From assembly GCA_036825195.1 (NCBI GenBank), contig DAISYQ010000002.1, positions 37,802 to 101,801 of the forward strand: 64,000 nucleotides of DNA, read 5' to 3'. Shown here piece by piece: positions 1-64,000 of the stretch. The first letter of the stretch is position 1; each line of letters starts with the position of its first letter. Under the pieces are notes generated by a model. That model saw only the letters and a list, made by a program, of their open reading frames with translations, had not been told where the DNA came from and ran no database searches. The stretch is from Syntrophales bacterium. GTDB lineage: Bacteria; Desulfobacterota; Syntrophia; Syntrophales; UBA2210. Made by a program: the position numbers and the translations under genes.

Positions 1-55
1 ATGGTTCCGTTACATCGACGTAGGGAACCGTGTTACAAATTCATAACTGTTAGAA

Positions 56-502
56 ATGGGTAATGATATGACACACGAAGATGCGGGACATTATGCCGCA
101 AAACATGCCGCAGGAACCACGCCGGCACCCGAGATTGCTGAAGCGATAAAGAGTAAGTCCAAAGAGGGACGTATTACGTGCGCCGCCGCCCACAAGATTG
201 CTGGCGACTTGCAAACGGCACCTGCCGAGGTGGGTGTGGCAATGGATCTGATGGAAATGCGTTTGAACAAGTGCCAGCTGGGATTGTTCGGATATTCACC
301 CGAAAGAAGGATCGTAAAACCGGCGAGCGAGGTGTCACCTGAACTGGAAGCGGCCATAAGGAAGTCAGCGGTTGACGGCAGGATACCATGCCTTGCAAGC
401 TGGGAGATCGCGAAAGATTTTGGAATTGCAAAAATGGATATATCCTGTGCCTGTGAAGCACTGGGCATCAAAGTATCCTCATGCCAACTGGGAGCTTTTT
501 AG
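56..502 (+). CDS. Conserved hypothetical protein made of two tandem small Cys-containing domains (C..A..IA ... CQLG.F)
   Basis: 148 aa ORF; internal repeat ITCAAAHKIA...KCQLGLF and IPCLASWEIA...SCQLGAF. Confidence 0.7.
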   Translation: MGNDMTHEDAGHYAAKHAAGTTPAPEIAEAIKSKSKEGRITCAAAHKIAGDLQTAPAEVGVAMDLMEMRLNKCQLGLFGYSPERRIVKPASEVSPELEAAIRKSAVDGRIPCLASWEIAKDFGIAKMDISCACEALGIKVSSCQLGAF

Positions 503-569
503 TTATTCCGCTATTGATCCCCTCATAATGAATGATTTGCTTAGCTGGTGAACATGCCAATGAGCAATT

Positions 570-1244
570 TCAGTTTGGTACGGTCGTCTCATTTTGACTA
601 TCTGCTGAAGCTATTTGCTTAGCCATCCGTTTCAAAGAACTTGTTGCTTCTGATTCGGGAACTGACTTAAAAATATCATCAGATATTGCATCCAAATTAA
701 GAATGTATTCACCATCAGGTGGCCATCCGGGACGACGTATTTTCTTTAGTAGCACCTTTGATCTTTGCTCAAAATGTTCGACAAGGTTTTCCACATGTTT
801 CATTATTGTTTGTATTTTCGGTCGACGTGGAATTAGTTCATTTGAAACCATTGTTATTGCACCGTCAATTACAACGGCACGAACCGTGTTAAATATTTCT
901 GATTCAACTTGATACCCATCTATGTCTTTATGAGCATATAATTTATCTCTGAGAGAAATCATTTCGTTGTGCATAGCCATTGACTCAAGTGGAAGATCAT
1001 CATTCGTCAAACGGCCTATCCCCCTACACCAGTGAAATGTACGTCCATAAACGACATAGATCGCATTTATTATACCAGTGTAAGTTGAGTCGCCTTCAAT
1101 ATATAAACCTGATAAAATATCGTCACATAAATGGTGTACTAATTTGCATGAATTGGTCGCATATACAAGAAGCCACAATTCACGCCTCAGATCGAAAGTG
1201 CTGCTTGGTATTGGATCAGATGATTTGAATGTCGTAAATTCCAT
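570..1244 (-). CDS. AT-rich orphan protein, putative HEPN-superfamily (AbiU2-like) RNase
   Basis: ATG at 1244 with GGGGG RBS (track start 1289 is an upstream GTG); motifs AIYVVYGRTF and HNEMISLRDKLYAHKD (Rx5H); sampled lines 30-43% GC. Confidence 0.5.
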   Translation of the reverse strand: MEFTTFKSSDPIPSSTFDLRRELWLLVYATNSCKLVHHLCDDILSGLYIEGDSTYTGIINAIYVVYGRTFHWCRGIGRLTNDDLPLESMAMHNEMISLRDKLYAHKDIDGYQVESEIFNTVRAVVIDGAITMVSNELIPRRPKIQTIMKHVENLVEHFEQRSKVLLKKIRRPGWPPDGEYILNLDAISDDIFKSVPESEATSSLKRMAKQIASADSQNETTVPN

Positions 1245-1322
1245 ATTTCCCCCTGCCGCAACCATCAACAAGTCTGAAAATAGTATCACGCTCTGTAATC
1301 TGTTTGCGCTTCTACTGATACA

Positions 1323-2054
1323 TTAGCGAGCTGTTTTGGTGCTGTTAAAGCGATCATGTATGTAATCTGTAACAATCGCCAGCATGTTAGTCGCGTTTCT
1401 ACGCGCGCCTTTTCTGATTTCTTCGGGTACCAGGGGTTGTTCGACGATGCCGTGGGCATAATTATCGATAGAACATATGGCGGCGTAAGAAAGGTTCAGT
1501 TCTACAGCGATCGTTGCCTCGCTTGCCATGGTCATGCCGATGATGTCGGCGAAGGTTGACATCATCCGTATTTCGGCCTTTGTTTCCAGTCGCGGCCCGG
1601 GTGCCTGCCAGTACACGCCGTTTTCTCGTACGGTTATTTCAAGATCTTTGGCTGTCCGAATCAGCCTCTCTCTGATTTCTTCATCGATAGACGGTAGTAT
1701 ATGGACCGCTCTGTTGTCAAATATGGTGGGAGTTCCAGAGATGGAAATATAATCGTCCGGTATGATGATTGTTCCCGGTTCCAGTTCTATTTTCAAAGAT
1801 CCCGTTGAGTTTATTCCGATTACCTCCTTCACGCCCATCTCATACAGGGCTTTCATGTTCGCCTGATGATTGATCATGTGGGGAGGAATGCTGGTGTTCT
1901 CATCCGTGCCGTGCCTCGGTATGAATGCAATCAAGTCTGAGAGAAAGACCTGGGCACTGCCAAATTCGGTTTCAACCACGGTTTTTTTCAGATTCTTGAA
2001 TATATCTTCTTCGTGGAGGGGAACTGTGCCGGAGATTATGCCAATCGGGTTCAT
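1323..2054 (-). CDS. mtnP: MTAP-family purine nucleoside phosphorylase (methylthioadenosine/methylthioinosine phosphorylase)
   Basis: FIPRHG, INHQANMKAL, GPRLETKAEI, GMTMASEA, DNYAHG motifs. Confidence 0.85.
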   Translation of the reverse strand: MNPIGIISGTVPLHEEDIFKNLKKTVVETEFGSAQVFLSDLIAFIPRHGTDENTSIPPHMINHQANMKALYEMGVKEVIGINSTGSLKIELEPGTIIIPDDYISISGTPTIFDNRAVHILPSIDEEIRERLIRTAKDLEITVRENGVYWQAPGPRLETKAEIRMMSTFADIIGMTMASEATIAVELNLSYAAICSIDNYAHGIVEQPLVPEEIRKGARRNATNMLAIVTDYIHDRFNSTKTAR

Positions 2055-2292
2055 GACAGGCTCCTTATGCTGATGCTGTAATGATGTTGATCATTGTCCT
2101 GAATTTGAGCATATGTGTATCAAAATTCATGATACCTGTCAAAGGAGTCGAAGGGCGGGCATTGAAATAGTATTTGACATTATGGTAGTGTCATGAAATG
2201 GTAACCTGCCTGATTAACCGGGGCGGGTGCATCTGTGGTTTTGGACCCGTGTTCCTTTGAATCCGGGTGGTTACAGGGAGGGTGCTATCGAT

Positions 2293-2958
2293 ATGAAGCT
2301 TGCACGAACATTCCTTATACTTGTTTTAGTGTTTTCTGTTACTGGCTGTCTGTGGTGGGATAAACCTGCCGGTCCCAGCACGCCGGAGGCACTGTACAAG
2401 AGAGCGCAGGAGGCATACCAGGACAAGGATTACAAGGATGCTATTGAACTGTTTCAGAGAGTGACCGGAGAATATCCCCTCAGTGAATATGCGATTCTTT
2501 CGGAACTGGGAATCGCTGATTCATATTTCAGCGACGAGGATTATATCTCGGCGGAGGCACACTATAACGATTTCATGGAATTTCATCCGACCAGTGAAAA
2601 TCTTCCCTATGTGATGTATCAGATAGGCCTGTGTCACTACAACCAGATGCTGGGAATAGATCTGGATCAGACAGAAACCCACCTGGCTGTGGAATCTTTC
2701 GAGAGACTTCTTTCCCGCTTTCCCAGCAGCAAGTTTTCCCTTCTCGCGGAAAAGATGTACAAGGAATGCAGAATGAAACTCAGCGAGCATGAGTTTTATG
2801 TGGGAGAGTTCTATTTTAATATCGGCGAATACCGTGCCGCGTTGAGACGTTTCAATACCATTCAGGAAAAATATGCCCGTTTGGGTCTGGACTATCAGGT
2901 CGATTACTACATACGCGAGACAAAAAGGCGCCTGGCCGAGAAAGGCGAAAAGGAGTAA
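2293..2958 (+). CDS. bamD: Outer membrane protein assembly factor BamD (lipoprotein)
   Basis: Lipobox VTGC; TPR-like helices; FMEFHPTSENLPYVMYQIGLCHY and HEFYVGEFYF motifs; start moved to ATG 2293. Confidence 0.9.
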   Translation: MKLARTFLILVLVFSVTGCLWWDKPAGPSTPEALYKRAQEAYQDKDYKDAIELFQRVTGEYPLSEYAILSELGIADSYFSDEDYISAEAHYNDFMEFHPTSENLPYVMYQIGLCHYNQMLGIDLDQTETHLAVESFERLLSRFPSSKFSLLAEKMYKECRMKLSEHEFYVGEFYFNIGEYRAALRRFNTIQEKYARLGLDYQVDYYIRETKRRLAEKGEKE

Positions 2959-3253
2959 GAATAGATACCCGGAGATCCGAAGAAATACCCGATTCGTATC
3001 ATAAAGACGCAGAAAGATCATTGATATCCGGATAGTGATACGGTGTGCAGAACCTGTCACAAAATTGCTCGGTCTGTATATCTTCCATCTTTCTTTATAT
3101 TGTTTCAGTGAACCTGCCCGTGTTGCCGGTATCACCTTTCCCCGCTGTGATTTCTGCGGGTATTGTTTTGTGTCAGTGAAACAGCGGTTCGGGTAGATTT
3201 CTAATATTCTCTGAAAGAAACACCAACTGACACACCAATCAAGGAGAAGCTGC

Positions 3254-4270
3254 ATGAACCCTCAGAACCTCGTCGAATCGATGATGAGGCCCGAATGTTA
3301 TCCTCATAGACCGGAGAACGTAGAACTCATCCAGACCCATATTTCCTTTATTTTTATTACCGGGGCTCTCGTGTACAAGGTCAAGAAGGCGGTCGATTTC
3401 GGTTTTCTCGATTTCACGACCCTTGAAAAGAGGAAACATTACTGCGAACAGGAAGTCGTACTGAACCGTCGATTCGCCCCCGATGTATATATCGATGTCG
3501 TTGGGATCACAGAGGACAAAGGGAAAAATCTTCGTATCGGCGGCGAGGGCAGTGTTATCGAGTATGCCGTTAAGATGAAAAAGATTCCCGAAGAGAAGAT
3601 GCTCTACCGGCTCATGAAGGCGGACAAGATAACGGAGTCTGATGTGATGCGTGTCGGAAGGCATCTTGCCCGGGTCTATGGGAATATCCCGAGCGATGAA
3701 AAGGCACGGGCCTTCGGGACACTCGATACTATCGCCACCAATGTAATAGAAAATTTCGATCAAACGAGGAAGTATACCGGTGGGCCTGTAAGCGGCGAGG
3801 CATTCGATGCGATAGAGTCGTGGAGCAGGTCGTTCATGGACGGGAAGGGTGCTCTCTTCGATACGAGGATCGAACAGGGCCACATAAAAGACTGTCACGG
3901 TGATCTCCATCTCCAGCATATATGTATTGAAGATGATGTCGTCTCTGTGTTTGATTGTATCGAATTCAACGAGCGGTTTCGTTTCGGGGATGTGGCATCG
4001 GATGTGGCGTTTCTGTCGATGGACTTTGATTTCAACGGAAAAAGTAAACTCGGGGATATCTTTGTCGATATCTATATAGACGAATCGGGTGATGCGACGC
4101 TACGGGATGTTCTTCGATTCTACAAGGTGTACCGGGCCATGGTGAGGGCAAAGGTTACTTCGTTCATGCTGGATGACGGCGGTCTCGACGATCTCTCCCG
4201 GCGTGAGGCTTTTCAAAGGGCGAAACGATACTATGATCTTGCCTATGGGTATGTGACCCATGAAGATTGA
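3254..4270 (+). CDS. Aminoglycoside-phosphotransferase-like kinase (COG2187-type N-terminal half)
   Basis: LIQTHISFIF, YKVKKAVDFGFLDF, DCHGDLHLQHI, FDCIEFNERFR, DVAFLSMD motifs. Confidence 0.85.
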   Translation: MNPQNLVESMMRPECYPHRPENVELIQTHISFIFITGALVYKVKKAVDFGFLDFTTLEKRKHYCEQEVVLNRRFAPDVYIDVVGITEDKGKNLRIGGEGSVIEYAVKMKKIPEEKMLYRLMKADKITESDVMRVGRHLARVYGNIPSDEKARAFGTLDTIATNVIENFDQTRKYTGGPVSGEAFDAIESWSRSFMDGKGALFDTRIEQGHIKDCHGDLHLQHICIEDDVVSVFDCIEFNERFRFGDVASDVAFLSMDFDFNGKSKLGDIFVDIYIDESGDATLRDVLRFYKVYRAMVRAKVTSFMLDDGGLDDLSRREAFQRAKRYYDLAYGYVTHED

Positions 4271-5141
4271 TCTCCATATTCATTCAAAGAACGGATCGGA
4301 CGGCAAGTGGACGCTGGAGGAGATCTTTGCCGAGGCCTCGAGGAGAAATATCAGGTTTATGTCGATCGCAGACCACGACTCGGTCCACTGCCAGGATGAG
4401 GCCATAGACCTTGCCGATCGGTATGGGATAGCATACATTCCCGGTGTCGAACTCAGTGTAGCCTTCGCTCATCCGGGATTCAGGGACGGTAAGAGCGTTG
4501 AGCTTCACTTGCTGGGCTATGAGTATGATATCCATAATGGACCCTTGACGGACAAGCTCCTTGAGATGCGTGATTTCAGAGAGAAAAGGGCGAAGAAGAT
4601 ACTGGAAAATATCAATCGGGAATTCCAGAAAGAAGGAAGACCGAGTTTCACAGTCCACGATATGGAAGAGATACAGGCAAGCGTTGACGGCTCCTTCGGT
4701 CGCCCCCACATTGCGAATTACATGATACGGAAGGGTATCGTGAGCGACAAGACGGAGGCCTTCAACAAATATCTCGTGAAGTGTGATATGCCGAAGATGT
4801 CGCTGAGTCTGGAAGAGGCTTCTGAATTGATATGGAGCGCCGGCGGCAGGTTGGTGATCGCCCACCCCAATGATCCCAACGGATCCTCTCTTGTGTCGCT
4901 CACTCCGTCTGTGCCCCAGCAACATGCCATCATTCGTGACTCCATGCTGAAATATATCGACGGTGTGGAATGCTGGCATTCGAGACACAGCCGAACATCG
5001 AGCAAAGCATACCGTGCATTCGCCCGCAAGGAAGGGCTGATCGTCACAGGCGGGTCCGACTGCCATCAACAGCCGGCGATTATGGGTAATATCGATGTTC
5101 CCGATTATGTGGCCCGGCAGTTTGGAATAGATATTGTCTAA
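4260..5141 (+). CDS. PHP-domain phosphoesterase (TrpH/YciV-like)
   Basis: DLHIHS, ADHD, GVELS, HLLGY, GRPHIA, IAHP, GGSDCH metal-binding motifs; overlaps upstream stop by 11 nt. Confidence 0.9.
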   Translation: MKIDLHIHSKNGSDGKWTLEEIFAEASRRNIRFMSIADHDSVHCQDEAIDLADRYGIAYIPGVELSVAFAHPGFRDGKSVELHLLGYEYDIHNGPLTDKLLEMRDFREKRAKKILENINREFQKEGRPSFTVHDMEEIQASVDGSFGRPHIANYMIRKGIVSDKTEAFNKYLVKCDMPKMSLSLEEASELIWSAGGRLVIAHPNDPNGSSLVSLTPSVPQQHAIIRDSMLKYIDGVECWHSRHSRTSSKAYRAFARKEGLIVTGGSDCHQQPAIMGNIDVPDYVARQFGIDIV

Positions 5142-5146
5142 TATAA

Positions 5147-5785
5147 ATGCATGAAACCATTGGTGCGTGGAGGAGCGTTCAATTGAAAATACCCTTTAAG
5201 GAATTTGTCGAAAAGGAGATCGGAAGCGATGCAGTCTTGATTGCCTGCGGGCTTCCGGCAACGAACAAGACGGAAACCACCGAAGTCGTGGCGCGTCTGA
5301 AGGGATACGAGATGCTGCGGACGGATGTGATACGCCGAGAAGTCCTGAGAGGCGAGGATATCTTCGATGAAAAGGTGGCATCCAACATGGACAAGAGGAC
5401 GCTGGTGTACGACACGATGTTTTCCCTGGCCGATGAGCTTTCATCGCGGGGGAAGGGGGTTATCCTCGATGCCACGTTTATCACCCAGACTCTCAGGAGG
5501 AGGGCTGCCGGAGTGGCTGCGAAAAATCGGAAGACGTTCATTATACAGCAGACCCAGTGCCCACAGGACTACTCATTGAACAAGATTTCCAAAAGGACCA
5601 AGGAACAGTACGAGTCCAACGCTTTGACGGAGCAGGCCTATCTGAACAACAAGAACAGATTCGAGCCGGTAGACCTTGATGACCTCAAAGGACTCTATCC
5701 CGGGTTGGATATCATACATCTTCTCGTCGATACCGCCTCGGATTCGGAGGATGATTGGTTCGTGATCGGGAAGGTCGAACGATAA
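5147..5785 (+). CDS. P-loop kinase/AAA_33-type protein (COG0645-type C-terminal half)
   Basis: CGLPATNKT P-loop variant, LRTDVIRREVL, GVILDATF motifs. Confidence 0.75.
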   Translation: MHETIGAWRSVQLKIPFKEFVEKEIGSDAVLIACGLPATNKTETTEVVARLKGYEMLRTDVIRREVLRGEDIFDEKVASNMDKRTLVYDTMFSLADELSSRGKGVILDATFITQTLRRRAAGVAAKNRKTFIIQQTQCPQDYSLNKISKRTKEQYESNALTEQAYLNNKNRFEPVDLDDLKGLYPGLDIIHLLVDTASDSEDDWFVIGKVER

Positions 5786-5837
5786 CGGGACGGACTGAAG
5801 ACATGCCATTTCGTATCGTTCGGCGGATATACCGTAC

Positions 5838-6611
5838 TTAATTGTTGGTGTTAAACTCCACCCGTCGGTTCAGGGCCCGATCCTCTTTATTGTCGTTCGA
5901 TGCGACCGGCATACTCTCGCCGTAAGCCTTCACGGCAATCCTTTCCGGAGAAACGGAGGAGTGTTCCACGATATATTCCTTGACGACATTCGCCCGTTTC
6001 AGTGAGAGGGCATCATTATATTCTTCCGTACCAGTGCTGTCCGCGTGACCCGATAATACAATGGAGAGCCCGGGTTCGTTTGTCAGTGCAGTTCCCACGT
6101 CCTTCAGGAGCTTACGGTAGGATGGCTGTATGTCCGCCCTGTCGTGGTCGAAGTAGATGATGGCCTGCATAGTTGAAGATATATCTGATTCGGTGCTTGT
6201 TGCCTTGGTTTTGGCAAGCCAATCGCGTGCGCCCGCATGCCCCAGGGCGGCGGCGGTTTGCATGTCCTTCAATCCCTGTTCATTGTTGATCATGTAATAA
6301 TTAACGGAGCCCCGCTGAAAATAGGCTTCGGCATTACCGGGCGCAAGCTGTATCGCTTTTGAGAGATCGCTGAGAGACTCCGAACAGTTGGTCTTTCTTT
6401 CCGCGAAGAGGGCCATTCCTCTTTTCAGATAGGCATCGGCGCTGTTGGGGTCGTATTCGATTGCCTTCGTGTATGCCTCCACTGCCTCCGCGTGGATTTC
6501 CTGCTCTTCCAGTATGTCTCCCTTCTCGATCCATGTTGCCGCATCCTGCGCGCAGACCGGCTGCCATGATAAGAAAGAAGCGAGTATAACGGCGAGATAT
6601 ATCTTTTTCAT
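5838..6611 (-). CDS. Exported TPR + OmpA-like peptidoglycan-binding protein
   Basis: Signal peptide, TPRs (AVEAYTKAIEYDPNSADAYLKRG), OmpA_C motifs GHADSTG, NDALSLKRANVV, NRRVEF. Confidence 0.88.
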   Translation of the reverse strand: MKKIYLAVILASFLSWQPVCAQDAATWIEKGDILEEQEIHAEAVEAYTKAIEYDPNSADAYLKRGMALFAERKTNCSESLSDLSKAIQLAPGNAEAYFQRGSVNYYMINNEQGLKDMQTAAALGHAGARDWLAKTKATSTESDISSTMQAIIYFDHDRADIQPSYRKLLKDVGTALTNEPGLSIVLSGHADSTGTEEYNDALSLKRANVVKEYIVEHSSVSPERIAVKAYGESMPVASNDNKEDRALNRRVEFNTNN

Positions 6612-6687
6612 GGTTCACCTCGGCGACTGTTATTTTCCGTGAAGATATCACACGGATGTGAATTGGGCAAGGGGTTTGCCGCCATGC

Positions 6688-7734
6688 CTACACGTGACGA
6701 GCGAGATCGTGTTTGCGGCCGCTTAATTGTCCGCACGCAGCCGATATATCGGTTCCCTTACTGGTACGGATCATGGCTGTATAGTGGTGCTGTATCAGTA
6801 TGTCCTGGAATTTTCTCAAATTTTTGTCTGAAGGGCTCTTGAATTCAGATCCCGGAAATTCGTTGAATGATATGAGATTGAATTTACAATGCACCCCCTT
6901 CATAAGTGATGCGAGCATCTTCGCGTCTTCTTCTGAATCATTGACGCCGTCTATCAGGATGTATTCGAAGGTGATCATCCTCCTCCTCGGCATGGGATAG
7001 GTCCGGCATGCATCTATCAGTTCTTTGAGGGGATACTTCTTGTTCACCGGCATCAGATATGTCCTCTTTGCGTCATTCGGGGCGTTCAGTGATACCGCAA
7101 GGTTGACGGAGATATCCTTGCCCAGTCTGTGTATCATCGGTATTATTCCACAGGTAGAAACGGTTATCCTCCTCTTTGAGAAACAGGGTCCCGTATCGGA
7201 GGTGATGATTCGGATTGCCTTCAGGGTGTTTTCATAATTGGCAAGCGGTTCCCCCATCCCCATCATGACGATGTTCTTGATGTCCCTTCCTTCGGGTGTA
7301 TTGAAACGGAGGGCTGTTATCTGTCCGACTATCTCCGAGGGAGAGAGGTTTCTTTTCAGACCGTACCTGCCGGTAAGGCAGAATCTGCAGCCCATTGAGC
7401 ATCCGGCCTGTGTGGACACACACTGAGTCCAGTGACTCTTTTCCCATATGAGCACACTCTCTATAAGGGTTCCGTCTTCCAGCCTGAAAAGTGCTTTCTT
7501 GGTGCCGTCTTTTGATTCCTCGATTTCCTCTATTACGGGGACTGTTATGCGGGCCATCTCTTTGATTTCTTCTCGGAAGGCCTTTGAGAGGTTGGTCATT
7601 TCATCAAAGGACGAGACACCGGACTGGTGTATCCATTTCATGATCTGGCGCGCCCGGTATTTCTCTTTTCCAAGGTGGGAAATAAAGCTCTCGATCTCTT
7701 CGAAAGACATGTCGTTCAGGTCGGGTTTATCCAT
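6688..7734 (-). CDS. rlmN: 23S rRNA (A2503-C2)/tRNA methyltransferase RlmN (radical SAM)
   Basis: GCSMGCRFC, MGMGEP, ISAACGQL motifs. Confidence 0.95.
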   Translation of the reverse strand: MDKPDLNDMSFEEIESFISHLGKEKYRARQIMKWIHQSGVSSFDEMTNLSKAFREEIKEMARITVPVIEEIEESKDGTKKALFRLEDGTLIESVLIWEKSHWTQCVSTQAGCSMGCRFCLTGRYGLKRNLSPSEIVGQITALRFNTPEGRDIKNIVMMGMGEPLANYENTLKAIRIITSDTGPCFSKRRITVSTCGIIPMIHRLGKDISVNLAVSLNAPNDAKRTYLMPVNKKYPLKELIDACRTYPMPRRRMITFEYILIDGVNDSEEDAKMLASLMKGVHCKFNLISFNEFPGSEFKSPSDKNLRKFQDILIQHHYTAMIRTSKGTDISAACGQLSGRKHDLARHV

Positions 7735-7961
7735 GGTGTTTCTTTATGCGGCCTTTTGTACCGGTATATCTATGAACTGCCTGGTGTCGGCAGTTGCAAT
7801 ATCCGTAAAAATAGTTGATAAAAATAACAAAATACATGATATCACTAAGAGCGAAAACTCGCAAGGATTACTCGGAATTCCTCAAGCCGTGTTGCTAAAA
7901 AAAGATTTTTTGTGATAGTAGAATGAGCGGGATCGTGTGGATGGTTAGAAAGGAGTGGCGG

Positions 7962-10574
7962 GTGAATAATCTTACACCGGCGATGAGGCAGTACCTTGAA
8001 ATAAAAGAGCTGCACAGCGACTGTATCATATTTTTCAGGATGGGTGATTTCTACGAGATGTTCTTCGAGGATGCCGTAGTTGCCTCCAAAGTCCTCGAGA
8101 TTACTCTGACATCCAGAAATAAGGGCAAGGAAGATGCCATTCCGCTCTGTGGTGTGCCCTGGCACGCGGCATCCGGCTATATATCAAAGCTCATAGAGAA
8201 TGGATATAAGGTTGCCGTCTGTGAACAGATGGAGGATCCGAAAGATGCAAAGGGAGTAGTAAAGAGAGAGGTCGTGCGCATCGTAACGCCGGGACTGGTT
8301 GTCGATTCCGAAAATCTCTCGGCGAAGGAGAATAACTTTCTGGCGGGTATTTCGGTATTGAAGGATTCCTTCGGGCTTGCTCTCGTGGACATTTCGACCG
8401 GCGAATTTCGGGTTACGCAGACCGACGATCTAGAGGCGTTCCTCGATGAGATGGCAGGGCTTGATCTCAGAGAAGTAATCGTATCCGAAGCATTGAAAGA
8501 GAGCGGTCTTCTGGAGGCTTTTGTACGGCGGTCAGGCGACTGCAGTATCAGCTTCCTCCCATCCGATTATTTCTTTCCGGACGGGGCCTCGGACCTGATC
8601 GACGAGTTTTTTCATGAGAAGGGAGATGTTGATTTTAAAAGGCATCCGGCGATGACCGGCGCAGCGGGGGCGGTCTTGCGGTATGTGAAGGAAACCCAGA
8701 AAGACAGACTGAATCATATCAATGACGTAGTATGGTACGACATCCATACTTATCTGATTATGGATGACACGGCAAAGAGAAATCTTGAACTATTTGCCAC
8801 CATCCAGGGAGGAAAAAAGCGGGGATCTCTATTCCATGTCCTCGACGAGACAACTACCGCCATGGGGGGGAGGAAGCTACGCCGATGGCTCAATTATCCC
8901 CTTGTGGATCCGGAAAAAATCAGGATGAGACTCGCCGCCGTTTCCGAGATTAAAGACGATCATCTGCTGAGAGAAAATCTTCGAACGTCTCTCGCCGGTA
9001 TCTACGATCTTGAACGGCTCGGCAGCCGGGTTTCCATGGGTGTTGCGAACGGGAAAGACCTGCTTGCCCTTGGGAGATCTCTCAGACTGATACCAGCCAT
9101 AAAGGCCGCCATCTCGCAACTGGAATCCGCTCTCATATCCGTCATCCATGCCGAACTCGACGATATGCAGGATATGGCGGATCTGATAGATGATGCGATA
9201 GTGGACGATCCACCGGTAACCATTCGCGACGGGTATGTAATCAAGAAGGGATATGACGACGAGCTGGACAAGATCATATCACTGTGCACGGACGGTAAGA
9301 AATGGATCGCCGCCATGGAGGACAGGGAGCGGAAGAGAACGGGCATTAACAGTCTCAAAGTGGGTTTCAACTCTGTGTTCGGGTATTACATAGAGGTGAC
9401 CAGGGCGAACAGCGATATCGTCCCCGATGACTACATCAGGAAGCAGACGCTGGTCAATGCGGAACGGTATATCAATCAGGAACTGAAGGAATATGAATCT
9501 CTCGTTCTCGGGGCGGAGGAACGCAGGAAGAAGAGGGAATACGACCTGTTCGTGGAGATCAGAGATACGATTGCACGGGAGATAACGAGGATACAGCGGA
9601 CGGCCTCGCGTCTTGCCGATCTTGATGCCATAACCTCTTTGTCAGAAGTGGCGGAGAGGTACAACTACTGCTGCCCGCGCGTAACCGATGACGATCTGAT
9701 ACACATACAAGGGGGGAGGCATCCCGTCGTAGAGCGAATGAATCCGGATGGCGGATTTGTGCCTAATGACACACTTCTGGACCGCAACGGCAACCGTTTT
9801 CTCATTATCACGGGACCCAACATGGCGGGCAAATCAACCTATATACGTCAGACGGCGGTACTGGTTCTCATGGCGCAAATGGGGAGCTTTGTCCCGGCCG
9901 ATAAGGCGGAAATCGGTGTTGCAGACCGGATCTTTACGAGGGTCGGAGCCGGTGACAGTCTGTCAGGGGGACAGAGTACCTTTATGGTAGAGATGACGGA
10001 GGTCGCCGGTATTCTGAAGAACGCCTCTCCACGAAGTCTGATTCTTTTGGATGAAGTGGGAAGAGGCACGAGCACATTTGACGGTCTCAGCATAGCCTGG
10101 GCAGTAGCGGAGTATATACATGATCCGGAAAAACTCGGAGCCCGAACACTCTTTGCGACGCACTACCACGAGCTGACTGATCTTGCGAGAACCATGGACG
10201 GGGTCAAGAATCTGAGCATCGCGGTCAAGGAATGGGGCGACAGGGTTATCTTCCTGCGCACCATTATTGAAGGAGGGACTAACCGGAGTTACGGTATAGA
10301 GGTTGCCCGTCTCGCCGGAGTCCATGACGATGTCGTATCGAGGGCCAGAGAGGTGTTGAAAAATCTGGAACATGGTGAACTGGATGAGATCGGTATGCCG
10401 AAGATCGCCCGGGGGAAGTCCGCACGGAAGGGTGGCACTATGGGACAGTTGAATCTCTTTGCCGAAAAAGAGGATCTCCTGATTGCCGAATTGAATGCAT
10501 TTGACGTGTCGAACATGACACCCATGGAAGCGCTTTTAAAAATCAGTGAGTGGCAGAAGATGGTAAAGGATTGA
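7962..10574 (+). CDS. mutS: DNA mismatch repair protein MutS
   Basis: [38 protein letters not shown]; GTG start 7962 after AGGAG. Confidence 0.97.
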
Positions 10575-10616
10575 ATGGGTTCCGGGATATGCGGATAAGT
10601 TCTTGCTCGTTCGGCA

Positions 10617-12929
10617 TTACTTGATACACACCCTGCGCACCTGGCTGAAATCCGTATGACCCGCAATGACCTTTTGTATTCCATCCTGCAGCAGTGTTGA
10701 CATGCCCTGGGAAATCGCCATATCCCGTATCATCTCGACATTTTCATGCTTCTGTATGAGCCGCTTGATTTCGTCCGTCGCAACAAGGAGTTCGTGCACC
10801 CCCATCCTTCCCTTATAGCCTGTGTTGCTGCATGTGGCGCAGCCTTTGGCGCGCCACAGTTTGAAATCACCGCTGTATGGTATATTCAATTCGGCAAACA
10901 GCTCTTCCCCGTAGTTTGCCACCAGTTCATCGTATTCATTTCTTGTGGGATGGTACTCCTCCTTGCATTTCTTGCATAGTGTTCGTACCAGTCTCTGTGC
11001 CAGTATCCCCAGAAGAGAATCGGCGAAATTGAGCGGATCGATTCCCATGTCGAGTAATCGTACGATCGTTTCGGGGGCACTGTTTGTATGAAGCGTACTG
11101 AAGACCAGATGTCCGGTGAGCGATGCTTCTACGCCGGTCTTGGCGGTTTCGTAATCCCTCATCTCTCCCACCATGATGACATCAGGATCGGCCCTGAGAA
11201 AGGCACGCATGGCATGGGCAAAGTCGAAGCCGATCTTTGGATTGATCTGAACTTGTCTGAGACCTAACTGGGTGATCTCTACGGGATCTTCCGCTGTCCA
11301 GATCTTGGTTTCAGGCTTGTTTATGTGATGGAGCGCGGAATGGAGGGTCGTTGTTTTTCCGGACCCTGTAGGGCCGACGGCGAGGATCATGCCATAGGGT
11401 TTTGCAAGCAGTTCGATCAGATTTTTGTAGGTGCGGGGTGACAGGGCCATATCCTCAAGACGCATTATTTCTCCGCTGGCCAGGATACGCATGACTACAT
11501 CTTCAACTCCCCCCTGTGTGGGGACGGTAGCCACACGCAGTTCCACTTCACTTCCCCGTGAACGTCTGAATTTAATCTTCCCGTCCTGCGGTATTCTCCG
11601 CTCTGTGATGTCAAGGTTCGACATAATCTTGATTCTTGAAACCAGGGCCGCTCTGTAGTTGAAGGGAACAGTCTGATATGTCGCCAGATCTCCGTCTACC
11701 CTGTACCGTACCTCAACATTCTTTTTTCCGATATTTGGTTCAATATGAATATCAGAGGCGTTGCGAATGTAAGCATCGTTGATTATCCGGTTGACCAGTT
11801 GCATGATGACACTGTCGGATTCGGTTATTTCGGTTTCTTCCTCTTCGAATGCATCATCGGTGTCGAGTTTTTCGATAATATCGGCGATCGAATCGGTGGT
11901 GTCGCCTGTCTGGTAGAAGTGATTAATGAATTTCAGTATATCGTCATACAGGGCGACATCGTATTCCACCGCCCGTGTCCTCAATAGATTCTCGATCATA
12001 TCCTGTTTCAGGACGTTATTTGGATCATCTATGATGACTCTGACCTTGCCGTCTCGTTTCTCCAGAGGTACCCACATCTCTCGACGGAGGTATTCTTCCT
12101 TCAGGTTTTTCAAAAGATCGAAAGGTATCGGATGCTTGCTGTTGAAACGAACGAAATTACAGTTATAGAATTCCTCGAGCGATTTACCCATATCGTCTTT
12201 CGAGATCTTGAATTTCCTCATCAGGTAGTCTTCGACCATCTCCCGGTTCTTTTTTGCAGCCCTCCCTGCTTGTTCAAGATCTTCTTCTGTGATCAAGCCA
12301 TGGGTCAGCAGGTAATTGAACTTGGATGTTCTCTTCCGGCTGATCCTTTCCTGATTGTAAAAAGCGGTTCCAAGGACATTGGCCATTTCCTTGAGGAAAT
12401 CTTGATCCTCTCCGGTAAATCTTTTTCCATCCTTTCTGTTCAGTATCTGTACAACGCCCATCAGTACGTCATCATGAAGAATCGGTACCGCTAAGACATG
12501 TACGGTTCTGAAACCCGATTTTTTGTCCCAACTGGAATCAAAATGAAGCTCGGGAGATATATCGTGTAGTTCCTTGCTGTCATAGGCGTTGGCTATATTC
12601 GCAATTTCTCTGTTATTAGCTACGTATCCCGCTATGCTTTTGTTGTCGATAGGCAGCCTGATTTCCTTCAATTCCGAACCTGCCAGGAACATCGCGTATA
12701 TTTCATTTTTTGTCCTGTCTGCCACATAGATTGTCATAGAATGGGCATTGAAGAGGCTGAGGATGTCATCCCTCAAATTGACAAGAATATGTCTCAGATT
12801 GAGGGCGGCATGGATACGATTGGTTATATCCTGCAATGCTTTACTGAGATTGAGTTTCTCTTCAAGCTCTGTTATCTGGGCCGTTGCCGTTTTGTTGCCC
12901 TGATTTACCTTTGATTGAAAGATGCTCAT
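10617..12929 (-). CDS. GspE/PilB-family assembly ATPase with N-terminal GAF domain
   Basis: GAF (FDSSWDKKSGFRT..LAVPI..GVVQILNRK..F..D); Walker A GPTGSGKTT, Walker B MVGEMRD, CxxC/CxxC Zn motif. Confidence 0.92.
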   Translation of the reverse strand: MSIFQSKVNQGNKTATAQITELEEKLNLSKALQDITNRIHAALNLRHILVNLRDDILSLFNAHSMTIYVADRTKNEIYAMFLAGSELKEIRLPIDNKSIAGYVANNREIANIANAYDSKELHDISPELHFDSSWDKKSGFRTVHVLAVPILHDDVLMGVVQILNRKDGKRFTGEDQDFLKEMANVLGTAFYNQERISRKRTSKFNYLLTHGLITEEDLEQAGRAAKKNREMVEDYLMRKFKISKDDMGKSLEEFYNCNFVRFNSKHPIPFDLLKNLKEEYLRREMWVPLEKRDGKVRVIIDDPNNVLKQDMIENLLRTRAVEYDVALYDDILKFINHFYQTGDTTDSIADIIEKLDTDDAFEEEETEITESDSVIMQLVNRIINDAYIRNASDIHIEPNIGKKNVEVRYRVDGDLATYQTVPFNYRAALVSRIKIMSNLDITERRIPQDGKIKFRRSRGSEVELRVATVPTQGGVEDVVMRILASGEIMRLEDMALSPRTYKNLIELLAKPYGMILAVGPTGSGKTTTLHSALHHINKPETKIWTAEDPVEITQLGLRQVQINPKIGFDFAHAMRAFLRADPDVIMVGEMRDYETAKTGVEASLTGHLVFSTLHTNSAPETIVRLLDMGIDPLNFADSLLGILAQRLVRTLCKKCKEEYHPTRNEYDELVANYGEELFAELNIPYSGDFKLWRAKGCATCSNTGYKGRMGVHELLVATDEIKRLIQKHENVEMIRDMAISQGMSTLLQDGIQKVIAGHTDFSQVRRVCIK

Positions 12930-13387
12930 ATGTTCTGCTTTTTGTTTCTGTGATCGTCAAAATTGCATTGAATAGCTTATGCATCACCATTAAAATATTC
13001 TTTGACAGTCAAAGAATTATCCCAATTTTGCAGTAAAGAGTGTTAAAGATAAAACATTTTTTAAAGAATTTCAATACGCAACCATCCGTCCACGATCTAT
13101 TTTATGCTTGACAAATCCTTCCAGTACAACTACCAGCAGATATATACTGAAATAGAGGGCACATAAAATCATATGTGGCTCTTGCCGATCGGAGCATTAC
13201 CTCTTCTTCGCGGTGAGGATCTCCGCATGGAATCGTTATGGCGTTGCAGATTTCTGGTGGAGGCAATAATGACCCTGTTTCAGCTATTTGTTGTATTGCA
13301 TGAACATATCTTTTCATGTAGGCTTATTATGACTGATGACGTGTTGGATATCGTATGCGAGCAAATATTCCCTGAGAGGCTGTAGAG

Positions 13388-16021
13388 ATGAAGTTAACAG
13401 ACTATGCTCAAAAATTATTATCGGGAGACAGAGGGCTGTATAAATGGATGAACATTATTTTTGCTCTTTTCTTCCTGATCCCTGTGGGCGGATTTATCTT
13501 TTTCGGTTTCAAATATGACATTTTAGCGGATAAGTATGTTCCTCTCTTTTTTATCATTTTCCTTCTTTTTTCCCTGCTGGGCTTCACGATACTCCGCAGG
13601 ATATTTGACAGGATAGCGTCGATATCCAAAGATGTCTCGGAGAGAGTTGCCGCGGAATTCTTTCTTGATCAACCGAAGAAGGGTGCTAATGAAATCAACA
13701 ATATCGTTGAAACCTTCAGCACTCTGGAGAATCAATTTGGAGCGACATTCGGGCAGCTCCAGCAAAAGGTCTCGGAGATATCGGTAATAAAAGAGCTTTC
13801 AGATCTCTGTTATGTGACCTTTGACCCCGAAGAAATCCTGTACGTCACCTTGGAGCGGGCCCTTAAACTGGCAAATGCGGATATCGGCTCCGTCTTGATC
13901 CTGGAGCGTCCTCATCGAAAGACCTTTGTCGTGAAGGCCACCATAGGTCTTGGGGAACGCGTCAAACTGGGTGACAGGATAGATTTTGCTGACAGTGTTG
14001 CAAAGTATGCGGTTATCAACAAATCGCCCCTTATCGTTGAGGATATTGAGTCAGACAGCCGTTTCGGCAGGCAAAACCGTCTGCAGTACGGGACAAAATC
14101 CTTTGTGTGTATGCCGTTTAAGACTATCAGGGATGTCGTCGGAGTGCTTACGATTTCCAGAAAAGACAATCCAGCTCCTTTCACCAGTGAAGACGTGGAA
14201 ATCTTGGGACCTCTTCTGGGTAACGCATCATTCACCTATGAAAATCTTCGTCTCCTGCACGAGAAAAAAGAGAGTGCGGCCCACCTGGCATCCATGGAGA
14301 AGGTCGTCCAGGTTATTAATTCCAGCCTTAAGGGTGGGGAATTGTTACGCGTCATCCTGGATGAGATACAGTCGGTGTCTTCCTTTGACCTTGCGATTAT
14401 CCTGCTGAAGGATGACACCAGGCCTAATAATATTCGAGTCCTTGATTTTATATCCGCCAGTCCCGTATCTCTGTCAAAGGGTGCCTATTACCCATATAAA
14501 GGATCAACGTTTGAAAAGGTCTTGAGGCAGGGTGTTACGCTCATTGTGGAGGACACCTCGTCACTCGTGCATGAGAGCGAGAAGGAATTCTTTGCCGGGC
14601 GCAAAACCGGTGCGCTCTTTCCTTTGAAGATGGATGCGGGCGTCGCCGGTGTTCTGGTATTGTGTACAGATGGTGGACCCGATTCTTTTTATATCCAGCA
14701 GGAACTGATAGAGAGGATGGCGGATGCCCTCTCTCTTGCCATAGAGAGAAACAGGCTCAGTAATTATGTCATCAAACGTGAACAGGAACTGGACACTTTG
14801 AAACAGATCGGAAGCGCCCTCGCATCGTCCACATTTGATATTAGTAAGGTTCTCGGGTACACCATGGACATGATCAGTGCTGTCATGAGTGTGGAAGCCG
14901 GATCTCTGCTCCTCATGCGTGATAACGGGCTTGAATTCACTGTCTCGCTGAATATTGATATAGAAAACCTGAAAGATTTCAGGATAAAAATAGGCCAGGG
15001 GGTCGCCGGTTATGTGGCGGCCCGGGGTGATGCGGTGATAGTAAATGATGTGCGCAAATCCTCACTCTTTTATCCCGATGTGGATAAGGTTACCGGTTTC
15101 CATACGAAGGCCGTTTTGTGTGTTCCCATGATATCGCAGGGTAAGGTTGTGGGGGTTATCGAGGTGCTCAACAAGATGGACGGTGATTTCGATGCCAGCG
15201 ACAAACAATTGCTGCAATCGATTGCATCGTCGGTCAGTGTAGCCATAGAAAATGCCAATCTCTACAATGAGACCCTGTCCATGGCAGAGAGCGAACGGGA
15301 GATACGGAATATCTTCCAGAAATTTGTTCCAAAAGAGGTGGTGGACAGGATTATCCACGGTGCCGAAACGGACCAGCTCGTTGTCGAGGAATTCAGGATG
15401 CTCACGCTTATCAATATAGATATCAGAGGATTCTCCCTTCTTGCCCAGAAGCTCGGGCCGCAGAAGACGGTCCTTATGCTCAACCGGTTCTTCTCCGTTA
15501 TGGGAGATATTGTGTTTAAACACCACGGTATTGTCGATAAATATCTCGGTGACGGTTTTCTGGCGGTCTTCGGTGCACCGGTTTCAAGTATGCAGGATGC
15601 CGATAACGCTGTTGCGGCGGCGCTTGAGATGAAGGAGTCCATCTCTGAAGTGAACGACTACTGGCTGAAAGAGACGGGCGATTCGGTGACCGTCGGCATC
15701 AGTGTCCACACCGGAGAGGTTGTTGTGGGAAATATCGGTTTTGATAAAAAAATGGACTATACCGTTATCGGTGATTCGGTCAACACGGTATTCAAACTGC
15801 AGGAACTCACGAAGGCGTATCCCAACAGCGTTCTCATCAGTGACAGAACCCTGCATGCGGTCAGGGCCCATCTGAATGTGGGGGAAGTGGATGTCAGTGA
15901 TCCCGCAATAGGAGCCATCAAGGTTTATGAGCTGACGGGTGTTAATGCAAGTGGCCGTATCGTACCCGAGAAGGAGATCATACCAAAAGCGGGGGGCAAG
16001 AGAAAGGAACAGGTCAAATAA
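13388..16021 (+). CDS. Membrane-bound class III adenylate/guanylate cyclase with HAMP-like linker and three GAF domains
   Basis: Two N-terminal TM segments; GAF repeats; DIRGF, DKYLGDG, DYTVIGDSVN catalytic motifs. Confidence 0.9.
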   Translation: MKLTDYAQKLLSGDRGLYKWMNIIFALFFLIPVGGFIFFGFKYDILADKYVPLFFIIFLLFSLLGFTILRRIFDRIASISKDVSERVAAEFFLDQPKKGANEINNIVETFSTLENQFGATFGQLQQKVSEISVIKELSDLCYVTFDPEEILYVTLERALKLANADIGSVLILERPHRKTFVVKATIGLGERVKLGDRIDFADSVAKYAVINKSPLIVEDIESDSRFGRQNRLQYGTKSFVCMPFKTIRDVVGVLTISRKDNPAPFTSEDVEILGPLLGNASFTYENLRLLHEKKESAAHLASMEKVVQVINSSLKGGELLRVILDEIQSVSSFDLAIILLKDDTRPNNIRVLDFISASPVSLSKGAYYPYKGSTFEKVLRQGVTLIVEDTSSLVHESEKEFFAGRKTGALFPLKMDAGVAGVLVLCTDGGPDSFYIQQELIERMADALSLAIERNRLSNYVIKREQELDTLKQIGSALASSTFDISKVLGYTMDMISAVMSVEAGSLLLMRDNGLEFTVSLNIDIENLKDFRIKIGQGVAGYVAARGDAVIVNDVRKSSLFYPDVDKVTGFHTKAVLCVPMISQGKVVGVIEVLNKMDGDFDASDKQLLQSIASSVSVAIENANLYNETLSMAESEREIRNIFQKFVPKEVVDRIIHGAETDQLVVEEFRMLTLINIDIRGFSLLAQKLGPQKTVLMLNRFFSVMGDIVFKHHGIVDKYLGDGFLAVFGAPVSSMQDADNAVAAALEMKESISEVNDYWLKETGDSVTVGISVHTGEVVVGNIGFDKKMDYTVIGDSVNTVFKLQELTKAYPNSVLISDRTLHAVRAHLNVGEVDVSDPAIGAIKVYELTGVNASGRIVPEKEIIPKAGGKRKEQVK

Positions 16022-16054
16022 TATCGATATGCCCGATAGCTTGAGCAGGTTTAG

Positions 16055-16822
16055 TTACCCCTTTTCTACATAGGCATAGGCGTTGTGATTGTGGATGCTC
16101 TCCATGTTTTCCGCTTCTACGCTGTACCATATGAAATTGCTGTTCCCGTTGAGCTTTTCAGCGACGGTCCTTACCACATCCTCCACGAACATCGGATTTT
16201 CATAAGCCATTTCCGTTACGTATTTTTCATCCACCCTCTTGAGGAGTGAAAAGACCTCGCTGCTTGCCGATTCCTCCACCAGCCGGATGACATCTTCTAT
16301 CCAAAAAAATCTTTTAAATCTCAGTTTGAGTCGCACAACGCTCCTCTGATTGTGCGCACCCCGGTCGCTGATCTCTTTTGAACAGGGGCAGACCGTTGTG
16401 ACGGGGACGGTGATGCCGACAAGAAAATCATTTATATTGCCGGTATGTTCGCCGCATAAAGAGCACTGATATTCCATAAGACTTTTCGCATCTGAGACCG
16501 GAGCGGTCTTTTCCACAAAATATGGGAATCGTATCTCTATACGGGCGGATTCGGCGTTGAGTTTTTCTTTCATTTTACAGAGGATCTTTTGGAGGGTCTT
16601 TATATTGATCTGCCCCCTGTATTCGTTCAAGATCTCGACAAAACGACTCATATGAGTTCCCTTGAAATGGTGCGGAAGATTGACGTACATGTTTATTGTG
16701 GCATTGACATGCTGTGTACCGTTCGCCTTGTCGAGGACTATGATCGGGTATTTAATCCCCTTTACTCCTACCTTTTGTATGTCTATATTTCTGTAATCCT
16801 TGAGATTCTGTATGTCGACCAT
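16055..16822 (-). CDS. folE2: GTP cyclohydrolase IB (FolE2)
   Basis: IQKVGVKG, KGTHMSRF, TTVCPCSKEIS, AHNQRS, ESIHNHNA; likely start MVDIQ at 16822. Confidence 0.95.
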   Translation of the reverse strand: MVDIQNLKDYRNIDIQKVGVKGIKYPIIVLDKANGTQHVNATINMYVNLPHHFKGTHMSRFVEILNEYRGQINIKTLQKILCKMKEKLNAESARIEIRFPYFVEKTAPVSDAKSLMEYQCSLCGEHTGNINDFLVGITVPVTTVCPCSKEISDRGAHNQRSVVRLKLRFKRFFWIEDVIRLVEESASSEVFSLLKRVDEKYVTEMAYENPMFVEDVVRTVAEKLNGNSNFIWYSVEAENMESIHNHNAYAYVEKG

Positions 16823-16835
16823 CGTTCTTTTCGCT

Positions 16836-17222
16836 TCACTCCTGTAATGCATGATAATTTCTTGAATATACCGCCTTTGAATTTTCGGATTCCCATACCG
16901 CGACGCGATGTACCTTCAACCCCAGCGGCATTGCATTCTCTTCCAGTCTTTCGTAGATGAAGCGTGCGATACGTTCCGATGTGGGGCTTGCATGTTTAAA
17001 GGCAGGAAGATCGTCGAGGAAAGTATGGTCCAGCTCTTCGAGAATAGCGCCCACCCATCGCTTCAGGACTCGGAAATCGAGGACAAGACCATCTGTGTTC
17101 AGTTTTTCAGATGCGATCGTAGCTTCAACCTTGAAATTGTGGCCATGTAACTCCTCACGCTTTCCGTCAATATCGAGGGTATGCGCGGCGGAAAATGTCT
17201 TTTGTACGGTAATCTCATACAT
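16836..17222 (-). CDS. COG0720 6-pyruvoyl-tetrahydropterin synthase family protein (QueD fold; motif fits PTPS-III)
   Basis: FSAAH, KREELHGHNF, LDHTFL, PTSERIA, VWESE; catalytic Cys of QueD absent. Confidence 0.85.
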   Translation of the reverse strand: MYEITVQKTFSAAHTLDIDGKREELHGHNFKVEATIASEKLNTDGLVLDFRVLKRWVGAILEELDHTFLDDLPAFKHASPTSERIARFIYERLEENAMPLGLKVHRVAVWESENSKAVYSRNYHALQE

Positions 17223-17312
17223 AATATCGTGTCCTTGATTGATTCGGAAGATTTCATGGAAATCTGAAAAATATATTCGGCTTATTTGGGAATTTCCTTT
17301 TTGTACTGTCGG

Positions 17313-17963
17313 TCAGATGTAGCGGATGATATCGGGTGCCCTTTCAATTATGAGGTCCGCACCTGCCTGGCGCAGAGAAGCTGCTTCGGAATATCCGGTC
17401 AACACTCCTACGGTATATGCTCCTATATCTCGTCCCACAGTGATATCCATGGGGTGATCACCCACCATTGTTGCGAACTCAGGATCCGTGCCAAGATTTT
17501 CGAGTGCCGTCAGGAGATGATCCGGATGTGGTTTTACCCGAGCGGTATACTCGCGGGTAATGATAGTGTCACAACGGGAATCTATATCGGGGAATATCTG
17601 CCTGATTGCGTCTATACAATTTCTCGAAACAATACCGATCTTTATATGTCGTCTCCTGAGTTCACTGAGCATCTCCTCCGTTCCGGTAAAGAGGGTACCC
17701 CCCTTTGCCCCTGCGGTCTCTATGCCGCGTATCAGTTCATGTGCCCTGAGAAAGAATTCATCCTGAGCGCCGGGGCAGTTCTCGGAAATCAGTTGTTTTC
17801 CCGCTTCGATCATCTCCAGCACATACAGGTCTTTCATTCCATCTGCTGGGTTGCAGTACCTGCTCATAAGATCCAGAACAGCCGTGCGCATCCGGATAAA
17901 ATCCACATTTAGCTCGGCCAGTGTGCCATCAAAATCAAAGAGGACGGCTTGCATCGACCTCAT
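17313..17963 (-). CDS. HAD-superfamily hydrolase (phosphoglycolate phosphatase-like)
   Basis: FDFDGT, IVSRN, KPHP, MVGDHPMD; ATGA overlap with aminotransferase. Confidence 0.88.
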   Translation of the reverse strand: MRSMQAVLFDFDGTLAELNVDFIRMRTAVLDLMSRYCNPADGMKDLYVLEMIEAGKQLISENCPGAQDEFFLRAHELIRGIETAGAKGGTLFTGTEEMLSELRRRHIKIGIVSRNCIDAIRQIFPDIDSRCDTIITREYTARVKPHPDHLLTALENLGTDPEFATMVGDHPMDITVGRDIGAYTVGVLTGYSEAASLRQAGADLIIERAPDIIRYI

Positions 17964-19114
17964 GCATACTCCTCCAGGTATCGTTCAATCCTGTTGATTC
18001 CCTCGTCTATGTTCTCCATGGAGGTTGCATATGAAAACCTGATATACCCTTCACAGTTTTTCCCGAAATCGATCCCCGGCGTGACACCCACATGTGCCTT
18101 TTCGAGAATATCAAAGGCCGTCTTGTATGAATTGCTCGAAAAAGACTTGATGTTTCCCAGTATGTAGAATGCCCCCGTCGGTTCTACCGTTATGCCGAGT
18201 CCGATCTCACGAAGGCGCCGTATGATGAATTTTCTCCGTTCATTGAAGATATTTCTCATACGGATCACGTCACCTTCCGCCTCCCGAAGCGCCGCTATCC
18301 CTCCCCACTGTGCAAAGGAGTTCGGAGAGATAAAGAAGTTCTGCTGGATCTTCTGCATGGGGCGTATATACTCCTTCGGTGCGATCAGGTATCCTAGCCT
18401 CCATCCGGTCATGGCGTACGCCTTGGAGAATCCGTTCAGTACGAAGGCGTTATCGGTGAATTCAAGGATGGAGTGTTCTTTCTCCTCATAGACAAGGCCG
18501 TGGTATATTTCATCCGCAATAACAGGAATACCGTACGATGCTATCTGCTCCATCCGTTCGGTGCTGAGGAGATTGCCGGTTGGATTGGATGGGGAATTGA
18601 TCATGATCCCCCTTGTCTTGGGTGTAATCTTTTCTTTGATCCCTTCCGGTGTATACTGAAATCCGTTCTCTTCGAAGACGTTGACCCGGGCGGGGACCCC
18701 TTCGAGAAAGCTGATGAAATTCGGGTAGCATGCATAGTGCGGGTCCGATATAATGATCTCATCACCCCGTTCAATCAGTGCAGAGAAGAGCAGGAACATG
18801 GCGGGAGAGGTGCCGGAAGTGACGATGATCCGGTCCGGTGAGATATTCACGCCGTATCTATTGTAGTAATGTTCGCAGATTGCCTCCCGGAGTTCTATCA
18901 GGCCAAGGCTGTGTGTATAGTGGGTCTTCCCGTCCCTGATGGCCTTGCAACAGGCTTCGTTTATGCACTCGGGTGTATCGAAATCCGGTTCACCGACCTC
19001 CATGTGAATGATATCCTTCCCATCACGTTGCATCTCCTGGGCTTTTTCAAGGATATCCATGACGATAAAAGGCGGAATTTCTGATGCTCTTTTTGTAACC
19101 ATGGGTCTCTCCAA
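17960..19114 (-). CDS. PLP-dependent class I/II aminotransferase (aspartate aminotransferase-like)
   Basis: VGEPDF, NSPSNPTG, ADEIY, GFSKAYAMTGWRLG. Confidence 0.93.
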   Translation of the reverse strand: MERPMVTKRASEIPPFIVMDILEKAQEMQRDGKDIIHMEVGEPDFDTPECINEACCKAIRDGKTHYTHSLGLIELREAICEHYYNRYGVNISPDRIIVTSGTSPAMFLLFSALIERGDEIIISDPHYACYPNFISFLEGVPARVNVFEENGFQYTPEGIKEKITPKTRGIMINSPSNPTGNLLSTERMEQIASYGIPVIADEIYHGLVYEEKEHSILEFTDNAFVLNGFSKAYAMTGWRLGYLIAPKEYIRPMQKIQQNFFISPNSFAQWGGIAALREAEGDVIRMRNIFNERRKFIIRRLREIGLGITVEPTGAFYILGNIKSFSSNSYKTAFDILEKAHVGVTPGIDFGKNCEGYIRFSYATSMENIDEGINRIERYLEEYA

Positions 19115-19149
19115 TCTTTATTATTACGATGGGGAAGTTACCTGTCCTG

Positions 19150-20052
19150 TTAAATCTTGTCAAGGAGTTTGGGATGCTTCTTGTTGCTTCCCGTAAGATA
19201 ATTGGGGTGTAACACTCGAGTGATGATTTTCTGTGACCGTATTTCCGGTGGCTTAAAATCAAAGACGATTCTGAGAAAGGACATGATAATGTTGAATGTG
19301 GCCCCCCACAGGATCTCTTCTTTTCCGTCATGGTCTTCATGTATCAGACAGGGATATTTCCATTCGTCATTAATTTCTTCCGAGGGAGACTGGATGAAAA
19401 AGAATCCGTAGTTGTCTTCATTGTAAAACGCTTGCAATGGTATTGCTACCATCTTCTCCACCTCCCGGTTGGGGGTAAATTCCCATTGTTTATCGACGAG
19501 TCCCACCACGGGGAAGATTGTCCTTGTGAACAGGCGAAGACTGTAGGAGGGGAGGGGCCCTAAAAATCGGACATTGAAAGGACTCAGCCGCACCTCTTCC
19601 CATGATTCTCTCAGGGCGTTGGCGAAAAAGAGAGTTATGTTGTCAAACGCTACATTTCCCCTTTCTCTGGCATACATCAGAGCATCTCTGTTCAACAGTG
19701 AAGGGTAGAGCCGGATAATGAAAGATCTCAGCAAGCGATCAAGAAAAGGTTCCAGTTTCCCTCCCAGGCCGCTGAGATCTCCGGACTGCGAAACGGAGGA
19801 GGATCTCTTGCTCAGCAGGAATACAAATTCACCATTTCCCGTTGATCTGTCTGTTTCAAAGAGCAGGGGAATCAATACACCGGCTTCAAACTGCTTTTCA
19901 TGTTTTGCATCCCGTTCACGGATCCTTTTGTGGTAGTTGATTTCGGCAGTTCCCAGCCGCTCCACTATATGTCTGATAATGACATCCTTATCCATAATGT
20001 ACCGGTACTCACAATATTGTCGGCTGTGTGCGAGCTGATTTCCTTTGTTCAA
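19150..20052 (-). CDS. Nudix hydrolase, CoA pyrophosphatase-like, with an insertion in the Nudix box
   Basis: GVLIPL, LLSKRS, GDLSGLGG, RESWEEVRL, ILWGATFNI. Confidence 0.75.
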   Translation of the reverse strand: MNKGNQLAHSRQYCEYRYIMDKDVIIRHIVERLGTAEINYHKRIRERDAKHEKQFEAGVLIPLLFETDRSTGNGEFVFLLSKRSSSVSQSGDLSGLGGKLEPFLDRLLRSFIIRLYPSLLNRDALMYARERGNVAFDNITLFFANALRESWEEVRLSPFNVRFLGPLPSYSLRLFTRTIFPVVGLVDKQWEFTPNREVEKMVAIPLQAFYNEDNYGFFFIQSPSEEINDEWKYPCLIHEDHDGKEEILWGATFNIIMSFLRIVFDFKPPEIRSQKIITRVLHPNYLTGSNKKHPKLLDKI

Positions 20053-20092
20053 ACTGTCCTAATGTGCTCAGGAAAGATACCTGTACATTGTA

Positions 20093-20338
20093 TCATGAAG
20101 AACCTTTCTCCGTGTCTTCATAATAGAGGGGCATTTTGCACTTGGCGCAGAGAGGGAGTTCCTGAAGTCTGTCCTCCGGTATGCGATTCTTTGTTCCGCA
20201 ATGGAGGCATTTCACTATGAGTTCGTCCAGGGGAAATCCGCATCTGCCGCAGATAGGCCGGTCTTTCAGTCGATCCCTGAATATGCGGTTTTTTTGTCCG
20301 CATCTGAGACAACGAACAATAAAATAATTTTTAAGCAT
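20093..20338 (-). CDS. Small protein with two tandem TrxC-N-terminal-type zinc ribbons
   Basis: CLRCGQKNRI...CGRC and CLHCGTKNRI...CAKC. Confidence 0.75.
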   Translation of the reverse strand: MLKNYFIVRCLRCGQKNRIFRDRLKDRPICGRCGFPLDELIVKCLHCGTKNRIPEDRLQELPLCAKCKMPLYYEDTEKGSS

Positions 20339-20405
20339 TCCGATTCAGTTTCATGTCTGTTGGTGGACACATTATGCACCATACATCGTCTCCACGTCTT
20401 TCCCA

Positions 20406-21389
20406 TTACGTTACGGAAATCTTGATGGTGCCGCCTCTTCCCAGTATATCATGCAGGTGAACATATCCTTCAAGGTGCCCATCGCTGTCGATCGCGGCCA
20501 ATGTGGTAATCTCATCCTTTTGCATGAGTTCTATCGTTTGAGCCAGAGAGGTTCCAGGATCAACCGTTTTGGGCTGTATTGTCATCAGGTCGTCAATTAT
20601 TTTCTCTTTGAATCCTGTTCCCTTCCGGACGAGTCGCCTCAGATCGCCGTCGGTCAGGATACCGAGGAGGTGATTTGCCTTGTCCGTTATGAATATGAAC
20701 CCAAGGTTCTTCCGGTCCATCTCTTCAATGGCTCTGAGGGCAGGGGTTCCAAGGAGAACCCTTGGAATGTTATCGCCTCCGATCATGGCATCTCTCACTC
20801 GTGCCATCAGCCTTTGTCCGAGGTGACCCCCGGGGTGAAATTTATAAAAGTCGCTTTTTGTAAATCCCATTTTATTGACGAGGGCAACGGCAAGGGCATC
20901 TCCCATGGCAAGGGCGGCGGTTGTGCTCGATGTGGGAGCCAGGCCGAAGGGGCATGCCTCCCTCTCCACGCCAATGTTGATGACCACGTCACTGCTCTTG
21001 GCAAGGGTTGAATTTGTATTGCCGGTGAAGGCGATGAGGGAAAGACCGATCTCCCGCACACTCAGGATGAGCGTGTTGACTTCGGTTGTTTCACCGCTGT
21101 TGGATATGGCCAGCATTACATCGTCTCTGGTTACGATCCCTAGATCTCCATGCAGTCCTTCCACCGGGTGAAGAAAGATGGCGGGTGTCCCCGTACTTGT
21201 CATGGTTGCCACTATCTTCTTTCCCACGAGCCCTGATTTTCCGATCCCTGTGACGATTACACGTCCTTTAGCCTTGTATATGATTTCGACAGCCTTGGAA
21301 AAGTTGGCATCAATTCCGTCGATAAGCTTCAAAATACTTTCCGCCTCGATTTTGAGGACTTCTTTACCCTGTGCGATTGAATCTGTCAT
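20406..21389 (-). CDS. kdsD: Arabinose-5-phosphate isomerase (KpsF/GutQ family, SIS + 2 CBS)
   Basis: VTGIGKSG, EGLHGDLG, SNSGET, APTSSTT, FHPGG. Confidence 0.93.
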   Translation of the reverse strand: MTDSIAQGKEVLKIEAESILKLIDGIDANFSKAVEIIYKAKGRVIVTGIGKSGLVGKKIVATMTSTGTPAIFLHPVEGLHGDLGIVTRDDVMLAISNSGETTEVNTLILSVREIGLSLIAFTGNTNSTLAKSSDVVINIGVEREACPFGLAPTSSTTAALAMGDALAVALVNKMGFTKSDFYKFHPGGHLGQRLMARVRDAMIGGDNIPRVLLGTPALRAIEEMDRKNLGFIFITDKANHLLGILTDGDLRRLVRKGTGFKEKIIDDLMTIQPKTVDPGTSLAQTIELMQKDEITTLAAIDSDGHLEGYVHLHDILGRGGTIKISVT

Positions 21390-21558
21390 GTAAAGGATGC
21401 CTTATCTTTGTTTGGTATTTCGCAACATACGTTTCTCACCTAGAGCGCGGGTGATTATAATAGAAAACAACCGGCAGTGCAACAACCCGTATTCTTTCTG
21501 CACGGATGTTCTGTGGCATCTGAGATTATCCTCTTTTATTACACGGTGCGGGCGGGTT

Positions 21559-22248
21559 CTATCGGACGGTCACAGATTGTACCAGCTTTTCCAGTCTTTC
21601 CTTTGCACTGAGAAGGTCCTGATCGGTCCAGGTCTTTTCCTTCATGAAGTTACTATCCAGAGTTTTTGAGGCCACGAATCGCTGCAACACATACCGTTTG
21701 GCTCCCTGTATGAGCGTACCTATCGATTCCGGATCTCTTGTTGTCAGGAGGGATTTCACGATGGTTGTACGAAATTCATAATCGATGCCGGAGTCCATGA
21801 TCAATCGTATGCTCTTTGTAATATTTTCAGGAGCTATTTGACATCCGGTAACTCGTTCGTATTTCTCGATGGGGGCCTTGATGTCCATGGCTACATACTC
21901 CAAGAGGTTGTCATCGATCAATTTTTTCAGAACCTCCGGGACTGATCCATTCGTATCAATCTTTACCGCATAACCCAATGATCGTATTCGTCGTATGTAT
22001 CCAATTAGATCGGATTGTAGCAGGGGCTCTCCACCGGTGATGTTGACTGCATCGAGTTTACCTTTCCGTTTGTCGAGAAAGCTCAAGACAGCATCATCTT
22101 CGATCGTTTCCCTATAGAGCGAGGGTGTCACAAGTTCCGGATTGTGACAATAGGGACACCGGAAATTACATCCCTGTGTGAAAATCGTCGCGCATATTTT
22201 GCCCGGATAATCAATGAGGGAGAACCTCTGAATATCTCCGATCTTCAA
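21559..22248 (-). CDS. nrdG: Anaerobic ribonucleotide reductase activating protein (radical SAM)
   Basis: SLIDYPG, GCNFRCPYCHNP, TGGEP; directly downstream of nrdD. Confidence 0.92.
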   Translation of the reverse strand: MKIGDIQRFSLIDYPGKICATIFTQGCNFRCPYCHNPELVTPSLYRETIEDDAVLSFLDKRKGKLDAVNITGGEPLLQSDLIGYIRRIRSLGYAVKIDTNGSVPEVLKKLIDDNLLEYVAMDIKAPIEKYERVTGCQIAPENITKSIRLIMDSGIDYEFRTTIVKSLLTTRDPESIGTLIQGAKRYVLQRFVASKTLDSNFMKEKTWTDQDLLSAKERLEKLVQSVTVR

Positions 22249-22252
22249 CGGA

Positions 22253-24343
22253 TTACACCTGGAACACCTTTCTGGTCCTGAATTCTTCTTGCTTTCCCTT
22301 GTTCCACTGCTTTACCGGGCGCAGATAGCCCACCACGCGGGAAAAGACTTCGCAGGGAGCCACGCAAATCGGGCAGGTGTGCTGTTCTCCGTTAATGTAC
22401 CCGTGATTGGGGCACACACTGAAAGTAGGTGAAAAGGTAAAGTAGGGAAGATGGTATTTGTCACATATCCTGCGTACCAGTACCTTGACGGCGGAAGGAT
22501 TTTCAATACGCTCACCCGCGAAGATATGGAATACCGTACCCCCTGTGTATTTCGACTGAATATCATCCTGAAGATCCAGTGCTTCGAAAATATCGTCGGT
22601 AAAGTTTACGGGAAGCTGGGTAGAATTGGTATAGAACGCCTCTACAGTACTTTTTTTGGTCCCGTTTCCTGTGGCGCAGATAATATCGGGGAATTTCTCC
22701 TTGTCTTTCCTGGCGAGGCTGTAAGACGTTCCCTCGGCCGGAGTCGCTTCAAGATTGTAGTTGTTTCCGGTTTCCTTCTGGAACTCAAGCAGCCTGTTCC
22801 TCATGAAATCGAGTATTCGTTTTGTAAACTCCTGTCCTTCGGGATCGGCTATATCCTTTCCCGTGAGATTGAGGCATGCCTCATTCATCCCCACCAGACC
22901 TACCGTCGAAAAATGGTTCTTCCAGTATTCACCGAAACGCTCTTTCACGCCCCTGAGATAGTATTTTGTATAAGGATACAGGTCTCTATCGGTGAACTGT
23001 TCGAGTACCTTTCTTTTAATTTCCAGACTTTCTTTCGCCAGGACCATCAGATGGTCCACCCGTTCGATAAATTCGTCTTCAGTCTTTGAAAGATATCCGA
23101 TCCTCGGCATGTTGATGGTTGTTACACCGATGGATCCGGTCAGGGGATTGGATCCAAAGAGACCGCCCCCCCTTTTTTCAAGTTCTCTGTTGTCTATCCT
23201 CAACCTGCAGCACATGCTTCGCGCGTCTTCCGGATTCATATCGGAGTTGACGAAATTTGAGAAATACGGCACTCCGTATTTTGCCGTCATTTCCCACAAA
23301 TCATCCAGATCGGGATTGTCCCATTCGAAATCGGCAGTGATATTGTAGGTGGGAATCGGGAAGGTAAAGACACGCCCCTTGGCATCACCCTCTGACATTA
23401 CCTGCAAAAAGGCCTTATTGAAGATAACCATCTCTTTCTGAAATTCCTTGTACGTCTCGTTTTGCGGCTTACCTCCGATAATGACACCCTGGTCGGCATA
23501 ATATCTTGGCACCTTTACATCCAGCGTAACGTTGGTAAAGGGCGTCTGAAACCCGACCCTGGTCGGGACATTGATGTTGAAGATAAATTCTTGAAGGGCC
23601 TGTTTCACTTCCTTGAATCCGAGGTTGTCGTACCGTATAAAGGGTGCAAGAAGTGTATCAAAGTTAGAGAAGGCCTGCGCGCCGGCCGCTTCACCCTGCA
23701 GGGTATAGAAAAAATTCACGATCTGACCGAGGGCGCTCCGGAGGTGCTTTGCAGGTCTGCTTTCCACTTTTCCGGATGCCCCTTTGAAGCCTTCTATCAG
23801 GAGGTCGTACAGATCCCACCCCACACAATAAACGGAAAGGATGCTGAGGTCATGAATATGGAAATCTCCGTTCATCTGGGCATCTTTGATCTCATCGGGA
23901 TATATCTTATTTAACCAGTAGACCTTGCTGACTTCGGATGAGAGGTAATTGTTAAGCCCCTGGAGAGAGTAATCCATGTTACTGTTTTCATTTATCTTCC
24001 AGTCCATCTTCTTGAGGTACTGATCCACGAGATCAACCTCCATCTTATCGGCGATTTCTCTCAGTCTCGCATGCTGATCCCTGTATATGATATACGCCTT
24101 GGCGGTCTTGCGGTATGTGGAACCGAGGAGCACCTCCTCAACGATATCCTGTATCTCTTCAACGGTCATTATCTTGTCGTCAAAGAGCTTTTCAGCGAGG
24201 GCCAGCGTTTTGATCGTCAGTTTTGTCGCTTCTTTTTCACCGAATTCGCCGGTTGCCGTTCCCGCCTTTGCGATAGCGTTCGTGATCTTTGCAGCGTCGA
24301 ACTTAGCCAGACGTCCGTCTCTTTTCTTGATCTTGATGTGCAT
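22253..24343 (-). CDS. nrdD: Class III anaerobic ribonucleoside-triphosphate reductase with N-terminal ATP cone
   Basis: IKKRDG ATP cone, AAGAQA, MCCRL, EATPAEG, FSRVVGYLRP glycyl-radical motif. Confidence 0.96.
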   Translation of the reverse strand: MHIKIKKRDGRLAKFDAAKITNAIAKAGTATGEFGEKEATKLTIKTLALAEKLFDDKIMTVEEIQDIVEEVLLGSTYRKTAKAYIIYRDQHARLREIADKMEVDLVDQYLKKMDWKINENSNMDYSLQGLNNYLSSEVSKVYWLNKIYPDEIKDAQMNGDFHIHDLSILSVYCVGWDLYDLLIEGFKGASGKVESRPAKHLRSALGQIVNFFYTLQGEAAGAQAFSNFDTLLAPFIRYDNLGFKEVKQALQEFIFNINVPTRVGFQTPFTNVTLDVKVPRYYADQGVIIGGKPQNETYKEFQKEMVIFNKAFLQVMSEGDAKGRVFTFPIPTYNITADFEWDNPDLDDLWEMTAKYGVPYFSNFVNSDMNPEDARSMCCRLRIDNRELEKRGGGLFGSNPLTGSIGVTTINMPRIGYLSKTEDEFIERVDHLMVLAKESLEIKRKVLEQFTDRDLYPYTKYYLRGVKERFGEYWKNHFSTVGLVGMNEACLNLTGKDIADPEGQEFTKRILDFMRNRLLEFQKETGNNYNLEATPAEGTSYSLARKDKEKFPDIICATGNGTKKSTVEAFYTNSTQLPVNFTDDIFEALDLQDDIQSKYTGGTVFHIFAGERIENPSAVKVLVRRICDKYHLPYFTFSPTFSVCPNHGYINGEQHTCPICVAPCEVFSRVVGYLRPVKQWNKGKQEEFRTRKVFQV

Positions 24344-24372
24344 GAAGTACCCCCGCTCTCTATGTTACATAA

Positions 24373-24421
24373 ACACAACATGTTGTGGTTGTATGATAAT
24401 ATTAATACAATATGTCGTCAA
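24373..24421 (-). promoter_or_regulatory. nrdD sigma-70 promoter with two tandem NrdR boxes
   Basis: Boxes ACACAACATGTTGTGG (24373-24388) and ATACAATATGTCGTCA (24405-24420), 32 bp apart; minus-strand -35 TTGACG (24416-24421), 17 bp spacer, -10 TATCAT (24393-24398). Confidence 0.85.
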
Positions 24422-24585
24422 GATAATTTTTGTACCGGGGATAATAATGTAAAAAGAAGGTGTTGAAAACAGATCGGTTTGTTCGATCAAACCGTTGGTT
24501 GTTTCCGGAGGAAACGACACCGACTGCTTTCTCGGGAGGCAAAGACCTGCAGGGTATTAGGGGACATTATTTTGTGCAAGTCCCG

Positions 24586-24616
24586 GAAAAGGGGAAGCTT
24601 CACACTCCCCCTTTTC
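24586..24616 (-). terminator. Putative intrinsic terminator after the osmoprotectant operon
   Basis: GAAAAGGGGAAG...CTCCCCCTTTTC hairpin 20 nt past the SBP stop; UUUU follows on the minus strand. Confidence 0.55.
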
Positions 24617-24636
24617 TTGACTTCCGCATGGCAGTC

Positions 24637-25548
24637 CTATTTGATGAGATTCTTGCTCTTCAGCCATTCCAGGGCCACATCATGAACCTGCGCATGATCT
24701 ACATCCACGGATTTATTTAACTGCTGCATCTCTTCCGTCGTCAGGTTGTCCGCAATCGGTTTTAATATGGCTTCGATCTGAGGATATTTGTCAAGGGTCT
24801 CCTTCCTGATAACCGGTACGGGGTTGTAGACGGGGAAGAAGTACTTATCGTCATCGAGATTGACGAATCCAAAGGCCGCGATCCTTCCGTCGGTTGCGAA
24901 ACCCATCGCGCAGTTTACCAGACCTTCCTTCAGGGCCTGGTAGGTGAGTCCGACCGACATCTTCTTGACCTGTTTGGCGGGGACCTTGAATTGATAGGTT
25001 TTCATAACCTTTTTGAAACCGTCCGGCCTCTCCCAGAATTCCGCATCGAGGGCGAAGATGAAGGCGTCAGGATTTTTATTAACATATGCGCCAAGATCCG
25101 AGATACTCTTGATCCCCAGTTTGTCGGCCTCCGTCTTTTTCAACATCAGCGTATAGGTGTTGTTGAAGAGAACCGGGTCCAGCCACACAAGCCCCTTGGG
25201 GGCATCGGCTTCCTTTACCCAGTTGTAGACCTTTTCCGGAGCGGTCATGACCGCCGTATCTTTCTGCTTGTGATAAACCGTGTAGGCCGTGCCGGTGTAT
25301 TCATAGTAGAGATCGAACTGGGCGTTCTCCAGGGATTTCCGGGCGATAACCGATCCGACTCCCGTCTTTACCGTAACGTCGAATCCCTCCTGCTCGAGGA
25401 GAATGCTTGCCAGCTCGGGGAGCAGGTATTGCTCGGTAAAATTTTTCCCGCCCACGACCAGGGTCTTCTTCTCGGCAAGGACATTACTTGAAAAAAGGAA
25501 TGTCGAAACACATAATAACAGAATAACCAGCTTACATATCTTTTTCAT
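24637..25548 (-). CDS. Glycine betaine/choline osmoprotectant ABC transporter substrate-binding protein (OsmX/OpuCC-like)
   Basis: Signal peptide, VGGKNFTEQY, YEYTGT, FNNTY, FATDGRI, FFPVY. Confidence 0.9.
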   Translation of the reverse strand: MKKICKLVILLLCVSTFLFSSNVLAEKKTLVVGGKNFTEQYLLPELASILLEQEGFDVTVKTGVGSVIARKSLENAQFDLYYEYTGTAYTVYHKQKDTAVMTAPEKVYNWVKEADAPKGLVWLDPVLFNNTYTLMLKKTEADKLGIKSISDLGAYVNKNPDAFIFALDAEFWERPDGFKKVMKTYQFKVPAKQVKKMSVGLTYQALKEGLVNCAMGFATDGRIAAFGFVNLDDDKYFFPVYNPVPVIRKETLDKYPQIEAILKPIADNLTTEEMQQLNKSVDVDHAQVHDVALEWLKSKNLIK

Positions 25549-25671
25549 CGTATACCTCCTGTCTGTTTCCTGGCTGAATGCCAGAGAGTTATAATGGTTG
25601 AGGATTCAAGCAAACATAGTCTTTGATCGAATCCCGGGTTAAGCTCCGGTGATCTTTCGAACGGTACCTAT

Positions 25672-26412
25672 TCATCCCCTCTGATTGGAGAGACGCAGCC
25701 CTTTTGAGATCAGGATCAGCCCCAGAAGCTCGCAGAGAAAATCGGCGACGAGGGCCAGCAGGGTTACGGGAATGGCTCCTGCCAGCAGTTTCTCGGTCTG
25801 CATGAGGTTGATCCCCGTGAATATCAGATCGCCCAGTCCTCCGGCTCCGATGACGTAGGATAACGCGGCCGTTCCGATGTTGATAATCAGGGCCACACGA
25901 AATCCGGCAAGGATGACCTGCATGGCGTTCGGTATCTCGATCTCCATGAGGACCTTGAGTGGCGGCATCCCCATCCCCCTCCCCGCATCTATGAGGGCGG
26001 CCGGCACGGCCGTGATCCCGGCAAGCGTATTGCGGGCAACGGGGAGGATGGAATAGATGGTCAGGGCGAAGATGGCCGGTCGGGTGCCGATCCCCAGGAA
26101 ACTCATCGACAGCGCAAGCACGGCAAGAGAAGGGATGGTCTGGCCCAGGCCGATAATATACATGCAGATTCCCGCATACCGGCGGAATCGTCGCCTTGTG
26201 AGGATAATCCCCGCCGCGACCCCTATGATCGTGGCGAAGGCCATACTCACCGACACGATATACAGATGCTGGATGAACAGTCCCAGGATGACGGGATACT
26301 CATAGGGATCGGAGAGATATTCGATAAGGCCCGTTCGTTCGGCCGTCACTCCGGCGATCAGGATGATAAATCCAATGATGACCCGGTACAGTTTGGTGAG
26401 CAGGCTGGTCAT
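25672..26412 (-). CDS. Osmoprotectant ABC transporter permease
   Basis: QTIPSLA, LIDAGRGMGM (EAA loop), GAGGLG. Confidence 0.9.
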   Translation of the reverse strand: MTSLLTKLYRVIIGFIILIAGVTAERTGLIEYLSDPYEYPVILGLFIQHLYIVSVSMAFATIIGVAAGIILTRRRFRRYAGICMYIIGLGQTIPSLAVLALSMSFLGIGTRPAIFALTIYSILPVARNTLAGITAVPAALIDAGRGMGMPPLKVLMEIEIPNAMQVILAGFRVALIINIGTAALSYVIGAGGLGDLIFTGINLMQTEKLLAGAIPVTLLALVADFLCELLGLILISKGLRLSNQRG

Positions 26413-27077
26413 CGCATCAATCTCCTCTGTACCTTGATTCCCTCCGGCGTGGCGAGTCTCTCCAGCAGGGCCATTGATCCGTCAACGATCACGGCCAGTA
26501 TGGAGACGAGAATGGCCCCGCTCAGGATCATTTCCGGATAGACCCGTTCGATCCCCTGCTGAATATAGACGCCCAGACCTCCCGAACCGATATAGGCGGC
26601 AATGGCGGCAATGCCGATGTTCATGACGGCTGCCGTTCGTAACCCTGCAATGATCACCGGGATTGCCAGCGGAATTTCCACCTCCTGGAGCCGACGCCAC
26701 CTGTCCATACCCATCCCCCGGGCGGCGTCCACCAGAGAGGGAGGAACATTCCGTATTGCCGTGTAGGTGTTTCTGATGATGGGGAGCTGGCTGTAGAGAA
26801 CCAAAGCGATCACGGCGGGGACTTTCCCCAATCCCAGATCGAAGAGAGAGAGAAAGGGAAGCATGAGGCCGAAGAGGGCTATGGAGGGGATGGTCATCAG
26901 GATATTCGCGCCGTTGATTACCCGGGAGGCAAGCTTTTCATGTCGTGTGATTATGATCCCCAGGGGGACTCCGATCGGTGTGGCGATCAGGAGTGACAGA
27001 CCGACGATCCAGATATGTTCCCATGAGAGAAAGAGGACTTGGGAAGAGTTGTCCAGGATAAATTGCAGCGTGCTCAT
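26409..27077 (-). CDS. Osmoprotectant ABC transporter permease
   Basis: TIPSIALFG, LVDAARGMGM, GSGGLG; ATGA-type overlaps. Confidence 0.9.
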   Translation of the reverse strand: MSTLQFILDNSSQVLFLSWEHIWIVGLSLLIATPIGVPLGIIITRHEKLASRVINGANILMTIPSIALFGLMLPFLSLFDLGLGKVPAVIALVLYSQLPIIRNTYTAIRNVPPSLVDAARGMGMDRWRRLQEVEIPLAIPVIIAGLRTAAVMNIGIAAIAAYIGSGGLGVYIQQGIERVYPEMILSGAILVSILAVIVDGSMALLERLATPEGIKVQRRLMR

Positions 27078-28225
27078 GGCGACTCCTCATTATTCTCGCG
27101 GGACTCGGCCTCATCGGCGTAACTTTCCCTGACTACCTTTTGTATATCGTTGTACGTAACCGTCCCGGCGAATCTCCCGGTTTCGTCCACGGCACAGAAG
27201 GTGACCTCGTCGTACATCAGCATGAAGGAGAGTACGTCCCGCAGAGAGGTTCTCTCCTTGAGCAGGAGAGGGTAATGTTCCACCAGTTCTCGAACCGGTC
27301 CGTTCTCATACTTGAGAATTTTTGGGGTAACATGCCCGATGGGCCGGTCGTGTTCGATCACGATCCCGTAACGAAATCCCTTTTCATCGAGGAATTTGAG
27401 GGCATCCGGGGCGTTATCTCCCCCTTTGATAATGTTCTTCGGCTTCCGGTTGATTACGTCGGAGACCTGCATGAGTCCGAGGACCTTGAGCGCTCGATCG
27501 GCACCGACAAAATCGGCAACGAACTTGTTTTTCGGCTGTGTCAGGATCACTTCCGGCGTTTCATACTGGATCAAACGTCCTTGGTCAAAGAGGGCGATAC
27601 GGTCCCCCATCTTGATCGCTTCGTGTATATCGTGCGATACGAAGGCGATGGTCTTTTGCAACTTCGCCTGTAGTTTGAGAAACTCGTTCTGGATCTGTTC
27701 ACGATTAATGGGATCGATGGCACCGAAGGGTTCGTCCATCAGGAGAATGTCTGGGTTTGCCGCGAGACCTCGGGCCACGCCGACTCGCTGCTGCTGACCC
27801 CCCGATAATTCTGCAGGAAACCGGTCCCGGTACAGCTCCGGCTCCAGGTTGGTCATCCACAGGAGCTCATCGACACGATCATAAATTCGTTTCTTGTCCC
27901 AACCCAACAGTTTGGGAACGACTGCGATATTTTCCGCGATCGTCTTGTTGGGGAAAAGGCCGATGGCCTGAATTACATAACCCAGGCGCTGCCGGAGCTC
28001 GACGGCATCCATGTCCATGGTGTTCTGATCTTCGATCGTGATATTCCCCCGCGTGAGGGTTTCCAGACGGTTGGTCAGACGTAGCGTCGTCGTTTTCCCG
28101 CAGCCCGAAGGGCCGAGAAAGACCACGATCTCCCCCTGCGGTATGGTGAAGTTGACATTATCAAGGGCCGTAACGGCATCTCTCCCCGTGCCGAATATTT
28201 TTGTAACGGAGTCATAGGTTATCAT
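27074..28225 (-). CDS. Osmoprotectant ABC transporter ATP-binding subunit with C-terminal CBS pair (OsmV/OpuCA-like)
   Basis: GPSGCGKTT, LSGGQQQR, LLMDEPFGAID. Confidence 0.92.
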   Translation of the reverse strand: MITYDSVTKIFGTGRDAVTALDNVNFTIPQGEIVVFLGPSGCGKTTTLRLTNRLETLTRGNITIEDQNTMDMDAVELRQRLGYVIQAIGLFPNKTIAENIAVVPKLLGWDKKRIYDRVDELLWMTNLEPELYRDRFPAELSGGQQQRVGVARGLAANPDILLMDEPFGAIDPINREQIQNEFLKLQAKLQKTIAFVSHDIHEAIKMGDRIALFDQGRLIQYETPEVILTQPKNKFVADFVGADRALKVLGLMQVSDVINRKPKNIIKGGDNAPDALKFLDEKGFRYGIVIEHDRPIGHVTPKILKYENGPVRELVEHYPLLLKERTSLRDVLSFMLMYDEVTFCAVDETGRFAGTVTYNDIQKVVRESYADEAESRENNEESP

Positions 28226-28635
28226 TGGAGACCTCTTTGTCCTCTGAATGTTGAGCTTTGTTGTAAGGTATTGGTGGAACCCGTATCGAAATCAGGATGT
28301 TCCGCGTTGCAAGTTGGAGATAGTGTTACTCTCCGGTATTTTCAGGTAAAATGGACTGATTAGTTATGAATACAGCCTCTTGATATAATGCAAATTACAT
28401 ATATATATTTGAAATTACTATCATATATTCCATGCGTTGTCAAATCTATCAAAAACCCTTTAATATTTAGGTGGTTACATTTGACCAATATCAACCCGTA
28501 ATCAATATTTTTTTACCTTAATAGCGACAGTGGTATGGTATCCGTAATGTGTTGCTGTATGACTAAAAAACTTGACTAGTCCCCTTGGCTCGTACTAATA
28601 GATTCACTACTATAATCAAACGAAGGGGGATACCA

Positions 28636-29946
28636 TTGATTCCGCGATATTCAAGAGACAAGATGACATTTATCTGGAGCCCTGAAAACCGGTTCCAAAA
28701 ATGGCTGGATATAGAAATTCTTGCGTGTGAGGCCCTTGCGGCGAGAGGGAAGATACCGGCTGCTTCACTGGAAAAGATTAAGGAAAAGGCCGGTTTTGAT
28801 GTGCAAAGGATCGATGAGATAGAGGCGACGGTTAAACATGATGTAATAGCATTCCTCACATCTGTTTCTGAAAGAGTCGGTGAGGATTCGCGATACATCC
28901 ATATGGGCCTCACTTCTTCCGATATTCTGGATACGTCACTTGCCGTTCTCTTGAAAGAAGCGTCTGATCTGCTGATCGCGGATCTGGACGAACTGTTGAT
29001 TATCCTGAAAGACAAGGCGTTTCAATACAAAGATACCATCATGATCGGAAGGTCCCACGGGATACATGCGGAACCGATCACCTTCGGTCTCAAGATGGCC
29101 CTCTGGTATCGGGAAATGAGACGAAACAGGATACGCTTAATCAGGGCTCGAGAAGCGATCAGTTGTGGAAAAATAGCCGGTGCGGTCGGTACGTTCTCTT
29201 TTATTGATCCGGATGTTGAGGAATATGTGTGTGAGAAACTGGGGCTGAAACCCGCACCCATATCCACGCAGATTGTTCAGCGTGACAGACACGCCGAATA
29301 TTTCTCAACCCTCGCTATCATAGCATCTTCCATTGAAAAATTCTCCATTGAGATCAGGCACCTCCAGAGGACAGAGGTCAGAGAGGCCGAGGAATTCTTT
29401 TCTCCCGGGCAGAAGGGCTCTTCGGCCATGCCACACAAGAGAAATCCGGTACTTTCGGAGAATCTCTCCGGTCTTGCGAGGTTGATGAGATCATATGCAC
29501 TTGCGGCCATGGAGGATGTAGCTCTCTGGCACGAACGGGATATAAGTCATTCTTCCGTTGAACGGGTTATTGCTCCCGATGCCACAATACTCTTGGATTT
29601 CATGCTGAGCAGGTTTACCAGTCTTATGAAAAATCTGCTTGTGTATCCCGAGAGAATGATGGCTAATCTGAACATGACCAGGGGATTGGTGTTTTCACAG
29701 ATGGTGCTGCTGACGTTTGTCGAAAAAGGAATGTCGAGAGAAGATTCCTATGCAATTGTCCAGAAAAATGCCATGAAATCATGGAGCGAAAATCTGGACT
29801 TCAAACAGTTACTTCTCGAAGATAAGCAAGTCATGTCATATCTAAACAGTGAAGATATCGAGAAGGTGTTCAGATTGGAAAATTTCCTCGGCCAGGTGAA
29901 TTTTATCTTTGACAGGGTCTTTGGTGGTGAAGATGAAAACGGTTAA
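28636..29946 (+). CDS. purB: Adenylosuccinate lyase
   Basis: TTG start after GAAGGGGG RBS; IPRYSR, HDVIAF, GRSHGIHAEP, GSSAMPHKRNP. Confidence 0.96.
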   Translation: MIPRYSRDKMTFIWSPENRFQKWLDIEILACEALAARGKIPAASLEKIKEKAGFDVQRIDEIEATVKHDVIAFLTSVSERVGEDSRYIHMGLTSSDILDTSLAVLLKEASDLLIADLDELLIILKDKAFQYKDTIMIGRSHGIHAEPITFGLKMALWYREMRRNRIRLIRAREAISCGKIAGAVGTFSFIDPDVEEYVCEKLGLKPAPISTQIVQRDRHAEYFSTLAIIASSIEKFSIEIRHLQRTEVREAEEFFSPGQKGSSAMPHKRNPVLSENLSGLARLMRSYALAAMEDVALWHERDISHSSVERVIAPDATILLDFMLSRFTSLMKNLLVYPERMMANLNMTRGLVFSQMVLLTFVEKGMSREDSYAIVQKNAMKSWSENLDFKQLLLEDKQVMSYLNSEDIEKVFRLENFLGQVNFIFDRVFGGEDENG

Positions 29947-30562
29947 GCTCGTCTTACTGCTGTTTTTCCTGATGGGGATCTCGGGATGCAGCCACGTTAA
30001 GGAATATATTGAGATTGCAAGGGATGATGTCATTTCAGATAGATATCTCGATATGTTGAACCGGTACACCCAAGAGAAAACAGTGTATAACGCATTTGAA
30101 ACCACGATTCGTATTGTCTCCACATGGAAAAACAGGGAATTTACGAATGCATACCTCTCGGAATATTCCAGACTCTATCTTCTGACCGGTACCGATAAAG
30201 AAAAGAGAAGTGAGATACTATCTGATGCATCATCCGATTTCAGGGAATTTTTGTTTTACGCCTATATCCCTGACAGGGAATCCAACGATTTTTCAAAACC
30301 CGAATCGGTCTGGAAGATCTTCTCTTATGATGATGGAGAAGAAAGGCTAGAACCCCTTGATATACGAGAGATTAATACGACCCCCCTTGTCACGAAACTT
30401 TTTCCCTATGTAAAACCCTATGGAAAATTCTACAGCGTAAAGTTTCCCCTACACCCGCCATCAAACCAGGTTGACACAGCTCTTGGAAAGGGACCGAAAC
30501 TTATTTTCACCGGTGTGCTTGGAAAGATAGAATTGCAATGGAGTGGGATTAAAAAGGACTAA
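29933..30562 (+). CDS. Conserved hypothetical lipoprotein
   Basis: Signal with lipobox ISGC; overlaps purB stop. Confidence 0.7.
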   Translation: MKTVKLVLLLFFLMGISGCSHVKEYIEIARDDVISDRYLDMLNRYTQEKTVYNAFETTIRIVSTWKNREFTNAYLSEYSRLYLLTGTDKEKRSEILSDASSDFREFLFYAYIPDRESNDFSKPESVWKIFSYDDGEERLEPLDIREINTTPLVTKLFPYVKPYGKFYSVKFPLHPPSNQVDTALGKGPKLIFTGVLGKIELQWSGIKKD

Positions 30563-30595
30563 GACCTGTTTCGATTCATCCTTAATGATTAATGA

Positions 30596-30651
30596 CCACA
30601 ACATCTTGTGGTGTTTTCTCCTTGACATACAAGTTGAGTTACACTTATACT
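30596..30651 (+). promoter_or_regulatory. Sigma-70 promoter preceded by an NrdR-box-like palindrome
   Basis: CCACAACATCTTGTGG (30596-30611); TTGACA (30622-30627), 18 bp, TATACT (30646-30651). Confidence 0.6.
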
Positions 30652-30737
30652 CCCGCAAACGAAAGGTGGGCTTTCACTGCTTATATATTTGGGGGCTGTG
30701 GATTTCTTTCGGAAACGGGATGTAAAAGGAGGCAGTC

Positions 30738-31547
30738 TTGGAAGATATCGGATACCTGATGGATAGTGAGGATGAGAATATCCGATTGGATATGAAAACC
30801 GATTCAGCTGCTGTCCGCGAACAGGCCACGTGGTGTGGTATCAGGCCGGGGATGCGGGTGCTGGATGCGGGATGCGGACCGGGGATAACAACATCAATCC
30901 TGTATAACATGGTCCAGCCTGGTGGGGCGGTGGTCGGTATAGATTATTCGGAAGATCGGATACGATATGCCAAGGAACATTATGGCAAGGAAGGCGAAGT
31001 AGATTTCTATGTTAACGATTTAACGGGGGATATTAATGGCATAGGAAAATTCGATGTGGTGTGGGTGCGTTTTGTCTTGGAATATTTCCGTGCTGAAAGC
31101 TTGGATATCGTAAAAAAGCTTGTGGGTCTCTTGAATCCCGGCGGTTATATCTGTCTCCTTGATCTTGATCACAACTGTCTCAATCACTATGAATTATCCC
31201 CTCAGATGACGAATTTGTTGCACAGATTTATGGAGAGATTGGATGATGAATATAATTTTGACACCTATGCGGGTCGGAAATTATACTCATACCTTTATGA
31301 CATCGGATTGGAAGATATACAGGTAAACCTGATGGCTCATCGTCTTTCTTATGGGGGAAATGATGATCAGGAGATATTCAACTGGGTCAAGAAGATGGAG
31401 GTGGCGACTAAGAAGTTCAATGCTCTCTTTGAAGATTATCCGGGTGGCGGCAAGATCTTCTCTGAAGAGTTCGAACGGTTTCTCCATGATCCCAGGCGTT
31501 TTACCTATACGGTTATGATATTGTGCAAGGGAAAAATACCCGGGTAG
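30738..31547 (+). CDS. Class I SAM-dependent methyltransferase
   Basis: VLDAGCGPG motif I, VVGIDYS, FDVVWVRFVLEY, LNPGG; TTG start after AGGAGG. Confidence 0.9.
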   Translation: MEDIGYLMDSEDENIRLDMKTDSAAVREQATWCGIRPGMRVLDAGCGPGITTSILYNMVQPGGAVVGIDYSEDRIRYAKEHYGKEGEVDFYVNDLTGDINGIGKFDVVWVRFVLEYFRAESLDIVKKLVGLLNPGGYICLLDLDHNCLNHYELSPQMTNLLHRFMERLDDEYNFDTYAGRKLYSYLYDIGLEDIQVNLMAHRLSYGGNDDQEIFNWVKKMEVATKKFNALFEDYPGGGKIFSEEFERFLHDPRRFTYTVMILCKGKIPG

Positions 31548-31676
31548 ATTGTAAAAATGACATTCAACGAATAAGAAGAATCGTTAATGGTGGCAGAGTC
31601 TATTGGGCTTGTCTTAACTTATTAAGAATGAGACCGTATTTTAAGGTACCCCGCTCTTTTTAAAGGAACTTCTCGG

Positions 31677-33965
31677 TTATACCTGTTCGAGATAAAACCC
31701 CTTTTCTTCGAAAAGCTTCAGGCAGGCATCCACAACTTCCGGATCGTATAAAGTGTCTCTGCCTTGGCGTATCTCTTCTAGTGCTTTGGCTATACCCAGC
31801 GATGGGCGGTATGGTCTGTTGGTTGCCATCGCTTCTACTACATCGGCAACCGCAATAACCCTTGACTCTACAAGAATATCATCGCGAAGAAGCTTGGCCG
31901 GATATCCCGAGCCATCAAGCTTTTCGTGGTGCTGGCGTACAATCTGGGCAACCGGGTACATGAACTCGATATTTTTTAAGATATTATACCCTGCCTCAGG
32001 ATGGGTCTTTATCATGTTGAATTCGATAGCGGTCAGTTGACCGGGTTTACTGAGGATTTCTGCAGGAACATTTATCTTTCCGATGTCATGTATCATTGCT
32101 GCCATTCGAATGCCGCTGATTTTGTCTTCATCAAGATTCATCTCTTCGGCAATGGCAACGGCTATGTCCATTACCCTTTTCTGATGACCGGATGTGTATG
32201 GATCCTTCGATTCTACAATAACAGCCATTGCATTGACCGTGTTTTGCAAGGCCGATTTCAGCATCTCCACATTCTTTTCAATATCGGTAATATCTTTTAT
32301 GGTGCCTATTGCCCCGGCCATCTTACCTGCTGAATCGAGGTTTGGAGAAGCACTTATATTGAAGAGACGCTCACTGCCATCTCTGGTGAGAAGAATTCCC
32401 GTAAAGCTCTTTACAGCTTCCTTATCGGTCTTTATCCGTTCGAAATACCGTATAAAACGCCTTACATCTTTTTTGCCAACGAAGTCAATGAAATACCTTC
32501 CAATAACCTCTTCTTTTTTATAACCGAGTATTTTTTCCCATGCGGGATTAATGTAGTTAAATGCCCAGTCGGCATCTAGGGTATAGATAATATCAGGCGC
32601 ATTTTCCCCTAGTGCCCTGAACTGTTCCTCGCTCTGTCTGATTTTCTGGTATGCTTTGGCGTTATTTATACTGATACCGATCTGGGGTGCTATGCCCATG
32701 AGGAGGTTTATATCGCTCTGGCTGAAGGGCTTTTTTGTTTGCAGATTATCCACAGCCAGTATCCCTTCCGATCTTCCTTCGTATATTATGGGCACACAGA
32801 AAAACGATTTTACGCCCAGCATTTTCATGTATTCGAGTGTTCTTGATGAAACATCCTCTCTGATTCTGTCAACATTATCTATCAGAAATGGTCGTTGTTC
32901 TTTGAATGCCACTACGAATGGTCCGAGTGACCGGGGGTTGTCCAGATGAAACTTTGTTTGCCGGACAAGATCTTCCAGTTCGTGGCTGTATCCATACCCT
33001 GCGGCATATACGAGGTGGAGTCTCTCTTCGTCGGCAAGCATAATCGTTCCCCGGTCGAAATCGAGACGTTTCCGGAGAATATCCATAATGTAAGAAAGGA
33101 GTTGATCGGTATTCAGTATACTCGATGTACCCTGGCCAATCTCTTGGATAAGCAGGGCGTTGTTGTAGCGGGCGTTGGTCTGTTCCAGCAGGTCACCGGC
33201 AATTTCACTGTCGCTTTTAAGCTTTGAGTGAAGCTCCTTCTTCTCCAACCGTTCCGAGTAGGCAAAAAGACTTATTGTGAGCAGAGAACATAAAAGCGCC
33301 AGAATTATCCAGTACGTGGTCGGTAAGAAAAAAAAGAGACCAAGACACAATATGAGGCATAAGGCGGCTGTGTAGTTACTGATACGTGTCCATATGAATG
33401 AAGGGGGTTGTTCCCAGGTAATGATATATGTGCAGGCTTTATCACCTTCGTGCATGCAGGCAGGATGTTCAATCCTGGCAAACTGGTTCGTAAACAACCT
33501 GGCTACCGCCTCAAGTATTCCTGTCCGATTTTCGCACTGGTAGGGTTTTTCCTCAACCCCTTCTTTGGGGGTTACCGTTATCTCGAATTTAGTCTTACCG
33601 AGACGCTTTGTCGTAAGTTCGCATGAGCGACTAAAAAGGGGATATAATTTCTTCTGCAAGGTATAGACGGTTGCAGGAGTCATAAAACCGAGAATATATT
33701 GACGCAAGGGCTGACCGGCTTCGGAGAAAATGGAATAGTGCCCTACCTCTCGAGCGATTTTTGAATTACCTGTCTTATGGACGACGATTTCGTAAAAACG
33801 ATCAATTTGATCCTGCGTAAGCCAGTGTCCTGCATCCTCCAATTGGTAGGTAGTAATTCCTGAATATTCTAGGATAGAATCTATGTCAATTTCAGGATAC
33901 TTTTTTTGAATAAATTCGGTATATATTTTTAAATTTGATGTATTGTAAAGAGGAGTATCATTCAT
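31677..33965 (-). CDS. HD-GYP c-di-GMP phosphodiesterase with N-terminal V4R-like sensor, two TM helices, GAF and PAS
   Basis: EHPACMHEGDKAC (V4R-like), GAF, PAS (APDIIYTLD), HDIGK...HHEKLDGSGYP. Confidence 0.88.
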   Translation of the reverse strand: MNDTPLYNTSNLKIYTEFIQKKYPEIDIDSILEYSGITTYQLEDAGHWLTQDQIDRFYEIVVHKTGNSKIAREVGHYSIFSEAGQPLRQYILGFMTPATVYTLQKKLYPLFSRSCELTTKRLGKTKFEITVTPKEGVEEKPYQCENRTGILEAVARLFTNQFARIEHPACMHEGDKACTYIITWEQPPSFIWTRISNYTAALCLILCLGLFFFLPTTYWIILALLCSLLTISLFAYSERLEKKELHSKLKSDSEIAGDLLEQTNARYNNALLIQEIGQGTSSILNTDQLLSYIMDILRKRLDFDRGTIMLADEERLHLVYAAGYGYSHELEDLVRQTKFHLDNPRSLGPFVVAFKEQRPFLIDNVDRIREDVSSRTLEYMKMLGVKSFFCVPIIYEGRSEGILAVDNLQTKKPFSQSDINLLMGIAPQIGISINNAKAYQKIRQSEEQFRALGENAPDIIYTLDADWAFNYINPAWEKILGYKKEEVIGRYFIDFVGKKDVRRFIRYFERIKTDKEAVKSFTGILLTRDGSERLFNISASPNLDSAGKMAGAIGTIKDITDIEKNVEMLKSALQNTVNAMAVIVESKDPYTSGHQKRVMDIAVAIAEEMNLDEDKISGIRMAAMIHDIGKINVPAEILSKPGQLTAIEFNMIKTHPEAGYNILKNIEFMYPVAQIVRQHHEKLDGSGYPAKLLRDDILVESRVIAVADVVEAMATNRPYRPSLGIAKALEEIRQGRDTLYDPEVVDACLKLFEEKGFYLEQV

Positions 33966-36157
33966 TTCTTAAAGAATTTCTTAATAAAGAATTTCAATAC
34001 ATATCGAAGCTTAATCTTTGTTTTATTCTTCATGTATTCCAGATAATCCGCCCCGTATTGCGTGTCCATGATCCACATGTAATATTGCTTTTCGTATGGT
34101 ACATCATTATTTTCCAGGTAGGTATGAGGATAAACAAGAATGGGGATACTGTCAACTTTATAAATATCTGTCAATTGATCGATAGCACGAGACAGAGTTT
34201 CCCATTGTAAAGTGTATGGATCGGTTACAATGATTTTGATACCATTGAGAAGTTCGGAAAGGTTTAAACCAAAGTCTGACTGATTTACGATCAGAACAGC
34301 CTTCAGTTCATGTCCGTGAATGAGAGAATATACCTTCCAGTCCCTTGTAAGACCATGTCTTCTGTATAACTCTTTCAGAGTATCATCTTTATTGGAATGG
34401 CCATGGTCCAGATCTAAGGCCCCCAACAGCAATCCTCCGGAATGATTTCTATAGAACTGTTCAAGACTATATGAATCTGTGGCAGTAAACTCCCTCAAGG
34501 ACCATTGATCCAGCAGTTTATTTGCTATGGATTTAATCTGGTAATTCTTGTAAGCGAAAAGATCCAGTGAGCAGGCGCTTGCATTATTCAAGTCTCTGGC
34601 GAACCCCCCAAAGAAAAGATTGGGGAATCGATTTTCGGGACGAAAGTAGAACATCATGTAATCCATCTTCACTGCGGGAAGATGATAGAGACCGTCATAA
34701 TAATGTAATATATGTTTTAATACATTGAGCCCGGTATGAGTGGTTACCCCCGGCATCGGTCTGGCTGCAAGGTGATGAACCATCCATGTTCGTTCATACG
34801 CTCGCATTATCGCTGCATGACCGTATATTTGCCCGTTTTTCTGATAGGTGGCATGGGCAGAAATTTCGGGGCTGGCAAGATAAAGCTTTCGATACGTTTC
34901 TTTTAAGGAATCTCTATGCGATTCAACGATTTTATATTTTTTAGGATAGATAAAGCCGGTTGAGAAAAAGAATTCCCACAAGGCATCCATATTTATTTCA
35001 TCCGTGACATGGGTACATGGATCCAATACGTTTCCCAGAATGTTACTTAACTTTCCGTACATGGAAGCATTCATGTCGAGGATTACCAAGCCGCAGCGGA
35101 ACAGCCCTTTTTTTTCTTTCTTGCGGTACAGAACCTGTGCGGTGCACGGTAGTTCCATTGCACCGGAATAGTTGATGCTTAGTTTGTTGATGATCATGCC
35201 TGGAATCAGAACCGATTCATCTTCTTTTTCATATACTGAAAACCCACTGGCGGAAATATCGTGTATATCGCGTTGCATTCTCTCTTTGGAAAAGGGATGT
35301 TCGAATCGTATGTTCGAGGATGGTGCCAATTGCATCCGAGGACTGCGCATCTTTCTCCCCCGAAAGCGGTTGAATTTCTTTAACAGGGGTAAGAGTACGA
35401 TTTCTTTTACAGACATGTTGCTTGTCTGATGAATGAACCGGCAAGGACCGGAGAAGATGACTCGTTGATTTCGGGACAGGGTTAGGGTAAGGGGTTCATC
35501 AGGATTCAACCAGTGAAAAGAATCGTTGGGATCAGGTGTGACTTTGATACGGAAAGAGAATGGGCTGAAATCCAGCAGGTCGCCCCGGGCTACAAACCCG
35601 GTTTGATTGAGTTCGGCGGCAACATCATTACAGGTGTATCGCTTGGCCTGTCGTTTTGCCAGAATGTATCCTTCATCAGGCATCTGTATGATAAAACGAT
35701 CCCTGTTGATTTGCAACAATTTTGCCGGAATGACTATTGCAGCCATACCTTCGTCAATTACCAGGTTCAGGAAACGATGATATTCAAAACTTGTTGCGGT
35801 TTCCTTTGACCATTGACAGGCTATGGTTTCTCCCATACATGGGTCCGGATAGGCGCGTACAAAGATATCTTCTTCATATCGAGGATCCCTCAGATGAACC
35901 CATAGGTATCCCTTGATGAAGTTAAGGTGATTGATCCGGTTGATAAGCTTCCGTTTATTGATCTTGGAAGAAGATTTGGGAGGATTCGTAAGATCTTTAT
36001 GTTGGAATAATCGTGGCGGCAGCAGGAACCTTCTTTCCACCTCCTCACGGGATGGTCTGGTAGGTTTGGCACTGATATCCGCTGTACTCTCCGAGCTGTT
36101 TTTCTTTACAGTTTCAGCATCAAAGAAGATATGGAACCGACCGTCTTTTTTGTTCAC
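33962..36157 (-). CDS. Tandem PilZ-domain protein with a large C-terminal domain (possible GNAT/N-acyltransferase fold)
   Basis: RQAKR + DFSPFS and MRSPR + DISASG PilZ motif pairs; C-terminal YGHAAIMRAYERTWMVHHLAA; ATGA overlap with the HD-GYP gene. Confidence 0.7.
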   Translation of the reverse strand: MNKKDGRFHIFFDAETVKKNSSESTADISAKPTRPSREEVERRFLLPPRLFQHKDLTNPPKSSSKINKRKLINRINHLNFIKGYLWVHLRDPRYEEDIFVRAYPDPCMGETIACQWSKETATSFEYHRFLNLVIDEGMAAIVIPAKLLQINRDRFIIQMPDEGYILAKRQAKRYTCNDVAAELNQTGFVARGDLLDFSPFSFRIKVTPDPNDSFHWLNPDEPLTLTLSRNQRVIFSGPCRFIHQTSNMSVKEIVLLPLLKKFNRFRGRKMRSPRMQLAPSSNIRFEHPFSKERMQRDIHDISASGFSVYEKEDESVLIPGMIINKLSINYSGAMELPCTAQVLYRKKEKKGLFRCGLVILDMNASMYGKLSNILGNVLDPCTHVTDEINMDALWEFFFSTGFIYPKKYKIVESHRDSLKETYRKLYLASPEISAHATYQKNGQIYGHAAIMRAYERTWMVHHLAARPMPGVTTHTGLNVLKHILHYYDGLYHLPAVKMDYMMFYFRPENRFPNLFFGGFARDLNNASACSLDLFAYKNYQIKSIANKLLDQWSLREFTATDSYSLEQFYRNHSGGLLLGALDLDHGHSNKDDTLKELYRRHGLTRDWKVYSLIHGHELKAVLIVNQSDFGLNLSELLNGIKIIVTDPYTLQWETLSRAIDQLTDIYKVDSIPILVYPHTYLENNDVPYEKQYYMWIMDTQYGADYLEYMKNKTKIKLRYVLKFFIKKFFKK

Positions 36158-36415
36158 CTACCCACTCCCGCTTTGCCCTCCGGTATGCTATGGATTATAT
36201 ATCGAAAGGCATATTGCCAAAATTATTTAGTAAAGTAAGCTGTATGTCCGATAGTGATCTGTCCCTATCCGATTCTCGTTCAATAATGATCATCCCCAAT
36301 AACTTAACAACTTCTTGAGTGGTCTTTCGGGTTCCTTATACAGCGTATAGTGATATAAGATCACATAAGTCACTGATTCATTTTGTGTTTCGAATATTTT
36401 AACACAAATCTTTTA

Positions 36416-36697
36416 TTAAATATCCATGCTGCTTTTCAATTTTCTGGAGCATCTGAAGGATACCACCCGGCGCGCGTCCAGTGTCAACTCGTTTCCTGTC
36501 TGTGGATTGCGGCCCCTTCGCAGATTTTTCGCTTTTACCGACCACTTGCCGAATCCGGATATGAGGACATCATTTCCCTTTTCCAGTTCTTTTTTGATTA
36601 GTTCAAACGTGCTTTCTACTATCTGTACACTCTTTTCTTTCGAGAATCCCGTGTCTGTATGGAGGTTTCTGACGAGACTTGCTTTTGTAAGGGTCAT
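36416..36697 (-). CDS. ihfA: Integration host factor alpha-like / HU-family DNA-binding protein
   Basis: LTKA, VLISGFGKW, RRGRNPQTG, RRVVSFR. Confidence 0.85.
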   Translation of the reverse strand: MTLTKASLVRNLHTDTGFSKEKSVQIVESTFELIKKELEKGNDVLISGFGKWSVKAKNLRRGRNPQTGNELTLDARRVVSFRCSRKLKSSMDI

Positions 36698-36787
36698 AAC
36701 ATTGTTACCTTTCTGGAGTGTGTAGTGATTCCCGGAATATTGAAAGGTGTCCCTTCTCTCCTGGAGAGAAGGGACACCGACTTCGTA

Positions 36788-37930
36788 TTACCGGGCTTGA
36801 AGTACTCTGCCTATCGTCAGTATTTCTGCTTCTTTTGTCCCTTCGTATAGCTCAAGTATCTTGGCGTCTCTGTACCACTTCTGTACCTTATATTCCTCAA
36901 TGTATCCGTACCCGCCGTGGATTTCAACGGCGGCATTGGCACAGAATACGGCGGTCTGGCCACCGTAGTATTTGGCCATTGCCCCGAGGTGAAAATCGGG
37001 ATGGCCCGCATCCACCGAGCAGGCGGCTTTGTAGACAAGATTTCTCAGAGCTTCGGTCCTGATCGCCATCTCCGTCAGCTTCTGCATGGTAATCTGAAAC
37101 GTACCGAGTGGTTTGCCGAAAGCCGTTCGCTCTTTGGAATACTTGATCGCCTCATCTAGACATCCCTGAGCGAGTCCGAGCGCCTGTGCGGCTACCATGA
37201 TTCGTGTTATGTCAAAGAAATGCATCAACTGGTAAAAACCTCTTCCCTCTTTACCGATCAGATTTTCCTGAGGCACCCGTACATCTTCGAGAGCGATCTC
37301 CGCGGTATCGCTGGCCCTGATCCCCATCTTGCCGTGGATCTTGGTTCGGGTAATACCCGGGGCATCGGCGGGAACCAGAATCTGACTGAATCTTTGATGC
37401 GTTTTTTCGTCGGGATTGGTGATGCACTGGCATACCATCCAGTCGCAGACGGTTCCATTGGTAATGAACATCTTATTCCCGTTGATGATATAGTCATTAC
37501 CATCTTTCACCGCTCTCGTTCCGTATCCTGCCACGTCTGTTCCGGCGTTCGGTTCTGTGAATGCGCCGGCGCTTACCTGTTCACCCCTGCATACAGGGGG
37601 CAGGTATTGTTGCTTCTGTTCTTCCGTACCAAAGAAGTATACCGCCTCGCATCCGAATCCCGCCGCCGCTATGTTGAGGCCGATCCCCATATCGACCCTG
37701 GAGAGTTGTTCGGTTACCAGAGCGTTGCCAAATATTCCAACGCCTGACCCGCCATATTCTTCCGGAATCCATGCACATACGAGGCCGTTCTCAGCGCCTT
37801 TCTTTCTGATCTCCGGTGTGTACTTTTCTTCCCTGTCACATTCTTCCGAGATGGGCGTGATTTCCGTCTGTGCGAATTTGTAGGCCATATCCTGCAACAT
37901 CTTCATTTCTTCGGACAGTTCAAAATCCAT
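36788..37930 (-). CDS. Acyl-CoA dehydrogenase
   Basis: MDFELSEE start with GGAGG RBS; FTEPNAGTD, KMFITNG, KMGIRASDT, IHGGYGY, YEGT. Confidence 0.95.
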   Translation of the reverse strand: MDFELSEEMKMLQDMAYKFAQTEITPISEECDREEKYTPEIRKKGAENGLVCAWIPEEYGGSGVGIFGNALVTEQLSRVDMGIGLNIAAAGFGCEAVYFFGTEEQKQQYLPPVCRGEQVSAGAFTEPNAGTDVAGYGTRAVKDGNDYIINGNKMFITNGTVCDWMVCQCITNPDEKTHQRFSQILVPADAPGITRTKIHGKMGIRASDTAEIALEDVRVPQENLIGKEGRGFYQLMHFFDITRIMVAAQALGLAQGCLDEAIKYSKERTAFGKPLGTFQITMQKLTEMAIRTEALRNLVYKAACSVDAGHPDFHLGAMAKYYGGQTAVFCANAAVEIHGGYGYIEEYKVQKWYRDAKILELYEGTKEAEILTIGRVLQAR

Positions 37931-38099
37931 ACGTTCCTCCTTTTTTTCGCACACCGTAATGCATAAGGAAGATATGCCAAACGTCCCAGCATTATCATGG
38001 CATGCTTTTATTTTGTAAATACCACTTTAGTATGAAACTTATATTGTCTTGGAGAATTCCTGTCAATAATTATGACGACTTAAAAACGTGTCTCGGTTT

Positions 38100-38951
38100 T
38101 CAGCTGTAATCGTATACCCCTTTCCCTATTTTCCTGCCGTATCGCTGTGCCCTTACCAGTTGTTTCAGCAAGGGGGCGGGGCGATATTTATCGCCCAGTT
38201 CTTTGTGGAGCCCTTCCATTACATGGAGCAATGTGTCCAGGCCAACAAGGTCTGAGAGTGCCAGGGGGCCGATCGGGTGGTTACATCCCAGTACCATTCC
38301 CTTATCTATATCTTCAGCACTTGCGATTCCCTCGCCGAGGGTATAAAAAGCCTCATTCAACATGGTGCACAGGACTCTGTTGACGGCGAAGGCGGGGGCT
38401 TCCTTAACAACGATAACCTCTTTGCCTATCTTTTCCCCCCATTTTTTCGCGATCTCCAGTGTCTCTTCGGATGTTTCATACCCCTTTATGATTTCCAGAA
38501 GACGCATAACCGGTACCGGATTGAAAAAATGGGTTCCTATGAATTTGTCCGGTCTTTTTGTTATGGATGCCATCTCTGTGATACTGAGGCCGGATGTATT
38601 GGTGAAGAAGAGACAGTGGTCCGGGACAATCTCTTCAAGTTCGGTATACACCTTTTTTTTGACATCCATTACCTCTATAATCACTTCAACCACAATATCG
38701 GCATCGCTCGCCGCTTCTTTCATATCGAGTGTGGGTGTAAGTCTTCCGATGATGGCGTCCATTTCTTTCGGTTCCATCTTCCCCTTCGATACACTCCGGG
38801 CGAGATTTTTCTGTATGGTGTTCATCCCCCCGTCTATAAACCGCTGTTCGATATCCCTCATGGAGACATCATAACCCGCTTGTGCGCAGACCTGGGCGAT
38901 TCCACAGCCCATCAGGCCTGCCCCCAAGACGCACACCTTTCTTATTTCCAT
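38100..38951 (-). CDS. hbd: 3-hydroxybutyryl-CoA (3-hydroxyacyl-CoA) dehydrogenase
   Basis: [11 protein letters not shown] Rossmann motif, [26 protein letters not shown]. Confidence 0.93.
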
Positions 38952-39366
38952 GCATGTTACCTCCTTTCTGATTTATTTTCTGTGACAACTCTCTGCTGTC
39001 ACGTGATACTCGGTATGTAATGGTATGGATAAGGCTTGAAGGTGCTTCGAACTACTATACTAGATATTAACCCCCTATACATCACTATTATAGGAGCCGA
39101 TGTTGTGTCAATAAGATATACCAATTTTTACATAAAAAGGTGGAATAGGAGCACATCATGGAAGATATCTTTGTATTAATTTGAAATCATTGCAATAATA
39201 CAAAAATTAACGGGGGAGATTAACAAATCATAAAAAGATACAAAAAAAGACTTGACAAAGGTGCGGAAGGTAAGGTAGGTGAATAAATAAAGTACCATTT
39301 GGTAATTGCGAAACTACGGGTTGGTGCTGTAGTGGAGCTGTAATTAAAGAAATGGTGCTACTGTCT

Positions 39367-39600
39367 ATGCTTATTATAGAAGGGGAAACATACTTTACGA
39401 TTTCTGATGCGGCAAAGATTTTTGGCGTTTCAACTAAAACTGTCCGCAGCTATATAAATAATGGCATCATTCCTGATCCTCCTGAGGTTCAGTATGGTCT
39501 GCGCACCCTGAAACACTTTCCTCCGGAATATATGGAGAAGGCTAAAAAGAGCCTCGATACGTATCGCCAAAAGAATGTGCCCTTGAAAGATAAGCGGTAG
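39367..39600 (+). CDS. Small MerR/excisionase-like helix-turn-helix protein
   Basis: YFTISDAAKIFGVSTKTVRSYINNGIIP; start may be 39352 or 39367. Confidence 0.8.
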   Translation: MLIIEGETYFTISDAAKIFGVSTKTVRSYINNGIIPDPPEVQYGLRTLKHFPPEYMEKAKKSLDTYRQKNVPLKDKR

Positions 39601-39692
39601 AACGTTTCGGATGAACCATGTATCATGAAGTAGCGTATCGGGTTGTCAACCTTTGGGCTATCACTCTATAGCCGGATGGAGGTGTTGATACC

Positions 39693-41528
39693 TTGTCTTC
39701 TCGAAAAGATATTTCTTCCACTGAAAAACTGCTCGACCTTATACGAAGCGATGAGTATCATGACGATACTCCCGACGCTCCGCCCTCCTTTTCACCTACA
39801 AATCCACCGAAAAATGCTGGAAAGGAGAATGTGTCGGGTTTTTTTGCAAAAAAATCCGTATCTGTCGGAGTAGATATTGGGTCCGATGAACTGAAGTTGG
39901 TCAAGGTAAAACAACTTTCTGGGGGTCAGTGGAGACTGCTTGATTACCGAAATGTCCCCATTAAAGCGGGGATGTCAAAAGGCACAGCCGAATTTGCAGG
40001 CTTCTTGAGATCGGCGCTTCTGCAGTTCTGCGGTTCCAGAAAGAATTTCACCTTATGGAGCCTGATACAGTCGGACAAGGTGGGCGTGCAGAGCATCCGC
40101 ATACCGAAAGTAGGAAAGAAGCAACTCGAAAACGCCGTCTACTGGACCGCTAAGAAGAATATCAGCTTTGATGAAAAGGACACGATCCTTGATTTCGAAG
40201 TTCAGGGTGAAGTAATCGAATCCGGTATAACCAAACTTTCGGTTCTGGTATGTACCGCTTCGAAACGTGAAGTTGAGGAGATGGAGAATCTCTTCAACAG
40301 TATCGGATTTCCCCTGACCGGTCTTACCGTTGCTCCTTTCGCCCTCCAGAACCTGTTCAGGACCGACTGGATGCCTTTCCCCGGTCAGACGGTGGCTGCG
40401 CTCTACATTGGAGACAGTTCGTCTCGCATAGACATCTTTTCCGGAGGCAATCTGGAGATGACGCGTGGGATACGGGCGGGAATCAACAGCATGGCCGAAT
40501 CTCTCATGGAAGAGTATGCCGCGTCTGGCAGGACATCAGAGCCGATACATGTTGAGGATGCGAGAGATCTTTTATTTGGTCTTAGTTCCGACTATCAGCC
40601 GGATGGAAAAGCCGAACGCTTTGGCCTCACCCGGGAAGATATATTCGCAATGATTAATCCTGCCTTGGAGCGACTGGTGAGACAGGTGGAAAGGACCTTC
40701 GAGCACCACACCATCATCCTTGGTAACGAAGATATAGATTTTATATATGTCTTTTCCGATATGGGCTCGTGCATGCCCGTGGTTGACTATCTCTGCGATC
40801 AACTCAAAAAAGAGAGCGACGTCCTTGACCCTATGACCCCGGAGAGTCCATTCTCCGGTATGATTACATCAACTACCTCCGTTTCACAGAGAATCCCCTT
40901 GGTGACCGCTCTGAGTTTGGCGCTGTCGAATTTGTCTCGTACACCCAACCTGATATTCCCTTACAGTGAAAAAGAAAAATTTAAGAGTACCAGACGTGTC
41001 AACCAGGTAATTTTCTCGATGTTCGCTGTCCTTATGATCATTGCCGTCGGTATTTTCTTCTGGATGGGCGATATTGTAGACAAAAAAGAGATCAGATTGT
41101 CGGAACTCCAGCGGCAATTGGGAAGCAGTGTCCAGAATGTTGAACAGGACACCCGTGAAATGATCTCCAAAATCAGGGATAACAAGACCGCTTTAAAAGA
41201 TTTCAAGAAGAGATACCTCGGTGTTGCCGTAGTAGGGGAGTTGTCGAAACTGACCCCGACAGACATATACCTCTCCACCTTGAAGGCAAATATGGGTGCC
41301 GATACCGGAAAAGAGGACAATAAATCTGCAAGGGGAGTGAATGTTACCGGAGTTGTGACGGGTTCTTCCGCTTCTTCCGAATCTTTATTGGCGAAATATG
41401 TGCTTGAACTTCAAAACTCCCCGATCTTTAAAAAGGTTACGATTGACAAGAGTAATACAAAGCCCTTTCACTCAAGGGAAGCGCTTCATTTTAGTCTGAA
41501 TATCGATTTTGCTCAGGATACGAAATGA
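39693..41528 (+). CDS. Type IV pilus PilM-PilN fusion (actin-like cytoplasmic domain + TM + periplasmic domain)
   Basis: VGVDIGSDELKLV, YIGDSSSRI, TM near residue 450, PilN-like ELSKLTPTDIYL; TTG start after GGAGGT. Confidence 0.82.
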   Translation: MSSRKDISSTEKLLDLIRSDEYHDDTPDAPPSFSPTNPPKNAGKENVSGFFAKKSVSVGVDIGSDELKLVKVKQLSGGQWRLLDYRNVPIKAGMSKGTAEFAGFLRSALLQFCGSRKNFTLWSLIQSDKVGVQSIRIPKVGKKQLENAVYWTAKKNISFDEKDTILDFEVQGEVIESGITKLSVLVCTASKREVEEMENLFNSIGFPLTGLTVAPFALQNLFRTDWMPFPGQTVAALYIGDSSSRIDIFSGGNLEMTRGIRAGINSMAESLMEEYAASGRTSEPIHVEDARDLLFGLSSDYQPDGKAERFGLTREDIFAMINPALERLVRQVERTFEHHTIILGNEDIDFIYVFSDMGSCMPVVDYLCDQLKKESDVLDPMTPESPFSGMITSTTSVSQRIPLVTALSLALSNLSRTPNLIFPYSEKEKFKSTRRVNQVIFSMFAVLMIIAVGIFFWMGDIVDKKEIRLSELQRQLGSSVQNVEQDTREMISKIRDNKTALKDFKKRYLGVAVVGELSKLTPTDIYLSTLKANMGADTGKEDNKSARGVNVTGVVTGSSASSESLLAKYVLELQNSPIFKKVTIDKSNTKPFHSREALHFSLNIDFAQDTK

Positions 41529-42067
41529 AGAATATACAAACACAGATAGGCAAAATTCCGGCTCGTAGCGTACTGTATCTTTTGATATGTTTCGTTATTG
41601 TTTTGATATTCTACTTCGTTGCCATTTACCCCTATCAGAGATCGCTGAACGCGATAGACATGAAGACCCGAGAAGCTTCGGTTCACATAGAGAAGCAGAA
41701 CACTCTTTTACCTCTCTACGAAAAAATAAAGAAAATACAACATGTTGATATCCCTGAAGGATTGCCTCTGCCTGAGAAGAAAGGACTCTCGAGAGAGGAA
41801 ATTGATGCCGTCTCATCACTGTTGAAAAAGATAACGGACAAATACGGTATGGAGATTTTATCCGTCAGTCCCGATGTGGCGACCATGACGGAGAAATCAA
41901 ATGATATCATGGTCGCTATTCGACTGAAGGGACAGTTCCACGATTTCAGAAAATTCATGATTGAACTGGGAGGAGCGCCATATCTGGACCGGGTGGAGGA
42001 GTTAGAGATAACACAGGAAACCGGTAACAAAGAATTCTATCTCAAGGTGTGGTTGGTAATTGTATGA
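41525..42067 (+). CDS. pilO: PilO-like protein
   Basis: N-terminal TM, coiled coil, IRLKGQFHDFRKFM; overlaps pilMN stop. Confidence 0.75.
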   Translation: MKNIQTQIGKIPARSVLYLLICFVIVLIFYFVAIYPYQRSLNAIDMKTREASVHIEKQNTLLPLYEKIKKIQHVDIPEGLPLPEKKGLSREEIDAVSSLLKKITDKYGMEILSVSPDVATMTEKSNDIMVAIRLKGQFHDFRKFMIELGGAPYLDRVEELEITQETGNKEFYLKVWLVIV

Positions 42068-42189
42068 GAGAGATGAAAGGTTGTAGGCGAAGAGATTCCG
42101 ACGGTTTCTTTTTCTTTGAATTACGATGTTGCCCACGTGAAAAAATTATTAGTCTAATATTTACAATTTGTTGATAGAATAAGGATATT

Positions 42190-42669
42190 ATGAAACGGGT
42201 TAAGGTGTCGACACGGGAAATAGTAATAGTGGTTATCATGGTAGCCGCTGTTCTGTATGGTGTGTATGACCTTTTCATTGCCTCGTCAAAACCGACTGAT
42301 AATAGGGCTCGAGTGGATGCCGTGGCAATCGACGGTCTCATAGCGGACGCCTCGGAAGTCTTAAAAGACAGTGGTTCCTATCCGATCAACGCCCATATCG
42401 TTTCCGTAACCGATAATGGCTGGAAGAGAGATCCCTTTTATGAAATCAATACGCTTGCGATAAACGCTTCGGATCTGAACCTGAGATATACCGGTTATCT
42501 TGAGATCGGCAAGAGGAAGATAGCCGTTATAAACAATGAGAGCTATGAAATAGGAGATGAACTGGAACTCGGTGGATACACTGTTAGACGGATAAAACCA
42601 TCCGAAATTGTCATCGAAGAAAAGGTTAACAAGACGGATATTACCATTCCGTTCCTGGAAGAGGAATAA
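42190..42669 (+). CDS. PilP/MshK-like membrane-anchored protein
   Basis: N-terminal TM, WKRDPF, KIAVINNESYEIGD; lies between pilO and pilQ. Confidence 0.6.
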   Translation: MKRVKVSTREIVIVVIMVAAVLYGVYDLFIASSKPTDNRARVDAVAIDGLIADASEVLKDSGSYPINAHIVSVTDNGWKRDPFYEINTLAINASDLNLRYTGYLEIGKRKIAVINNESYEIGDELELGGYTVRRIKPSEIVIEEKVNKTDITIPFLEEE

Positions 42670-42675
42670 CCTTTA

Positions 42676-44256
42676 ATGGAGGATATAGCCTTGAAGGTAA
42701 TAAAGAGAAATACATTGGTCCGGCTGTTTCTTGTGATTATATCCGGTCTGCTGGTCTTCGGTTGTGCCGGAACGAAAGAGATTAAGAAAGATCCGTTTTT
42801 TGAGAAGTGGAGTCTCGAAGCACAAAAATCCATGGGCAAGTCGCCGGTTGCAAGGGAACGCTCACTGGAAATACCGGATGAGTCGGGTGTAGCAGGGGAA
42901 CAGAAAATTCAGGAAAGACCCCTCCCGAACATGAAGGTAACCCTTATCATGCGTGACACGGAGGTAAGCGTTGTTCTCCGTACACTGGCAAAGGCGGCCA
43001 AACAGAACATATTAATCAAATCCGAGATACAGGGTAAGATCAACGCCGATTTCAGGCAGGTCCCGTGGAATGAGGCATTTCTCAGCATAATGCGATCTAA
43101 GATGCTCACATATATGTGGGAGGGTAATATAATCAGGATATTGACGGTTGCGGATCTGGAAAATGATCTCGCACTGGAAAAGGTTCAGAGGGAAAAACGG
43201 GAACAGGAGATCATACGAAGCAGATTATCTCCTCTTCTGACGATGATTGTCCCCATTGATTATGCCGACCCCGGTAAACTCAAGGAAAATCTCACCGGTT
43301 TCCTGACCAAGAACGAAAAGGGTGAGCCCTACGGTTCGGTGACGGTGGATGATCATACAAATTCGCTGATCATACAGGCAGTGCGAGATGACCTGAAGAA
43401 GATTGTTCCGATGATCAGCACGATCGACAAACCGACCCCTCAGATACGGATCGAGGCCAATATTGTCGAAACGAGCAAGGAGACAGCCCGAGACCTCGGA
43501 ATCCAGTGGGGTGGCATGTACGGAAATTCGGTGAGTGTCGGCAGTAAGACCAGCGATTACTATATTACTCCCGGTGGAACCGGAGGCACCGTAGGGACAA
43601 GTCCGAGCAGTGGCGGATATATACCAGCGTACGGTTCTGCCGGACTTGGCGGACACGGTTACGCCGTCAACTTTCCGGTCAGTTCCGATGCCGCGACTAA
43701 TGCAGGCGGGTTGGCATCGCTTGGACTGATGTTTGGGAAGCTCGGAGGAAACCTTCTTGAGGTACAATTAACGGCGTTACAATCGGAGGGAAAGCTGAAC
43801 ATTCTGTCCAGCCCCTCCATTACCACCCTGGACAATCAAATGGCATTCACCGAGAACGGTGAGAGGGTTCCCTATGTTTCGTATGAGGATGGTGACCAGG
43901 AAGTCAAATGGGAAGACGCGGTTCTCCGTCTGGAGATTACACCCCATGTAGTTGACGGGAAAAACATGAAAATGAAGATACTCGTCAAGAAAGACGAGGT
44001 TGATTCTTCGCGTGACGTCCAGGGAAACCCCTATATCATCAAGAAACAAACCGATACGACACTGATTGTCGGAGATGGGGAGACTATCGTTATATCAGGA
44101 CTCAGCAGACAGAGGACTTCAGGGGGCGATAGCGGTATTCCCTGGTTAAAGGATATTCCAGGTCTTGGCTACCTGTTCAAGGGCGAGAGTAAGGCGGAGT
44201 CAAAAGAAGAAGTTTTGATCTTTATTACGCCCCATATCCTGAAACCTGACGTTTAA
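42676..44256 (+). CDS. pilQ: Type IV pilus secretin PilQ (short, lipoprotein, no AMIN domains evident)
   Basis: Lipobox VFGC; PTPQIRIEANIVE, LSSPSITTLDNQ, GIPWLKDIPGLGYLFK. Confidence 0.92.
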   Translation: MEDIALKVIKRNTLVRLFLVIISGLLVFGCAGTKEIKKDPFFEKWSLEAQKSMGKSPVARERSLEIPDESGVAGEQKIQERPLPNMKVTLIMRDTEVSVVLRTLAKAAKQNILIKSEIQGKINADFRQVPWNEAFLSIMRSKMLTYMWEGNIIRILTVADLENDLALEKVQREKREQEIIRSRLSPLLTMIVPIDYADPGKLKENLTGFLTKNEKGEPYGSVTVDDHTNSLIIQAVRDDLKKIVPMISTIDKPTPQIRIEANIVETSKETARDLGIQWGGMYGNSVSVGSKTSDYYITPGGTGGTVGTSPSSGGYIPAYGSAGLGGHGYAVNFPVSSDAATNAGGLASLGLMFGKLGGNLLEVQLTALQSEGKLNILSSPSITTLDNQMAFTENGERVPYVSYEDGDQEVKWEDAVLRLEITPHVVDGKNMKMKILVKKDEVDSSRDVQGNPYIIKKQTDTTLIVGDGETIVISGLSRQRTSGGDSGIPWLKDIPGLGYLFKGESKAESKEEVLIFITPHILKPDV

Positions 44257-44455
44257 AATATATAATCTGAGGATGTGAAGTTATCCGGATCAGATGGTTG
44301 TGTATCAGTAACCGTTAAGACATGCGGAGGAAACGGGCGACAATGTCAGTCGCCCGGAAAAGCATTGAGGATACTGAACGTTTCCCTTCCCGCCGGGCAG
44401 GGACTGTGGATGATAAACGGATAGTTTCGATTACTGTAATACAAGGAGCTGTGGG

Positions 44456-47400
44456 ATGAAAGTGAGATATCTCCAAAATAGTTTTTTGGTCGTGCTTGTT
44501 GTGTGCGCCCTAATATTTTTTGTTTCATGCGGAAGCAGCGATGACGATAAAAGCTCATCATCGGTGAGAACGATATCGCTCAGTGCCAGTCCAACCAGCG
44601 TACCCGCAGACGGTTTCAGCACGTCCACTATCACGGCCGCACTCCTGGACAAGGAGGGCAATGCAGTATCCGAGTCGAGGGCTATCTCAGTTACCTTCTC
44701 CACAGACTTTGGCACCTTTACAGAGAACGGAAGCTCCACCTATACGACATATACGGAAAGCGGCGGAAACACGGCAACTGCTACCCTTGCTGCCTCTGAG
44801 GAAGAGGGAACCGCCAGGATTACGGTCAAGGCTGATGATATCAAGAAGGCACTGTATGTATCATTTACACAGTTTGATAATGAAGAAGTAGTTGCCGAGG
44901 AATTCAGCTTGTCGGCCAATTATCTCAATATATCGGGGCTGAGCAGAGTAGGCCTTGAAGACGTTATCACTGCCTGGGTCGGCGATATCTATGGCAATCC
45001 CATACAGGCCAATACATCTATCTCTTTCAAGACGTACGGTACGGGAGGGATGATTTCTCCGAATGTTGTCCCGACTGGTGAGTCGGGAACCGCCGCCAGC
45101 ACGCTGACCACGACATCCGGACCGGCACCCATGCAGGGATTTGTTTCGGTAACGGCCGAAACAGAGGGAGGACCGACAACCCGGGTGACATCCATCGCGG
45201 TAACGCCCTATCCCGACAATCATATCGTCTATGCGGGGACCAACGGCGGGGGAGTCTACAAGTCATCCGACAGTGGGGAGACCTGGGAAAACGTAAGCCG
45301 TTCAAGTGACAACCCGAAACTGGGGCAGAACTGGATGGATCCCTATATCAAAGGGCATAGCGCCATATGCGTCGATCCCGACAACCACAATACAATTTAT
45401 GTAGGCACGGGATATCTGGGGGCGGGGAATCTGTACCGCTCTCTGGATGGCGGAATGAACTGGAACAGTAACAATCTCGAAGAATGGTACGGAGTCTTCA
45501 GCACGAATGCGGCCGTTCTGACCGTGCTGTGCGACGACGGCGGGAGTGACTACGTATGGACGGGAACGGAGGGGTTAGGCATCTTATATGCGGCAAACGG
45601 TGAAAATTTCCAGCCCTCATGTGGAACCGCCACCACGCCCGCACCCGGAGGAGCAAATGTCGGAAATGGGACCGTGTCCGATCCGGTTCTTTCATACTCC
45701 TCGCAGACAGAGACATGGACTGCAACCTGTTTTCTGACCGATGCGAGCGCCACGGTTCCCGTGCTGGATGAAGATGCGGTGGGAAACGGCGCGATGTCGC
45801 CTGTTGAGACATCCGATACCACCGTTTCGGAGAACTGGACGGTGATGTGCAACGGATTTATCGGTGATCCGTCGTATGGTACTGGGGCCGGAACGGTCGA
45901 AGGGATCGTGATACAACACCTGACGGCGGAGACCTGGACCATCCGATGTATTGATGATAATCCCGATGACGACCCGTTGACTGACGATGCCCTGTTCACC
46001 GTCGTCGGCTCCGTTTCCGGGGCCCAGCCGAATGCCACAGAGGGCGAGCTTTATGAATCGGATGTCCTCAAATTTATCATAACTCCGGGTTTTGTTGAGG
46101 ATGATGTTATCACCTTTACCACATCCATCTTCTGGCGTGTGACCGGCACGGTCTCCGGATTACAGGAAGGTACTGCACGGATCAACAGATTGTACCACTC
46201 GGACAACAACGAAATTGCGTTCACAATCTATTCCGGGAGCGTTCCCTTCGAAGCGGGGGATAGCTTCACCTTCACGACGATCGGACCGGCAACCGGCTGG
46301 ACAGTCTATGGAAGTACGTCCGGGATCCAGTCGAACCCCGCATGGAATAACACGGTTTATACATCGGACAACAACGAGGTGAGTTTCATAATCTACGAGG
46401 GATCGACTCCGTTCGCCGACGGCGATACGTTCACTTTCAGCGTTACGGCGAGTGATATCGGTCATGGCTGGACCGTATGGGATATTGTGAAGGTCCCGGG
46501 TACGCATGGAAGTGCCGCCATTCTCTACGCGGCAACGAACGTTGGTGTTTTTAAAAGTATCGACGGCGGCCGGACATGGAATGAGACTTCCAACTTTACC
46601 GGCGATTATATTACGGCCCTATCCCTGCACACGTCATCCACGGGCGGCGCGAACGATGTGATCTATGCCGGGACACTGAATGCGGGAGTCTGGGTAAGCA
46701 CGAACAGCGGAACGGACTGGACACAGTATGCGGGCGGCATGACATCGGGTGTCAGTGCCTCGATTAAGGATCTTTCGGTTGATTCCATGAATGCGAAACT
46801 CTATGCCCTTTGCTATACGGGACCGTCAGATAGTGCAACGGGACATGTGTATTCCCATGCGTTGAACGGCGGTGGATCTATGACAACCGGGACGTGGAAT
46901 TCAGCCAATACCGGTCTTTCCGGAGGAGCTCTCTACGCGGCTGCTCTGGACAGCCCCTCTGATCCCGAGGGGATCTTTGTCGGTGGTGAGGGTATAGCGC
47001 TGTATCGGGCGGAAAGCGGGCTGGATGCGGGGAATCCCATATGGATTGAGAAGATTAATGGTATCGACAACACCATCATGGCGCGCATGCCCGTACTGTT
47101 CACCGGTAACTGTGCGATGACCATCGATCAGACCCTCTATAATAATACGGTGTACTACACCGTGTATATTGAGGATCTGAATGGAAATCCCCCGATCGTG
47201 GGTTCGACATTTACGGTCACCTATAACAACGACACCGAAATAATTGATGTGACCTATCCTCATTGCTATCAACACGAAGGAACCTTCAGAGATCCGGGGA
47301 ATCCCTATTCCAATTATCCCTACCGGTTATCTGTTACCCTCGACCCGACAGAGGACAAAAATGAGGTGGAGTTTGTCTTCACCCCGGCCGACACACTGGA

Positions 47401-47467
47401 TGATGCGGACTATCCCAATGTTCCGGGGTGTTCCGGTGCGGAACAGAGAGTTACTTATCGTTATTAG
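44456..47467 (+). CDS. Large lipoprotein: Big_1-type Ig domains + Asp-box beta-propeller interrupted by ~55 aa beta repeats
   Basis: Lipobox FVSC; SLSASPTSVPADG Ig motif; Asp boxes YKSSDSGETW, YRSLDGGMNW, FKSIDGGRTW, WVSTNSGTDW. Confidence 0.8.
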   Translation: MKVRYLQNSFLVVLVVCALIFFVSCGSSDDDKSSSSVRTISLSASPTSVPADGFSTSTITAALLDKEGNAVSESRAISVTFSTDFGTFTENGSSTYTTYTESGGNTATATLAASEEEGTARITVKADDIKKALYVSFTQFDNEEVVAEEFSLSANYLNISGLSRVGLEDVITAWVGDIYGNPIQANTSISFKTYGTGGMISPNVVPTGESGTAASTLTTTSGPAPMQGFVSVTAETEGGPTTRVTSIAVTPYPDNHIVYAGTNGGGVYKSSDSGETWENVSRSSDNPKLGQNWMDPYIKGHSAICVDPDNHNTIYVGTGYLGAGNLYRSLDGGMNWNSNNLEEWYGVFSTNAAVLTVLCDDGGSDYVWTGTEGLGILYAANGENFQPSCGTATTPAPGGANVGNGTVSDPVLSYSSQTETWTATCFLTDASATVPVLDEDAVGNGAMSPVETSDTTVSENWTVMCNGFIGDPSYGTGAGTVEGIVIQHLTAETWTIRCIDDNPDDDPLTDDALFTVVGSVSGAQPNATEGELYESDVLKFIITPGFVEDDVITFTTSIFWRVTGTVSGLQEGTARINRLYHSDNNEIAFTIYSGSVPFEAGDSFTFTTIGPATGWTVYGSTSGIQSNPAWNNTVYTSDNNEVSFIIYEGSTPFADGDTFTFSVTASDIGHGWTVWDIVKVPGTHGSAAILYAATNVGVFKSIDGGRTWNETSNFTGDYITALSLHTSSTGGANDVIYAGTLNAGVWVSTNSGTDWTQYAGGMTSGVSASIKDLSVDSMNAKLYALCYTGPSDSATGHVYSHALNGGGSMTTGTWNSANTGLSGGALYAAALDSPSDPEGIFVGGEGIALYRAESGLDAGNPIWIEKINGIDNTIMARMPVLFTGNCAMTIDQTLYNNTVYYTVYIEDLNGNPPIVGSTFTVTYNNDTEIIDVTYPHCYQHEGTFRDPGNPYSNYPYRLSVTLDPTEDKNEVEFVFTPADTLDDADYPNVPGCSGAEQRVTYRY

Positions 47468-47469
47468 AT

Positions 47470-49044
47470 ATGGACTATTTCAGGATATTAAATCTTGTCA
47501 AAGAACCTTTTTCCAACTCTCCCGAACCGGAGTTCTTTTACCAGTCCGAGCAGCATGTGGAGTGTCTCCAGAAGCTGGAACTCGCCGTGCGCTTGCGGCG
47601 CGGGCTGAATGTCGTCATCGGAGATGTGGGGACGGGTAAGACCACGCTGTGCAGGCAGATGATCCGCAGGCTTGCCGCCGATAAGAACGTAGAAACATAC
47701 CTTATGATAGACCCGTATTTCAGCAAACCGATGGAGTTTCTCCATGCGGTGAGTGAACTGCTGGGTATTGATGACAGTAAGCCCGAAATGACGGAATGGC
47801 AGGTCAAGGAGGAGATCAAAAACCACCTCTATGCGAAAGGGGTAGGAGAACAAAAGATCCTTGTTCTGATCATAGACGAGGGGCAGAAGATTCCGGATTT
47901 CTGTCTTGAAATGTTGAGAGAATTTCTCAACTATGAGACGAATGAATACAAGCTGCTGCAGATCGTTATATTTGCCCAGAAGGAGTTTTATCAGGTGCTT
48001 GAAGGGCATCCGGGTTTCGCCGATCGTATCAACCTCTCCTACGATTTTTCACCCATGAACTTTGCCGATACGCGGGCGATGATACGGTACCGCCTGGATA
48101 TCGCCAGTGGGGGGAAAAAGGAGGTTTACTTTACCTTTCCCGCTCTGTGGGCGATCTACCGAATCACGAAAGGATATCCGCGGAAGATCGTCAGGCTGTG
48201 CCACCAGATTATTCTCGCCCTTATTGTTCAAAACCGTACAAAAGCTAATTGGTCACTGGCCCGTTTCTGTGCGCACGGAGAAGAAAAATCCGGTGGAACA
48301 AGGCGAGTCGTATTGGCCGCAACCTTCGCTTGTTTGATCGCTTTAATCTTCTTTGGATTCAAGTATGATCATCTATTTGTTTCAGTGAATCACTCTCCTT
48401 CGGTTGAGGCGGTGTCGATGTCCGCGCCCGTTGTAAAAGACCTGGCGGAAAACGCGAAACAGGTGATTCCGGTTCAGTCTGCGGCGATTGCCGCTCTTCC
48501 CGAGAAGCCTCCGGCTGAAGTTTCATACATTACCGAAAAAGCGCCGGTGATTGAGGAAAAATATCCCCCGTTGCTGGGGCGGCTGGGAATACGGAAAAAT
48601 GAAACGGTCTCGGGCATTGTGAGAAGGGTGTACGGTGTGTGTGATCCGGAGCGGCTTGCAGTAATAACCGATGCCAACCCGCACATCAAGGATTTGAACA
48701 GGGTTGTGCCGGGGGAGGTGATTAATCTTCCGGCGATTCCCTCCGGGTTTTACCCCGCGCCGGAATGGATCTGCTGGGTTCAGGTGGCGCAGAAAGGAAG
48801 TCTCGAGGATATTTATGCATTGTGCACAACATATCCCGGCACGTTGCCCCCGATTCAGATATTTCCCTGCTGGAACGGTCGTGAGGGGTTGACTTTTACC
48901 GCTATCATGGAAAAGGGCTTCACCGATGAAGAGTCGGCGCAGAGAGCCATTGACGAACTGCCCCGGCTGATCTCTTCAGGCGCGAAGGTCATTACAAAGT
49001 GGGACGAAGATACGGTTTTCTTTTCCACCGTGGCGTCTCGCTGA
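47470..49044 (+). CDS. ExeA/MshM-type AAA ATPase with TM, LysM and SPOR-like C-terminus
   Basis: EPFSNSPEP, GDVGTGKTT, LIIDEGQ, GYPRKI; LysM-like NPHIKDLNRVVPGEVINLP. Confidence 0.85.
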   Translation: MDYFRILNLVKEPFSNSPEPEFFYQSEQHVECLQKLELAVRLRRGLNVVIGDVGTGKTTLCRQMIRRLAADKNVETYLMIDPYFSKPMEFLHAVSELLGIDDSKPEMTEWQVKEEIKNHLYAKGVGEQKILVLIIDEGQKIPDFCLEMLREFLNYETNEYKLLQIVIFAQKEFYQVLEGHPGFADRINLSYDFSPMNFADTRAMIRYRLDIASGGKKEVYFTFPALWAIYRITKGYPRKIVRLCHQIILALIVQNRTKANWSLARFCAHGEEKSGGTRRVVLAATFACLIALIFFGFKYDHLFVSVNHSPSVEAVSMSAPVVKDLAENAKQVIPVQSAAIAALPEKPPAEVSYITEKAPVIEEKYPPLLGRLGIRKNETVSGIVRRVYGVCDPERLAVITDANPHIKDLNRVVPGEVINLPAIPSGFYPAPEWICWVQVAQKGSLEDIYALCTTYPGTLPPIQIFPCWNGREGLTFTAIMEKGFTDEESAQRAIDELPRLISSGAKVITKWDEDTVFFSTVASR

Positions 49045-49076
49045 TATCTGTTTTAACAAAAGGAAAGGGTCGTACG

Positions 49077-50786
49077 TTGGAGGAGACACGAAAAAAATTA
49101 GGCGAAATGCTCATGGATGCCGGCCTGTTGACGGAAGAACAGTTAAATCAGGCGCTGGTCGGCCAGAGAAAGACCGGTCTGAAACTCGGGCAGTATCTTG
49201 TCCAGGAGGGCTGGTTCAGGGAAGAGCAGATTATAAGCCAGATCAGCCAACAGCTGAACATTGAACGATATATCCCCGGAAATTATCCGATAGATCAGTC
49301 TCTGGCCCACCTCATTCCCTTCGATATGGCTCAAAAGTATCAGATAGCTCCCATCAGAAAAAGGTTGCATCTCCTCACCCTGGCCATGGCCGATCCAATG
49401 GATATCGGCGCCATCGATTACACCGAGATGCTCACAAACATGGAGGTTATGCCTGTAATCTGCTCTGAGAAGGAGATAAATCAACTGATCACCCTGACCT
49501 ACGGAACACAGGCGGGGGGATTGCAGCAGGTACTGAAGGGCATAGAGGAGGTGGAAACAGAAGAAGAAACGACGGTTCAGGCGGAAACGGATGTCCGCGT
49601 CAGTTCTCTTCAGGGTATGGCCGAGGAGGCCCCCGTTATCCGTATCGTAAATTCCATAATCGCGCAGGCTGTTCGTGAAGGAGCGAGCGATGTACATATC
49701 AGTCCCGAAGCGGACAAGGCCCAATTGCGATTTCGCATTGACGGAAAACTTCGTGAAGTTCCATCGCCTCCGAAATCACTCTTCCTTCCCATCGTATCGA
49801 GGGTAAAGATCCTGTCCAGTATGGATATCGCCGTATCGAGAATTCCTCAGGACGGCCGATTTACAGTCAAGATGGACAATAAGGAGATCAATATCAGGGC
49901 ATCCGTGCTTCCTACCATCTATGGGGAGAACGTGGTAATGCGTCTCCTTGATATGAGTGCCGGGGTTTATACCCTCAAGCAGCTCGGAATGTCTCATGAC
50001 GACCGGGAAAAAATAGAGGCTGCCATCATCAAGCCGTACGGAATGATACTCAGTACGGGACCGACGGGAAGCGGAAAAAGCACGAGTCTGTACGCGATCC
50101 TGCGGGAACTCAATAAACCGGATATCAATATCATTACCCTGGAAGACCCCGTAGAGTACCGGGTGGAACATATACGCCAGGTCCAGTTGAACCGCAAGGC
50201 AGGTATGACCTTTGCCAGCGGTCTCAGATCGATCCTCCGTCAGGACCCCGATGTCATGCTGGTGGGTGAGATCAGAGACGGCGAAACGGCAGGTCTCGCG
50301 GTACAGGCAGCCCTGACAGGCCACAGGGTTTTAAGCACCCTTCACACAAATGATGCGGCGGGTGCCATAACACGGCTTACCGAGATGGGAGTGGAACAGT
50401 TTCTTATATCTTCCGTCCTTCTGGTTTCGTTCGCGCAGCGGCTTATGAGAACGGTGTGCCCCTACTGTAAAGAGCCGTACACGCCTCCCTTGGATGCCCT
50501 AAGGGCATGGGAACTTGACACGGTGGAGGGTGCCAATTTTCAGCGGGGTAGAGGGTGCCCCCAGTGCATGAACACCGGTTATAAAGGGCGGACCGGTATC
50601 TTTGAAGTCCTGCAGATAGACGAATCAATCCAGGAGATGGTTGTCAGGGGAATGACGGCGCAGGAGATTACGCACAAGGCGAAAAGGGCCGGAAGACTCC
50701 GCACCCTCAAGGAAGACGCCAAGGATAAAGTAATCCAGGGCATAACAACACTTGAAGAAGCCGCATCGACCGTGATGCTGGCATAA
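49077..50786 (+). CDS. pilB: MshE/PilB pilus extension ATPase with N-terminal MshEN domain
   Basis: KLGEMLMDAGLLTEEQLNQALVGQ..KLGQYLVQEG; GPTGSGKST; LVGEIRD; CPYC/CPQC; TTG start 49077. Confidence 0.9.
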   Translation: MEETRKKLGEMLMDAGLLTEEQLNQALVGQRKTGLKLGQYLVQEGWFREEQIISQISQQLNIERYIPGNYPIDQSLAHLIPFDMAQKYQIAPIRKRLHLLTLAMADPMDIGAIDYTEMLTNMEVMPVICSEKEINQLITLTYGTQAGGLQQVLKGIEEVETEEETTVQAETDVRVSSLQGMAEEAPVIRIVNSIIAQAVREGASDVHISPEADKAQLRFRIDGKLREVPSPPKSLFLPIVSRVKILSSMDIAVSRIPQDGRFTVKMDNKEINIRASVLPTIYGENVVMRLLDMSAGVYTLKQLGMSHDDREKIEAAIIKPYGMILSTGPTGSGKSTSLYAILRELNKPDINIITLEDPVEYRVEHIRQVQLNRKAGMTFASGLRSILRQDPDVMLVGEIRDGETAGLAVQAALTGHRVLSTLHTNDAAGAITRLTEMGVEQFLISSVLLVSFAQRLMRTVCPYCKEPYTPPLDALRAWELDTVEGANFQRGRGCPQCMNTGYKGRTGIFEVLQIDESIQEMVVRGMTAQEITHKAKRAGRLRTLKEDAKDKVIQGITTLEEAASTVMLA

Positions 50787-50805
50787 ACAGGCAAAGGTAT
50801 CATAC

Positions 50806-52023
50806 ATGCCAACCTTTTCATACAGGGCCATCAATCAGAGCGGCGGCTCCGTTTCAGGTGTCCTCGAGGCAGATTCGGTTGAGGCGGCACAGGTCCGGTT
50901 GAGCGAGCAGGGATTTATCCCGTCCTCAGTGACGGAGGAACGTACTGCATCCGGCGGGTTAATGGGTAAGATACAGGCAGCACTGACGCCCGTCAAAACG
51001 GAAGAGTTGATACTCTTTACGAAACAACTCAAGACCATGCTCGTTGCCGGATTGCCGATACTGAAGGTGCTTGAAGTACTCGAACATCAGACCGAAAATC
51101 CAAAGCTGAAAAGCGCTGTAGCCTCCATGGCCGTTGATATAAAGGAGGGTACTTCCCTGTATGAGGTATTCGGGAAACATAAAGACATATTCTCTCCCCT
51201 CTATATCAGTATGATCAGGGCGGGTGAAACGAGTGGTACACTCCCGTCAGTTCTTGATCGCCTGGTCTATATACTGGATCACGAACATGGTGTGAGGTCG
51301 GATATCAAGGCGGCCATGCAATATCCCATCCTTGTCGTGATCGCCCTTGGCATAGCATTTTTTGTGCTCCTCACTTTCGTTATCCCCAAATTCGTCAATA
51401 TTTTTAACAAGTCAGGCCTAGAACTTCCGCTGCCCACGGCAATCTGCTTGTATATGTACCGGTTTCTGCATGATTACTGGCTCATTCTGTTGGGTGGTGT
51501 TCTTGTTGCTTTTATGGTGCTGCGGTACTGGTTCAAGACCCAACCAGGACGATATGTAAAAGACGCCTTTCTTTTACGAGTACCCCTCATTGGACCTCTC
51601 TTTGTCAAGGCTGCCATGTCCCGTTTCGCGAGCATCTTTTCTATCCTGCAGGCAAGTGGAGTTACCGTCCTGAGTGCCCTCGATATCCTCTCCGGTACCA
51701 TCGGCAACGCCGCCATCAGCAGGGAATTTTCCCGGTTGAAAGAAAAGATAGAAGGAGGGAGAGGGATATCCGGGCCCCTGAGATCGGCGAAATACTTTAC
51801 TCCCATGGTAGTGGACATGATCGCCGTGGGTGAAGAATCAGGTCAGCTTGAAGAGATGCTTCAGGTTGTTTCCATGCATTATGACGACGAAGTGAAATAT
51901 GCCGTCAAGAGGTTATCCGATGCTGTCGGTCCGCTGTTGATCGTTTCTCTCGCGGCAGTAGTCGGCTTTTTCGCCATGGCCATATTCCTCCCCATGTGGG
52001 ATCTCACCAAAATGGTCAAATAG
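50806..52023 (+). CDS. pilC: PilC/MshG/GspF platform protein
   Basis: [39 protein letters not shown]. Confidence 0.92.
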
Positions 52024-52043
52024 TAACTGAAACATTAGTAAAG

Positions 52044-53375
52044 ATGCCCCAAACAGAAAAAACTCGCAAAAGGCTTTTCGCGGACGCTTCCCGTTACAGG
52101 ATAAGTCTCTCCATCATCGTCCCCGTTATCTTTTCAGGGATGTCGATCCTCTCATTCATGATCGCCCCGCATACGAGCGGTTCGTACCGTCTTTTAAACG
52201 GCGCCGGGATAGCTATTCTCACTTTCCTGTGCGGTTACCTGGTGGTCCGGCTTATACTCAGGCCGATGAAACAGTTTGTGAAGGAGACGGAGCAGTGGCC
52301 GTCGCTCCGGGATTCTGTTGCCGAAAAGAAGCAGAAGGCCGATGACGACATCCAGCATTACGGACAGGTCCTGCGGCAGGTAACCGACATACTGGGAAAG
52401 GTTGAATCGGAGAAGCTCTTTCCGGAGATGATCGGTCAAAGCACGGTCATACGCGGGGTGTTCAGCCAGATACTGAAGGTCGCCCCAACCGATACAACGG
52501 TCCTTATCATGGGCGAGACCGGCACAGGGAAGGAGTTAGCCGCAACAAGTATTTACCGACACAGCCTTCGAGCGGATCAGCCTTTTGTAACGATCAATTG
52601 CGTTACTATCCCCGCTAATCTTCTTGAAAGTGAGCTGTTTGGGTATGAGAAAGGCGCTTTCACGGGTGCGACCGCGCGGAAGAAGGGCAAGTTTGAACTG
52701 GCCGAAGGCGGAACAATCTTTCTGGACGAGATCGGAGATATGCCCCTTGAGACACAGGCAAAGCTGCTGCGGGTACTTCAGGAAAAGAGCTTCGAACGAC
52801 TCGGCGGCAACCGGCCCATACAGGTGGATGTTCGCTTTATCGCCGCCACAAATAAGGACCTGTCTAAGATGGTCAAGGAGGGAAGCTTCAGGGAAGACCT
52901 GTATTACCGCCTCAATGTATTCCCCATAGTTCTGCCCCCGCTCAGAGAACGGGAAGACATCACGGCGCTGGCCGATTATTTTCTGAAAGGGGCATCCAAG
53001 CCGGTCAAGATCTCACCGGATGCCATGGAACGTCTCAAGGAGTATTCATGGCCCGGTAATGTGAGGGAACTGCAGAGCGCCATAGAGCGAGCCGCCCTGA
53101 TCGCCGAATCGGGCGTTATTGAAACGGAAAACCTCCCGGCAACTATACTGGACAGTGGCGACATGAAGCCTTCCGCCGAATTAAAGGAAGGGGTATCGAT
53201 CGATGATCAGTTACAACGGCTTGAAAAGAGGATGATAATCAGAGCCCTCCTGAGGGCCGACGGTAAACAGATAAAAGCGGCACAGCTTCTCGGAATCAAA
53301 GAGCGCAGTCTCTGGCACCGGATACGGAAATATGAAATAGATGTACCATCGCTGAAAAAACAACAAAATATGTAG
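52044..53375 (+). CDS. Membrane-anchored sigma-54-dependent transcriptional activator (2 TM + AAA+ + Fis-type HTH, no receiver domain)
   Basis: TMs [21 protein letters not shown] and [15 protein letters not shown]; [31 protein letters not shown]. Confidence 0.88.
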
Positions 53376-53645
53376 GAAATTCCCCAATATTTGGAGGAAT
53401 AAACACAGAGCAGTAGGTTTGTCAAGGGATTACAGCACGTTCCGTTTTGTACGCATAAAGTAGTAATTTGAAGAGAGATAATGTTAATTGCCTGTCAAAG
53501 AAAAAGTCAAGTCACTGTTTCCAATTGTTCGAGATAGACTAGTTATTGCAGCTAGTTATGCAATATCATGGAGATAGTCGAATCTCTTTAAAGAGTGTGC
53601 GTTACAGGGAGGAAAGGAAATGGTCGTATAAAAATTAAACAAATA

Positions 53646-53661
53646 TGGCATGAAACATGCT
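53646..53661 (+). promoter_or_regulatory. Sigma-54 (-24/-12) promoter of the major pilin gene
   Basis: TGGCATGAAACATGCT: GG at 53647-53648 and GC at 53659-53660, canonical spacing, 82 nt upstream of ATG. Confidence 0.85.
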
Positions 53662-53742
53662 TATTAGATTGACACAACTTGTTGGATATATTAGAAGTAC
53701 GGGAAAAACTTAAAAAACACAACGGAAAGGGAGGAATACAAA

Positions 53743-54138
53743 ATGAACAAGAAGTTGAGGAATCAAAAGGGTTTTACGTTGATCGAGATCATTGCTGTTC
53801 TGATCATCCTGGGTATCTTGGCGGCGGTAGCTGTTCCTAAATATATCGATTTGCAGGCTGATGCAAAGATAAAGGCAGCATCCGGACAGGTCGCAGAGGT
53901 CAAGGGGACGTTGCAGTCGGGATGGGCCAAGGCGCTCCTGGCGGCTAACGGGGGAGCTGTCACAACTGCTCAAGTAATAGCCAGCGCTAGCTTGGTGGTT
54001 GGTAGTCAAACTCTCGGAACGGCACCTGATGTTTGGACCGTAACCTTGGGAGGGACATCTCCAAATATCACAATTGCTGTGTCACAGCGTGGCTCTGACA
54101 CGGGTTACGCGGCATCAGGTACGTGGGTTCTACCCTGA
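53743..54138 (+). CDS. pilA: Major type IV pilin (MshA/PilA-like)
   Basis: Prepilin cleavage KG|FTLIE, hydrophobic helix, AVPKY; own promoter, GGAGG RBS and terminator. Confidence 0.85.
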   Translation: MNKKLRNQKGFTLIEIIAVLIILGILAAVAVPKYIDLQADAKIKAASGQVAEVKGTLQSGWAKALLAANGGAVTTAQVIASASLVVGSQTLGTAPDVWTVTLGGTSPNITIAVSQRGSDTGYAASGTWVLP

Positions 54139-54170
54139 TAAAATTTAAATACACGCAATTTATTCAGTGG

Positions 54171-54209
54171 ATAGGAGGACACTTTTTGTGGTGTCCTCCT
54201 ATTTTTTTA
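54171..54209 (+). terminator. Intrinsic terminator after major pilin
   Basis: Perfect 12 bp stem ATAGGAGGACAC/GTGTCCTCCTAT followed by a T run. Confidence 0.9.
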
Positions 54210-56294
54210 TGGCATCTGTTTTTGCAGAGAGCAGCGGATGACCTGTAACAGGTGGTGTGGATCAGGGGTATACACCTTGATCGATACATCAGTTACATAT
54301 GAGTTGATGAACTCATTCCACCCCTTTTTTCTTTTCAGGAACATAAGCCTGCCAACTGTTTCATTGAGATCGTCTATGTTTCCCAACGAGTAATAAATCT
54401 CCGCCAAAGCAAGGTTCACTTCTATATCGTGGATGTCATAGGACAGGCACCGTTCCATGTAGGATTGTGCCGCATGATAGTCATCTTGAGATAAATAAGC
54501 GGCACCTATGATTTTATATACCTTTATTATATCTGGCGGATTAATCCGAAGAACTGCCCGGCACTCCTCGATGGCCTCTTGCGCCTTCCCTTGTTTGAGT
54601 AGCGAAAGCCCCAGTACGCTGTGAAGTTCATCGTTATCGGGCCATCGTTCGACGGTATTCCTGAGTGTATTTTCTGCTTCTCCTGGCGAACCCATGCCAA
54701 TGAGGCTCAGTGCAAGGCCCTTCCATGCCGCCGGATTCCCATCCCAGATCGCGAGGGCCTGACGATAAAGATCGGCCGCGACGGAAAAATCCTTGTATCT
54801 GTTTAATCGTATCGTGGCAAGATTATGCCATGTATCGAAATGATTCGATTTATTGAAGTGCATCCCTTTATTTGATGCTTCAATAAATGCCGCCTCAGCT
54901 TTGTCCAGAAGACCCAAGGCAGCATAACTTTTTCCCAAGTGGGTGTATGGCCGAGCCAGTCCGGGGCTTTTTTTTGCGTTATCAGACCATAGAAGAACCG
55001 GATATTCAAACAGGGAATTCCGCATGAAGACGGTGTGACCCTGTGCCGCAAGAAGGAAGGTGAAAACGGCAACCATCGTGAACTGGATCGTTTTTTTATA
55101 AGAAAAGTAATTAGTTACATGCAGCATTAATATAACGATCGGAATAAAGAAAAGCATGGAAGGGATATAGTTCCTGTGTTCGTATATCAATTCAAGCGGG
55201 ATAATTGAACCTTCAATAATGTGGTTCACAAAGAAGAAGAGAACGCAAAAAGAGATAAGTGGTCTTTTTCGGGCGATGCATACGGCAATACCGATGCAGA
55301 TAATTATAAAGATGATGGCCGGAAAGGTGCTCCACGGGTTGAACAATGCGGTTGATATCTCAACATCATGAAGGAGTGTGAGGCGTGATTCCAGCGGATA
55401 TAGAAGGAGCGTTATGTAAAAGATGACGATCCTCGGTTCTGTCAGGAGTCTCTCGGTAAGTGAAAAAGGTCTTTCTTTATACCCGTCCATAATGGATGAC
55501 AAATCGGTGTAGAGAAGGCCGATGATAACAACGAGGAGTAGTACAGGAACGATAATCTTGATGTTTTTATTGATATTATCACGTGTTATGCCCTGAATAA
55601 GCAGCAAGTCGTAAAGCCATGCACATACCGGCAGCATAACGATATTCTCTTTGGTGAGAAAACCGGATGCGGCGGAGATGACACACAGTAAGCCGAAAAG
55701 AATATATTTCCACAATCGATCTGCGGTTCTCACCTTGAGATAGAAATACATGGCCATGATATAGAAGAGCCCTCCCATGCTGGCCATCCGCTGGACGATG
55801 TATGTTACGGCAGTAACCTGCAATGGACTGGTAGCCCAAAAGAATGTGGCCATAAGAGCTATAGCGTACGATGAGGATCCATATTTATCCCGAAGCAACG
55901 GAAGTTTGAGGGTATTGAATATAAAGAGAAACAGAAAGACGGATGACAGATAATGGATAATAAAGTTGACAAGGTGATACCCGAAAACATTCAACTTGTC
56001 GAAGTAGTAATTCAGGGCGAAGCTGAGATATGCCAGGGGGCGGGAGATATAGTCGCTTCCTGGAGCATAAAAGGTTTTTTTGATTTCTGACCAGTCAAGT
56101 GACTTCAGAAATATATGCCTGTTTTCAACGATATTCGTATAATCGTCATAATGCCATTCCCCGTGAAAGCTATTTGAGTAGATGACAATCAGGAATACAA
56201 AGAGGGCGATATATGCAAACGCGTAGTTCCTGCCATCGGGAAAACGCCACCTGATATTCAGATCAAATCCGTTCTCTTTCGTTATCATCGTCAC
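54207..56294 (-). CDS. TMTC-like GT-C glycosyltransferase with C-terminal TPRs
   Basis: First-loop YDDYTNIVEN acidic pair, RPLAYLSFALNY, KENIVMLP, YEHRNYIPS; multiple TMs, then TPRs. Confidence 0.8.
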   Translation of the reverse strand: MTMITKENGFDLNIRWRFPDGRNYAFAYIALFVFLIVIYSNSFHGEWHYDDYTNIVENRHIFLKSLDWSEIKKTFYAPGSDYISRPLAYLSFALNYYFDKLNVFGYHLVNFIIHYLSSVFLFLFIFNTLKLPLLRDKYGSSSYAIALMATFFWATSPLQVTAVTYIVQRMASMGGLFYIMAMYFYLKVRTADRLWKYILFGLLCVISAASGFLTKENIVMLPVCAWLYDLLLIQGITRDNINKNIKIIVPVLLLVVIIGLLYTDLSSIMDGYKERPFSLTERLLTEPRIVIFYITLLLYPLESRLTLLHDVEISTALFNPWSTFPAIIFIIICIGIAVCIARKRPLISFCVLFFFVNHIIEGSIIPLELIYEHRNYIPSMLFFIPIVILMLHVTNYFSYKKTIQFTMVAVFTFLLAAQGHTVFMRNSLFEYPVLLWSDNAKKSPGLARPYTHLGKSYAALGLLDKAEAAFIEASNKGMHFNKSNHFDTWHNLATIRLNRYKDFSVAADLYRQALAIWDGNPAAWKGLALSLIGMGSPGEAENTLRNTVERWPDNDELHSVLGLSLLKQGKAQEAIEECRAVLRINPPDIIKVYKIIGAAYLSQDDYHAAQSYMERCLSYDIHDIEVNLALAEIYYSLGNIDDLNETVGRLMFLKRKKGWNEFINSYVTDVSIKVYTPDPHHLLQVIRCSLQKQMP

Positions 56295-57225
56295 TCCTTC
56301 CTGTATTGTTCGTCAGCTCCCGGGTAAGGATAAAGCTGAAGACCGGTCCCATAGTAAAGATCGGGATCAGGGAAGCTACCCTGATGAGCAGGGACGCCAT
56401 CAGGCCGAGGCTTGTTCCGATGCCGAACATTCCTGACGTCAGGCTGATAATTGCCTCCTGAATTCCGAAATTACTGGGCGTCAGATTCAAGAGGATGGAA
56501 AAGATTGAAAGGAGGCTTATGAGGAAAACCGCTCCGAAAGAGACAGGAAAATCAGCTAACGCCGTAAATGCTATCCAGAAAGAAAGCCCGTTTAATAAAA
56601 TACCTATCAAGGAATATATCACCAGTTTCAAGATCAGAATCCTGTCCGCCTTTATAAGAACCCATCCATCAATTATATTATTGATAACTACAGTGAGGCG
56701 GTTAATCCGTAAAAACCTTACCGGAGGGAGGATAATCACAATTGAAATTATTAATACAACCGCAATTAAAAATGAAATCACCTGTCGATAAAACGTAAAA
56801 TCTTCTCCGAACATTATAACGGTAAGAACACCAACGGCACCGATAGTCCCAAAGTATATCAGGTAGTTTGCCGCAAGAAGTGACGCAAACTGTGTGTAAG
56901 GGAAAGCGTGACGATGTTTCAAATAGGCGGCACGTGCGATCATCCCACCTGAAAAGGGGGACAGGTAATTCCCCATTGTTGTCACGATGGAGAGGCCGAA
57001 CCATTCCTTTGGTTTCAGAAATGTTCCGAACTTGGAGGCAAACTCACGGAGTAACAGCCCATTGATTACCTGAAACAGGATTCTGATTATTATGAGAAAG
57101 ATGATATTCAATAAGCTGACATTTCTAAGAAATCTGAGAGAATAGGGCTGATAATAAATATATGTTGATATTGCCGCAACAACAAGTATTACAACAGCAA
57201 CAGACCATGCGCGACTCTGAATCAT
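56263..57225 (-). CDS. UPF0104/lysylphosphatidylglycerol-synthase TM-domain protein (putative flippase)
   Basis: Polytopic membrane protein; GNYLSPFSGGMIARAAYL and LTPSNFGIQEA motifs. Confidence 0.75.
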   Translation of the reverse strand: MIQSRAWSVAVVILVVAAISTYIYYQPYSLRFLRNVSLLNIIFLIIIRILFQVINGLLLREFASKFGTFLKPKEWFGLSIVTTMGNYLSPFSGGMIARAAYLKHRHAFPYTQFASLLAANYLIYFGTIGAVGVLTVIMFGEDFTFYRQVISFLIAVVLIISIVIILPPVRFLRINRLTVVINNIIDGWVLIKADRILILKLVIYSLIGILLNGLSFWIAFTALADFPVSFGAVFLISLLSIFSILLNLTPSNFGIQEAIISLTSGMFGIGTSLGLMASLLIRVASLIPIFTMGPVFSFILTRELTNNTGRSDDDNERERI

Positions 57226-57379
57226 AGGTAGCCCTTTATACTATAATTATAACGATCTTCTATCCTATACCTTTATAGAATAATATGTTCGATTTCTGCA
57301 TTGTTGAATAACTATCTATGATAGAGGCTATCATGATAAAAATATCAAGACTTACCACAATAACCTGTAAGGAGTGTTT

Positions 57380-58219
57380 TTATTTTGTACAAACACCCAA
57401 CAAATCAATATTATCTTCAACATCATTTTGGGTAATATGGAAATCTTTCAATGTATATTGTTGTAAAAAATTATTTTTATTTTCATTGTTACGGTTTCGG
57501 GCAACAATCTTTTTCAGAAAATCGATAACTTGGGGTTTAAACTGTTCCGGTATTAAATTTCTGACATATAATGGATCAAGGGAATTTATCCTTTTAATCT
57601 GTTCTACTCTTTCTCTCTCAATTTTTTGTATTTCATCATTTCCACGAATTCCCCAAATTGTCACATCGGGAAATGTACCAATTAAGATATCTTTTAATAA
57701 ACTTGCAGAATATTCTCTTACATGAAACCGGTTCCAGGGACGTTGCCCTCGTTTTAATCGATATTCTCTGTTTGGGGTAGTAAGGATAAAGAGAGAGGAT
57801 TGTTTCAATACTCTATGGATCTCTGAAATATACTTTTTATCGTTTTGAATGTGTTCAATTACCTGAAAAGAGATGACTGCATCAAAGGTGTTGGTATCGT
57901 ATGGAATATTAATACCATTGTAGGTTCTGAAAATACAGTTTTCTGAGGCATACTTACTCAAAGCGTGATTAATCGTCTTTATGTCTATATCCAACCCGAT
58001 AATCTTTTTAACATGTTGAGATAACAAATGAGAACCATATCCTTCACCACATCCTACTTCCAATACAAGACTGTCCTTTGGCACCATACTCTTTGCAAAT
58101 TCATAGGCGAACAAATGCCGTAAGTAAAGAAGATAGTCCACACAAGTCTCAATATTTTCGGGGATTATCCGTTCTCCTGTTTTTTTAATACCTTTTCCCA
58201 CATTTTCCTTCGGGCGCAT
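57380..58219 (-). CDS. Class I SAM-dependent methyltransferase of glycan-cluster type
   Basis: TGERIIP, RHLFAYEF, VLEVGCGEGYG, FDAVISFQVIEH, TTPN; very AT-rich. Confidence 0.88.
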   Translation of the reverse strand: MRPKENVGKGIKKTGERIIPENIETCVDYLLYLRHLFAYEFAKSMVPKDSLVLEVGCGEGYGSHLLSQHVKKIIGLDIDIKTINHALSKYASENCIFRTYNGINIPYDTNTFDAVISFQVIEHIQNDKKYISEIHRVLKQSSLFILTTPNREYRLKRGQRPWNRFHVREYSASLLKDILIGTFPDVTIWGIRGNDEIQKIERERVEQIKRINSLDPLYVRNLIPEQFKPQVIDFLKKIVARNRNNENKNNFLQQYTLKDFHITQNDVEDNIDLLGVCTK

Positions 58220-58242
58220 AAAGTGATACTGACACTCCCTAT

Positions 58243-59373
58243 TTATTTTTCACCAGTTGTTTCATATTCGTCGGATAAATCGTATTTTCTGAATAGAGCA
58301 GAAAGGATTCCTTCTATACAAGCAATCGAAAAAATCTTTCTGTACAGGTCCAGTCCCTTATTTCCTATAACAGGCAATTTATCCTGATTCTCAAAACACC
58401 AGAGGATTGCTCCTGCAAGATCCCTTTCGTTTCCCTGCGAAACCAACAGGCAATTATCCTTATCTATGAAACCATAATCATGCTCGATCTTACCCACTAT
58501 TACGGTTTTGCCCATAGCTAAAGATTGAAAGGTTTTTCCGGTGACAACACGACACGCCTGACCAGTGTTACCAAAGGGGCCTCCCAGGCAAACATCCGCT
58601 TGGTGTATCACATCTGGAAGTTGTTCAAAAGGAACCCATTTTTTATGGATAATATTATTGAGACCTAATCTTTTCTTCATTGCGTTAAAATTTCTAAGGG
58701 CTTTACCGTCTCCTCCGATAATGGTAAAGCATATTGGCTTATCTTGTAATAAATATGCAACTGTCAGAATAATGTTTATGCCGTGAAGCGGAAGGAATGA
58801 ACCGTAAAAGAGGACATTTAAAAGATCCTTCTTTTGGACTTCATTACCTGAAGGAATCATTTTAAACAAATCCTCGTCAGTTCCTACATGAACCGCATAG
58901 ATTTTTTTTTCCTCCTTTTTGAACAGGTTTGAGAAAAACTTCCTATGAATAACCGTATCAGTCAGTACTATGTCTGAGTATTTCAGAATTGATTTTTCAT
59001 AGTAATATATTAATCTTTCGATAAATCTACCCTTTTTGAACAGTTTCTTTTCACTAATCAAACTGTCGTATGGAGACATCATATGATCAAGAATGAGCGG
59101 TTTCCCGATGGTCAATATTCGCACAATCCAGAATATTTCATAACCACGGAATCCTAGAATATAATAATCGGGTTTCTTTGTGCTTCTGATTGCAAACAAC
59201 CTGGATATTGTTTGTATATAGCGAAAGATTCCTTTTGTAGTATTGACAGCTTCAAACAGTACTACATTGTCCATTCTTTTCAGTGCGCAGGTGAGAGTTT
59301 TTGTTCTGACATAATTGGGACACCGATATGATAAGATATAACATACCTTTGTTTTTTTGTTTTTATTACGCAT
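58243..59373 (-). CDS. GT4-family glycosyltransferase
   Basis: FYGSFLPLHG, ADVCLGGPFG, KTFQSLAMGK; AT-rich. Confidence 0.85.
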   Translation of the reverse strand: MRNKNKKTKVCYILSYRCPNYVRTKTLTCALKRMDNVVLFEAVNTTKGIFRYIQTISRLFAIRSTKKPDYYILGFRGYEIFWIVRILTIGKPLILDHMMSPYDSLISEKKLFKKGRFIERLIYYYEKSILKYSDIVLTDTVIHRKFFSNLFKKEEKKIYAVHVGTDEDLFKMIPSGNEVQKKDLLNVLFYGSFLPLHGINIILTVAYLLQDKPICFTIIGGDGKALRNFNAMKKRLGLNNIIHKKWVPFEQLPDVIHQADVCLGGPFGNTGQACRVVTGKTFQSLAMGKTVIVGKIEHDYGFIDKDNCLLVSQGNERDLAGAILWCFENQDKLPVIGNKGLDLYRKIFSIACIEGILSALFRKYDLSDEYETTGEK

Positions 59374-59402
59374 CCTCTTTCGCCATGATTATGACAGGTT
59401 TG

Positions 59403-60326
59403 TCATAACCTGCTTTTATGTTTTGGAACTTCCGTTTGATTATCCTGGTATAAATGGAAAGATTCTACTCTGTCGAATCTCAACTGTGCCACCTGTTCCG
59501 ATACAAGCCCCACCATGAATACCACAATGGCTACGGTCATCAACATGGCGGAAGTGGGGCCGTACCGTCCTCCCATGAAGAATATCTTGAAAAGGCCCCA
59601 GGCCAATCCCGCGAAAAACATGATAGCGCTGACGGGAAGGAAGACCCGCATAGGTGAAAAAAGGGTTGCTATCTTGATGATAATGAGAAGGAATCGCGAG
59701 CCGTCCCGTACCAGCCTTATCTTGCTCTTGCCCACGCGGCGGGTTGTGGTTATCGGAACATAGGCAAGACTGTATCCGGAGCGCACCACCGCCAGGGTAA
59801 TGGTTGTCGGATAGGAGAAGGTATTGGGAAGGAGGGATAAAAACTGGCGGGCGATTTCCCGTTTTATCGCCCTGAACCCCGATGTCAGGTCTTCGATCCT
59901 GCGTTTGCAGATGTACGTGGCAAACCGGTTGTAGATCCTGTTTGCCACGATTCTGTGAAAAGAAGCCTCAGAATCGCTCGTTCGCGCTCCGACAGCCATG
60001 TCGTAAGCATCCATTTTTTCCAACAGGCGAGGGATATCTTCGGGTGCATGCTGGCCGTCTCCATCGAGCGTAACCAGAATGTTACCCTTCGCGTTTCTGA
60101 TTCCGGTTTTGACCGCGGCACCGTTACCGATGTTGTATGGATGAGATATTACGTGTGCACCAGCCTTCGACGCTTCCGCTGCTGTTGCATCGTCTGACCC
60201 GTCATCAACCACGATGATCTCATAATCACGATTCATTGCATCCATGACGCGGCGCACTCTCTGTACGACGTCGGAGATCACCTTTTCTTCACGATATACG
60301 GGGATAATGAGACTGATATCCGGCAT
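59403..60326 (-). CDS. GT2 polyprenol-phosphate glycosyltransferase (DPM1/GtrB-like) with two C-terminal TMs
   Basis: SLIIPVY, VVDDGSDD, GNGAAVKTG, LDGDGQH, DLTSGFRA. Confidence 0.88.
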   Translation of the reverse strand: MPDISLIIPVYREEKVISDVVQRVRRVMDAMNRDYEIIVVDDGSDDATAAEASKAGAHVISHPYNIGNGAAVKTGIRNAKGNILVTLDGDGQHAPEDIPRLLEKMDAYDMAVGARTSDSEASFHRIVANRIYNRFATYICKRRIEDLTSGFRAIKREIARQFLSLLPNTFSYPTTITLAVVRSGYSLAYVPITTTRRVGKSKIRLVRDGSRFLLIIIKIATLFSPMRVFLPVSAIMFFAGLAWGLFKIFFMGGRYGPTSAMLMTVAIVVFMVGLVSEQVAQLRFDRVESFHLYQDNQTEVPKHKSRL

Positions 60327-60886
60327 TGCGGGGGCCTCACTTTCGGTTTAGAGTGTATTTTGAAGGGTAAACAACTTTTTGTATATATGACGCGTTAGTT
60401 ATTTGCAAGTGGATTCTGATAAAACCGTTGATATTACAATATCATAAACACTTATCCCAGAATTATATTGTTTAAAGTGAACCGATAAAAAAGAGTGTGA
60501 CTTTTTCAGATGATCCATTATATAATACAGGAAAATGAGAAATATAAGCTATAAGCATAGGAGAATTTTAGAAACCTGATTGAATGTATGCAGAAAATTG
60601 ATCCAACCTGACTCTTCCTCAGTTTTTATCTGCACGACAATACGAATTATCCGGTTAGACAAGAATATTGAAGCAAGGTAAGCGTCCACGAAATGGGTGT
60701 TCTCTCGTCGTCATTCAGCTCTACCAATATGACGAGGTGATACACGTTCCATTCTTTAGTAGTCTGTCTCTTCTGTCTTTTCTTGACTCTTGGCAATAGC
60801 GGCTTCTCAAAAGAACATAACCAAAGAATCACGGACATGTCTCTTATTACTGTACCGGTAGCGGACATGTCTTGTGTGGGTGGGGC

Positions 60887-61372
60887 ATGGCATTGAACAG
60901 TTTGTGTAGTTTCTTTTTCTCTTTCCAAAGAAAGCGACATAGCAGGGGTTTTACCTTAATAGAGGTTATAACGGTTCTGATCATTCTCGGCATTATGGGT
61001 GCGATTACGGTTGCCCGCATCGTATCGACAAACGAAATAGAACTCAACGCACAGGTGGAAAAGATAAAATCTCATCTTCGGTATGCCCAGATGAGGAGCA
61101 TGAACAGCGATTCTATCTGGGGAATACAATTTACAGGTGACCGGTACTGGCTTTTTAAGGATGGTAACGGGGCAAAAAAAGTGAGCCTTCCCGGTGAGGA
61201 TTCGGATACTGTCAGCCTTCCGGAAGGAGCGAATTCATCACGAACAATCGCCTTTGATTCATGGGGAAGACCATACGATCTGGGTGGTGGTTCCAAGGGA
61301 GATATGACCCTTACCATAGGCGGGAAAGGCTCTGCCATACACATATATGCAAATACGGGATATATACCATGA
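60887..61372 (+). CDS. Minor pilin (FimT/GspH-like)
   Basis: RG|FTLIEV; HLRYAQMRSM. Confidence 0.82.
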   Translation: MALNSLCSFFFSFQRKRHSRGFTLIEVITVLIILGIMGAITVARIVSTNEIELNAQVEKIKSHLRYAQMRSMNSDSIWGIQFTGDRYWLFKDGNGAKKVSLPGEDSDTVSLPEGANSSRTIAFDSWGRPYDLGGGSKGDMTLTIGGKGSAIHIYANTGYIP

Positions 61373-61779
61373 GTGTATCTACTATACCTGATCGTAATAG
61401 CAGCAGCGGGTTTACATTGATAGAGGTCATCGTGACGCTTGTCATAGCGAGTATCCTTGCCGTGATCGTCTTCACGTTTATGAATACCGGTGTGACAAAG
61501 AGCGGTATGCCCGTGATCTGGACGAAGCATGAGTACGAACTGTCTGAGGTCATGGATAAAGTTACCGCTGATTACAGGAATGCCGTCGGGAACCCCTCGT
61601 TTGATCTGTCGAGTTTCAAGAGCCAGATCGAGGAAAAATACCGTTCGTATATCAGTGTTGAATATACCGATTTCGCCTTTACCGGGACGGATTACGAGGA
61701 ATCGGGAACCAACCCCAATATCCTGAAGGTAACCCTCGTGAAGGACGAGCATTCTCTTATGGCTTTATTTACCCACTAG
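61369..61779 (+). CDS. Minor pilin (PilV/GspI-like)
   Basis: SG|FTLIEV; ATGA overlap with previous gene. Confidence 0.8.
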   Translation: MSVSTIPDRNSSSGFTLIEVIVTLVIASILAVIVFTFMNTGVTKSGMPVIWTKHEYELSEVMDKVTADYRNAVGNPSFDLSSFKSQIEEKYRSYISVEYTDFAFTGTDYEESGTNPNILKVTLVKDEHSLMALFTH

Positions 61780-61782
61780 AGC

Positions 61783-62334
61783 ATGAAGATTTTGTCAAGG
61801 AGTGAAAAGGTGAGAAGACAATCGGGATTTACACTTATTGAGGTAATTGCCGTGCTCGTTCTGGTTTCGATACTTGCCGTTATCGCGGGCGCTGGATTGA
61901 TACGCGGTCTTGAAGGGTATCTCTTCGCGAAGGAAAATGCCGTTATTTCACAGAAGGCTCAGCTTGCCATGGCGCGCATCCGTCTCGAAATGAACGGGAT
62001 CATGAGCGTCGATTCGGCGGGAGGCACTTCCATAAGATTCACGACTCCCAGCGGTAATTCGACAATAGGTCTTGACGGGAATGCCGTCAAACTCGCGGGG
62101 GAGGGTATTAAACTGACGGATGGTGATATCCTGATTGACGGAGTGAACAGCTTTTCCCTCACCTATATCAGTGACACGGGTGGTGTTTGGACTCCGGCAG
62201 ATGATATCAAAGAGTTGTCCCAGATCAGGATCGACCTGGTCGTGAATCACGAGACCGGCACGGTTGGAACAATCGATTTCTTCACAACCGTTAATCCTCG
62301 CAATACCGGTCTGTCGAGCGGACCCATAGGGTAA
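61783..62334 (+). CDS. Minor pilin (PilW/GspJ-like)
   Basis: SG|FTLIEV; QKAQLAMARIRLE. Confidence 0.8.
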   Translation: MKILSRSEKVRRQSGFTLIEVIAVLVLVSILAVIAGAGLIRGLEGYLFAKENAVISQKAQLAMARIRLEMNGIMSVDSAGGTSIRFTTPSGNSTIGLDGNAVKLAGEGIKLTDGDILIDGVNSFSLTYISDTGGVWTPADDIKELSQIRIDLVVNHETGTVGTIDFFTTVNPRNTGLSSGPIG

Positions 62335-62357
62335 TAAAATAAGGGTAAGGGTTGCAT

Positions 62358-64000
62358 ATGAAAAAAAGACCGGTCGATAGTACAATAGGCAAATCAGGTT
62401 TGTTGCATCCAGTGACGGATAGATTGCGGCAGAGAGGCAGTGTTCTGATAACTCTCATTATCGTTATGGTCATCTTTGCCGTGCTGGGATCGGCCCTTGT
62501 CGTGCTCTTTTCAACCTCTACCCTGCACCATGTAAATGCCGATCAGGGTATGAGGGCTTATTACCTCGCCGAGTCCGGTTACCGTTATGCCGCAAGTGAA
62601 TTCTTGAATGGCGGAACCGGAGAAGACAGAGACACGGTTCTTTCTGTACTCAACGGAAACAGATTCCTTTTCAGCGGCAATACCGGCGCCTTCGAGCTTG
62701 AGATAGAATCATACTTTTATGACTTTAAAGATCTGGATGGTTCCACCCTCACGGCGGAGGTTTTCGGTAAAATGCCGGAGACAATTCCCACAAACGGAAC
62801 CGGTGTGTCAGGAACATTGGCCGTCTTTGGCGATCCAGCCTTTTATCACGCCTTCAACGGATACCGCATGGAGACGGGAGATACGGCCTCCGAGCTTCGC
62901 TTTTCATTGACCGGAACCACATCACCGGCTGGCACCCGCATCTTTCCCGCTCTTGCGGGAAGCGGTACCCAGACCATGACATTGGGAAGCGATATTTCTT
63001 TCACCGGGGCGGGTGTTCTCTTCCCGCCGAGTCACGGTGCCTTCAGGATCTATGACGCGAGTGGTAATGAAAAAGACAGCACAATCTTTGCCTATGATGA
63101 AATTGATACCGCAACCAATACGTTGCAGGGGATCAGGGATGTTATGAATCCGGGGAACAGCTTCAGCGTTGCCTTTGACCCAACGGATTATATCGTACTG
63201 CAGAGGTTCGTAAAGCTCACCTCTACGGGCATGTTCGGCGATCTCAATTCCTCCTATGCCTCCAAAACCCTCACCTATATCGTGCCTTTGGAGGCGATCA
63301 AGACAGGCGGTACCGGCGGGACGGAGATTATCGGAGGGGATGAACTGCTGGAAGCTCTGGCCGAGAATGATGGCGGAACCAGTCTGGGCAAGTTTGAAAT
63401 TCAGAAAGTGGGAGGTGACACGGCTCTTGCTGTTACGAAAACGACCGGTGGAAAGGGCAATCAGCCTCGTGTCGAGGCGGTCGTGGGCCTGCCGGACGGA
63501 GAAGACAGCCCGTTTTACAGCGCATGGTCGAGTAGGGGTCATTTTCTGAACTATGACGCACAGGTTAAGGTGGCGGCCGGGAGTCCGGACGCGAAGGGAA
63601 CGTTTTTCGACAAACCCGATTATTATCTGAGCGGCATATCGTTCAGATTGAGTGGTGGTAGCGCGGGTTCACTGCAGGCATACGGTCTTTCCTTTATGAG
63701 AAGTACGACAGGAACGGGTCAAAGTTCTGATGGTATTCCCGATGATCTGCTGCCGGACAGTTCCCTTGAGGACACCCCCATGGTTGTTTTATGGGACCGT
63801 GGCGGTCGCGGTAAAGCCGGAGGTGACGAATGGATGGCCTATATGGAACTGTCGCCCAGCGATCCGGTGCTTGATCAAACACCAGGCGGGAATGACAGGG
63901 GTGTCTGGGCTTCGGATGTCAGGTATGTGGTTAATGATATAGTGATTCACGACGACGTTTCGTATATATGTATTGCCTCCCACACAGCAATCAGTGGTTC
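62358..64000 (+). CDS. Large PilX/GspK-like minor pilin fused to adhesin-like domains (3' truncated by the window; absent from the ORF track)
   Basis: My translation is open from ATG 62358 to the end (547 codons); RG|SVLIT lacks Glu5; AYYLAESG PilX motif; ends in a CBM5/12-like motif. Confidence 0.8.
   Translation, partial: MKKRPVDSTIGKSGLLHPVTDRLRQRGSVLITLIIVMVIFAVLGSALVVLFSTSTLHHVNADQGMRAYYLAESGYRYAASEFLNGGTGEDRDTVLSVLNGNRFLFSGNTGAFELEIESYFYDFKDLDGSTLTAEVFGKMPETIPTNGTGVSGTLAVFGDPAFYHAFNGYRMETGDTASELRFSLTGTTSPAGTRIFPALAGSGTQTMTLGSDISFTGAGVLFPPSHGAFRIYDASGNEKDSTIFAYDEIDTATNTLQGIRDVMNPGNSFSVAFDPTDYIVLQRFVKLTSTGMFGDLNSSYASKTLTYIVPLEAIKTGGTGGTEIIGGDELLEALAENDGGTSLGKFEIQKVGGDTALAVTKTTGGKGNQPRVEAVVGLPDGEDSPFYSAWSSRGHFLNYDAQVKVAAGSPDAKGTFFDKPDYYLSGISFRLSGGSAGSLQAYGLSFMRSTTGTGQSSDGIPDDLLPDSSLEDTPMVVLWDRGGRGKAGGDEWMAYMELSPSDPVLDQTPGGNDRGVWASDVRYVVNDIVIHDDVSYICIASHTAISG

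What the first reader, a model, noticed from the sequence alone, without database searches (positions are those of the whole stretch)
10617..16021. Orphan GAF-PilB motor divergently paired with a GAF-rich nucleotide cyclase
Seen: a second PilB/GspE ATPase 27 kb from the pilus locus with no pilC or pilin nearby, sharing a 458 bp divergent intergenic region with a class III cyclase. The PilB GAF (FDSSWDKKSGFRT...ILNRK...F..D) and the last cyclase GAF (VDKVTGFHT...LNKMDGDFDASD) carry the NKFDE-like pattern. Established: this pattern marks cAMP/cGMP-binding GAFs of PDEs and cyanobacterial CyaB1. Inference: cNMP made by the cyclase directly gates an alternative pilus extension motor.
Basis: partly seen in the sequence, partly recalled or inferred. 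Interest (0 to 1): 0.62.

Follow-up and report, generated by a model that had tools for sequence, protein, structure and literature searches.

The report
Orphan GAF pilus motor beside cyclase
Both genes are real and both carry sensor domains of the cAMP/cGMP-binding kind, but they are neighbours only in one small group of related bacteria, so the gene order is no evidence that this cyclase controls this pilus-type motor.

Summary
Window 10617-12929 (-) encodes an intact 770-aa PilB/GspE-class ATPase with an N-terminal GAF domain. Window 13388-16021 (+) encodes an 877-aa membrane-anchored class III cyclase with three GAFs. They are divergent across 458 bp, and the pilus locus lies 26.8 kb away.

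The GAF on the ATPase and the last GAF on the cyclase both belong to the cAMP/cGMP-binding GAF subfamily. This rests on sequence, profile, predicted fold and pocket residues. The ATPase's MshEN c-di-GMP motif is lost in all 75 family members examined.

The pairing is not a conserved module:
- It occurs only in one shallow Syntrophales subclade.
- In 11 of about 17 linked genomes a GDSL hydrolase gene sits between the two genes.
- Two further genomes have 3-6 kb of inserted genes.
- At least one close relative has the pair broken.
- None of 37 resolved ATPase loci outside the parent clade has the cyclase, and only 1 of 66 more distant cyclase loci has the ATPase.
- mutS, folE2 and other housekeeping neighbours are conserved at least as well.

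Each gene belongs to its own widespread, unstudied Desulfobacterota family. The ATPase family never has pilus genes within 6 kb (0 of 80 loci).

Direct cNMP control of this orphan motor stays plausible and untested. A dedicated cyclase-motor pair is unlikely (about 0.1).

The parts
10617..12929 (-). Orphan GAF-MshEN-T2SSE ATPase gene (P0001, 770 aa), PilB/GspE class
   Evidence: T2SSE scores 403 bits. PilB equivalog scores 517.6 against a cut-off of 675.65 and GspE 488.2 against 630.25, so it belongs to neither equivalog.
12363..12848 (-). GAF domain (residues 28-189), cNMP-binding subfamily by sequence and predicted fold
   Evidence: AF2 pLDDT is 89.9. Foldseek top hits are cNMP GAFs.
12165..12323 (-). 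Decayed MshEN c-di-GMP motif region (residues 203-255, KFNYLLTHGL...)
   Evidence: NF053729 scores 20.5 bits against a cut-off of 38. The relaxed 24-residue motif of PMC5013675 is absent here and in 75 of 75 family members. Gly11 of the motif is replaced by D or N in 75 of 75.
10632..11822 (-). ATPase core (T2SSE, residues 370-766) with Walker A/B, Asp box, His box and tetracysteine
   Evidence: Walker A is invariant in 75 of 75.
12930..13387 (.). 458-bp divergent intergenic region. Only 13046-13171, the ATPase-proximal part, is conserved with relatives that carry the GDSL gene.
13388..16021 (+). Membrane-anchored 3xGAF class III (IIIb-type) nucleotide cyclase gene (P0002, 877 aa)
13442..13600 (+). 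Two-helix membrane hairpin with a 9-residue loop. It looks like an anchor, not an obvious periplasmic sensor.
   Evidence: Hydropathy; sequence.
14843..15253 (+). GAF3 (residues 486-622), cNMP-binding subfamily, immediately upstream of the catalytic domain
   Evidence: Lcd1 5W10 at 1.2e-21, CyaB2 at 3.8e-21, PDE2A at 8.5e-20.
15383..15886 (+). Cyclase catalytic domain. It has D678, D722, K718, T792 and N799. The transition-state Arg is Lys here (K803, codon 15794-15796).
7923..10574 (+). mutS, the convergent neighbour of the ATPase gene. It is the most widely conserved neighbour of the family in Syntrophales.
48999..50786 (+). Context: the pilus-locus extension ATPase (MshE/PilB-like), with both c-di-GMP motifs intact
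   Evidence: NF053729 scores 57.6 bits against a cut-off of 38. The relaxed motif is found at residues 33 and 62. It is 35% identical to P0001.
50806..52023 (+). Context: the PilC/GspF-like platform protein. It is the nearest candidate docking partner for the orphan ATPase (inference only).

Best explanation
These are two independently conserved signalling genes. They are neighbours by descent in one Syntrophales subclade and do not form a dedicated module.

(a) The ATPase.
- P0001 is an intact extension-type (PilB/GspE-class) hexameric ATPase.
- It belongs to a widespread, unstudied Desulfobacterota subfamily that is always encoded away from pilus or secretion genes.
- In this subfamily the c-di-GMP-binding half of MshEN has decayed.
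- A GAF domain of the cAMP/cGMP-binding subfamily sits at the N-terminus.
- Most likely the GAF binds a cyclic mononucleotide. cAMP is the better guess.
- Ligand binding would then allosterically switch the ATPase, or its docking, on a PilC/GspF platform encoded elsewhere. The window's own type IV pilus locus is the nearest candidate.

(b) The cyclase.
- P0002 is a membrane-anchored class IIIb adenylyl-cyclase-type enzyme.
- Its last GAF is also cNMP-type.
- It therefore probably has CyaB1/CyaB2-like product feedback.

Any cAMP that P0002 makes could reach the ATPase GAF, because the messenger diffuses. Nothing singles out this cyclase as the dedicated source.

Shown here: domains, motifs, GAF subfamily, synteny pattern and family breadth. 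Inferred: ligand identity, allosteric gating and the partner platform.
For: Genes and domains.

GAF subfamily:
- Single sequence against PDB: CyaB2 at 9.4e-24, then PDE6, PDE2, PDE10, PDE5 and Lcd1. The first non-cNMP GAF scores 1.7e-4.
- Family profile against PDB: CyaB2 at 1.2e-32, cNMP GAFs from 8e-21 to 4e-11, other GAFs at 4e-7 or weaker.
- AF2 model pLDDT is 89.9. Foldseek ranks 1-23 are the PmGH GAF plus cNMP GAFs.

Pocket, mapped onto the CyaB2 GAF-B contacts listed in PMC4411481:
- T293 aligns with T66 (T in 70/75).
- I308 aligns with F81 (59/75).
- D356 aligns with D135 (75/75).
- N359 aligns with S138 (S or T in 71/75).
- S98/G101/A104 are near-invariant (74, 75 and 75 of 75); I99 and A100 are 61 and 62 of 75. 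T142 is T in 74/75.
- N164 is N in 74/75 and F171 is F in 72/75.

c-di-GMP site:
- It is lost in P0001 and in 75/75 family members.
- It is intact in the pilus-locus ATPase.

Orphan status:
- None of 80 loci has PilC, secretin, PilM/N/O or pilin within 6 kb.
- Neighbours are housekeeping genes.

Family breadth:
- 804 clusters at 90% identity match the GAF plus N-terminal region. All 120 listed hits carry MshEN+T2SSE and 119 also a GAF family. They are named only 'GspE/PulE family protein' or similarly generic labels.
- 397 relatives were found among species-representative genomes.

Synteny:
- The pair occurs in one 13-row clade plus L011.
- A GDSL gene lies between the two genes in 11 genomes.
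- The genes are 3.2 kb apart in L150 and about 6.4 kb apart in L013/L097.
- No ATPase gene lies within 5 kb upstream of the cyclase in L091 or L093.
- Only 1 of 66 cyclase loci at 51-61% identity has the ATPase nearby.
- None of 37 resolved ATPase loci outside the parent clade has the cyclase.

Cyclase residues: D678, D722, K718, T792 and N799 are conserved in 78-79 of 79 orthologues. GAF3 is cNMP-type.
Against: - No binding data exist for any member of the family. GAF ligand prediction from sequence is unreliable, since some PDE GAFs of the same subfamily do not bind nucleotide.
- The best fold match is the PmGH GAF (4MCW). I do not know its ligand.
- The CyaB2 adenine contact R291 is Ser in the window protein. 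Across the family it is R in 33, S in 25 and L in 11.
- NKFDE is imperfect (K to R, E to Q).
- The cyclase's transition-state Arg is Lys in the window and 14 orthologues, which may lower activity.
- Whole-genome searches were shut. I could not list other platform proteins, other cyclases or cNMP receptors in this genome. I also could not test genome-level co-occurrence of the two families.
- Sampling is limited. The search for related loci returns only the best 80 loci, and many MAG contigs are short. 27 ATPase loci had too little upstream DNA to score.
Confidence: 0.62

Rival explanations
1. The neighbouring cyclase and the GAF-ATPase form a dedicated module. cNMP made by P0002 is the specific signal that gates this alternative pilus extension motor, and the shared divergent promoter region co-regulates them.
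For: - Both GAFs are cNMP-type.
- The cyclase has an adenylyl-cyclase residue set.
- The genes are directly divergent in the window and in five relatives: L081, L011, L020, L042/L092 and L094, with gaps of 362-487 bp.
- Some linkage, sometimes loosened to 3-6 kb, persists across a 19-row clade.
Against: - The pairing needs only one origin and decays within its own clade. A GDSL hydrolase gene lies between the genes in 11 of about 17 linked genomes. Flavodiiron-like and other genes are inserted in L150 and L097.
- L091 has fmt and rsmB in the 5 kb upstream of the cyclase, while that genome's ATPase gene sits on another contig.
- Both families are widespread but unlinked elsewhere: 0 of 37 and 1 of 66 loci.
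- folE2, HAD, aminotransferase and mutS synteny is equally or better conserved.
- Only the ATPase-proximal part of the intergenic region is conserved.
Confidence: 0.1
2. The ATPase GAF does not sense a cyclic mononucleotide. It binds another small molecule, or it serves only as a dimerisation or scaffold domain. The similarity to cNMP GAFs would then reflect shared ancestry, not shared ligand.
For: - The best fold match is the PmGH HD-GYP GAF, 4MCW.
- PtsP GAFs follow closely in fold rank, at ranks 24-25.
- The adenine-N1 contact position is variable across the family, R/S/L.
- NKFDE is imperfect.
- NKFDE residues do not contact the ligand (PMC11977230).
Against: - The sequence and profile gap between cNMP GAFs and other GAFs is four or more orders of magnitude in E-value.
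- The phosphate and ribose contact elements (SIAG, D-x-x-S/T-G-Y/F-x-T) are close to invariant over sequences only 54-86% identical overall. That indicates a pocket under selection.
Confidence: 0.3
3. The ATPase is not a pilus extension motor. It may power a type II secretion-like system encoded elsewhere. Or it may have a filament-independent role, as suggested by its constant position among housekeeping genes such as mutS.
For: - None of 80 loci has filament genes nearby.
- It scores below both the PilB and the GspE equivalog cut-offs.
- The pilus locus already has its own ATPase.
Against: - All motifs of extension-type ATPases are intact and invariant.
- The N1 (MshEN fold) and N2 domains that dock on the machinery are retained.
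- One clade places an ExeA/GspA-like accessory ATPase divergently next to it.
- Acinetobacter baylyi uses a second extension ATPase, TfpB, alongside PilB (PMC8213720; PMC11656802).
Confidence: 0.25

Closest known systems
MshE (Vibrio cholerae) and other c-di-GMP-binding PilB/GspE ATPases (PMC5013675; review PMC11656802)
   Same: Same ATPase class: N1 (MshEN fold), N2 and a C-terminal domain with a tetracysteine. A second messenger is sensed by an N-terminal module of the motor itself.
   Different: - The two 24-residue c-di-GMP motifs are absent. Gly11 is replaced by D or N in 75 of 75 family members, and motif II is unrecognisable.
- A cNMP-type GAF is added instead.
- The gene is not in a pilus operon.
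TfpB of Acinetobacter baylyi, a second extension ATPase acting with PilB on one pilus (PMC8213720)
   Same: A second, phylogenetically distinct extension-type ATPase in a genome whose pilus locus already has its own ATPase.
   Different: - NF053534 scores 424 bits against a cut-off of 850, so P0001 is not a TfpB orthologue.
- I did not check whether TfpB has a GAF domain.
- No functional data exist for the family described here.
CyaB1/CyaB2 of Anabaena, cAMP-activated GAF adenylyl cyclases (PDB 1YKD; PMC4411481)
   Same: - cNMP-type GAF domains lie N-terminal to a class III catalytic domain.
- CyaB2 is the best PDB match of the ATPase GAF and the second best of cyclase GAF3.
   Different: - P0002 has a membrane hairpin and three GAFs, of which only the last is clearly cNMP-type.
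- No PAS domain was detected.
- The catalytic domain is closest to Synechocystis Cya2 and Pseudomonas CyaB.
- Lys replaces the transition-state Arg in this clade.
Lcd1 of Leptospira interrogans, a GAF domain crystallised with cAMP (PDB 5W10)
   Same: It is the best PDB match of cyclase GAF3 (1.2e-21) and also matches the ATPase GAF. It shows that a bacterial GAF with an imperfect NKFDE (NR..F..DL) binds cAMP.
   Different: - The output domain differs.
- Identity is only about 22% with the ATPase GAF in the fold alignment.

Membership tests
PilB/GspE-class (extension-type) secretion ATPase, Pfam T2SSE PF00437 | T2SSE domain with Walker A, Asp box, Walker B and His box | tested here: met
   PF00437 scores 403 bits. 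Motifs are at residues 519, 547, 581 and 606. Walker A is invariant in 75 of 75.
PilB/GspE-class (extension-type) secretion ATPase | N-terminal GSPII/MshEN-fold domain and a C-terminal tetracysteine zinc site | tested here: met
   PF05157 scores 50.2 bits at residues 266-343. CKKC is at 652 and CATC at 697.
Type IVa pilus PilB (TIGR02538) / T2SS GspE (TIGR02533) / TfpB (NF053534) equivalogs | Score above the curated equivalog cut-off | tested here: not met
   Scores are 517.6 against 675.65, 488.2 against 630.25 and 424 against 850.
MshEN c-di-GMP receptor | [quoted passage not shown] | tested here: not met
   NF053729 scores 20.5 bits against a cut-off of 38. The relaxed regular expression finds no match in P0001 or in 75 of 75 family members. 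It finds both motifs in the pilus-locus ATPase.
cNMP-binding GAF subfamily (PDE2/5/6/10/11, CyaB1/2, Lcd1): ATPase GAF | NKFDE motif (NKXnFX3DE) | tested here: inconclusive
   P0001 reads N164, R165, F171, D175, Q176. In the family, N is 74/75, K or R 72/75, F 72/75, D 61 plus E 12, and Q 51 against E 13. Three residues are identical and two are changed.
cNMP-binding GAF subfamily: ATPase GAF | Closest relatives among solved structures are nucleotide-binding GAFs, and ligand-contact positions are retained | tested here: met
   Of the CyaB2 contacts, T293, D356 and N359 (as Ser) and the hydrophobic I308 (as Phe) are retained. R291 is not retained in the window protein.
cNMP-binding GAF subfamily: ATPase GAF | Binds cAMP or cGMP | not testable with these tools
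   This needs ITC, DRaCALA or thermal shift on purified protein.
cNMP-binding GAF subfamily: cyclase GAF3 | NKFDE motif and closest solved relatives | tested here: met
   The motif reads N595, K596, F601, D605, K606, which is four of five. In the family, N is 79/79, K 76, F 79, D 79, and the last position is E 36 against K 23. Best PDB matches are Lcd1, CyaB2 and PDE2A at about 1e-20.
Class III nucleotidyl cyclase (adenylyl-cyclase type, IIIb) | Two metal-binding Asp, the substrate pair Lys plus Thr (or Asp), and the transition-state Asn | tested here: met
   D678, D722, K718, T792 and N799 are conserved in 78-79 of 79 orthologues.
Class III nucleotidyl cyclase | Transition-state Arg four residues after the Asn | tested here: not met
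   It is K803 in the window and in 14 orthologues. It is Arg in 59 of 79.
Conserved gene pair or operon-like module (cyclase plus GAF-ATPase) | Adjacency maintained across divergent lineages, beyond background synteny | tested here: not met
   The pairing occurs in one subclade, is often interrupted, and is absent in 0 of 37 and 1 of 66 more distant loci. Housekeeping neighbours are conserved equally well.

The most novel reading that the evidence does not exclude
A cyclic mononucleotide (cAMP or cGMP) binds the GAF domain of this orphan PilB-class ATPase and directly switches a type IV filament or secretion motor. That would be an evolutionary swap of the motor's built-in second-messenger sensor, from c-di-GMP (MshEN motif, lost family-wide) to cNMP (GAF). 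The cell would then run two extension motors on different messengers. In this lineage the neighbouring feedback-activated cyclase would be one source of the signal.
Probability: 0.3. Interest if true: 0.7.

Novelty: new variant of a known kind. Interest (0 to 1): 0.4.

Why it matters
The 2024 review of PilB regulation that I read describes direct control of pilus extension ATPases by c-di-GMP and by protein cofactors. It covers cAMP only through Pil-Chp/CyaB and the transcription factor Vfr, and it never mentions GAF (PMC11656802).

This family is large: 804 protein clusters at 90% identity and 397 hits among species-representative genomes. A family of motor ATPases whose c-di-GMP site is gone and which carry a cNMP-type GAF would add a new input to type IV filament control, if binding is confirmed.

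It would also give syntrophic and sulfate-reducing Desulfobacterota a two-messenger choice between motors.

The specific claim of this finding, a cyclase-motor gene pair, does not add to that. The pairing is lineage-specific synteny.

Tried and rejected
Other platform genes, other cyclases and genome-level co-occurrence could not be examined.
- I looked for a remnant of the GDSL hydrolase gene in the window's intergenic region. There is only a 12-residue, E = 2.5 match at 13248-13283, too weak to call.
- The promoter and terminator scan of the intergenic region gave six sigma-70-like sites against 2.0 expected. Nothing in it points to shared regulation.
- Literature searches for 'GAF domain' with GspE/PilB and for GAF with T2SSE/MshEN found no paper describing this architecture.
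- I considered a recent domain duplication between the two cNMP-type GAFs and rejected it. They share only 31% identity over 106 residues.
- I looked for a conserved partner gene of the ATPase family in 80 loci. The only recurring neighbours are housekeeping genes, a GDSL hydrolase, an LMW-PTP plus ExeA-like pair in one clade, and generic two-component genes in another.
Full report
**1. The observation**

P0001, at 10617-12929 on the minus strand, is 770 aa.
- Pfam finds GAF at 28-189, MshEN at 266-343 and T2SSE at 370-766 with 403 bits.
- By direct reading it has Walker A GPTGSGKT at 519, EDPVE at 547 and Walker B DPDVIMVGEMRD at 581.
- The His box is at 606, and the zinc tetracysteine is CKKC at 652 and CATC at 697.
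- It scores highest against the PilB and GspE equivalogs but below both cut-offs: 517.6 against 675.65 and 488.2 against 630.25.
- It is therefore an extension-type ATPase of its own subfamily.

P0002, at 13388-16021 on the plus strand, is 877 aa.
- It has two hydrophobic helices at residues 19-71 joined by a 9-residue loop.
- It has three GAF stretches and a class III cyclase domain at 666-833.

The layout also matches the finding.
- The genes are divergent across 458 bp (12930-13387).
- The flanks hold rlmN, mutS, folE2, a HAD hydrolase and an aminotransferase.
- The type IV pilus locus starts at 39693, which is 26.8 kb away. It encodes PilM/N, PilO, a PilQ-type secretin, an ExeA-like ATPase, an MshE/PilB-like ATPase, a PilC/GspF-like platform and a sigma-54 activator.

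**2. Are the GAFs of the cyclic-nucleotide kind?**

For the ATPase GAF the answer is yes, as far as sequence and predicted fold can say.

- The GAF region was searched against all PDB chain sequences. It finds CyaB2 (1YKD) at 9.4e-24, then PDE6, PDE2A, PDE10A, PDE5 and the Leptospira Lcd1 GAF (5W10). The first GAF of another kind scores 1.7e-4.
- A profile of 40 family members sharpens this. CyaB2 scores 1.2e-32, every cNMP-type GAF scores between 8e-21 and 4e-11, and other GAFs score 4e-7 or weaker.
- An AlphaFold model built from that alignment is confident (pLDDT 89.9). Its first 23 Foldseek matches are the PmGH HD-GYP GAF (4MCW) and cNMP GAFs. PtsP GAFs follow closely behind, so fold alone separates the groups less sharply.

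I mapped the CyaB2 GAF-B contacts listed in PMC4411481 (R291, T293, I308, T309, D356, N359) through the HMMER alignment. The chain-to-residue offset of 57 is consistent at all six positions.

| CyaB2 contact | P0001 residue | Conservation in 75 family sequences |
|---|---|---|
| R291 | S64 | R 33, S 25, L 11 |
| T293 | T66 | T 70 |
| I308 | F81 | F 59 |
| T309 | L82 | L 40, K 31 |
| D356 | D135 | D 75 |
| N359 | S138 | S or T 71 |

Other conserved elements, in sequences that are 54-86% identical overall:
- S98, G101 and A104 are near-invariant (74, 75 and 75 of 75). I99 and A100 are 61 and 62 of 75.
- T142 is T in 74 of 75.
- N164 is N in 74 of 75 and F171 is F in 72 of 75.

The pocket is therefore under selection. 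The adenine-N1 contact varies between Arg and Ser, and the window's clade has Ser.

NKFDE reads N-R-F-D-Q in P0001. The literature says this motif marks cNMP-binding GAFs but does not touch the ligand (PMC11977230). Lcd1, crystallised with cAMP, itself reads N-R-F-D-L.

Cyclase GAF3 is even closer to the cNMP subfamily. Lcd1 scores 1.2e-21, CyaB2 3.8e-21 and PDE2A 8.5e-20. Its motif reads N-K-F-D-K and it carries D566-x-x-T569-G-F-x-T573. GAF1 and GAF2 match only weakly.

**3. The c-di-GMP site**

- In P0001 the segment that corresponds to the first MshEN motif reads KFNYLLTHGLITEEDLEQAGRAAK, and the second motif is unrecognisable.
- The NCBIfam motif model scores 20.5 bits against a cut-off of 38.
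- The relaxed motif published with the MshEN structure (PMC5013675) matches no member of the family, 0 of 75.
- The key Gly is Asp or Asn in all 75.
- The ATPase inside the pilus locus (48999-50786) has both motifs and scores 57.6 bits. It is 35% identical to P0001.

The window thus holds one c-di-GMP-type motor in the pilus locus and one GAF-type motor outside it.

**4. Is the pairing conserved?**

This is the crux, and the answer is no.

From the ATPase side, I fetched 80 loci around relatives of the ATPase.
- Twelve loci have the cyclase upstream.
- Forty have at least 3 kb of upstream DNA and no cyclase.
- Twenty-seven cannot be scored, and one (L013) has the cyclase just outside the flank.
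- On a maximum-likelihood tree of 75 ATPase sequences, the paired loci form one 13-row clade with SH-aLRT support of 100, plus L011 in the sister clade.
- Outside the 19-row parent clade, none of 37 scorable loci is paired.

From the cyclase side, I fetched 80 loci around relatives of the cyclase.
- Of 66 loci at 51-61% identity, only L150 has the ATPase gene nearby, 3.2 kb away.

Within the paired group the arrangement is unstable.
- In 11 genomes a GDSL-like hydrolase gene lies between the two genes, with gaps of 853-1226 bp.
- The direct divergent arrangement, with gaps of 362-487 bp, occurs only in the window, L081, L011, L020, L042/L092 and L094.
- In L013/L097, which lie on one contig, the genes are about 6.4 kb apart, separated by transglutaminase-like and flavodiiron-like genes.
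- In L091 (cyclase 75% identical) the 5 kb upstream holds fmt and rsmB. That genome's ATPase gene (L008, 82% identical) sits on another contig. This rests on MAG contigs.
- In L093 the upstream genes are a thiolase and a methyltransferase.

Housekeeping synteny is conserved at least as well.
- The folE2-HAD-aminotransferase genes stay with the cyclase.
- mutS stays with the ATPase across far more of Syntrophales.
- In the intergenic region, only the ATPase-proximal block 13046-13171 is conserved with relatives that carry the GDSL gene.

This is the pattern of synteny by descent. A single rearrangement event cannot be told from chance.

**5. What each gene is**

The ATPase belongs to a large, unnamed family.
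- 804 clusters at 90% identity match its GAF plus N-terminal region. All 120 listed hits carry MshEN+T2SSE and 119 also a GAF family. They are named only 'GspE/PulE family protein' or similarly generic labels.
- 397 relatives were found among species-representative genomes.
- None of the 80 loci has a PilC/GspF, secretin, PilM/N/O or pilin gene within 6 kb.
- Neighbours are mutS, argC, maf, ychF, aconitase, a trpB-like gene and similar.
- One Syntrophales clade has a divergent LMW-PTP-like gene plus an ExeA/GspA-like ATPase. That is the only recurrent hint of a link to secretin or pilus biology.

The cyclase also belongs to a conserved family, with 108 relatives.
- Its catalytic domain aligns best with Synechocystis Cya2 and the derived phytochrome chimera, and next with Pseudomonas CyaB and Spirulina CyaC.
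- The two metal-binding Asp, the adenine-type Lys718, Thr792 and Asn799 are conserved in 78-79 of 79 orthologues.
- The transition-state Arg is Lys in the window and 14 orthologues, and Arg in 59.
- I read it as an adenylyl-cyclase-type enzyme with a CyaB1-like feedback GAF. Its activity is unverified.

**6. Mechanism and odds**

- Most likely (0.62), these are two separately conserved signalling proteins. The ATPase is a ligand-gated extension-type motor that acts in trans on a platform encoded elsewhere. Its GAF probably senses cAMP or cGMP.
- The odds that the GAF binds a cNMP are about even, perhaps slightly better.
- The odds that the neighbouring cyclase is the dedicated source are about 0.1.
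- A second extension ATPase acting on one pilus has a precedent in Acinetobacter TfpB (PMC8213720; PMC11656802).
- Direct cNMP sensing by a PilB-class ATPase is not in the 2024 review of PilB regulation. That review covers cAMP only via Vfr transcription and never mentions GAF.

**7. Limits**

- Whole-genome tools were shut. I therefore could not test the ATPase's orphan status beyond this window, the genome's other cyclases, or genome-level co-occurrence of the two families.
- All relatives are MAG contigs, many of them short.
- Ligand identity cannot be settled in silico.
- Earlier notes of this scan had already flagged the same ATPase family, its decayed MshEN and the cyclase's Arg-to-Lys change. 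I re-tested those points here and did not rely on the notes.

Noticed in passing
L022, L027, L029, L030, L033, L034, L035, L044, L077 (upstream of the ATPase gene): In one Syntrophales clade the divergent neighbour of the GAF-ATPase is an LMW-phosphatase-like gene followed by an ExeA/GspA-like AAA ATPase. That ATPase is about 30% identical to window 47428-49044. This is the only recurrent secretion- or pilus-related neighbour of the family.
   Followed up: partly
L060/L061 (PHBH01), L056/L073 (CAZOLJ01), L072/L079 (CAYTUL01), L059/L063 (JAHECH01): Four Desulfobacterales assemblies carry two GAF-ATPase paralogues on different contigs. The copies fall in different clades of the tree, one usually next to argC/ychF and the other next to a trpB-like gene. 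The family was therefore duplicated in that order. These are MAGs, so mixed bins are not excluded.
   Followed up: partly
window 12738-12740 (residue S64 of P0001): The position equivalent to CyaB2 R291, which contacts adenine N1, is Arg in 33 of 75 family members, Ser in 25 (the window has Ser) and Leu in 11. This may reflect a split in ligand specificity within the family.
   Followed up: no
window 15794-15796 (K803 of P0002): The cyclase's transition-state Arg is Lys in the window and in 14 of 79 orthologues, and Arg in 59. All other catalytic residues are conserved.
   Followed up: partly
window 48999-50786: The pilus-locus extension ATPase has both 24-residue MshEN c-di-GMP motifs intact (KLGEMLMDAGLLTEEQLNQALVGQ and KLGQYLVQEGWFREEQIISQISQQ). 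It is a predicted c-di-GMP receptor in the same window as the GAF-type ATPase.
   Followed up: partly
L001-L010, L088, L089 (between ATPase and cyclase); window 13248-13283: A gene for a GDSL/SGNH-like hydrolase of about 210 aa sits between the ATPase and cyclase genes in 11 relatives and is missing in the window. A 12-residue match to its C-terminus just upstream of the cyclase start could be a deletion scar, but it is not significant.
   Followed up: partly
L150 1338-2609; L097 3337-4545: A flavodiiron-like gene (ODP beta-lactamase fold plus flavodoxin) is inserted between the ATPase and cyclase genes in two more distant relatives. The interval is a variable spot.
   Followed up: no
window 31677-33965 (-) and 33962-36157 (-): A V4R/GAF/PAS/HD-GYP protein is followed by a 731-aa protein with no Pfam match. 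This is another second-messenger gene pair between the finding and the pilus locus.
   Followed up: no

Follow-up and report, generated by a model that had tools for sequence, protein, structure and literature searches.

A putative membrane-integral sigma-54 activator without a receiver domain, encoded between pilC and a pilin gene

RESULTS

A sigma-54 activator that appears to be built into the membrane

Domain searches, hydropathy and fold prediction support the view that one gene in the window, by which we mean the whole 64-kb stretch of DNA that was analysed, encodes a receiver-less, membrane-integral sigma-54 activator (enhancer-binding protein, EBP). The initial annotation had described this gene as an intact GAFTGA activator with a transmembrane (TM) hairpin, and Pfam, Kyte-Doolittle hydropathy and AlphaFold2 (AF2) bear this out, with Walker A, Walker B and the helix-turn-helix (HTH) all intact. 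By the same three methods, a membrane span and a DNA-binding domain are present in a single polypeptide. The parts of the protein are as follows.

52044..53375, + strand: membrane-anchored sigma-54 EBP, 443 aa (ORF, Pfam, hydropathy, AF2, Foldseek, phmmer)
52101..52169, + strand: TM1, aa 20-42 (hydropathy; AF2 helix 22-40; family motif S21-L-[YS]-I-[IL]-[IV]-P27-x-I29-F30-[ST]-G32)
52170..52196, + strand: short periplasmic loop, aa 43-51 (unconserved; its length varies and is roughly 10 to 20 aa greater in some members)
52197..52259, + strand: TM2, aa 52-72 (hydropathy; AF2 helix 49-83, continuous into the juxtamembrane module)
52260..52427, + strand: HAMP-like helix-connector-helix transducer, aa 73-128 (AF2 helices; match to TM2-HAMP of kinase P0221)
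52428..52928, + strand: sigma-54 interaction AAA+ domain, aa 129-295 (Pfam PF00158, Sigma54_activat, E 3.6e-74; Foldseek)
53211..53333, + strand: Fis-type HTH_8 DNA-binding domain, aa 390-430 (Pfam PF02954, E 1.5e-9)

The reading frame runs from the ATG at 52044 to 53375. An in-frame GTG at 51996 was considered as an alternative start and was discarded, because homologues begin at the position of the MPQTEK/MSQTDK motif. The public gene call for this protein begins at an internal methionine, by which TM1 is lost, and the public names of all its relatives are those of generic sigma-54 regulators only; the membrane feature of these EBPs is hidden by public annotation.

Besides the ATPase and HTH domains, Pfam assigned AAA_lid_14 to residues 303-376. 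The Walker A (GETGTGKE) and Walker B (FLDEIG) motifs are accompanied by the GAFTGA motif at residues 204-209 (52653-52670), and the AAA+ domain is complete including its arginine fingers, with residue 283 and R341 invariant among 82 relatives. The best Foldseek matches of the AAA+ fold were FleQ, FlrC, NtrC1, and ZraR, with a TM-score of 0.9 on the target and an rmsd of 1.4-1.9 A. The recognition helix of the HTH, RSLWHR, is almost invariant across the family. An AAA+ domain, a GAFTGA motif, a C-terminal HTH with a candidate cognate upstream sequence, and a -24/-12 element at the candidate target are what a sigma-54 activator would be expected to have, and the window protein combines them.

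A conserved hairpin and a HAMP-like juxtamembrane module

A Kyte-Doolittle plot (19-residue window) gave two hydrophobic segments, at residues 20-42 and 52-72, with about nine residues (PHTSGSYRL) between them, close to the hairpin with a loop of about 10 aa that had been noted before. The basic N-terminal tail (KTRKR..R.R) and the basic exit (RLILRPMK) agree with a hairpin of N-in/C-in orientation, and the AF2 monomer prediction places helices at residues 22-40, 49-83, 86-94, and 102-125 of the N-terminal part. In an alignment of 82 sequences, P27 of TM1 is invariant and S21, I29, F30, and G32 are at least 93% conserved. The mean column entropy is 1.30 bits for TM1, 1.56 bits for the lid domain and 2.87 bits for the periplasmic loop, thus by this measure TM1 is conserved on a par with the folded domains.

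The stretch between TM2 and the ATPase had been described as a short helical linker. It is indeed helical but it is not a short linker, since it forms a conserved 55-residue module that consists of a P74-x3-F78 helix, an LPxF connector, and a DDIxH[FY]xxV[FL]xxVTxxLxKVE helix that enters the AAA+ domain. The module aligns in register with the Pfam-annotated TM2-HAMP region of histidine kinase P0221 (hhalign, 70% probability, E 3.9e-5, 52 columns). Other profile searches of this region returned little. The Pfam HAMP model (PF00672) matched 0 of 34 family members even at E <= 10, Pfam found no domain in EBP residues 1-128, and a combined Pfam and NCBIfam search with the N-terminal 133 residues and 34 family members gave chance matches to membrane families only. 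The N-terminal profile searched against PDB sequences retrieved designed or GCN4 coiled coils only (E > 0.1), and hhalign against the Af1503 HAMP, the sequence of which was checked against 2l7h/4gn0, gave no similarity (0.15% probability). The module looks HAMP-like, its identity as a HAMP domain being unproven.

The second juxtamembrane helix carries hydrophobic residues at heptad spacing (I103, Y106, L110, V113, L117, and V120) and leads straight into the AAA+ domain. The phmmer alignments start at EBP residue 109 for NtrC1 (1ny5, 4l4u) and NtrX, and at residue 102 for FleQ, positions that fall inside this second helix, where NtrC1, NtrX, and FleQ carry the linker between receiver and AAA+ domain. 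Because the heptad-spaced helix enters the AAA+ domain and the NtrC1 and NtrX alignments begin inside it, the arrangement suggests an off-state dimer that would have to be released before ring assembly. It shares with NtrC1, DctD, and NtrC4 a heptad helix that runs directly into the AAA+ domain, although in the NtrC1 type the upstream module is a phosphorylatable receiver, whereas here it is a membrane hairpin followed by a HAMP-like helix pair.

No kinase or receiver domain in the window

[quoted passage not shown] In Pseudomonas, PilS contacts PilA through transmembrane segments, i.e., the input is read inside the membrane (PMC6058289, citing Kilmury and Burrows 2016). The initial annotation had stated that neither a receiver nor a kinase is present at the locus, and this extended to the full 64 kb: Pfam found no kinase or receiver domain in any large ORF of the window, and in phmmer searches with HisKA/HATPase and REC queries against every six-frame segment of the 64 kb, all E values were above 0.5. 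Regarding the EBP itself, PilR has an N-terminal receiver with a phospho-accepting aspartate, whereas the window protein has no Response_reg match and its N-terminus is the membrane hairpin. A cognate PilS encoded alongside was likewise not found, neither in the window nor in 10 homologue loci (HisKA/HATPase_c).

The resemblance to the PilS/PilR system of Pseudomonas aeruginosa, which also occurs in Myxococcus, Geobacter, Xanthomonas, and Lysobacter, lies in the NtrC-type EBP with a Fis-type HTH and in the sigma-54 -24/-12 promoter of the major pilin, which the window EBP is predicted to activate. It differs in having no receiver, histidine kinase or phosphotransfer, in the number of sensor membrane helices, which is six in PilS and two here, built into the activator itself, and in the placement of the gene, which follows pilC instead of being part of a pilSR pair.

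The EBP gene follows pilB and pilC in all non-fusion loci

Two genes of a type IV pilus machine precede the EBP gene.

48999..50786, + strand: pilB/mshE-type extension ATPase with an N-terminal MshEN (c-di-GMP-binding type) domain (Pfam T2SSE, E 2.5e-134; MshEN, E 2.9e-15; NCBIfam c-di-GMP_motif domain, aa 33-85)
50806..52023, + strand: pilC/gspF-type inner-membrane platform protein (Pfam T2SSF, two matches; its stop lies 20 nt before the EBP start)

In a comparison of family loci, the order PilB(MshEN)-PilC-EBP was found in 11 of 11, with EBP identities of 44-86%. In all 11 non-fusion loci pilC lies directly upstream of the EBP gene, at gaps of 2-100 nt, and pilB precedes the pilC-EBP pair in the 10 homologue loci where its position is visible. 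An orthologous pilin adjoins the EBP gene in nine of the 11 loci; the two family loci with no adjacent pilin are L092 and L011, and L011 contains insertions and a gap in the scaffold. The family loci have no protease gene in common. The EBP family is small and unnamed, and belongs to uncultured Syntrophales-like Thermodesulfobacteriota. A whole-protein scan of genome contigs yielded mostly generic GAF- or REC-type EBPs that matched in the AAA+ domain only, and a single true member, L011 (Syntrophaceae), and is therefore no census of the family.

A conserved sigma-54 promoter and candidate enhancer dyads before the pilin gene

The region from the 3' end of the EBP gene to the end of the pilin unit contains the following features.

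53361..53375, no strand assigned: candidate enhancer (upstream activating sequence, UAS) dyad 1, CAACAAAATATGTAG, overlapping the 3' end of the EBP gene (final four codons plus TAG stop)
53382..53396, no strand assigned: candidate enhancer dyad 2, CCCCAATATTTGGAG, centred 21 bp from dyad 1
53646..53661, + strand: sigma-54 -24/-12 promoter, TGGCATGAAACATGCT, ending 81 nt before the pilin ATG
53743..54138, + strand: type IV (pre)pilin, 131 aa (Pfam N_methyl, E 3.7e-9; TIGR02532)
54169..54204, + strand: intrinsic-terminator-like hairpin with a T-run (15-bp stem with 6 GC pairs, then TTTTTT)

The pilin has the leader MNKKLRNQKG and a mature N-terminus FTLIEI with Glu at +5, and its gene is a predicted monocistronic unit that is closed by the terminator-like hairpin. 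A canonical -24/-12 pilin promoter beside the activator, as claimed earlier, was found as the only exact YGGCAY-N6-TGCW match in the window. When the 64 kb was shuffled, 45 of 100 shuffles held one such match, thus a single match is by itself unremarkable. What makes the element significant is its position on the right strand of the 370-nt gap that precedes the pilin gene, and the presence of an equivalent in every orthologous locus with an adjacent pilin (9/9), in the form (T/C)GGCATGrAAnnTGCt in L001, L004, L006, L007, L008, and L009, and as variants in L003 and L091. A sigma-70 scan of the pilin strand over 53300-54300 found no promoter-like site. Just downstream of the -24/-12 element, TTGACA-N17-TAGAAG is visible by eye, which fails the criteria of that scan. 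Rfam gave no family matches in the window or the pilin leader.

Exact inverted repeats common to the upstream regions were not found; a scan with 12-mer seeds that allowed mismatches and also covered the 3' end of the EBP gene revealed a conserved 15-bp dyad, CTACA-N5-TGTAG, that is present in the window in two copies. Dyad 1 is the sole exact CWACA-W5-TGTAG match in the window. The identical 15-mer is located at the EBP stop in L001, L003, L006, and L007, with one- or three-base variants in L009 and L008, and both the synonymous sites and the stop codon are conserved here. The position aligned to dyad 2 reads C[TA]ACATTATTTGGAG in L001, L006, and L008, with related sequences in L007 and L009. 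Overall, the dyad was found at matching positions in eight loci. In L091, dyads are located away from the EBP stop, at -101 and -69 relative to a pilin gene in convergent orientation, and L011 has a perfect palindrome 3 kb from the EBP gene, near the pilin promoter. Among 94 loci, the pattern CWACA-W5-TGKAG occurred in family loci only, being absent from about 670 kb of non-family loci. Since the dyad travels with the pilin promoter, the pair is likely the enhancer of this promoter, although a different protein might be what binds the dyads. In the window, about 260-285 bp separate enhancer and promoter; across loci the distance ranges between about 60 and about 430 bp. The range of 53400-53640 that had been put forward for footprinting misses these likely candidate sites at 53361-53396. 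A second conserved block after dyad 2 (TGGAGTATTGTATGCG in L001 and L008) was considered as a second -24/-12 promoter, and this was dropped because the GC of the -12 element is not kept in the window, L006, and L007.

The conserved synteny, the conserved -24/-12 element and the conserved enhancer-like dyad support the assignment of this EBP as a putative dedicated activator of the pilin promoter.

The membrane module recurs in front of other output domains

A profile of the N-terminus (134 positions) matched only 124 of 1.84 billion representatives; apart from fragments, these were EBPs of 430-480 aa and three other architectures with the same N-terminus. One architecture, TM-AAA+-MshEN-PilB, comprises about 40 clusters, mostly labelled Syntrophales, in which GSFTGA is kept and the DE of Walker B is changed to HQ; another, TM-AAA+(no GAFTGA)-HisKA-HATPase-REC, shares the EBP N-terminus as well. 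These fusions retain the module after loss of the DNA-binding domain and of either GAFTGA or Walker B. Because the module is conserved far beyond the needs of an anchor, and is reused before a PilB ATPase and a histidine kinase, the comparison argues that it acts as a sensor and not as a passive anchor.

The same observations bear on the alternative that the EBP is constitutively active and is only localised by its hairpin, with the pilin level set by the amount of EBP made from the pilM-pilC operon and by c-di-GMP acting on the MshEN domain of PilB. The position of the EBP as the last gene of the machine operon, 2-100 nt after pilC, the short and unconserved periplasmic loop and the c-di-GMP-type domain of PilB are consistent with this alternative, as is the fact that EBPs which lack a receiver, PspF and HrpR/S among them, show constitutive activity as long as no partner inhibits them. 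However, a mere tether would not be expected to keep an invariant proline and a 12-residue motif in TM1, and a 55-residue module, in a region that is otherwise only 35-45% identical, nor to be retained before PilB and a histidine kinase, and we consider passive tethering rather unlikely. In a variant of this idea, the hairpin might place pilin transcription and translation beside the membrane and the pilus machine, or might limit the mobility of the EBP.

If the module is a sensor, the hairpin and juxtamembrane helices could also read a general membrane or envelope cue, such as lipid packing, membrane potential or a small hydrophobic ligand, with pilin as output only. The layout of two TM segments with a minimal loop is that of the intramembrane-sensing histidine kinases. 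Yet the family is found only within this type of pilus cluster, always after pilC (11/11 loci), and PilB is among the other fusion partners, which ties the module to the pilus system and makes a general cue improbable.

DISCUSSION

How the activator may work

The reading to which we give about an even chance is that of a one-component EBP of the inner membrane, encoded by the final gene of the pilus-machine operon (pilM...pilB-pilC-EBP), that activates the separate, monocistronic pilin gene next door. Sequence and comparison show an N-terminal N-in/C-in TM hairpin with a negligible periplasmic loop, a helix-connector-helix that joins TM2 to a complete sigma-54 AAA+ domain (Walker A/B, GAFTGA, and arginine fingers) with a Fis-type HTH, a conserved -24/-12 element before the pilin gene, and the dyad pair that goes along with this element at whatever place it occupies. 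The further steps are proposed. The protein may be a dimer in the membrane, in which the HAMP-like bundle and the coiled-coil second helix hold the AAA+ domains as an inactive pair, resembling the receiver-AAA+ linker of NtrC1 and DctD. A signal in the membrane or at its cytoplasmic face, coming from PilC/PilB and/or from the pool of unassembled pilin, would alter the module, after which the AAA+ domains could form an active ring on the two dyads. Looping of the DNA at the membrane might bring this ring into contact with the sigma-54 holoenzyme, at a distance of about 260-285 bp, with promoter opening as the result. The outcome would be pilin synthesis that is matched to the activity of the machine without a kinase or phosphotransfer. 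We know of no described precedent among EBPs for a membrane protein that works on DNA as a hexameric ring.

The initial annotation had favoured the inner-membrane pilin pool, or PilC, as the signal. The pilus machine (PilC/PilB) is at least as good a candidate as pilin, because the invariant neighbour of the EBP is pilC/pilB (11/11 loci) and not pilin (9/11), and because the natural fusion partner is PilB. A broader, more tentative proposal, which we regard as possible but doubtful, is that hairpin, HAMP-like module and AAA+ domain together form a unit dedicated to reading the working state of the type IV pilus machine, docked on PilC and/or PilB. Among the EBPs, such a unit would turn pilin demand or the activity of the machine straight into sigma-54-dependent pilin transcription at the membrane, with the ATPase ring still membrane-embedded as it assembles on DNA, and in the derived fusions the unit, as a pseudo-ATPase, would gate the PilB motor or the kinase.

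It could be argued that PilS/PilR or another EBP encoded elsewhere drives the pilin promoter, and that the window EBP controls something else or acts on the pilus machine as an ATPase. The window covers 64 kb of the genome, derived relatives fused to PilB have no HTH, and Thermodesulfobacteriota can have dozens of EBPs (PMC12316311). The window EBP, however, has kept GAFTGA, Walker A/B and the HTH intact, its recognition helix hardly varies across the family, and the dyad motif is restricted to family loci and tracks the pilin promoter, so another driver seems very unlikely. Even less probable is regulated release, in which a protease would cut a dormant membrane form after or within TM2, as is known for membrane-tethered anti-sigma factors and some eukaryotic factors: it would avoid the problem of a membrane-bound hexamer on DNA and would yield an N-terminally truncated, soluble and presumably PspF-like constitutive activator, but the loci share no conserved protease gene, the juxtamembrane helices run in heptad register into the AAA+ domain, which fits conformational signalling better than a cleavage site, and the PilB and kinase fusions keep the module without a need for release.

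Comparison with known membrane-linked regulators

Several known systems share single properties with the proposed one-component EBP. As in the PspA-PspF and BtdS-RedR2 systems, the activity of a receiver-less EBP would be tied to the inner membrane, and RedR2 is sequestered there by BtdS, a membrane protein with four helices (PMC10084136). PspF and RedR2 are soluble and are held or inhibited by a separate protein, whereas the window EBP has its membrane segment covalently built in. With ToxR, TcpP, and CadC, it would share that one polypeptide both spans the inner membrane and binds DNA, so that promoter DNA must come to the membrane. In these proteins an OmpR-type winged helix at the N-terminus is combined with a single membrane helix and a sensor domain in the periplasm, and they work with the sigma-70 holoenzyme, whereas the window EBP has neither an OmpR-type winged helix nor a C-terminal periplasmic sensor, and is instead predicted to use a C-terminal Fis-type HTH, an ATPase ring, a periplasmic loop of nine residues, and sigma-54. 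In the layout of the sensor there is a parallel with the BceS/LiaS-type intramembrane-sensing kinases and TM-HAMP modules, since two TM segments with a minimal loop are followed by what looks like their helix beginning with proline, their connector and their DE[IL]xx[FL] helix, but in contrast to these the output here is an AAA+ transcription activator and not a kinase, and the Pfam HAMP model gives no match.

To our knowledge, EBPs have been described as soluble proteins whose input is supplied either by a cytoplasmic domain, such as a receiver, PAS, GAF or V4R domain, or by a partner protein. According to surveys, membrane segments are generally missing from EBP sensor domains (PMC6615313). 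We found no description of a membrane-integral enhancer-binding protein in the searchable literature, thus the earlier remark that this arrangement is apparently undescribed stood up.

If the module is indeed a dedicated reader of the pilus machine, this would be the first membrane-integral enhancer-binding protein, and one sensor module would serve three different outputs. That the module also occurs naturally fused to PilB and to a kinase points to physical coupling of the pilus motor to transcriptional control. An EBP family with a conserved membrane hairpin as its sole input raises the question of how a membrane-anchored ring ATPase reaches sigma-54 by DNA looping. The conserved dyad pair and promoter form a ready-made reporter. 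The family would represent a minimal, kinase-free counterpart of PilS/PilR pilin autoregulation, and suggests a one-protein version of a two-protein circuit.

A membrane-integral activator within the pilus cluster

A type IV pilus cluster lies on the + strand of the window; among its genes is that for the sigma-54 enhancer-binding protein (EBP).

Features of the pilus cluster and its 3' flank
From 39693, +: PilM/PilN fusion
From 41525, +: PilO-like protein
From 42190, +: GspB-like protein
From 42676, +: PilQ secretin
44456-47467, +: 1003-aa lipoprotein with Big_1/invasin and sortilin/BNR-like repeats
47428-49044, +: ExeA/MshM-like AAA ATPase
48999-50786, +: PilB with MshEN domain
50806-52023, +: PilC
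52044-53375, +: EBP
53743-54138, +: prepilin, 131 aa
54169-54204: terminator-like hairpin closing the prepilin gene
54207-60326, -: convergent block 3' of the pilin (695-aa membrane/TPR protein, LPG_synthase_TM-like protein, methyltransferase, glycosyltransferases)

The lipoprotein gene, inserted between the secretin and ExeA/MshM-like ATPase genes, has a counterpart in just one homologue locus (L007, 399-3431). The convergent block recurs 3' of the pilin in four retrieved loci (L001, L004, L006 and L008) and so may share a surface-structure system, for example pilin glycosylation. A small ORF just 5' of pilM (39349-39600, +) contains, by eye, a helix-turn-helix-like stretch, ISDAAKIFGVSTKTVRSYINNG. 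Cyclic-nucleotide signalling genes are dense around the cluster (13388-16021, +; 31677-33965, -; 33962-36157, -), their products being a membrane protein that combines two GAF domains with a class III cyclase domain, a GAF-PAS-HD-GYP-type (HD_5) protein, and a protein of 731 aa weakly matching PilZ.

The EBP comprises 443 aa and starts with the ATG at 52044; an in-frame GTG at 51996 is not the start, since the homologues, too, start at MPQTEK/MSQTDK. The public gene call (P0001, 52140-53375, 411 aa) starts at the internal Met33 (MSILSF...), whereby TM1 is lost and the membrane hairpin becomes invisible to automated annotation. Pfam assigned Sigma54_activat (129-295), AAA_lid_14 and HTH_8, and gave no match for residues 1-128. 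The GAFTGA motif, Walker A/B and arginine fingers are all present and invariant among relatives, and in Foldseek the AAA+ domain groups with FleQ, FlrC, NtrC1 and ZraR (TM 0.9 on target, rmsd 1.4-1.9 A); the protein is a true enhancer-binding protein. Hydropathy places membrane segments at aa 20-42 and 52-72, with a joint of ~9 residues and basic residues flanking both cytoplasmic sides. An AlphaFold2 model (82-sequence alignment, mean pLDDT 81) has helices at 22-40, 49-83, 86-94 (short) and 102-125 (long), ahead of a canonical sigma-54 AAA+ fold. These analyses bear out the initial annotation, which had described a GAFTGA activator with a TM hairpin and a short helical linker as its only input. 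Its claim that receiver and kinase are absent held across the 64 kb, where Pfam found neither a histidine kinase nor a receiver domain in the large ORFs, and when all six-frame segments were screened with phmmer, every E value was above 0.5.

Conservation and reuse of the membrane module

What had been called a short helical linker is in fact a conserved 55-residue helix-connector-helix between TM2 and the AAA+ domain (~aa 73-128), here termed the juxtamembrane module. Over its full length, N-terminus included, the EBP is matched by more than 120 clusters (52-86% identity); those with names come from Syntrophales, Desulfatiglandales, 'Deltaproteobacteria' and Thermodesulfobacteriota metagenome bins, and are annotated merely as generic sigma-54 regulators. 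A 134-position N-terminal profile matched only 124 proteins among 1.84 billion representative proteins, mostly contig-end fragments from the EBP family; the module is thus uncommon and all but confined to this lineage of EBPs.

Mean column entropy in the EBP family
TM1: 1.30 bits
Loop: 2.87 bits
TM2: 1.86 bits
Juxtamembrane helix 1: 1.54 bits
Juxtamembrane helix 2: 1.43 bits
Lid domain, for comparison: 1.56 bits

In TM1 (S-L-Y-I-L-I-P-x-I-F-S-G), P27 never varies and S21, I29, F30 and G32 are conserved to at least 93%; the periplasmic loop is unconserved and variable in length, and in the juxtamembrane module P74, F78, L117, F126 and P127 are invariant. Judged from the alignment, such uneven conservation is unlike that of a passive anchor, which speaks against a constitutively active EBP with the hairpin as a tether, an explanation that we consider rather unlikely.

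The juxtamembrane module appears HAMP-like; it matches neither the Pfam HAMP model (0 of 34 family members) nor the Af1503 HAMP (no similarity), and has no match among PDB sequences. The family profile aligned in register with TM2 and the Pfam-annotated HAMP of the histidine kinase P0221, proline on proline and DELGELALTFNEM opposite deiehfsqvlkev; hhalign returned a probability of 70% (E 3.9e-5, 52 columns), and AlphaFold2 predicts a helix-connector-helix of the right size for HAMP. Heptad-spaced hydrophobic residues mark the second helix, which continues into the AAA+ domain. It is inside this helix, at residue 109, that alignments to NtrC1, NtrC-family 4l4u and NtrX start, at the position of the receiver-AAA+ linker. 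In NtrC1/DctD this linker keeps the ATPase as an inactive dimer.

Three other architectures, all without HTH, have the EBP-type N-terminus (E 1e-33 to 1e-40).

Proteins with the EBP-type N-terminus and another output
L010, 8001-10868: P0130, PilB fusion
L094, 1092-3953: P0138, PilB fusion
L093, 3214-5442: P0124, HisKA-HATPase-REC fusion

P0130 and P0138 (~950 aa) consist of the hairpin, the HAMP-like module and a sigma-54-type AAA+ domain with lid, followed by MshEN and a full PilB ATPase; P0130 retains GSFTGA and has HQ, not DE, in Walker B. Such PilB fusions form ~40 clusters, mostly labelled Syntrophales, on contigs of up to 90 kb, and their genes stand alone. In P0124 (742 aa) the N-terminus is followed by an AAA+ domain without GAFTGA, then HisKA, HATPase_c and a receiver. 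That the module was kept while a pilus motor or a kinase took the place of transcription as output argues that it serves as an input device, and the fusion connects it to PilB. The window also encodes a second, stand-alone PilB-type ATPase (10617-12929, -) with a sensory N-terminal extension (GAF, then MshEN and T2SSE), which parallels the TM-AAA+-MshEN-PilB fusions of other loci.

Pilin synteny, promoter and candidate enhancer

Gene order links the EBP to the pilin: in 10 independent homologue loci (EBP identity 44-86%) plus the window, the order PilB(MshEN)-PilC-EBP was found in 11 of 11, with pilC-to-EBP gaps of 2-100 nt, and an orthologous pilin adjoins the EBP gene in 9 of 11. In L091 the pilin is convergent with the EBP gene, not downstream; L092 has no pilin near the EBP gene, and in L011 a scaffold gap and toxin-antitoxin insertions follow it. 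The latter locus (Syntrophaceae MAG fen_1170, 5300-9296) has PIN-/HicAB-like modules which, with the gap, split the EBP gene from a palindrome at 8315-8329, and repeated elements of ~45 nt at 8371 and 9031.

The predicted -24/-12 promoter is TGGCATGAAACATGCT at 53646-53661, and no other stretch of the window fits YGGCAY-N6-TGCW exactly. Such an element precedes every adjoining pilin (9/9): seven loci carry (T/C)GGCATGrAAnnTGCt, L003 has TGGCACACTGTATGCG and L091 TGGTATAAAGTATGCT. Just 3' of it, the pilin leader (53667-53702, ATTGACACAACTTGTTGGATATATTAGAAGTACG; no Rfam match) is almost identical in L009 despite diverged intergenic DNA around it, and contains, by eye, TTGACA-N17-TAGAAG.

A mismatch-tolerant seed scan of upstream regions, with the EBP 3' end added for the four loci whose regions were shortest, gave a motif with 10-12 total mismatches against 18-20 in shuffled controls, which resolves to a 15-bp dyad, CTACA-N5(A/T)-TGTAG.

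Candidate dyads in the window
53361-53375: dyad 1, CAACAAAATATGTAG, overlapping the last four EBP codons and the TAG stop
53382-53396: dyad 2, CCCCAATATTTGGAG

Their centres are 21 bp, two helical turns, apart, and the pair is equally placed in L001, L006, L007, L008 and L009; L003 also has dyad 1, and L004 a shifted version. Codon choice and stop codon are identical though the proteins are only 57-76% identical, which indicates that selection acts on the DNA, not the protein. The deciding evidence comes from loci in which the pilin promoter lies away from the EBP stop codon: there the dyad accompanies the promoter. In L091 two dyads stand at -101 and -69 relative to the -24/-12 element of the convergent pilin, and L011 has a perfect palindrome, CTACAAAATTTGTAG (8315-8329), 3 kb past the EBP gene. 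Among 94 loci compared, matches to CWACA-W5-TGKAG were confined to family loci, and in ~670 kb of non-family sequence no site attained 9/10 half-site matches. Across the family hardly any variation is seen in the HTH recognition helix, RSLWHR, so a conserved DNA site is to be expected. The dyad pair is likely the enhancer of the pilin promoter, and would be bound by the EBP; it lies upstream of the footprint range first suggested, 53400-53640. In L008 only, an extra dyad half, CAAATAATGTAG (~9611-9622), stands directly 3' of the pilin -24/-12.

Discussion

The best-supported reading of these comparisons is that a one-component, membrane-integral EBP, made with the pilus machine, activates the neighbouring pilin gene. 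It would act from the two dyads on the -24/-12 promoter; the signal, coming from PilC/PilB and/or unassembled pilin, would be picked up within the membrane or on its inner face and pass via the HAMP-like, dimeric module, which would otherwise block AAA+ ring formation. The pilin pool, proposed in the initial annotation, is a plausible signal by analogy with PilS (PMC6058289). The pilus machine ranks at least equal, since pilC/pilB are the invariant neighbours and PilB the natural fusion partner. Sensing of a general membrane cue by the hairpin module is unlikely, control of the pilin promoter by an unseen PilS/PilR pair very unlikely, and proteolytic release of the EBP from the membrane the least probable of all.

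The EBP would work like PilS and PilR collapsed into one; however, it lacks the receiver domain and cognate kinase that define PilR. Its sole likeness to ToxR/CadC is being a membrane-bound DNA-binding regulator, and to PspA-PspF and BtdS-RedR2 (PMC10084136) that an EBP is linked to the membrane. In a survey of Clostridiales, EBP sensor domains were mostly without membrane regions (PMC6615313), and our full-text literature search turned up no described membrane-integral EBP. While interest is tempered because the source organisms are uncultured and we infer whatever goes beyond the sequence level, a membrane-integral EBP would bear on both the mechanism of sigma-54 activation and the regulation of pili.
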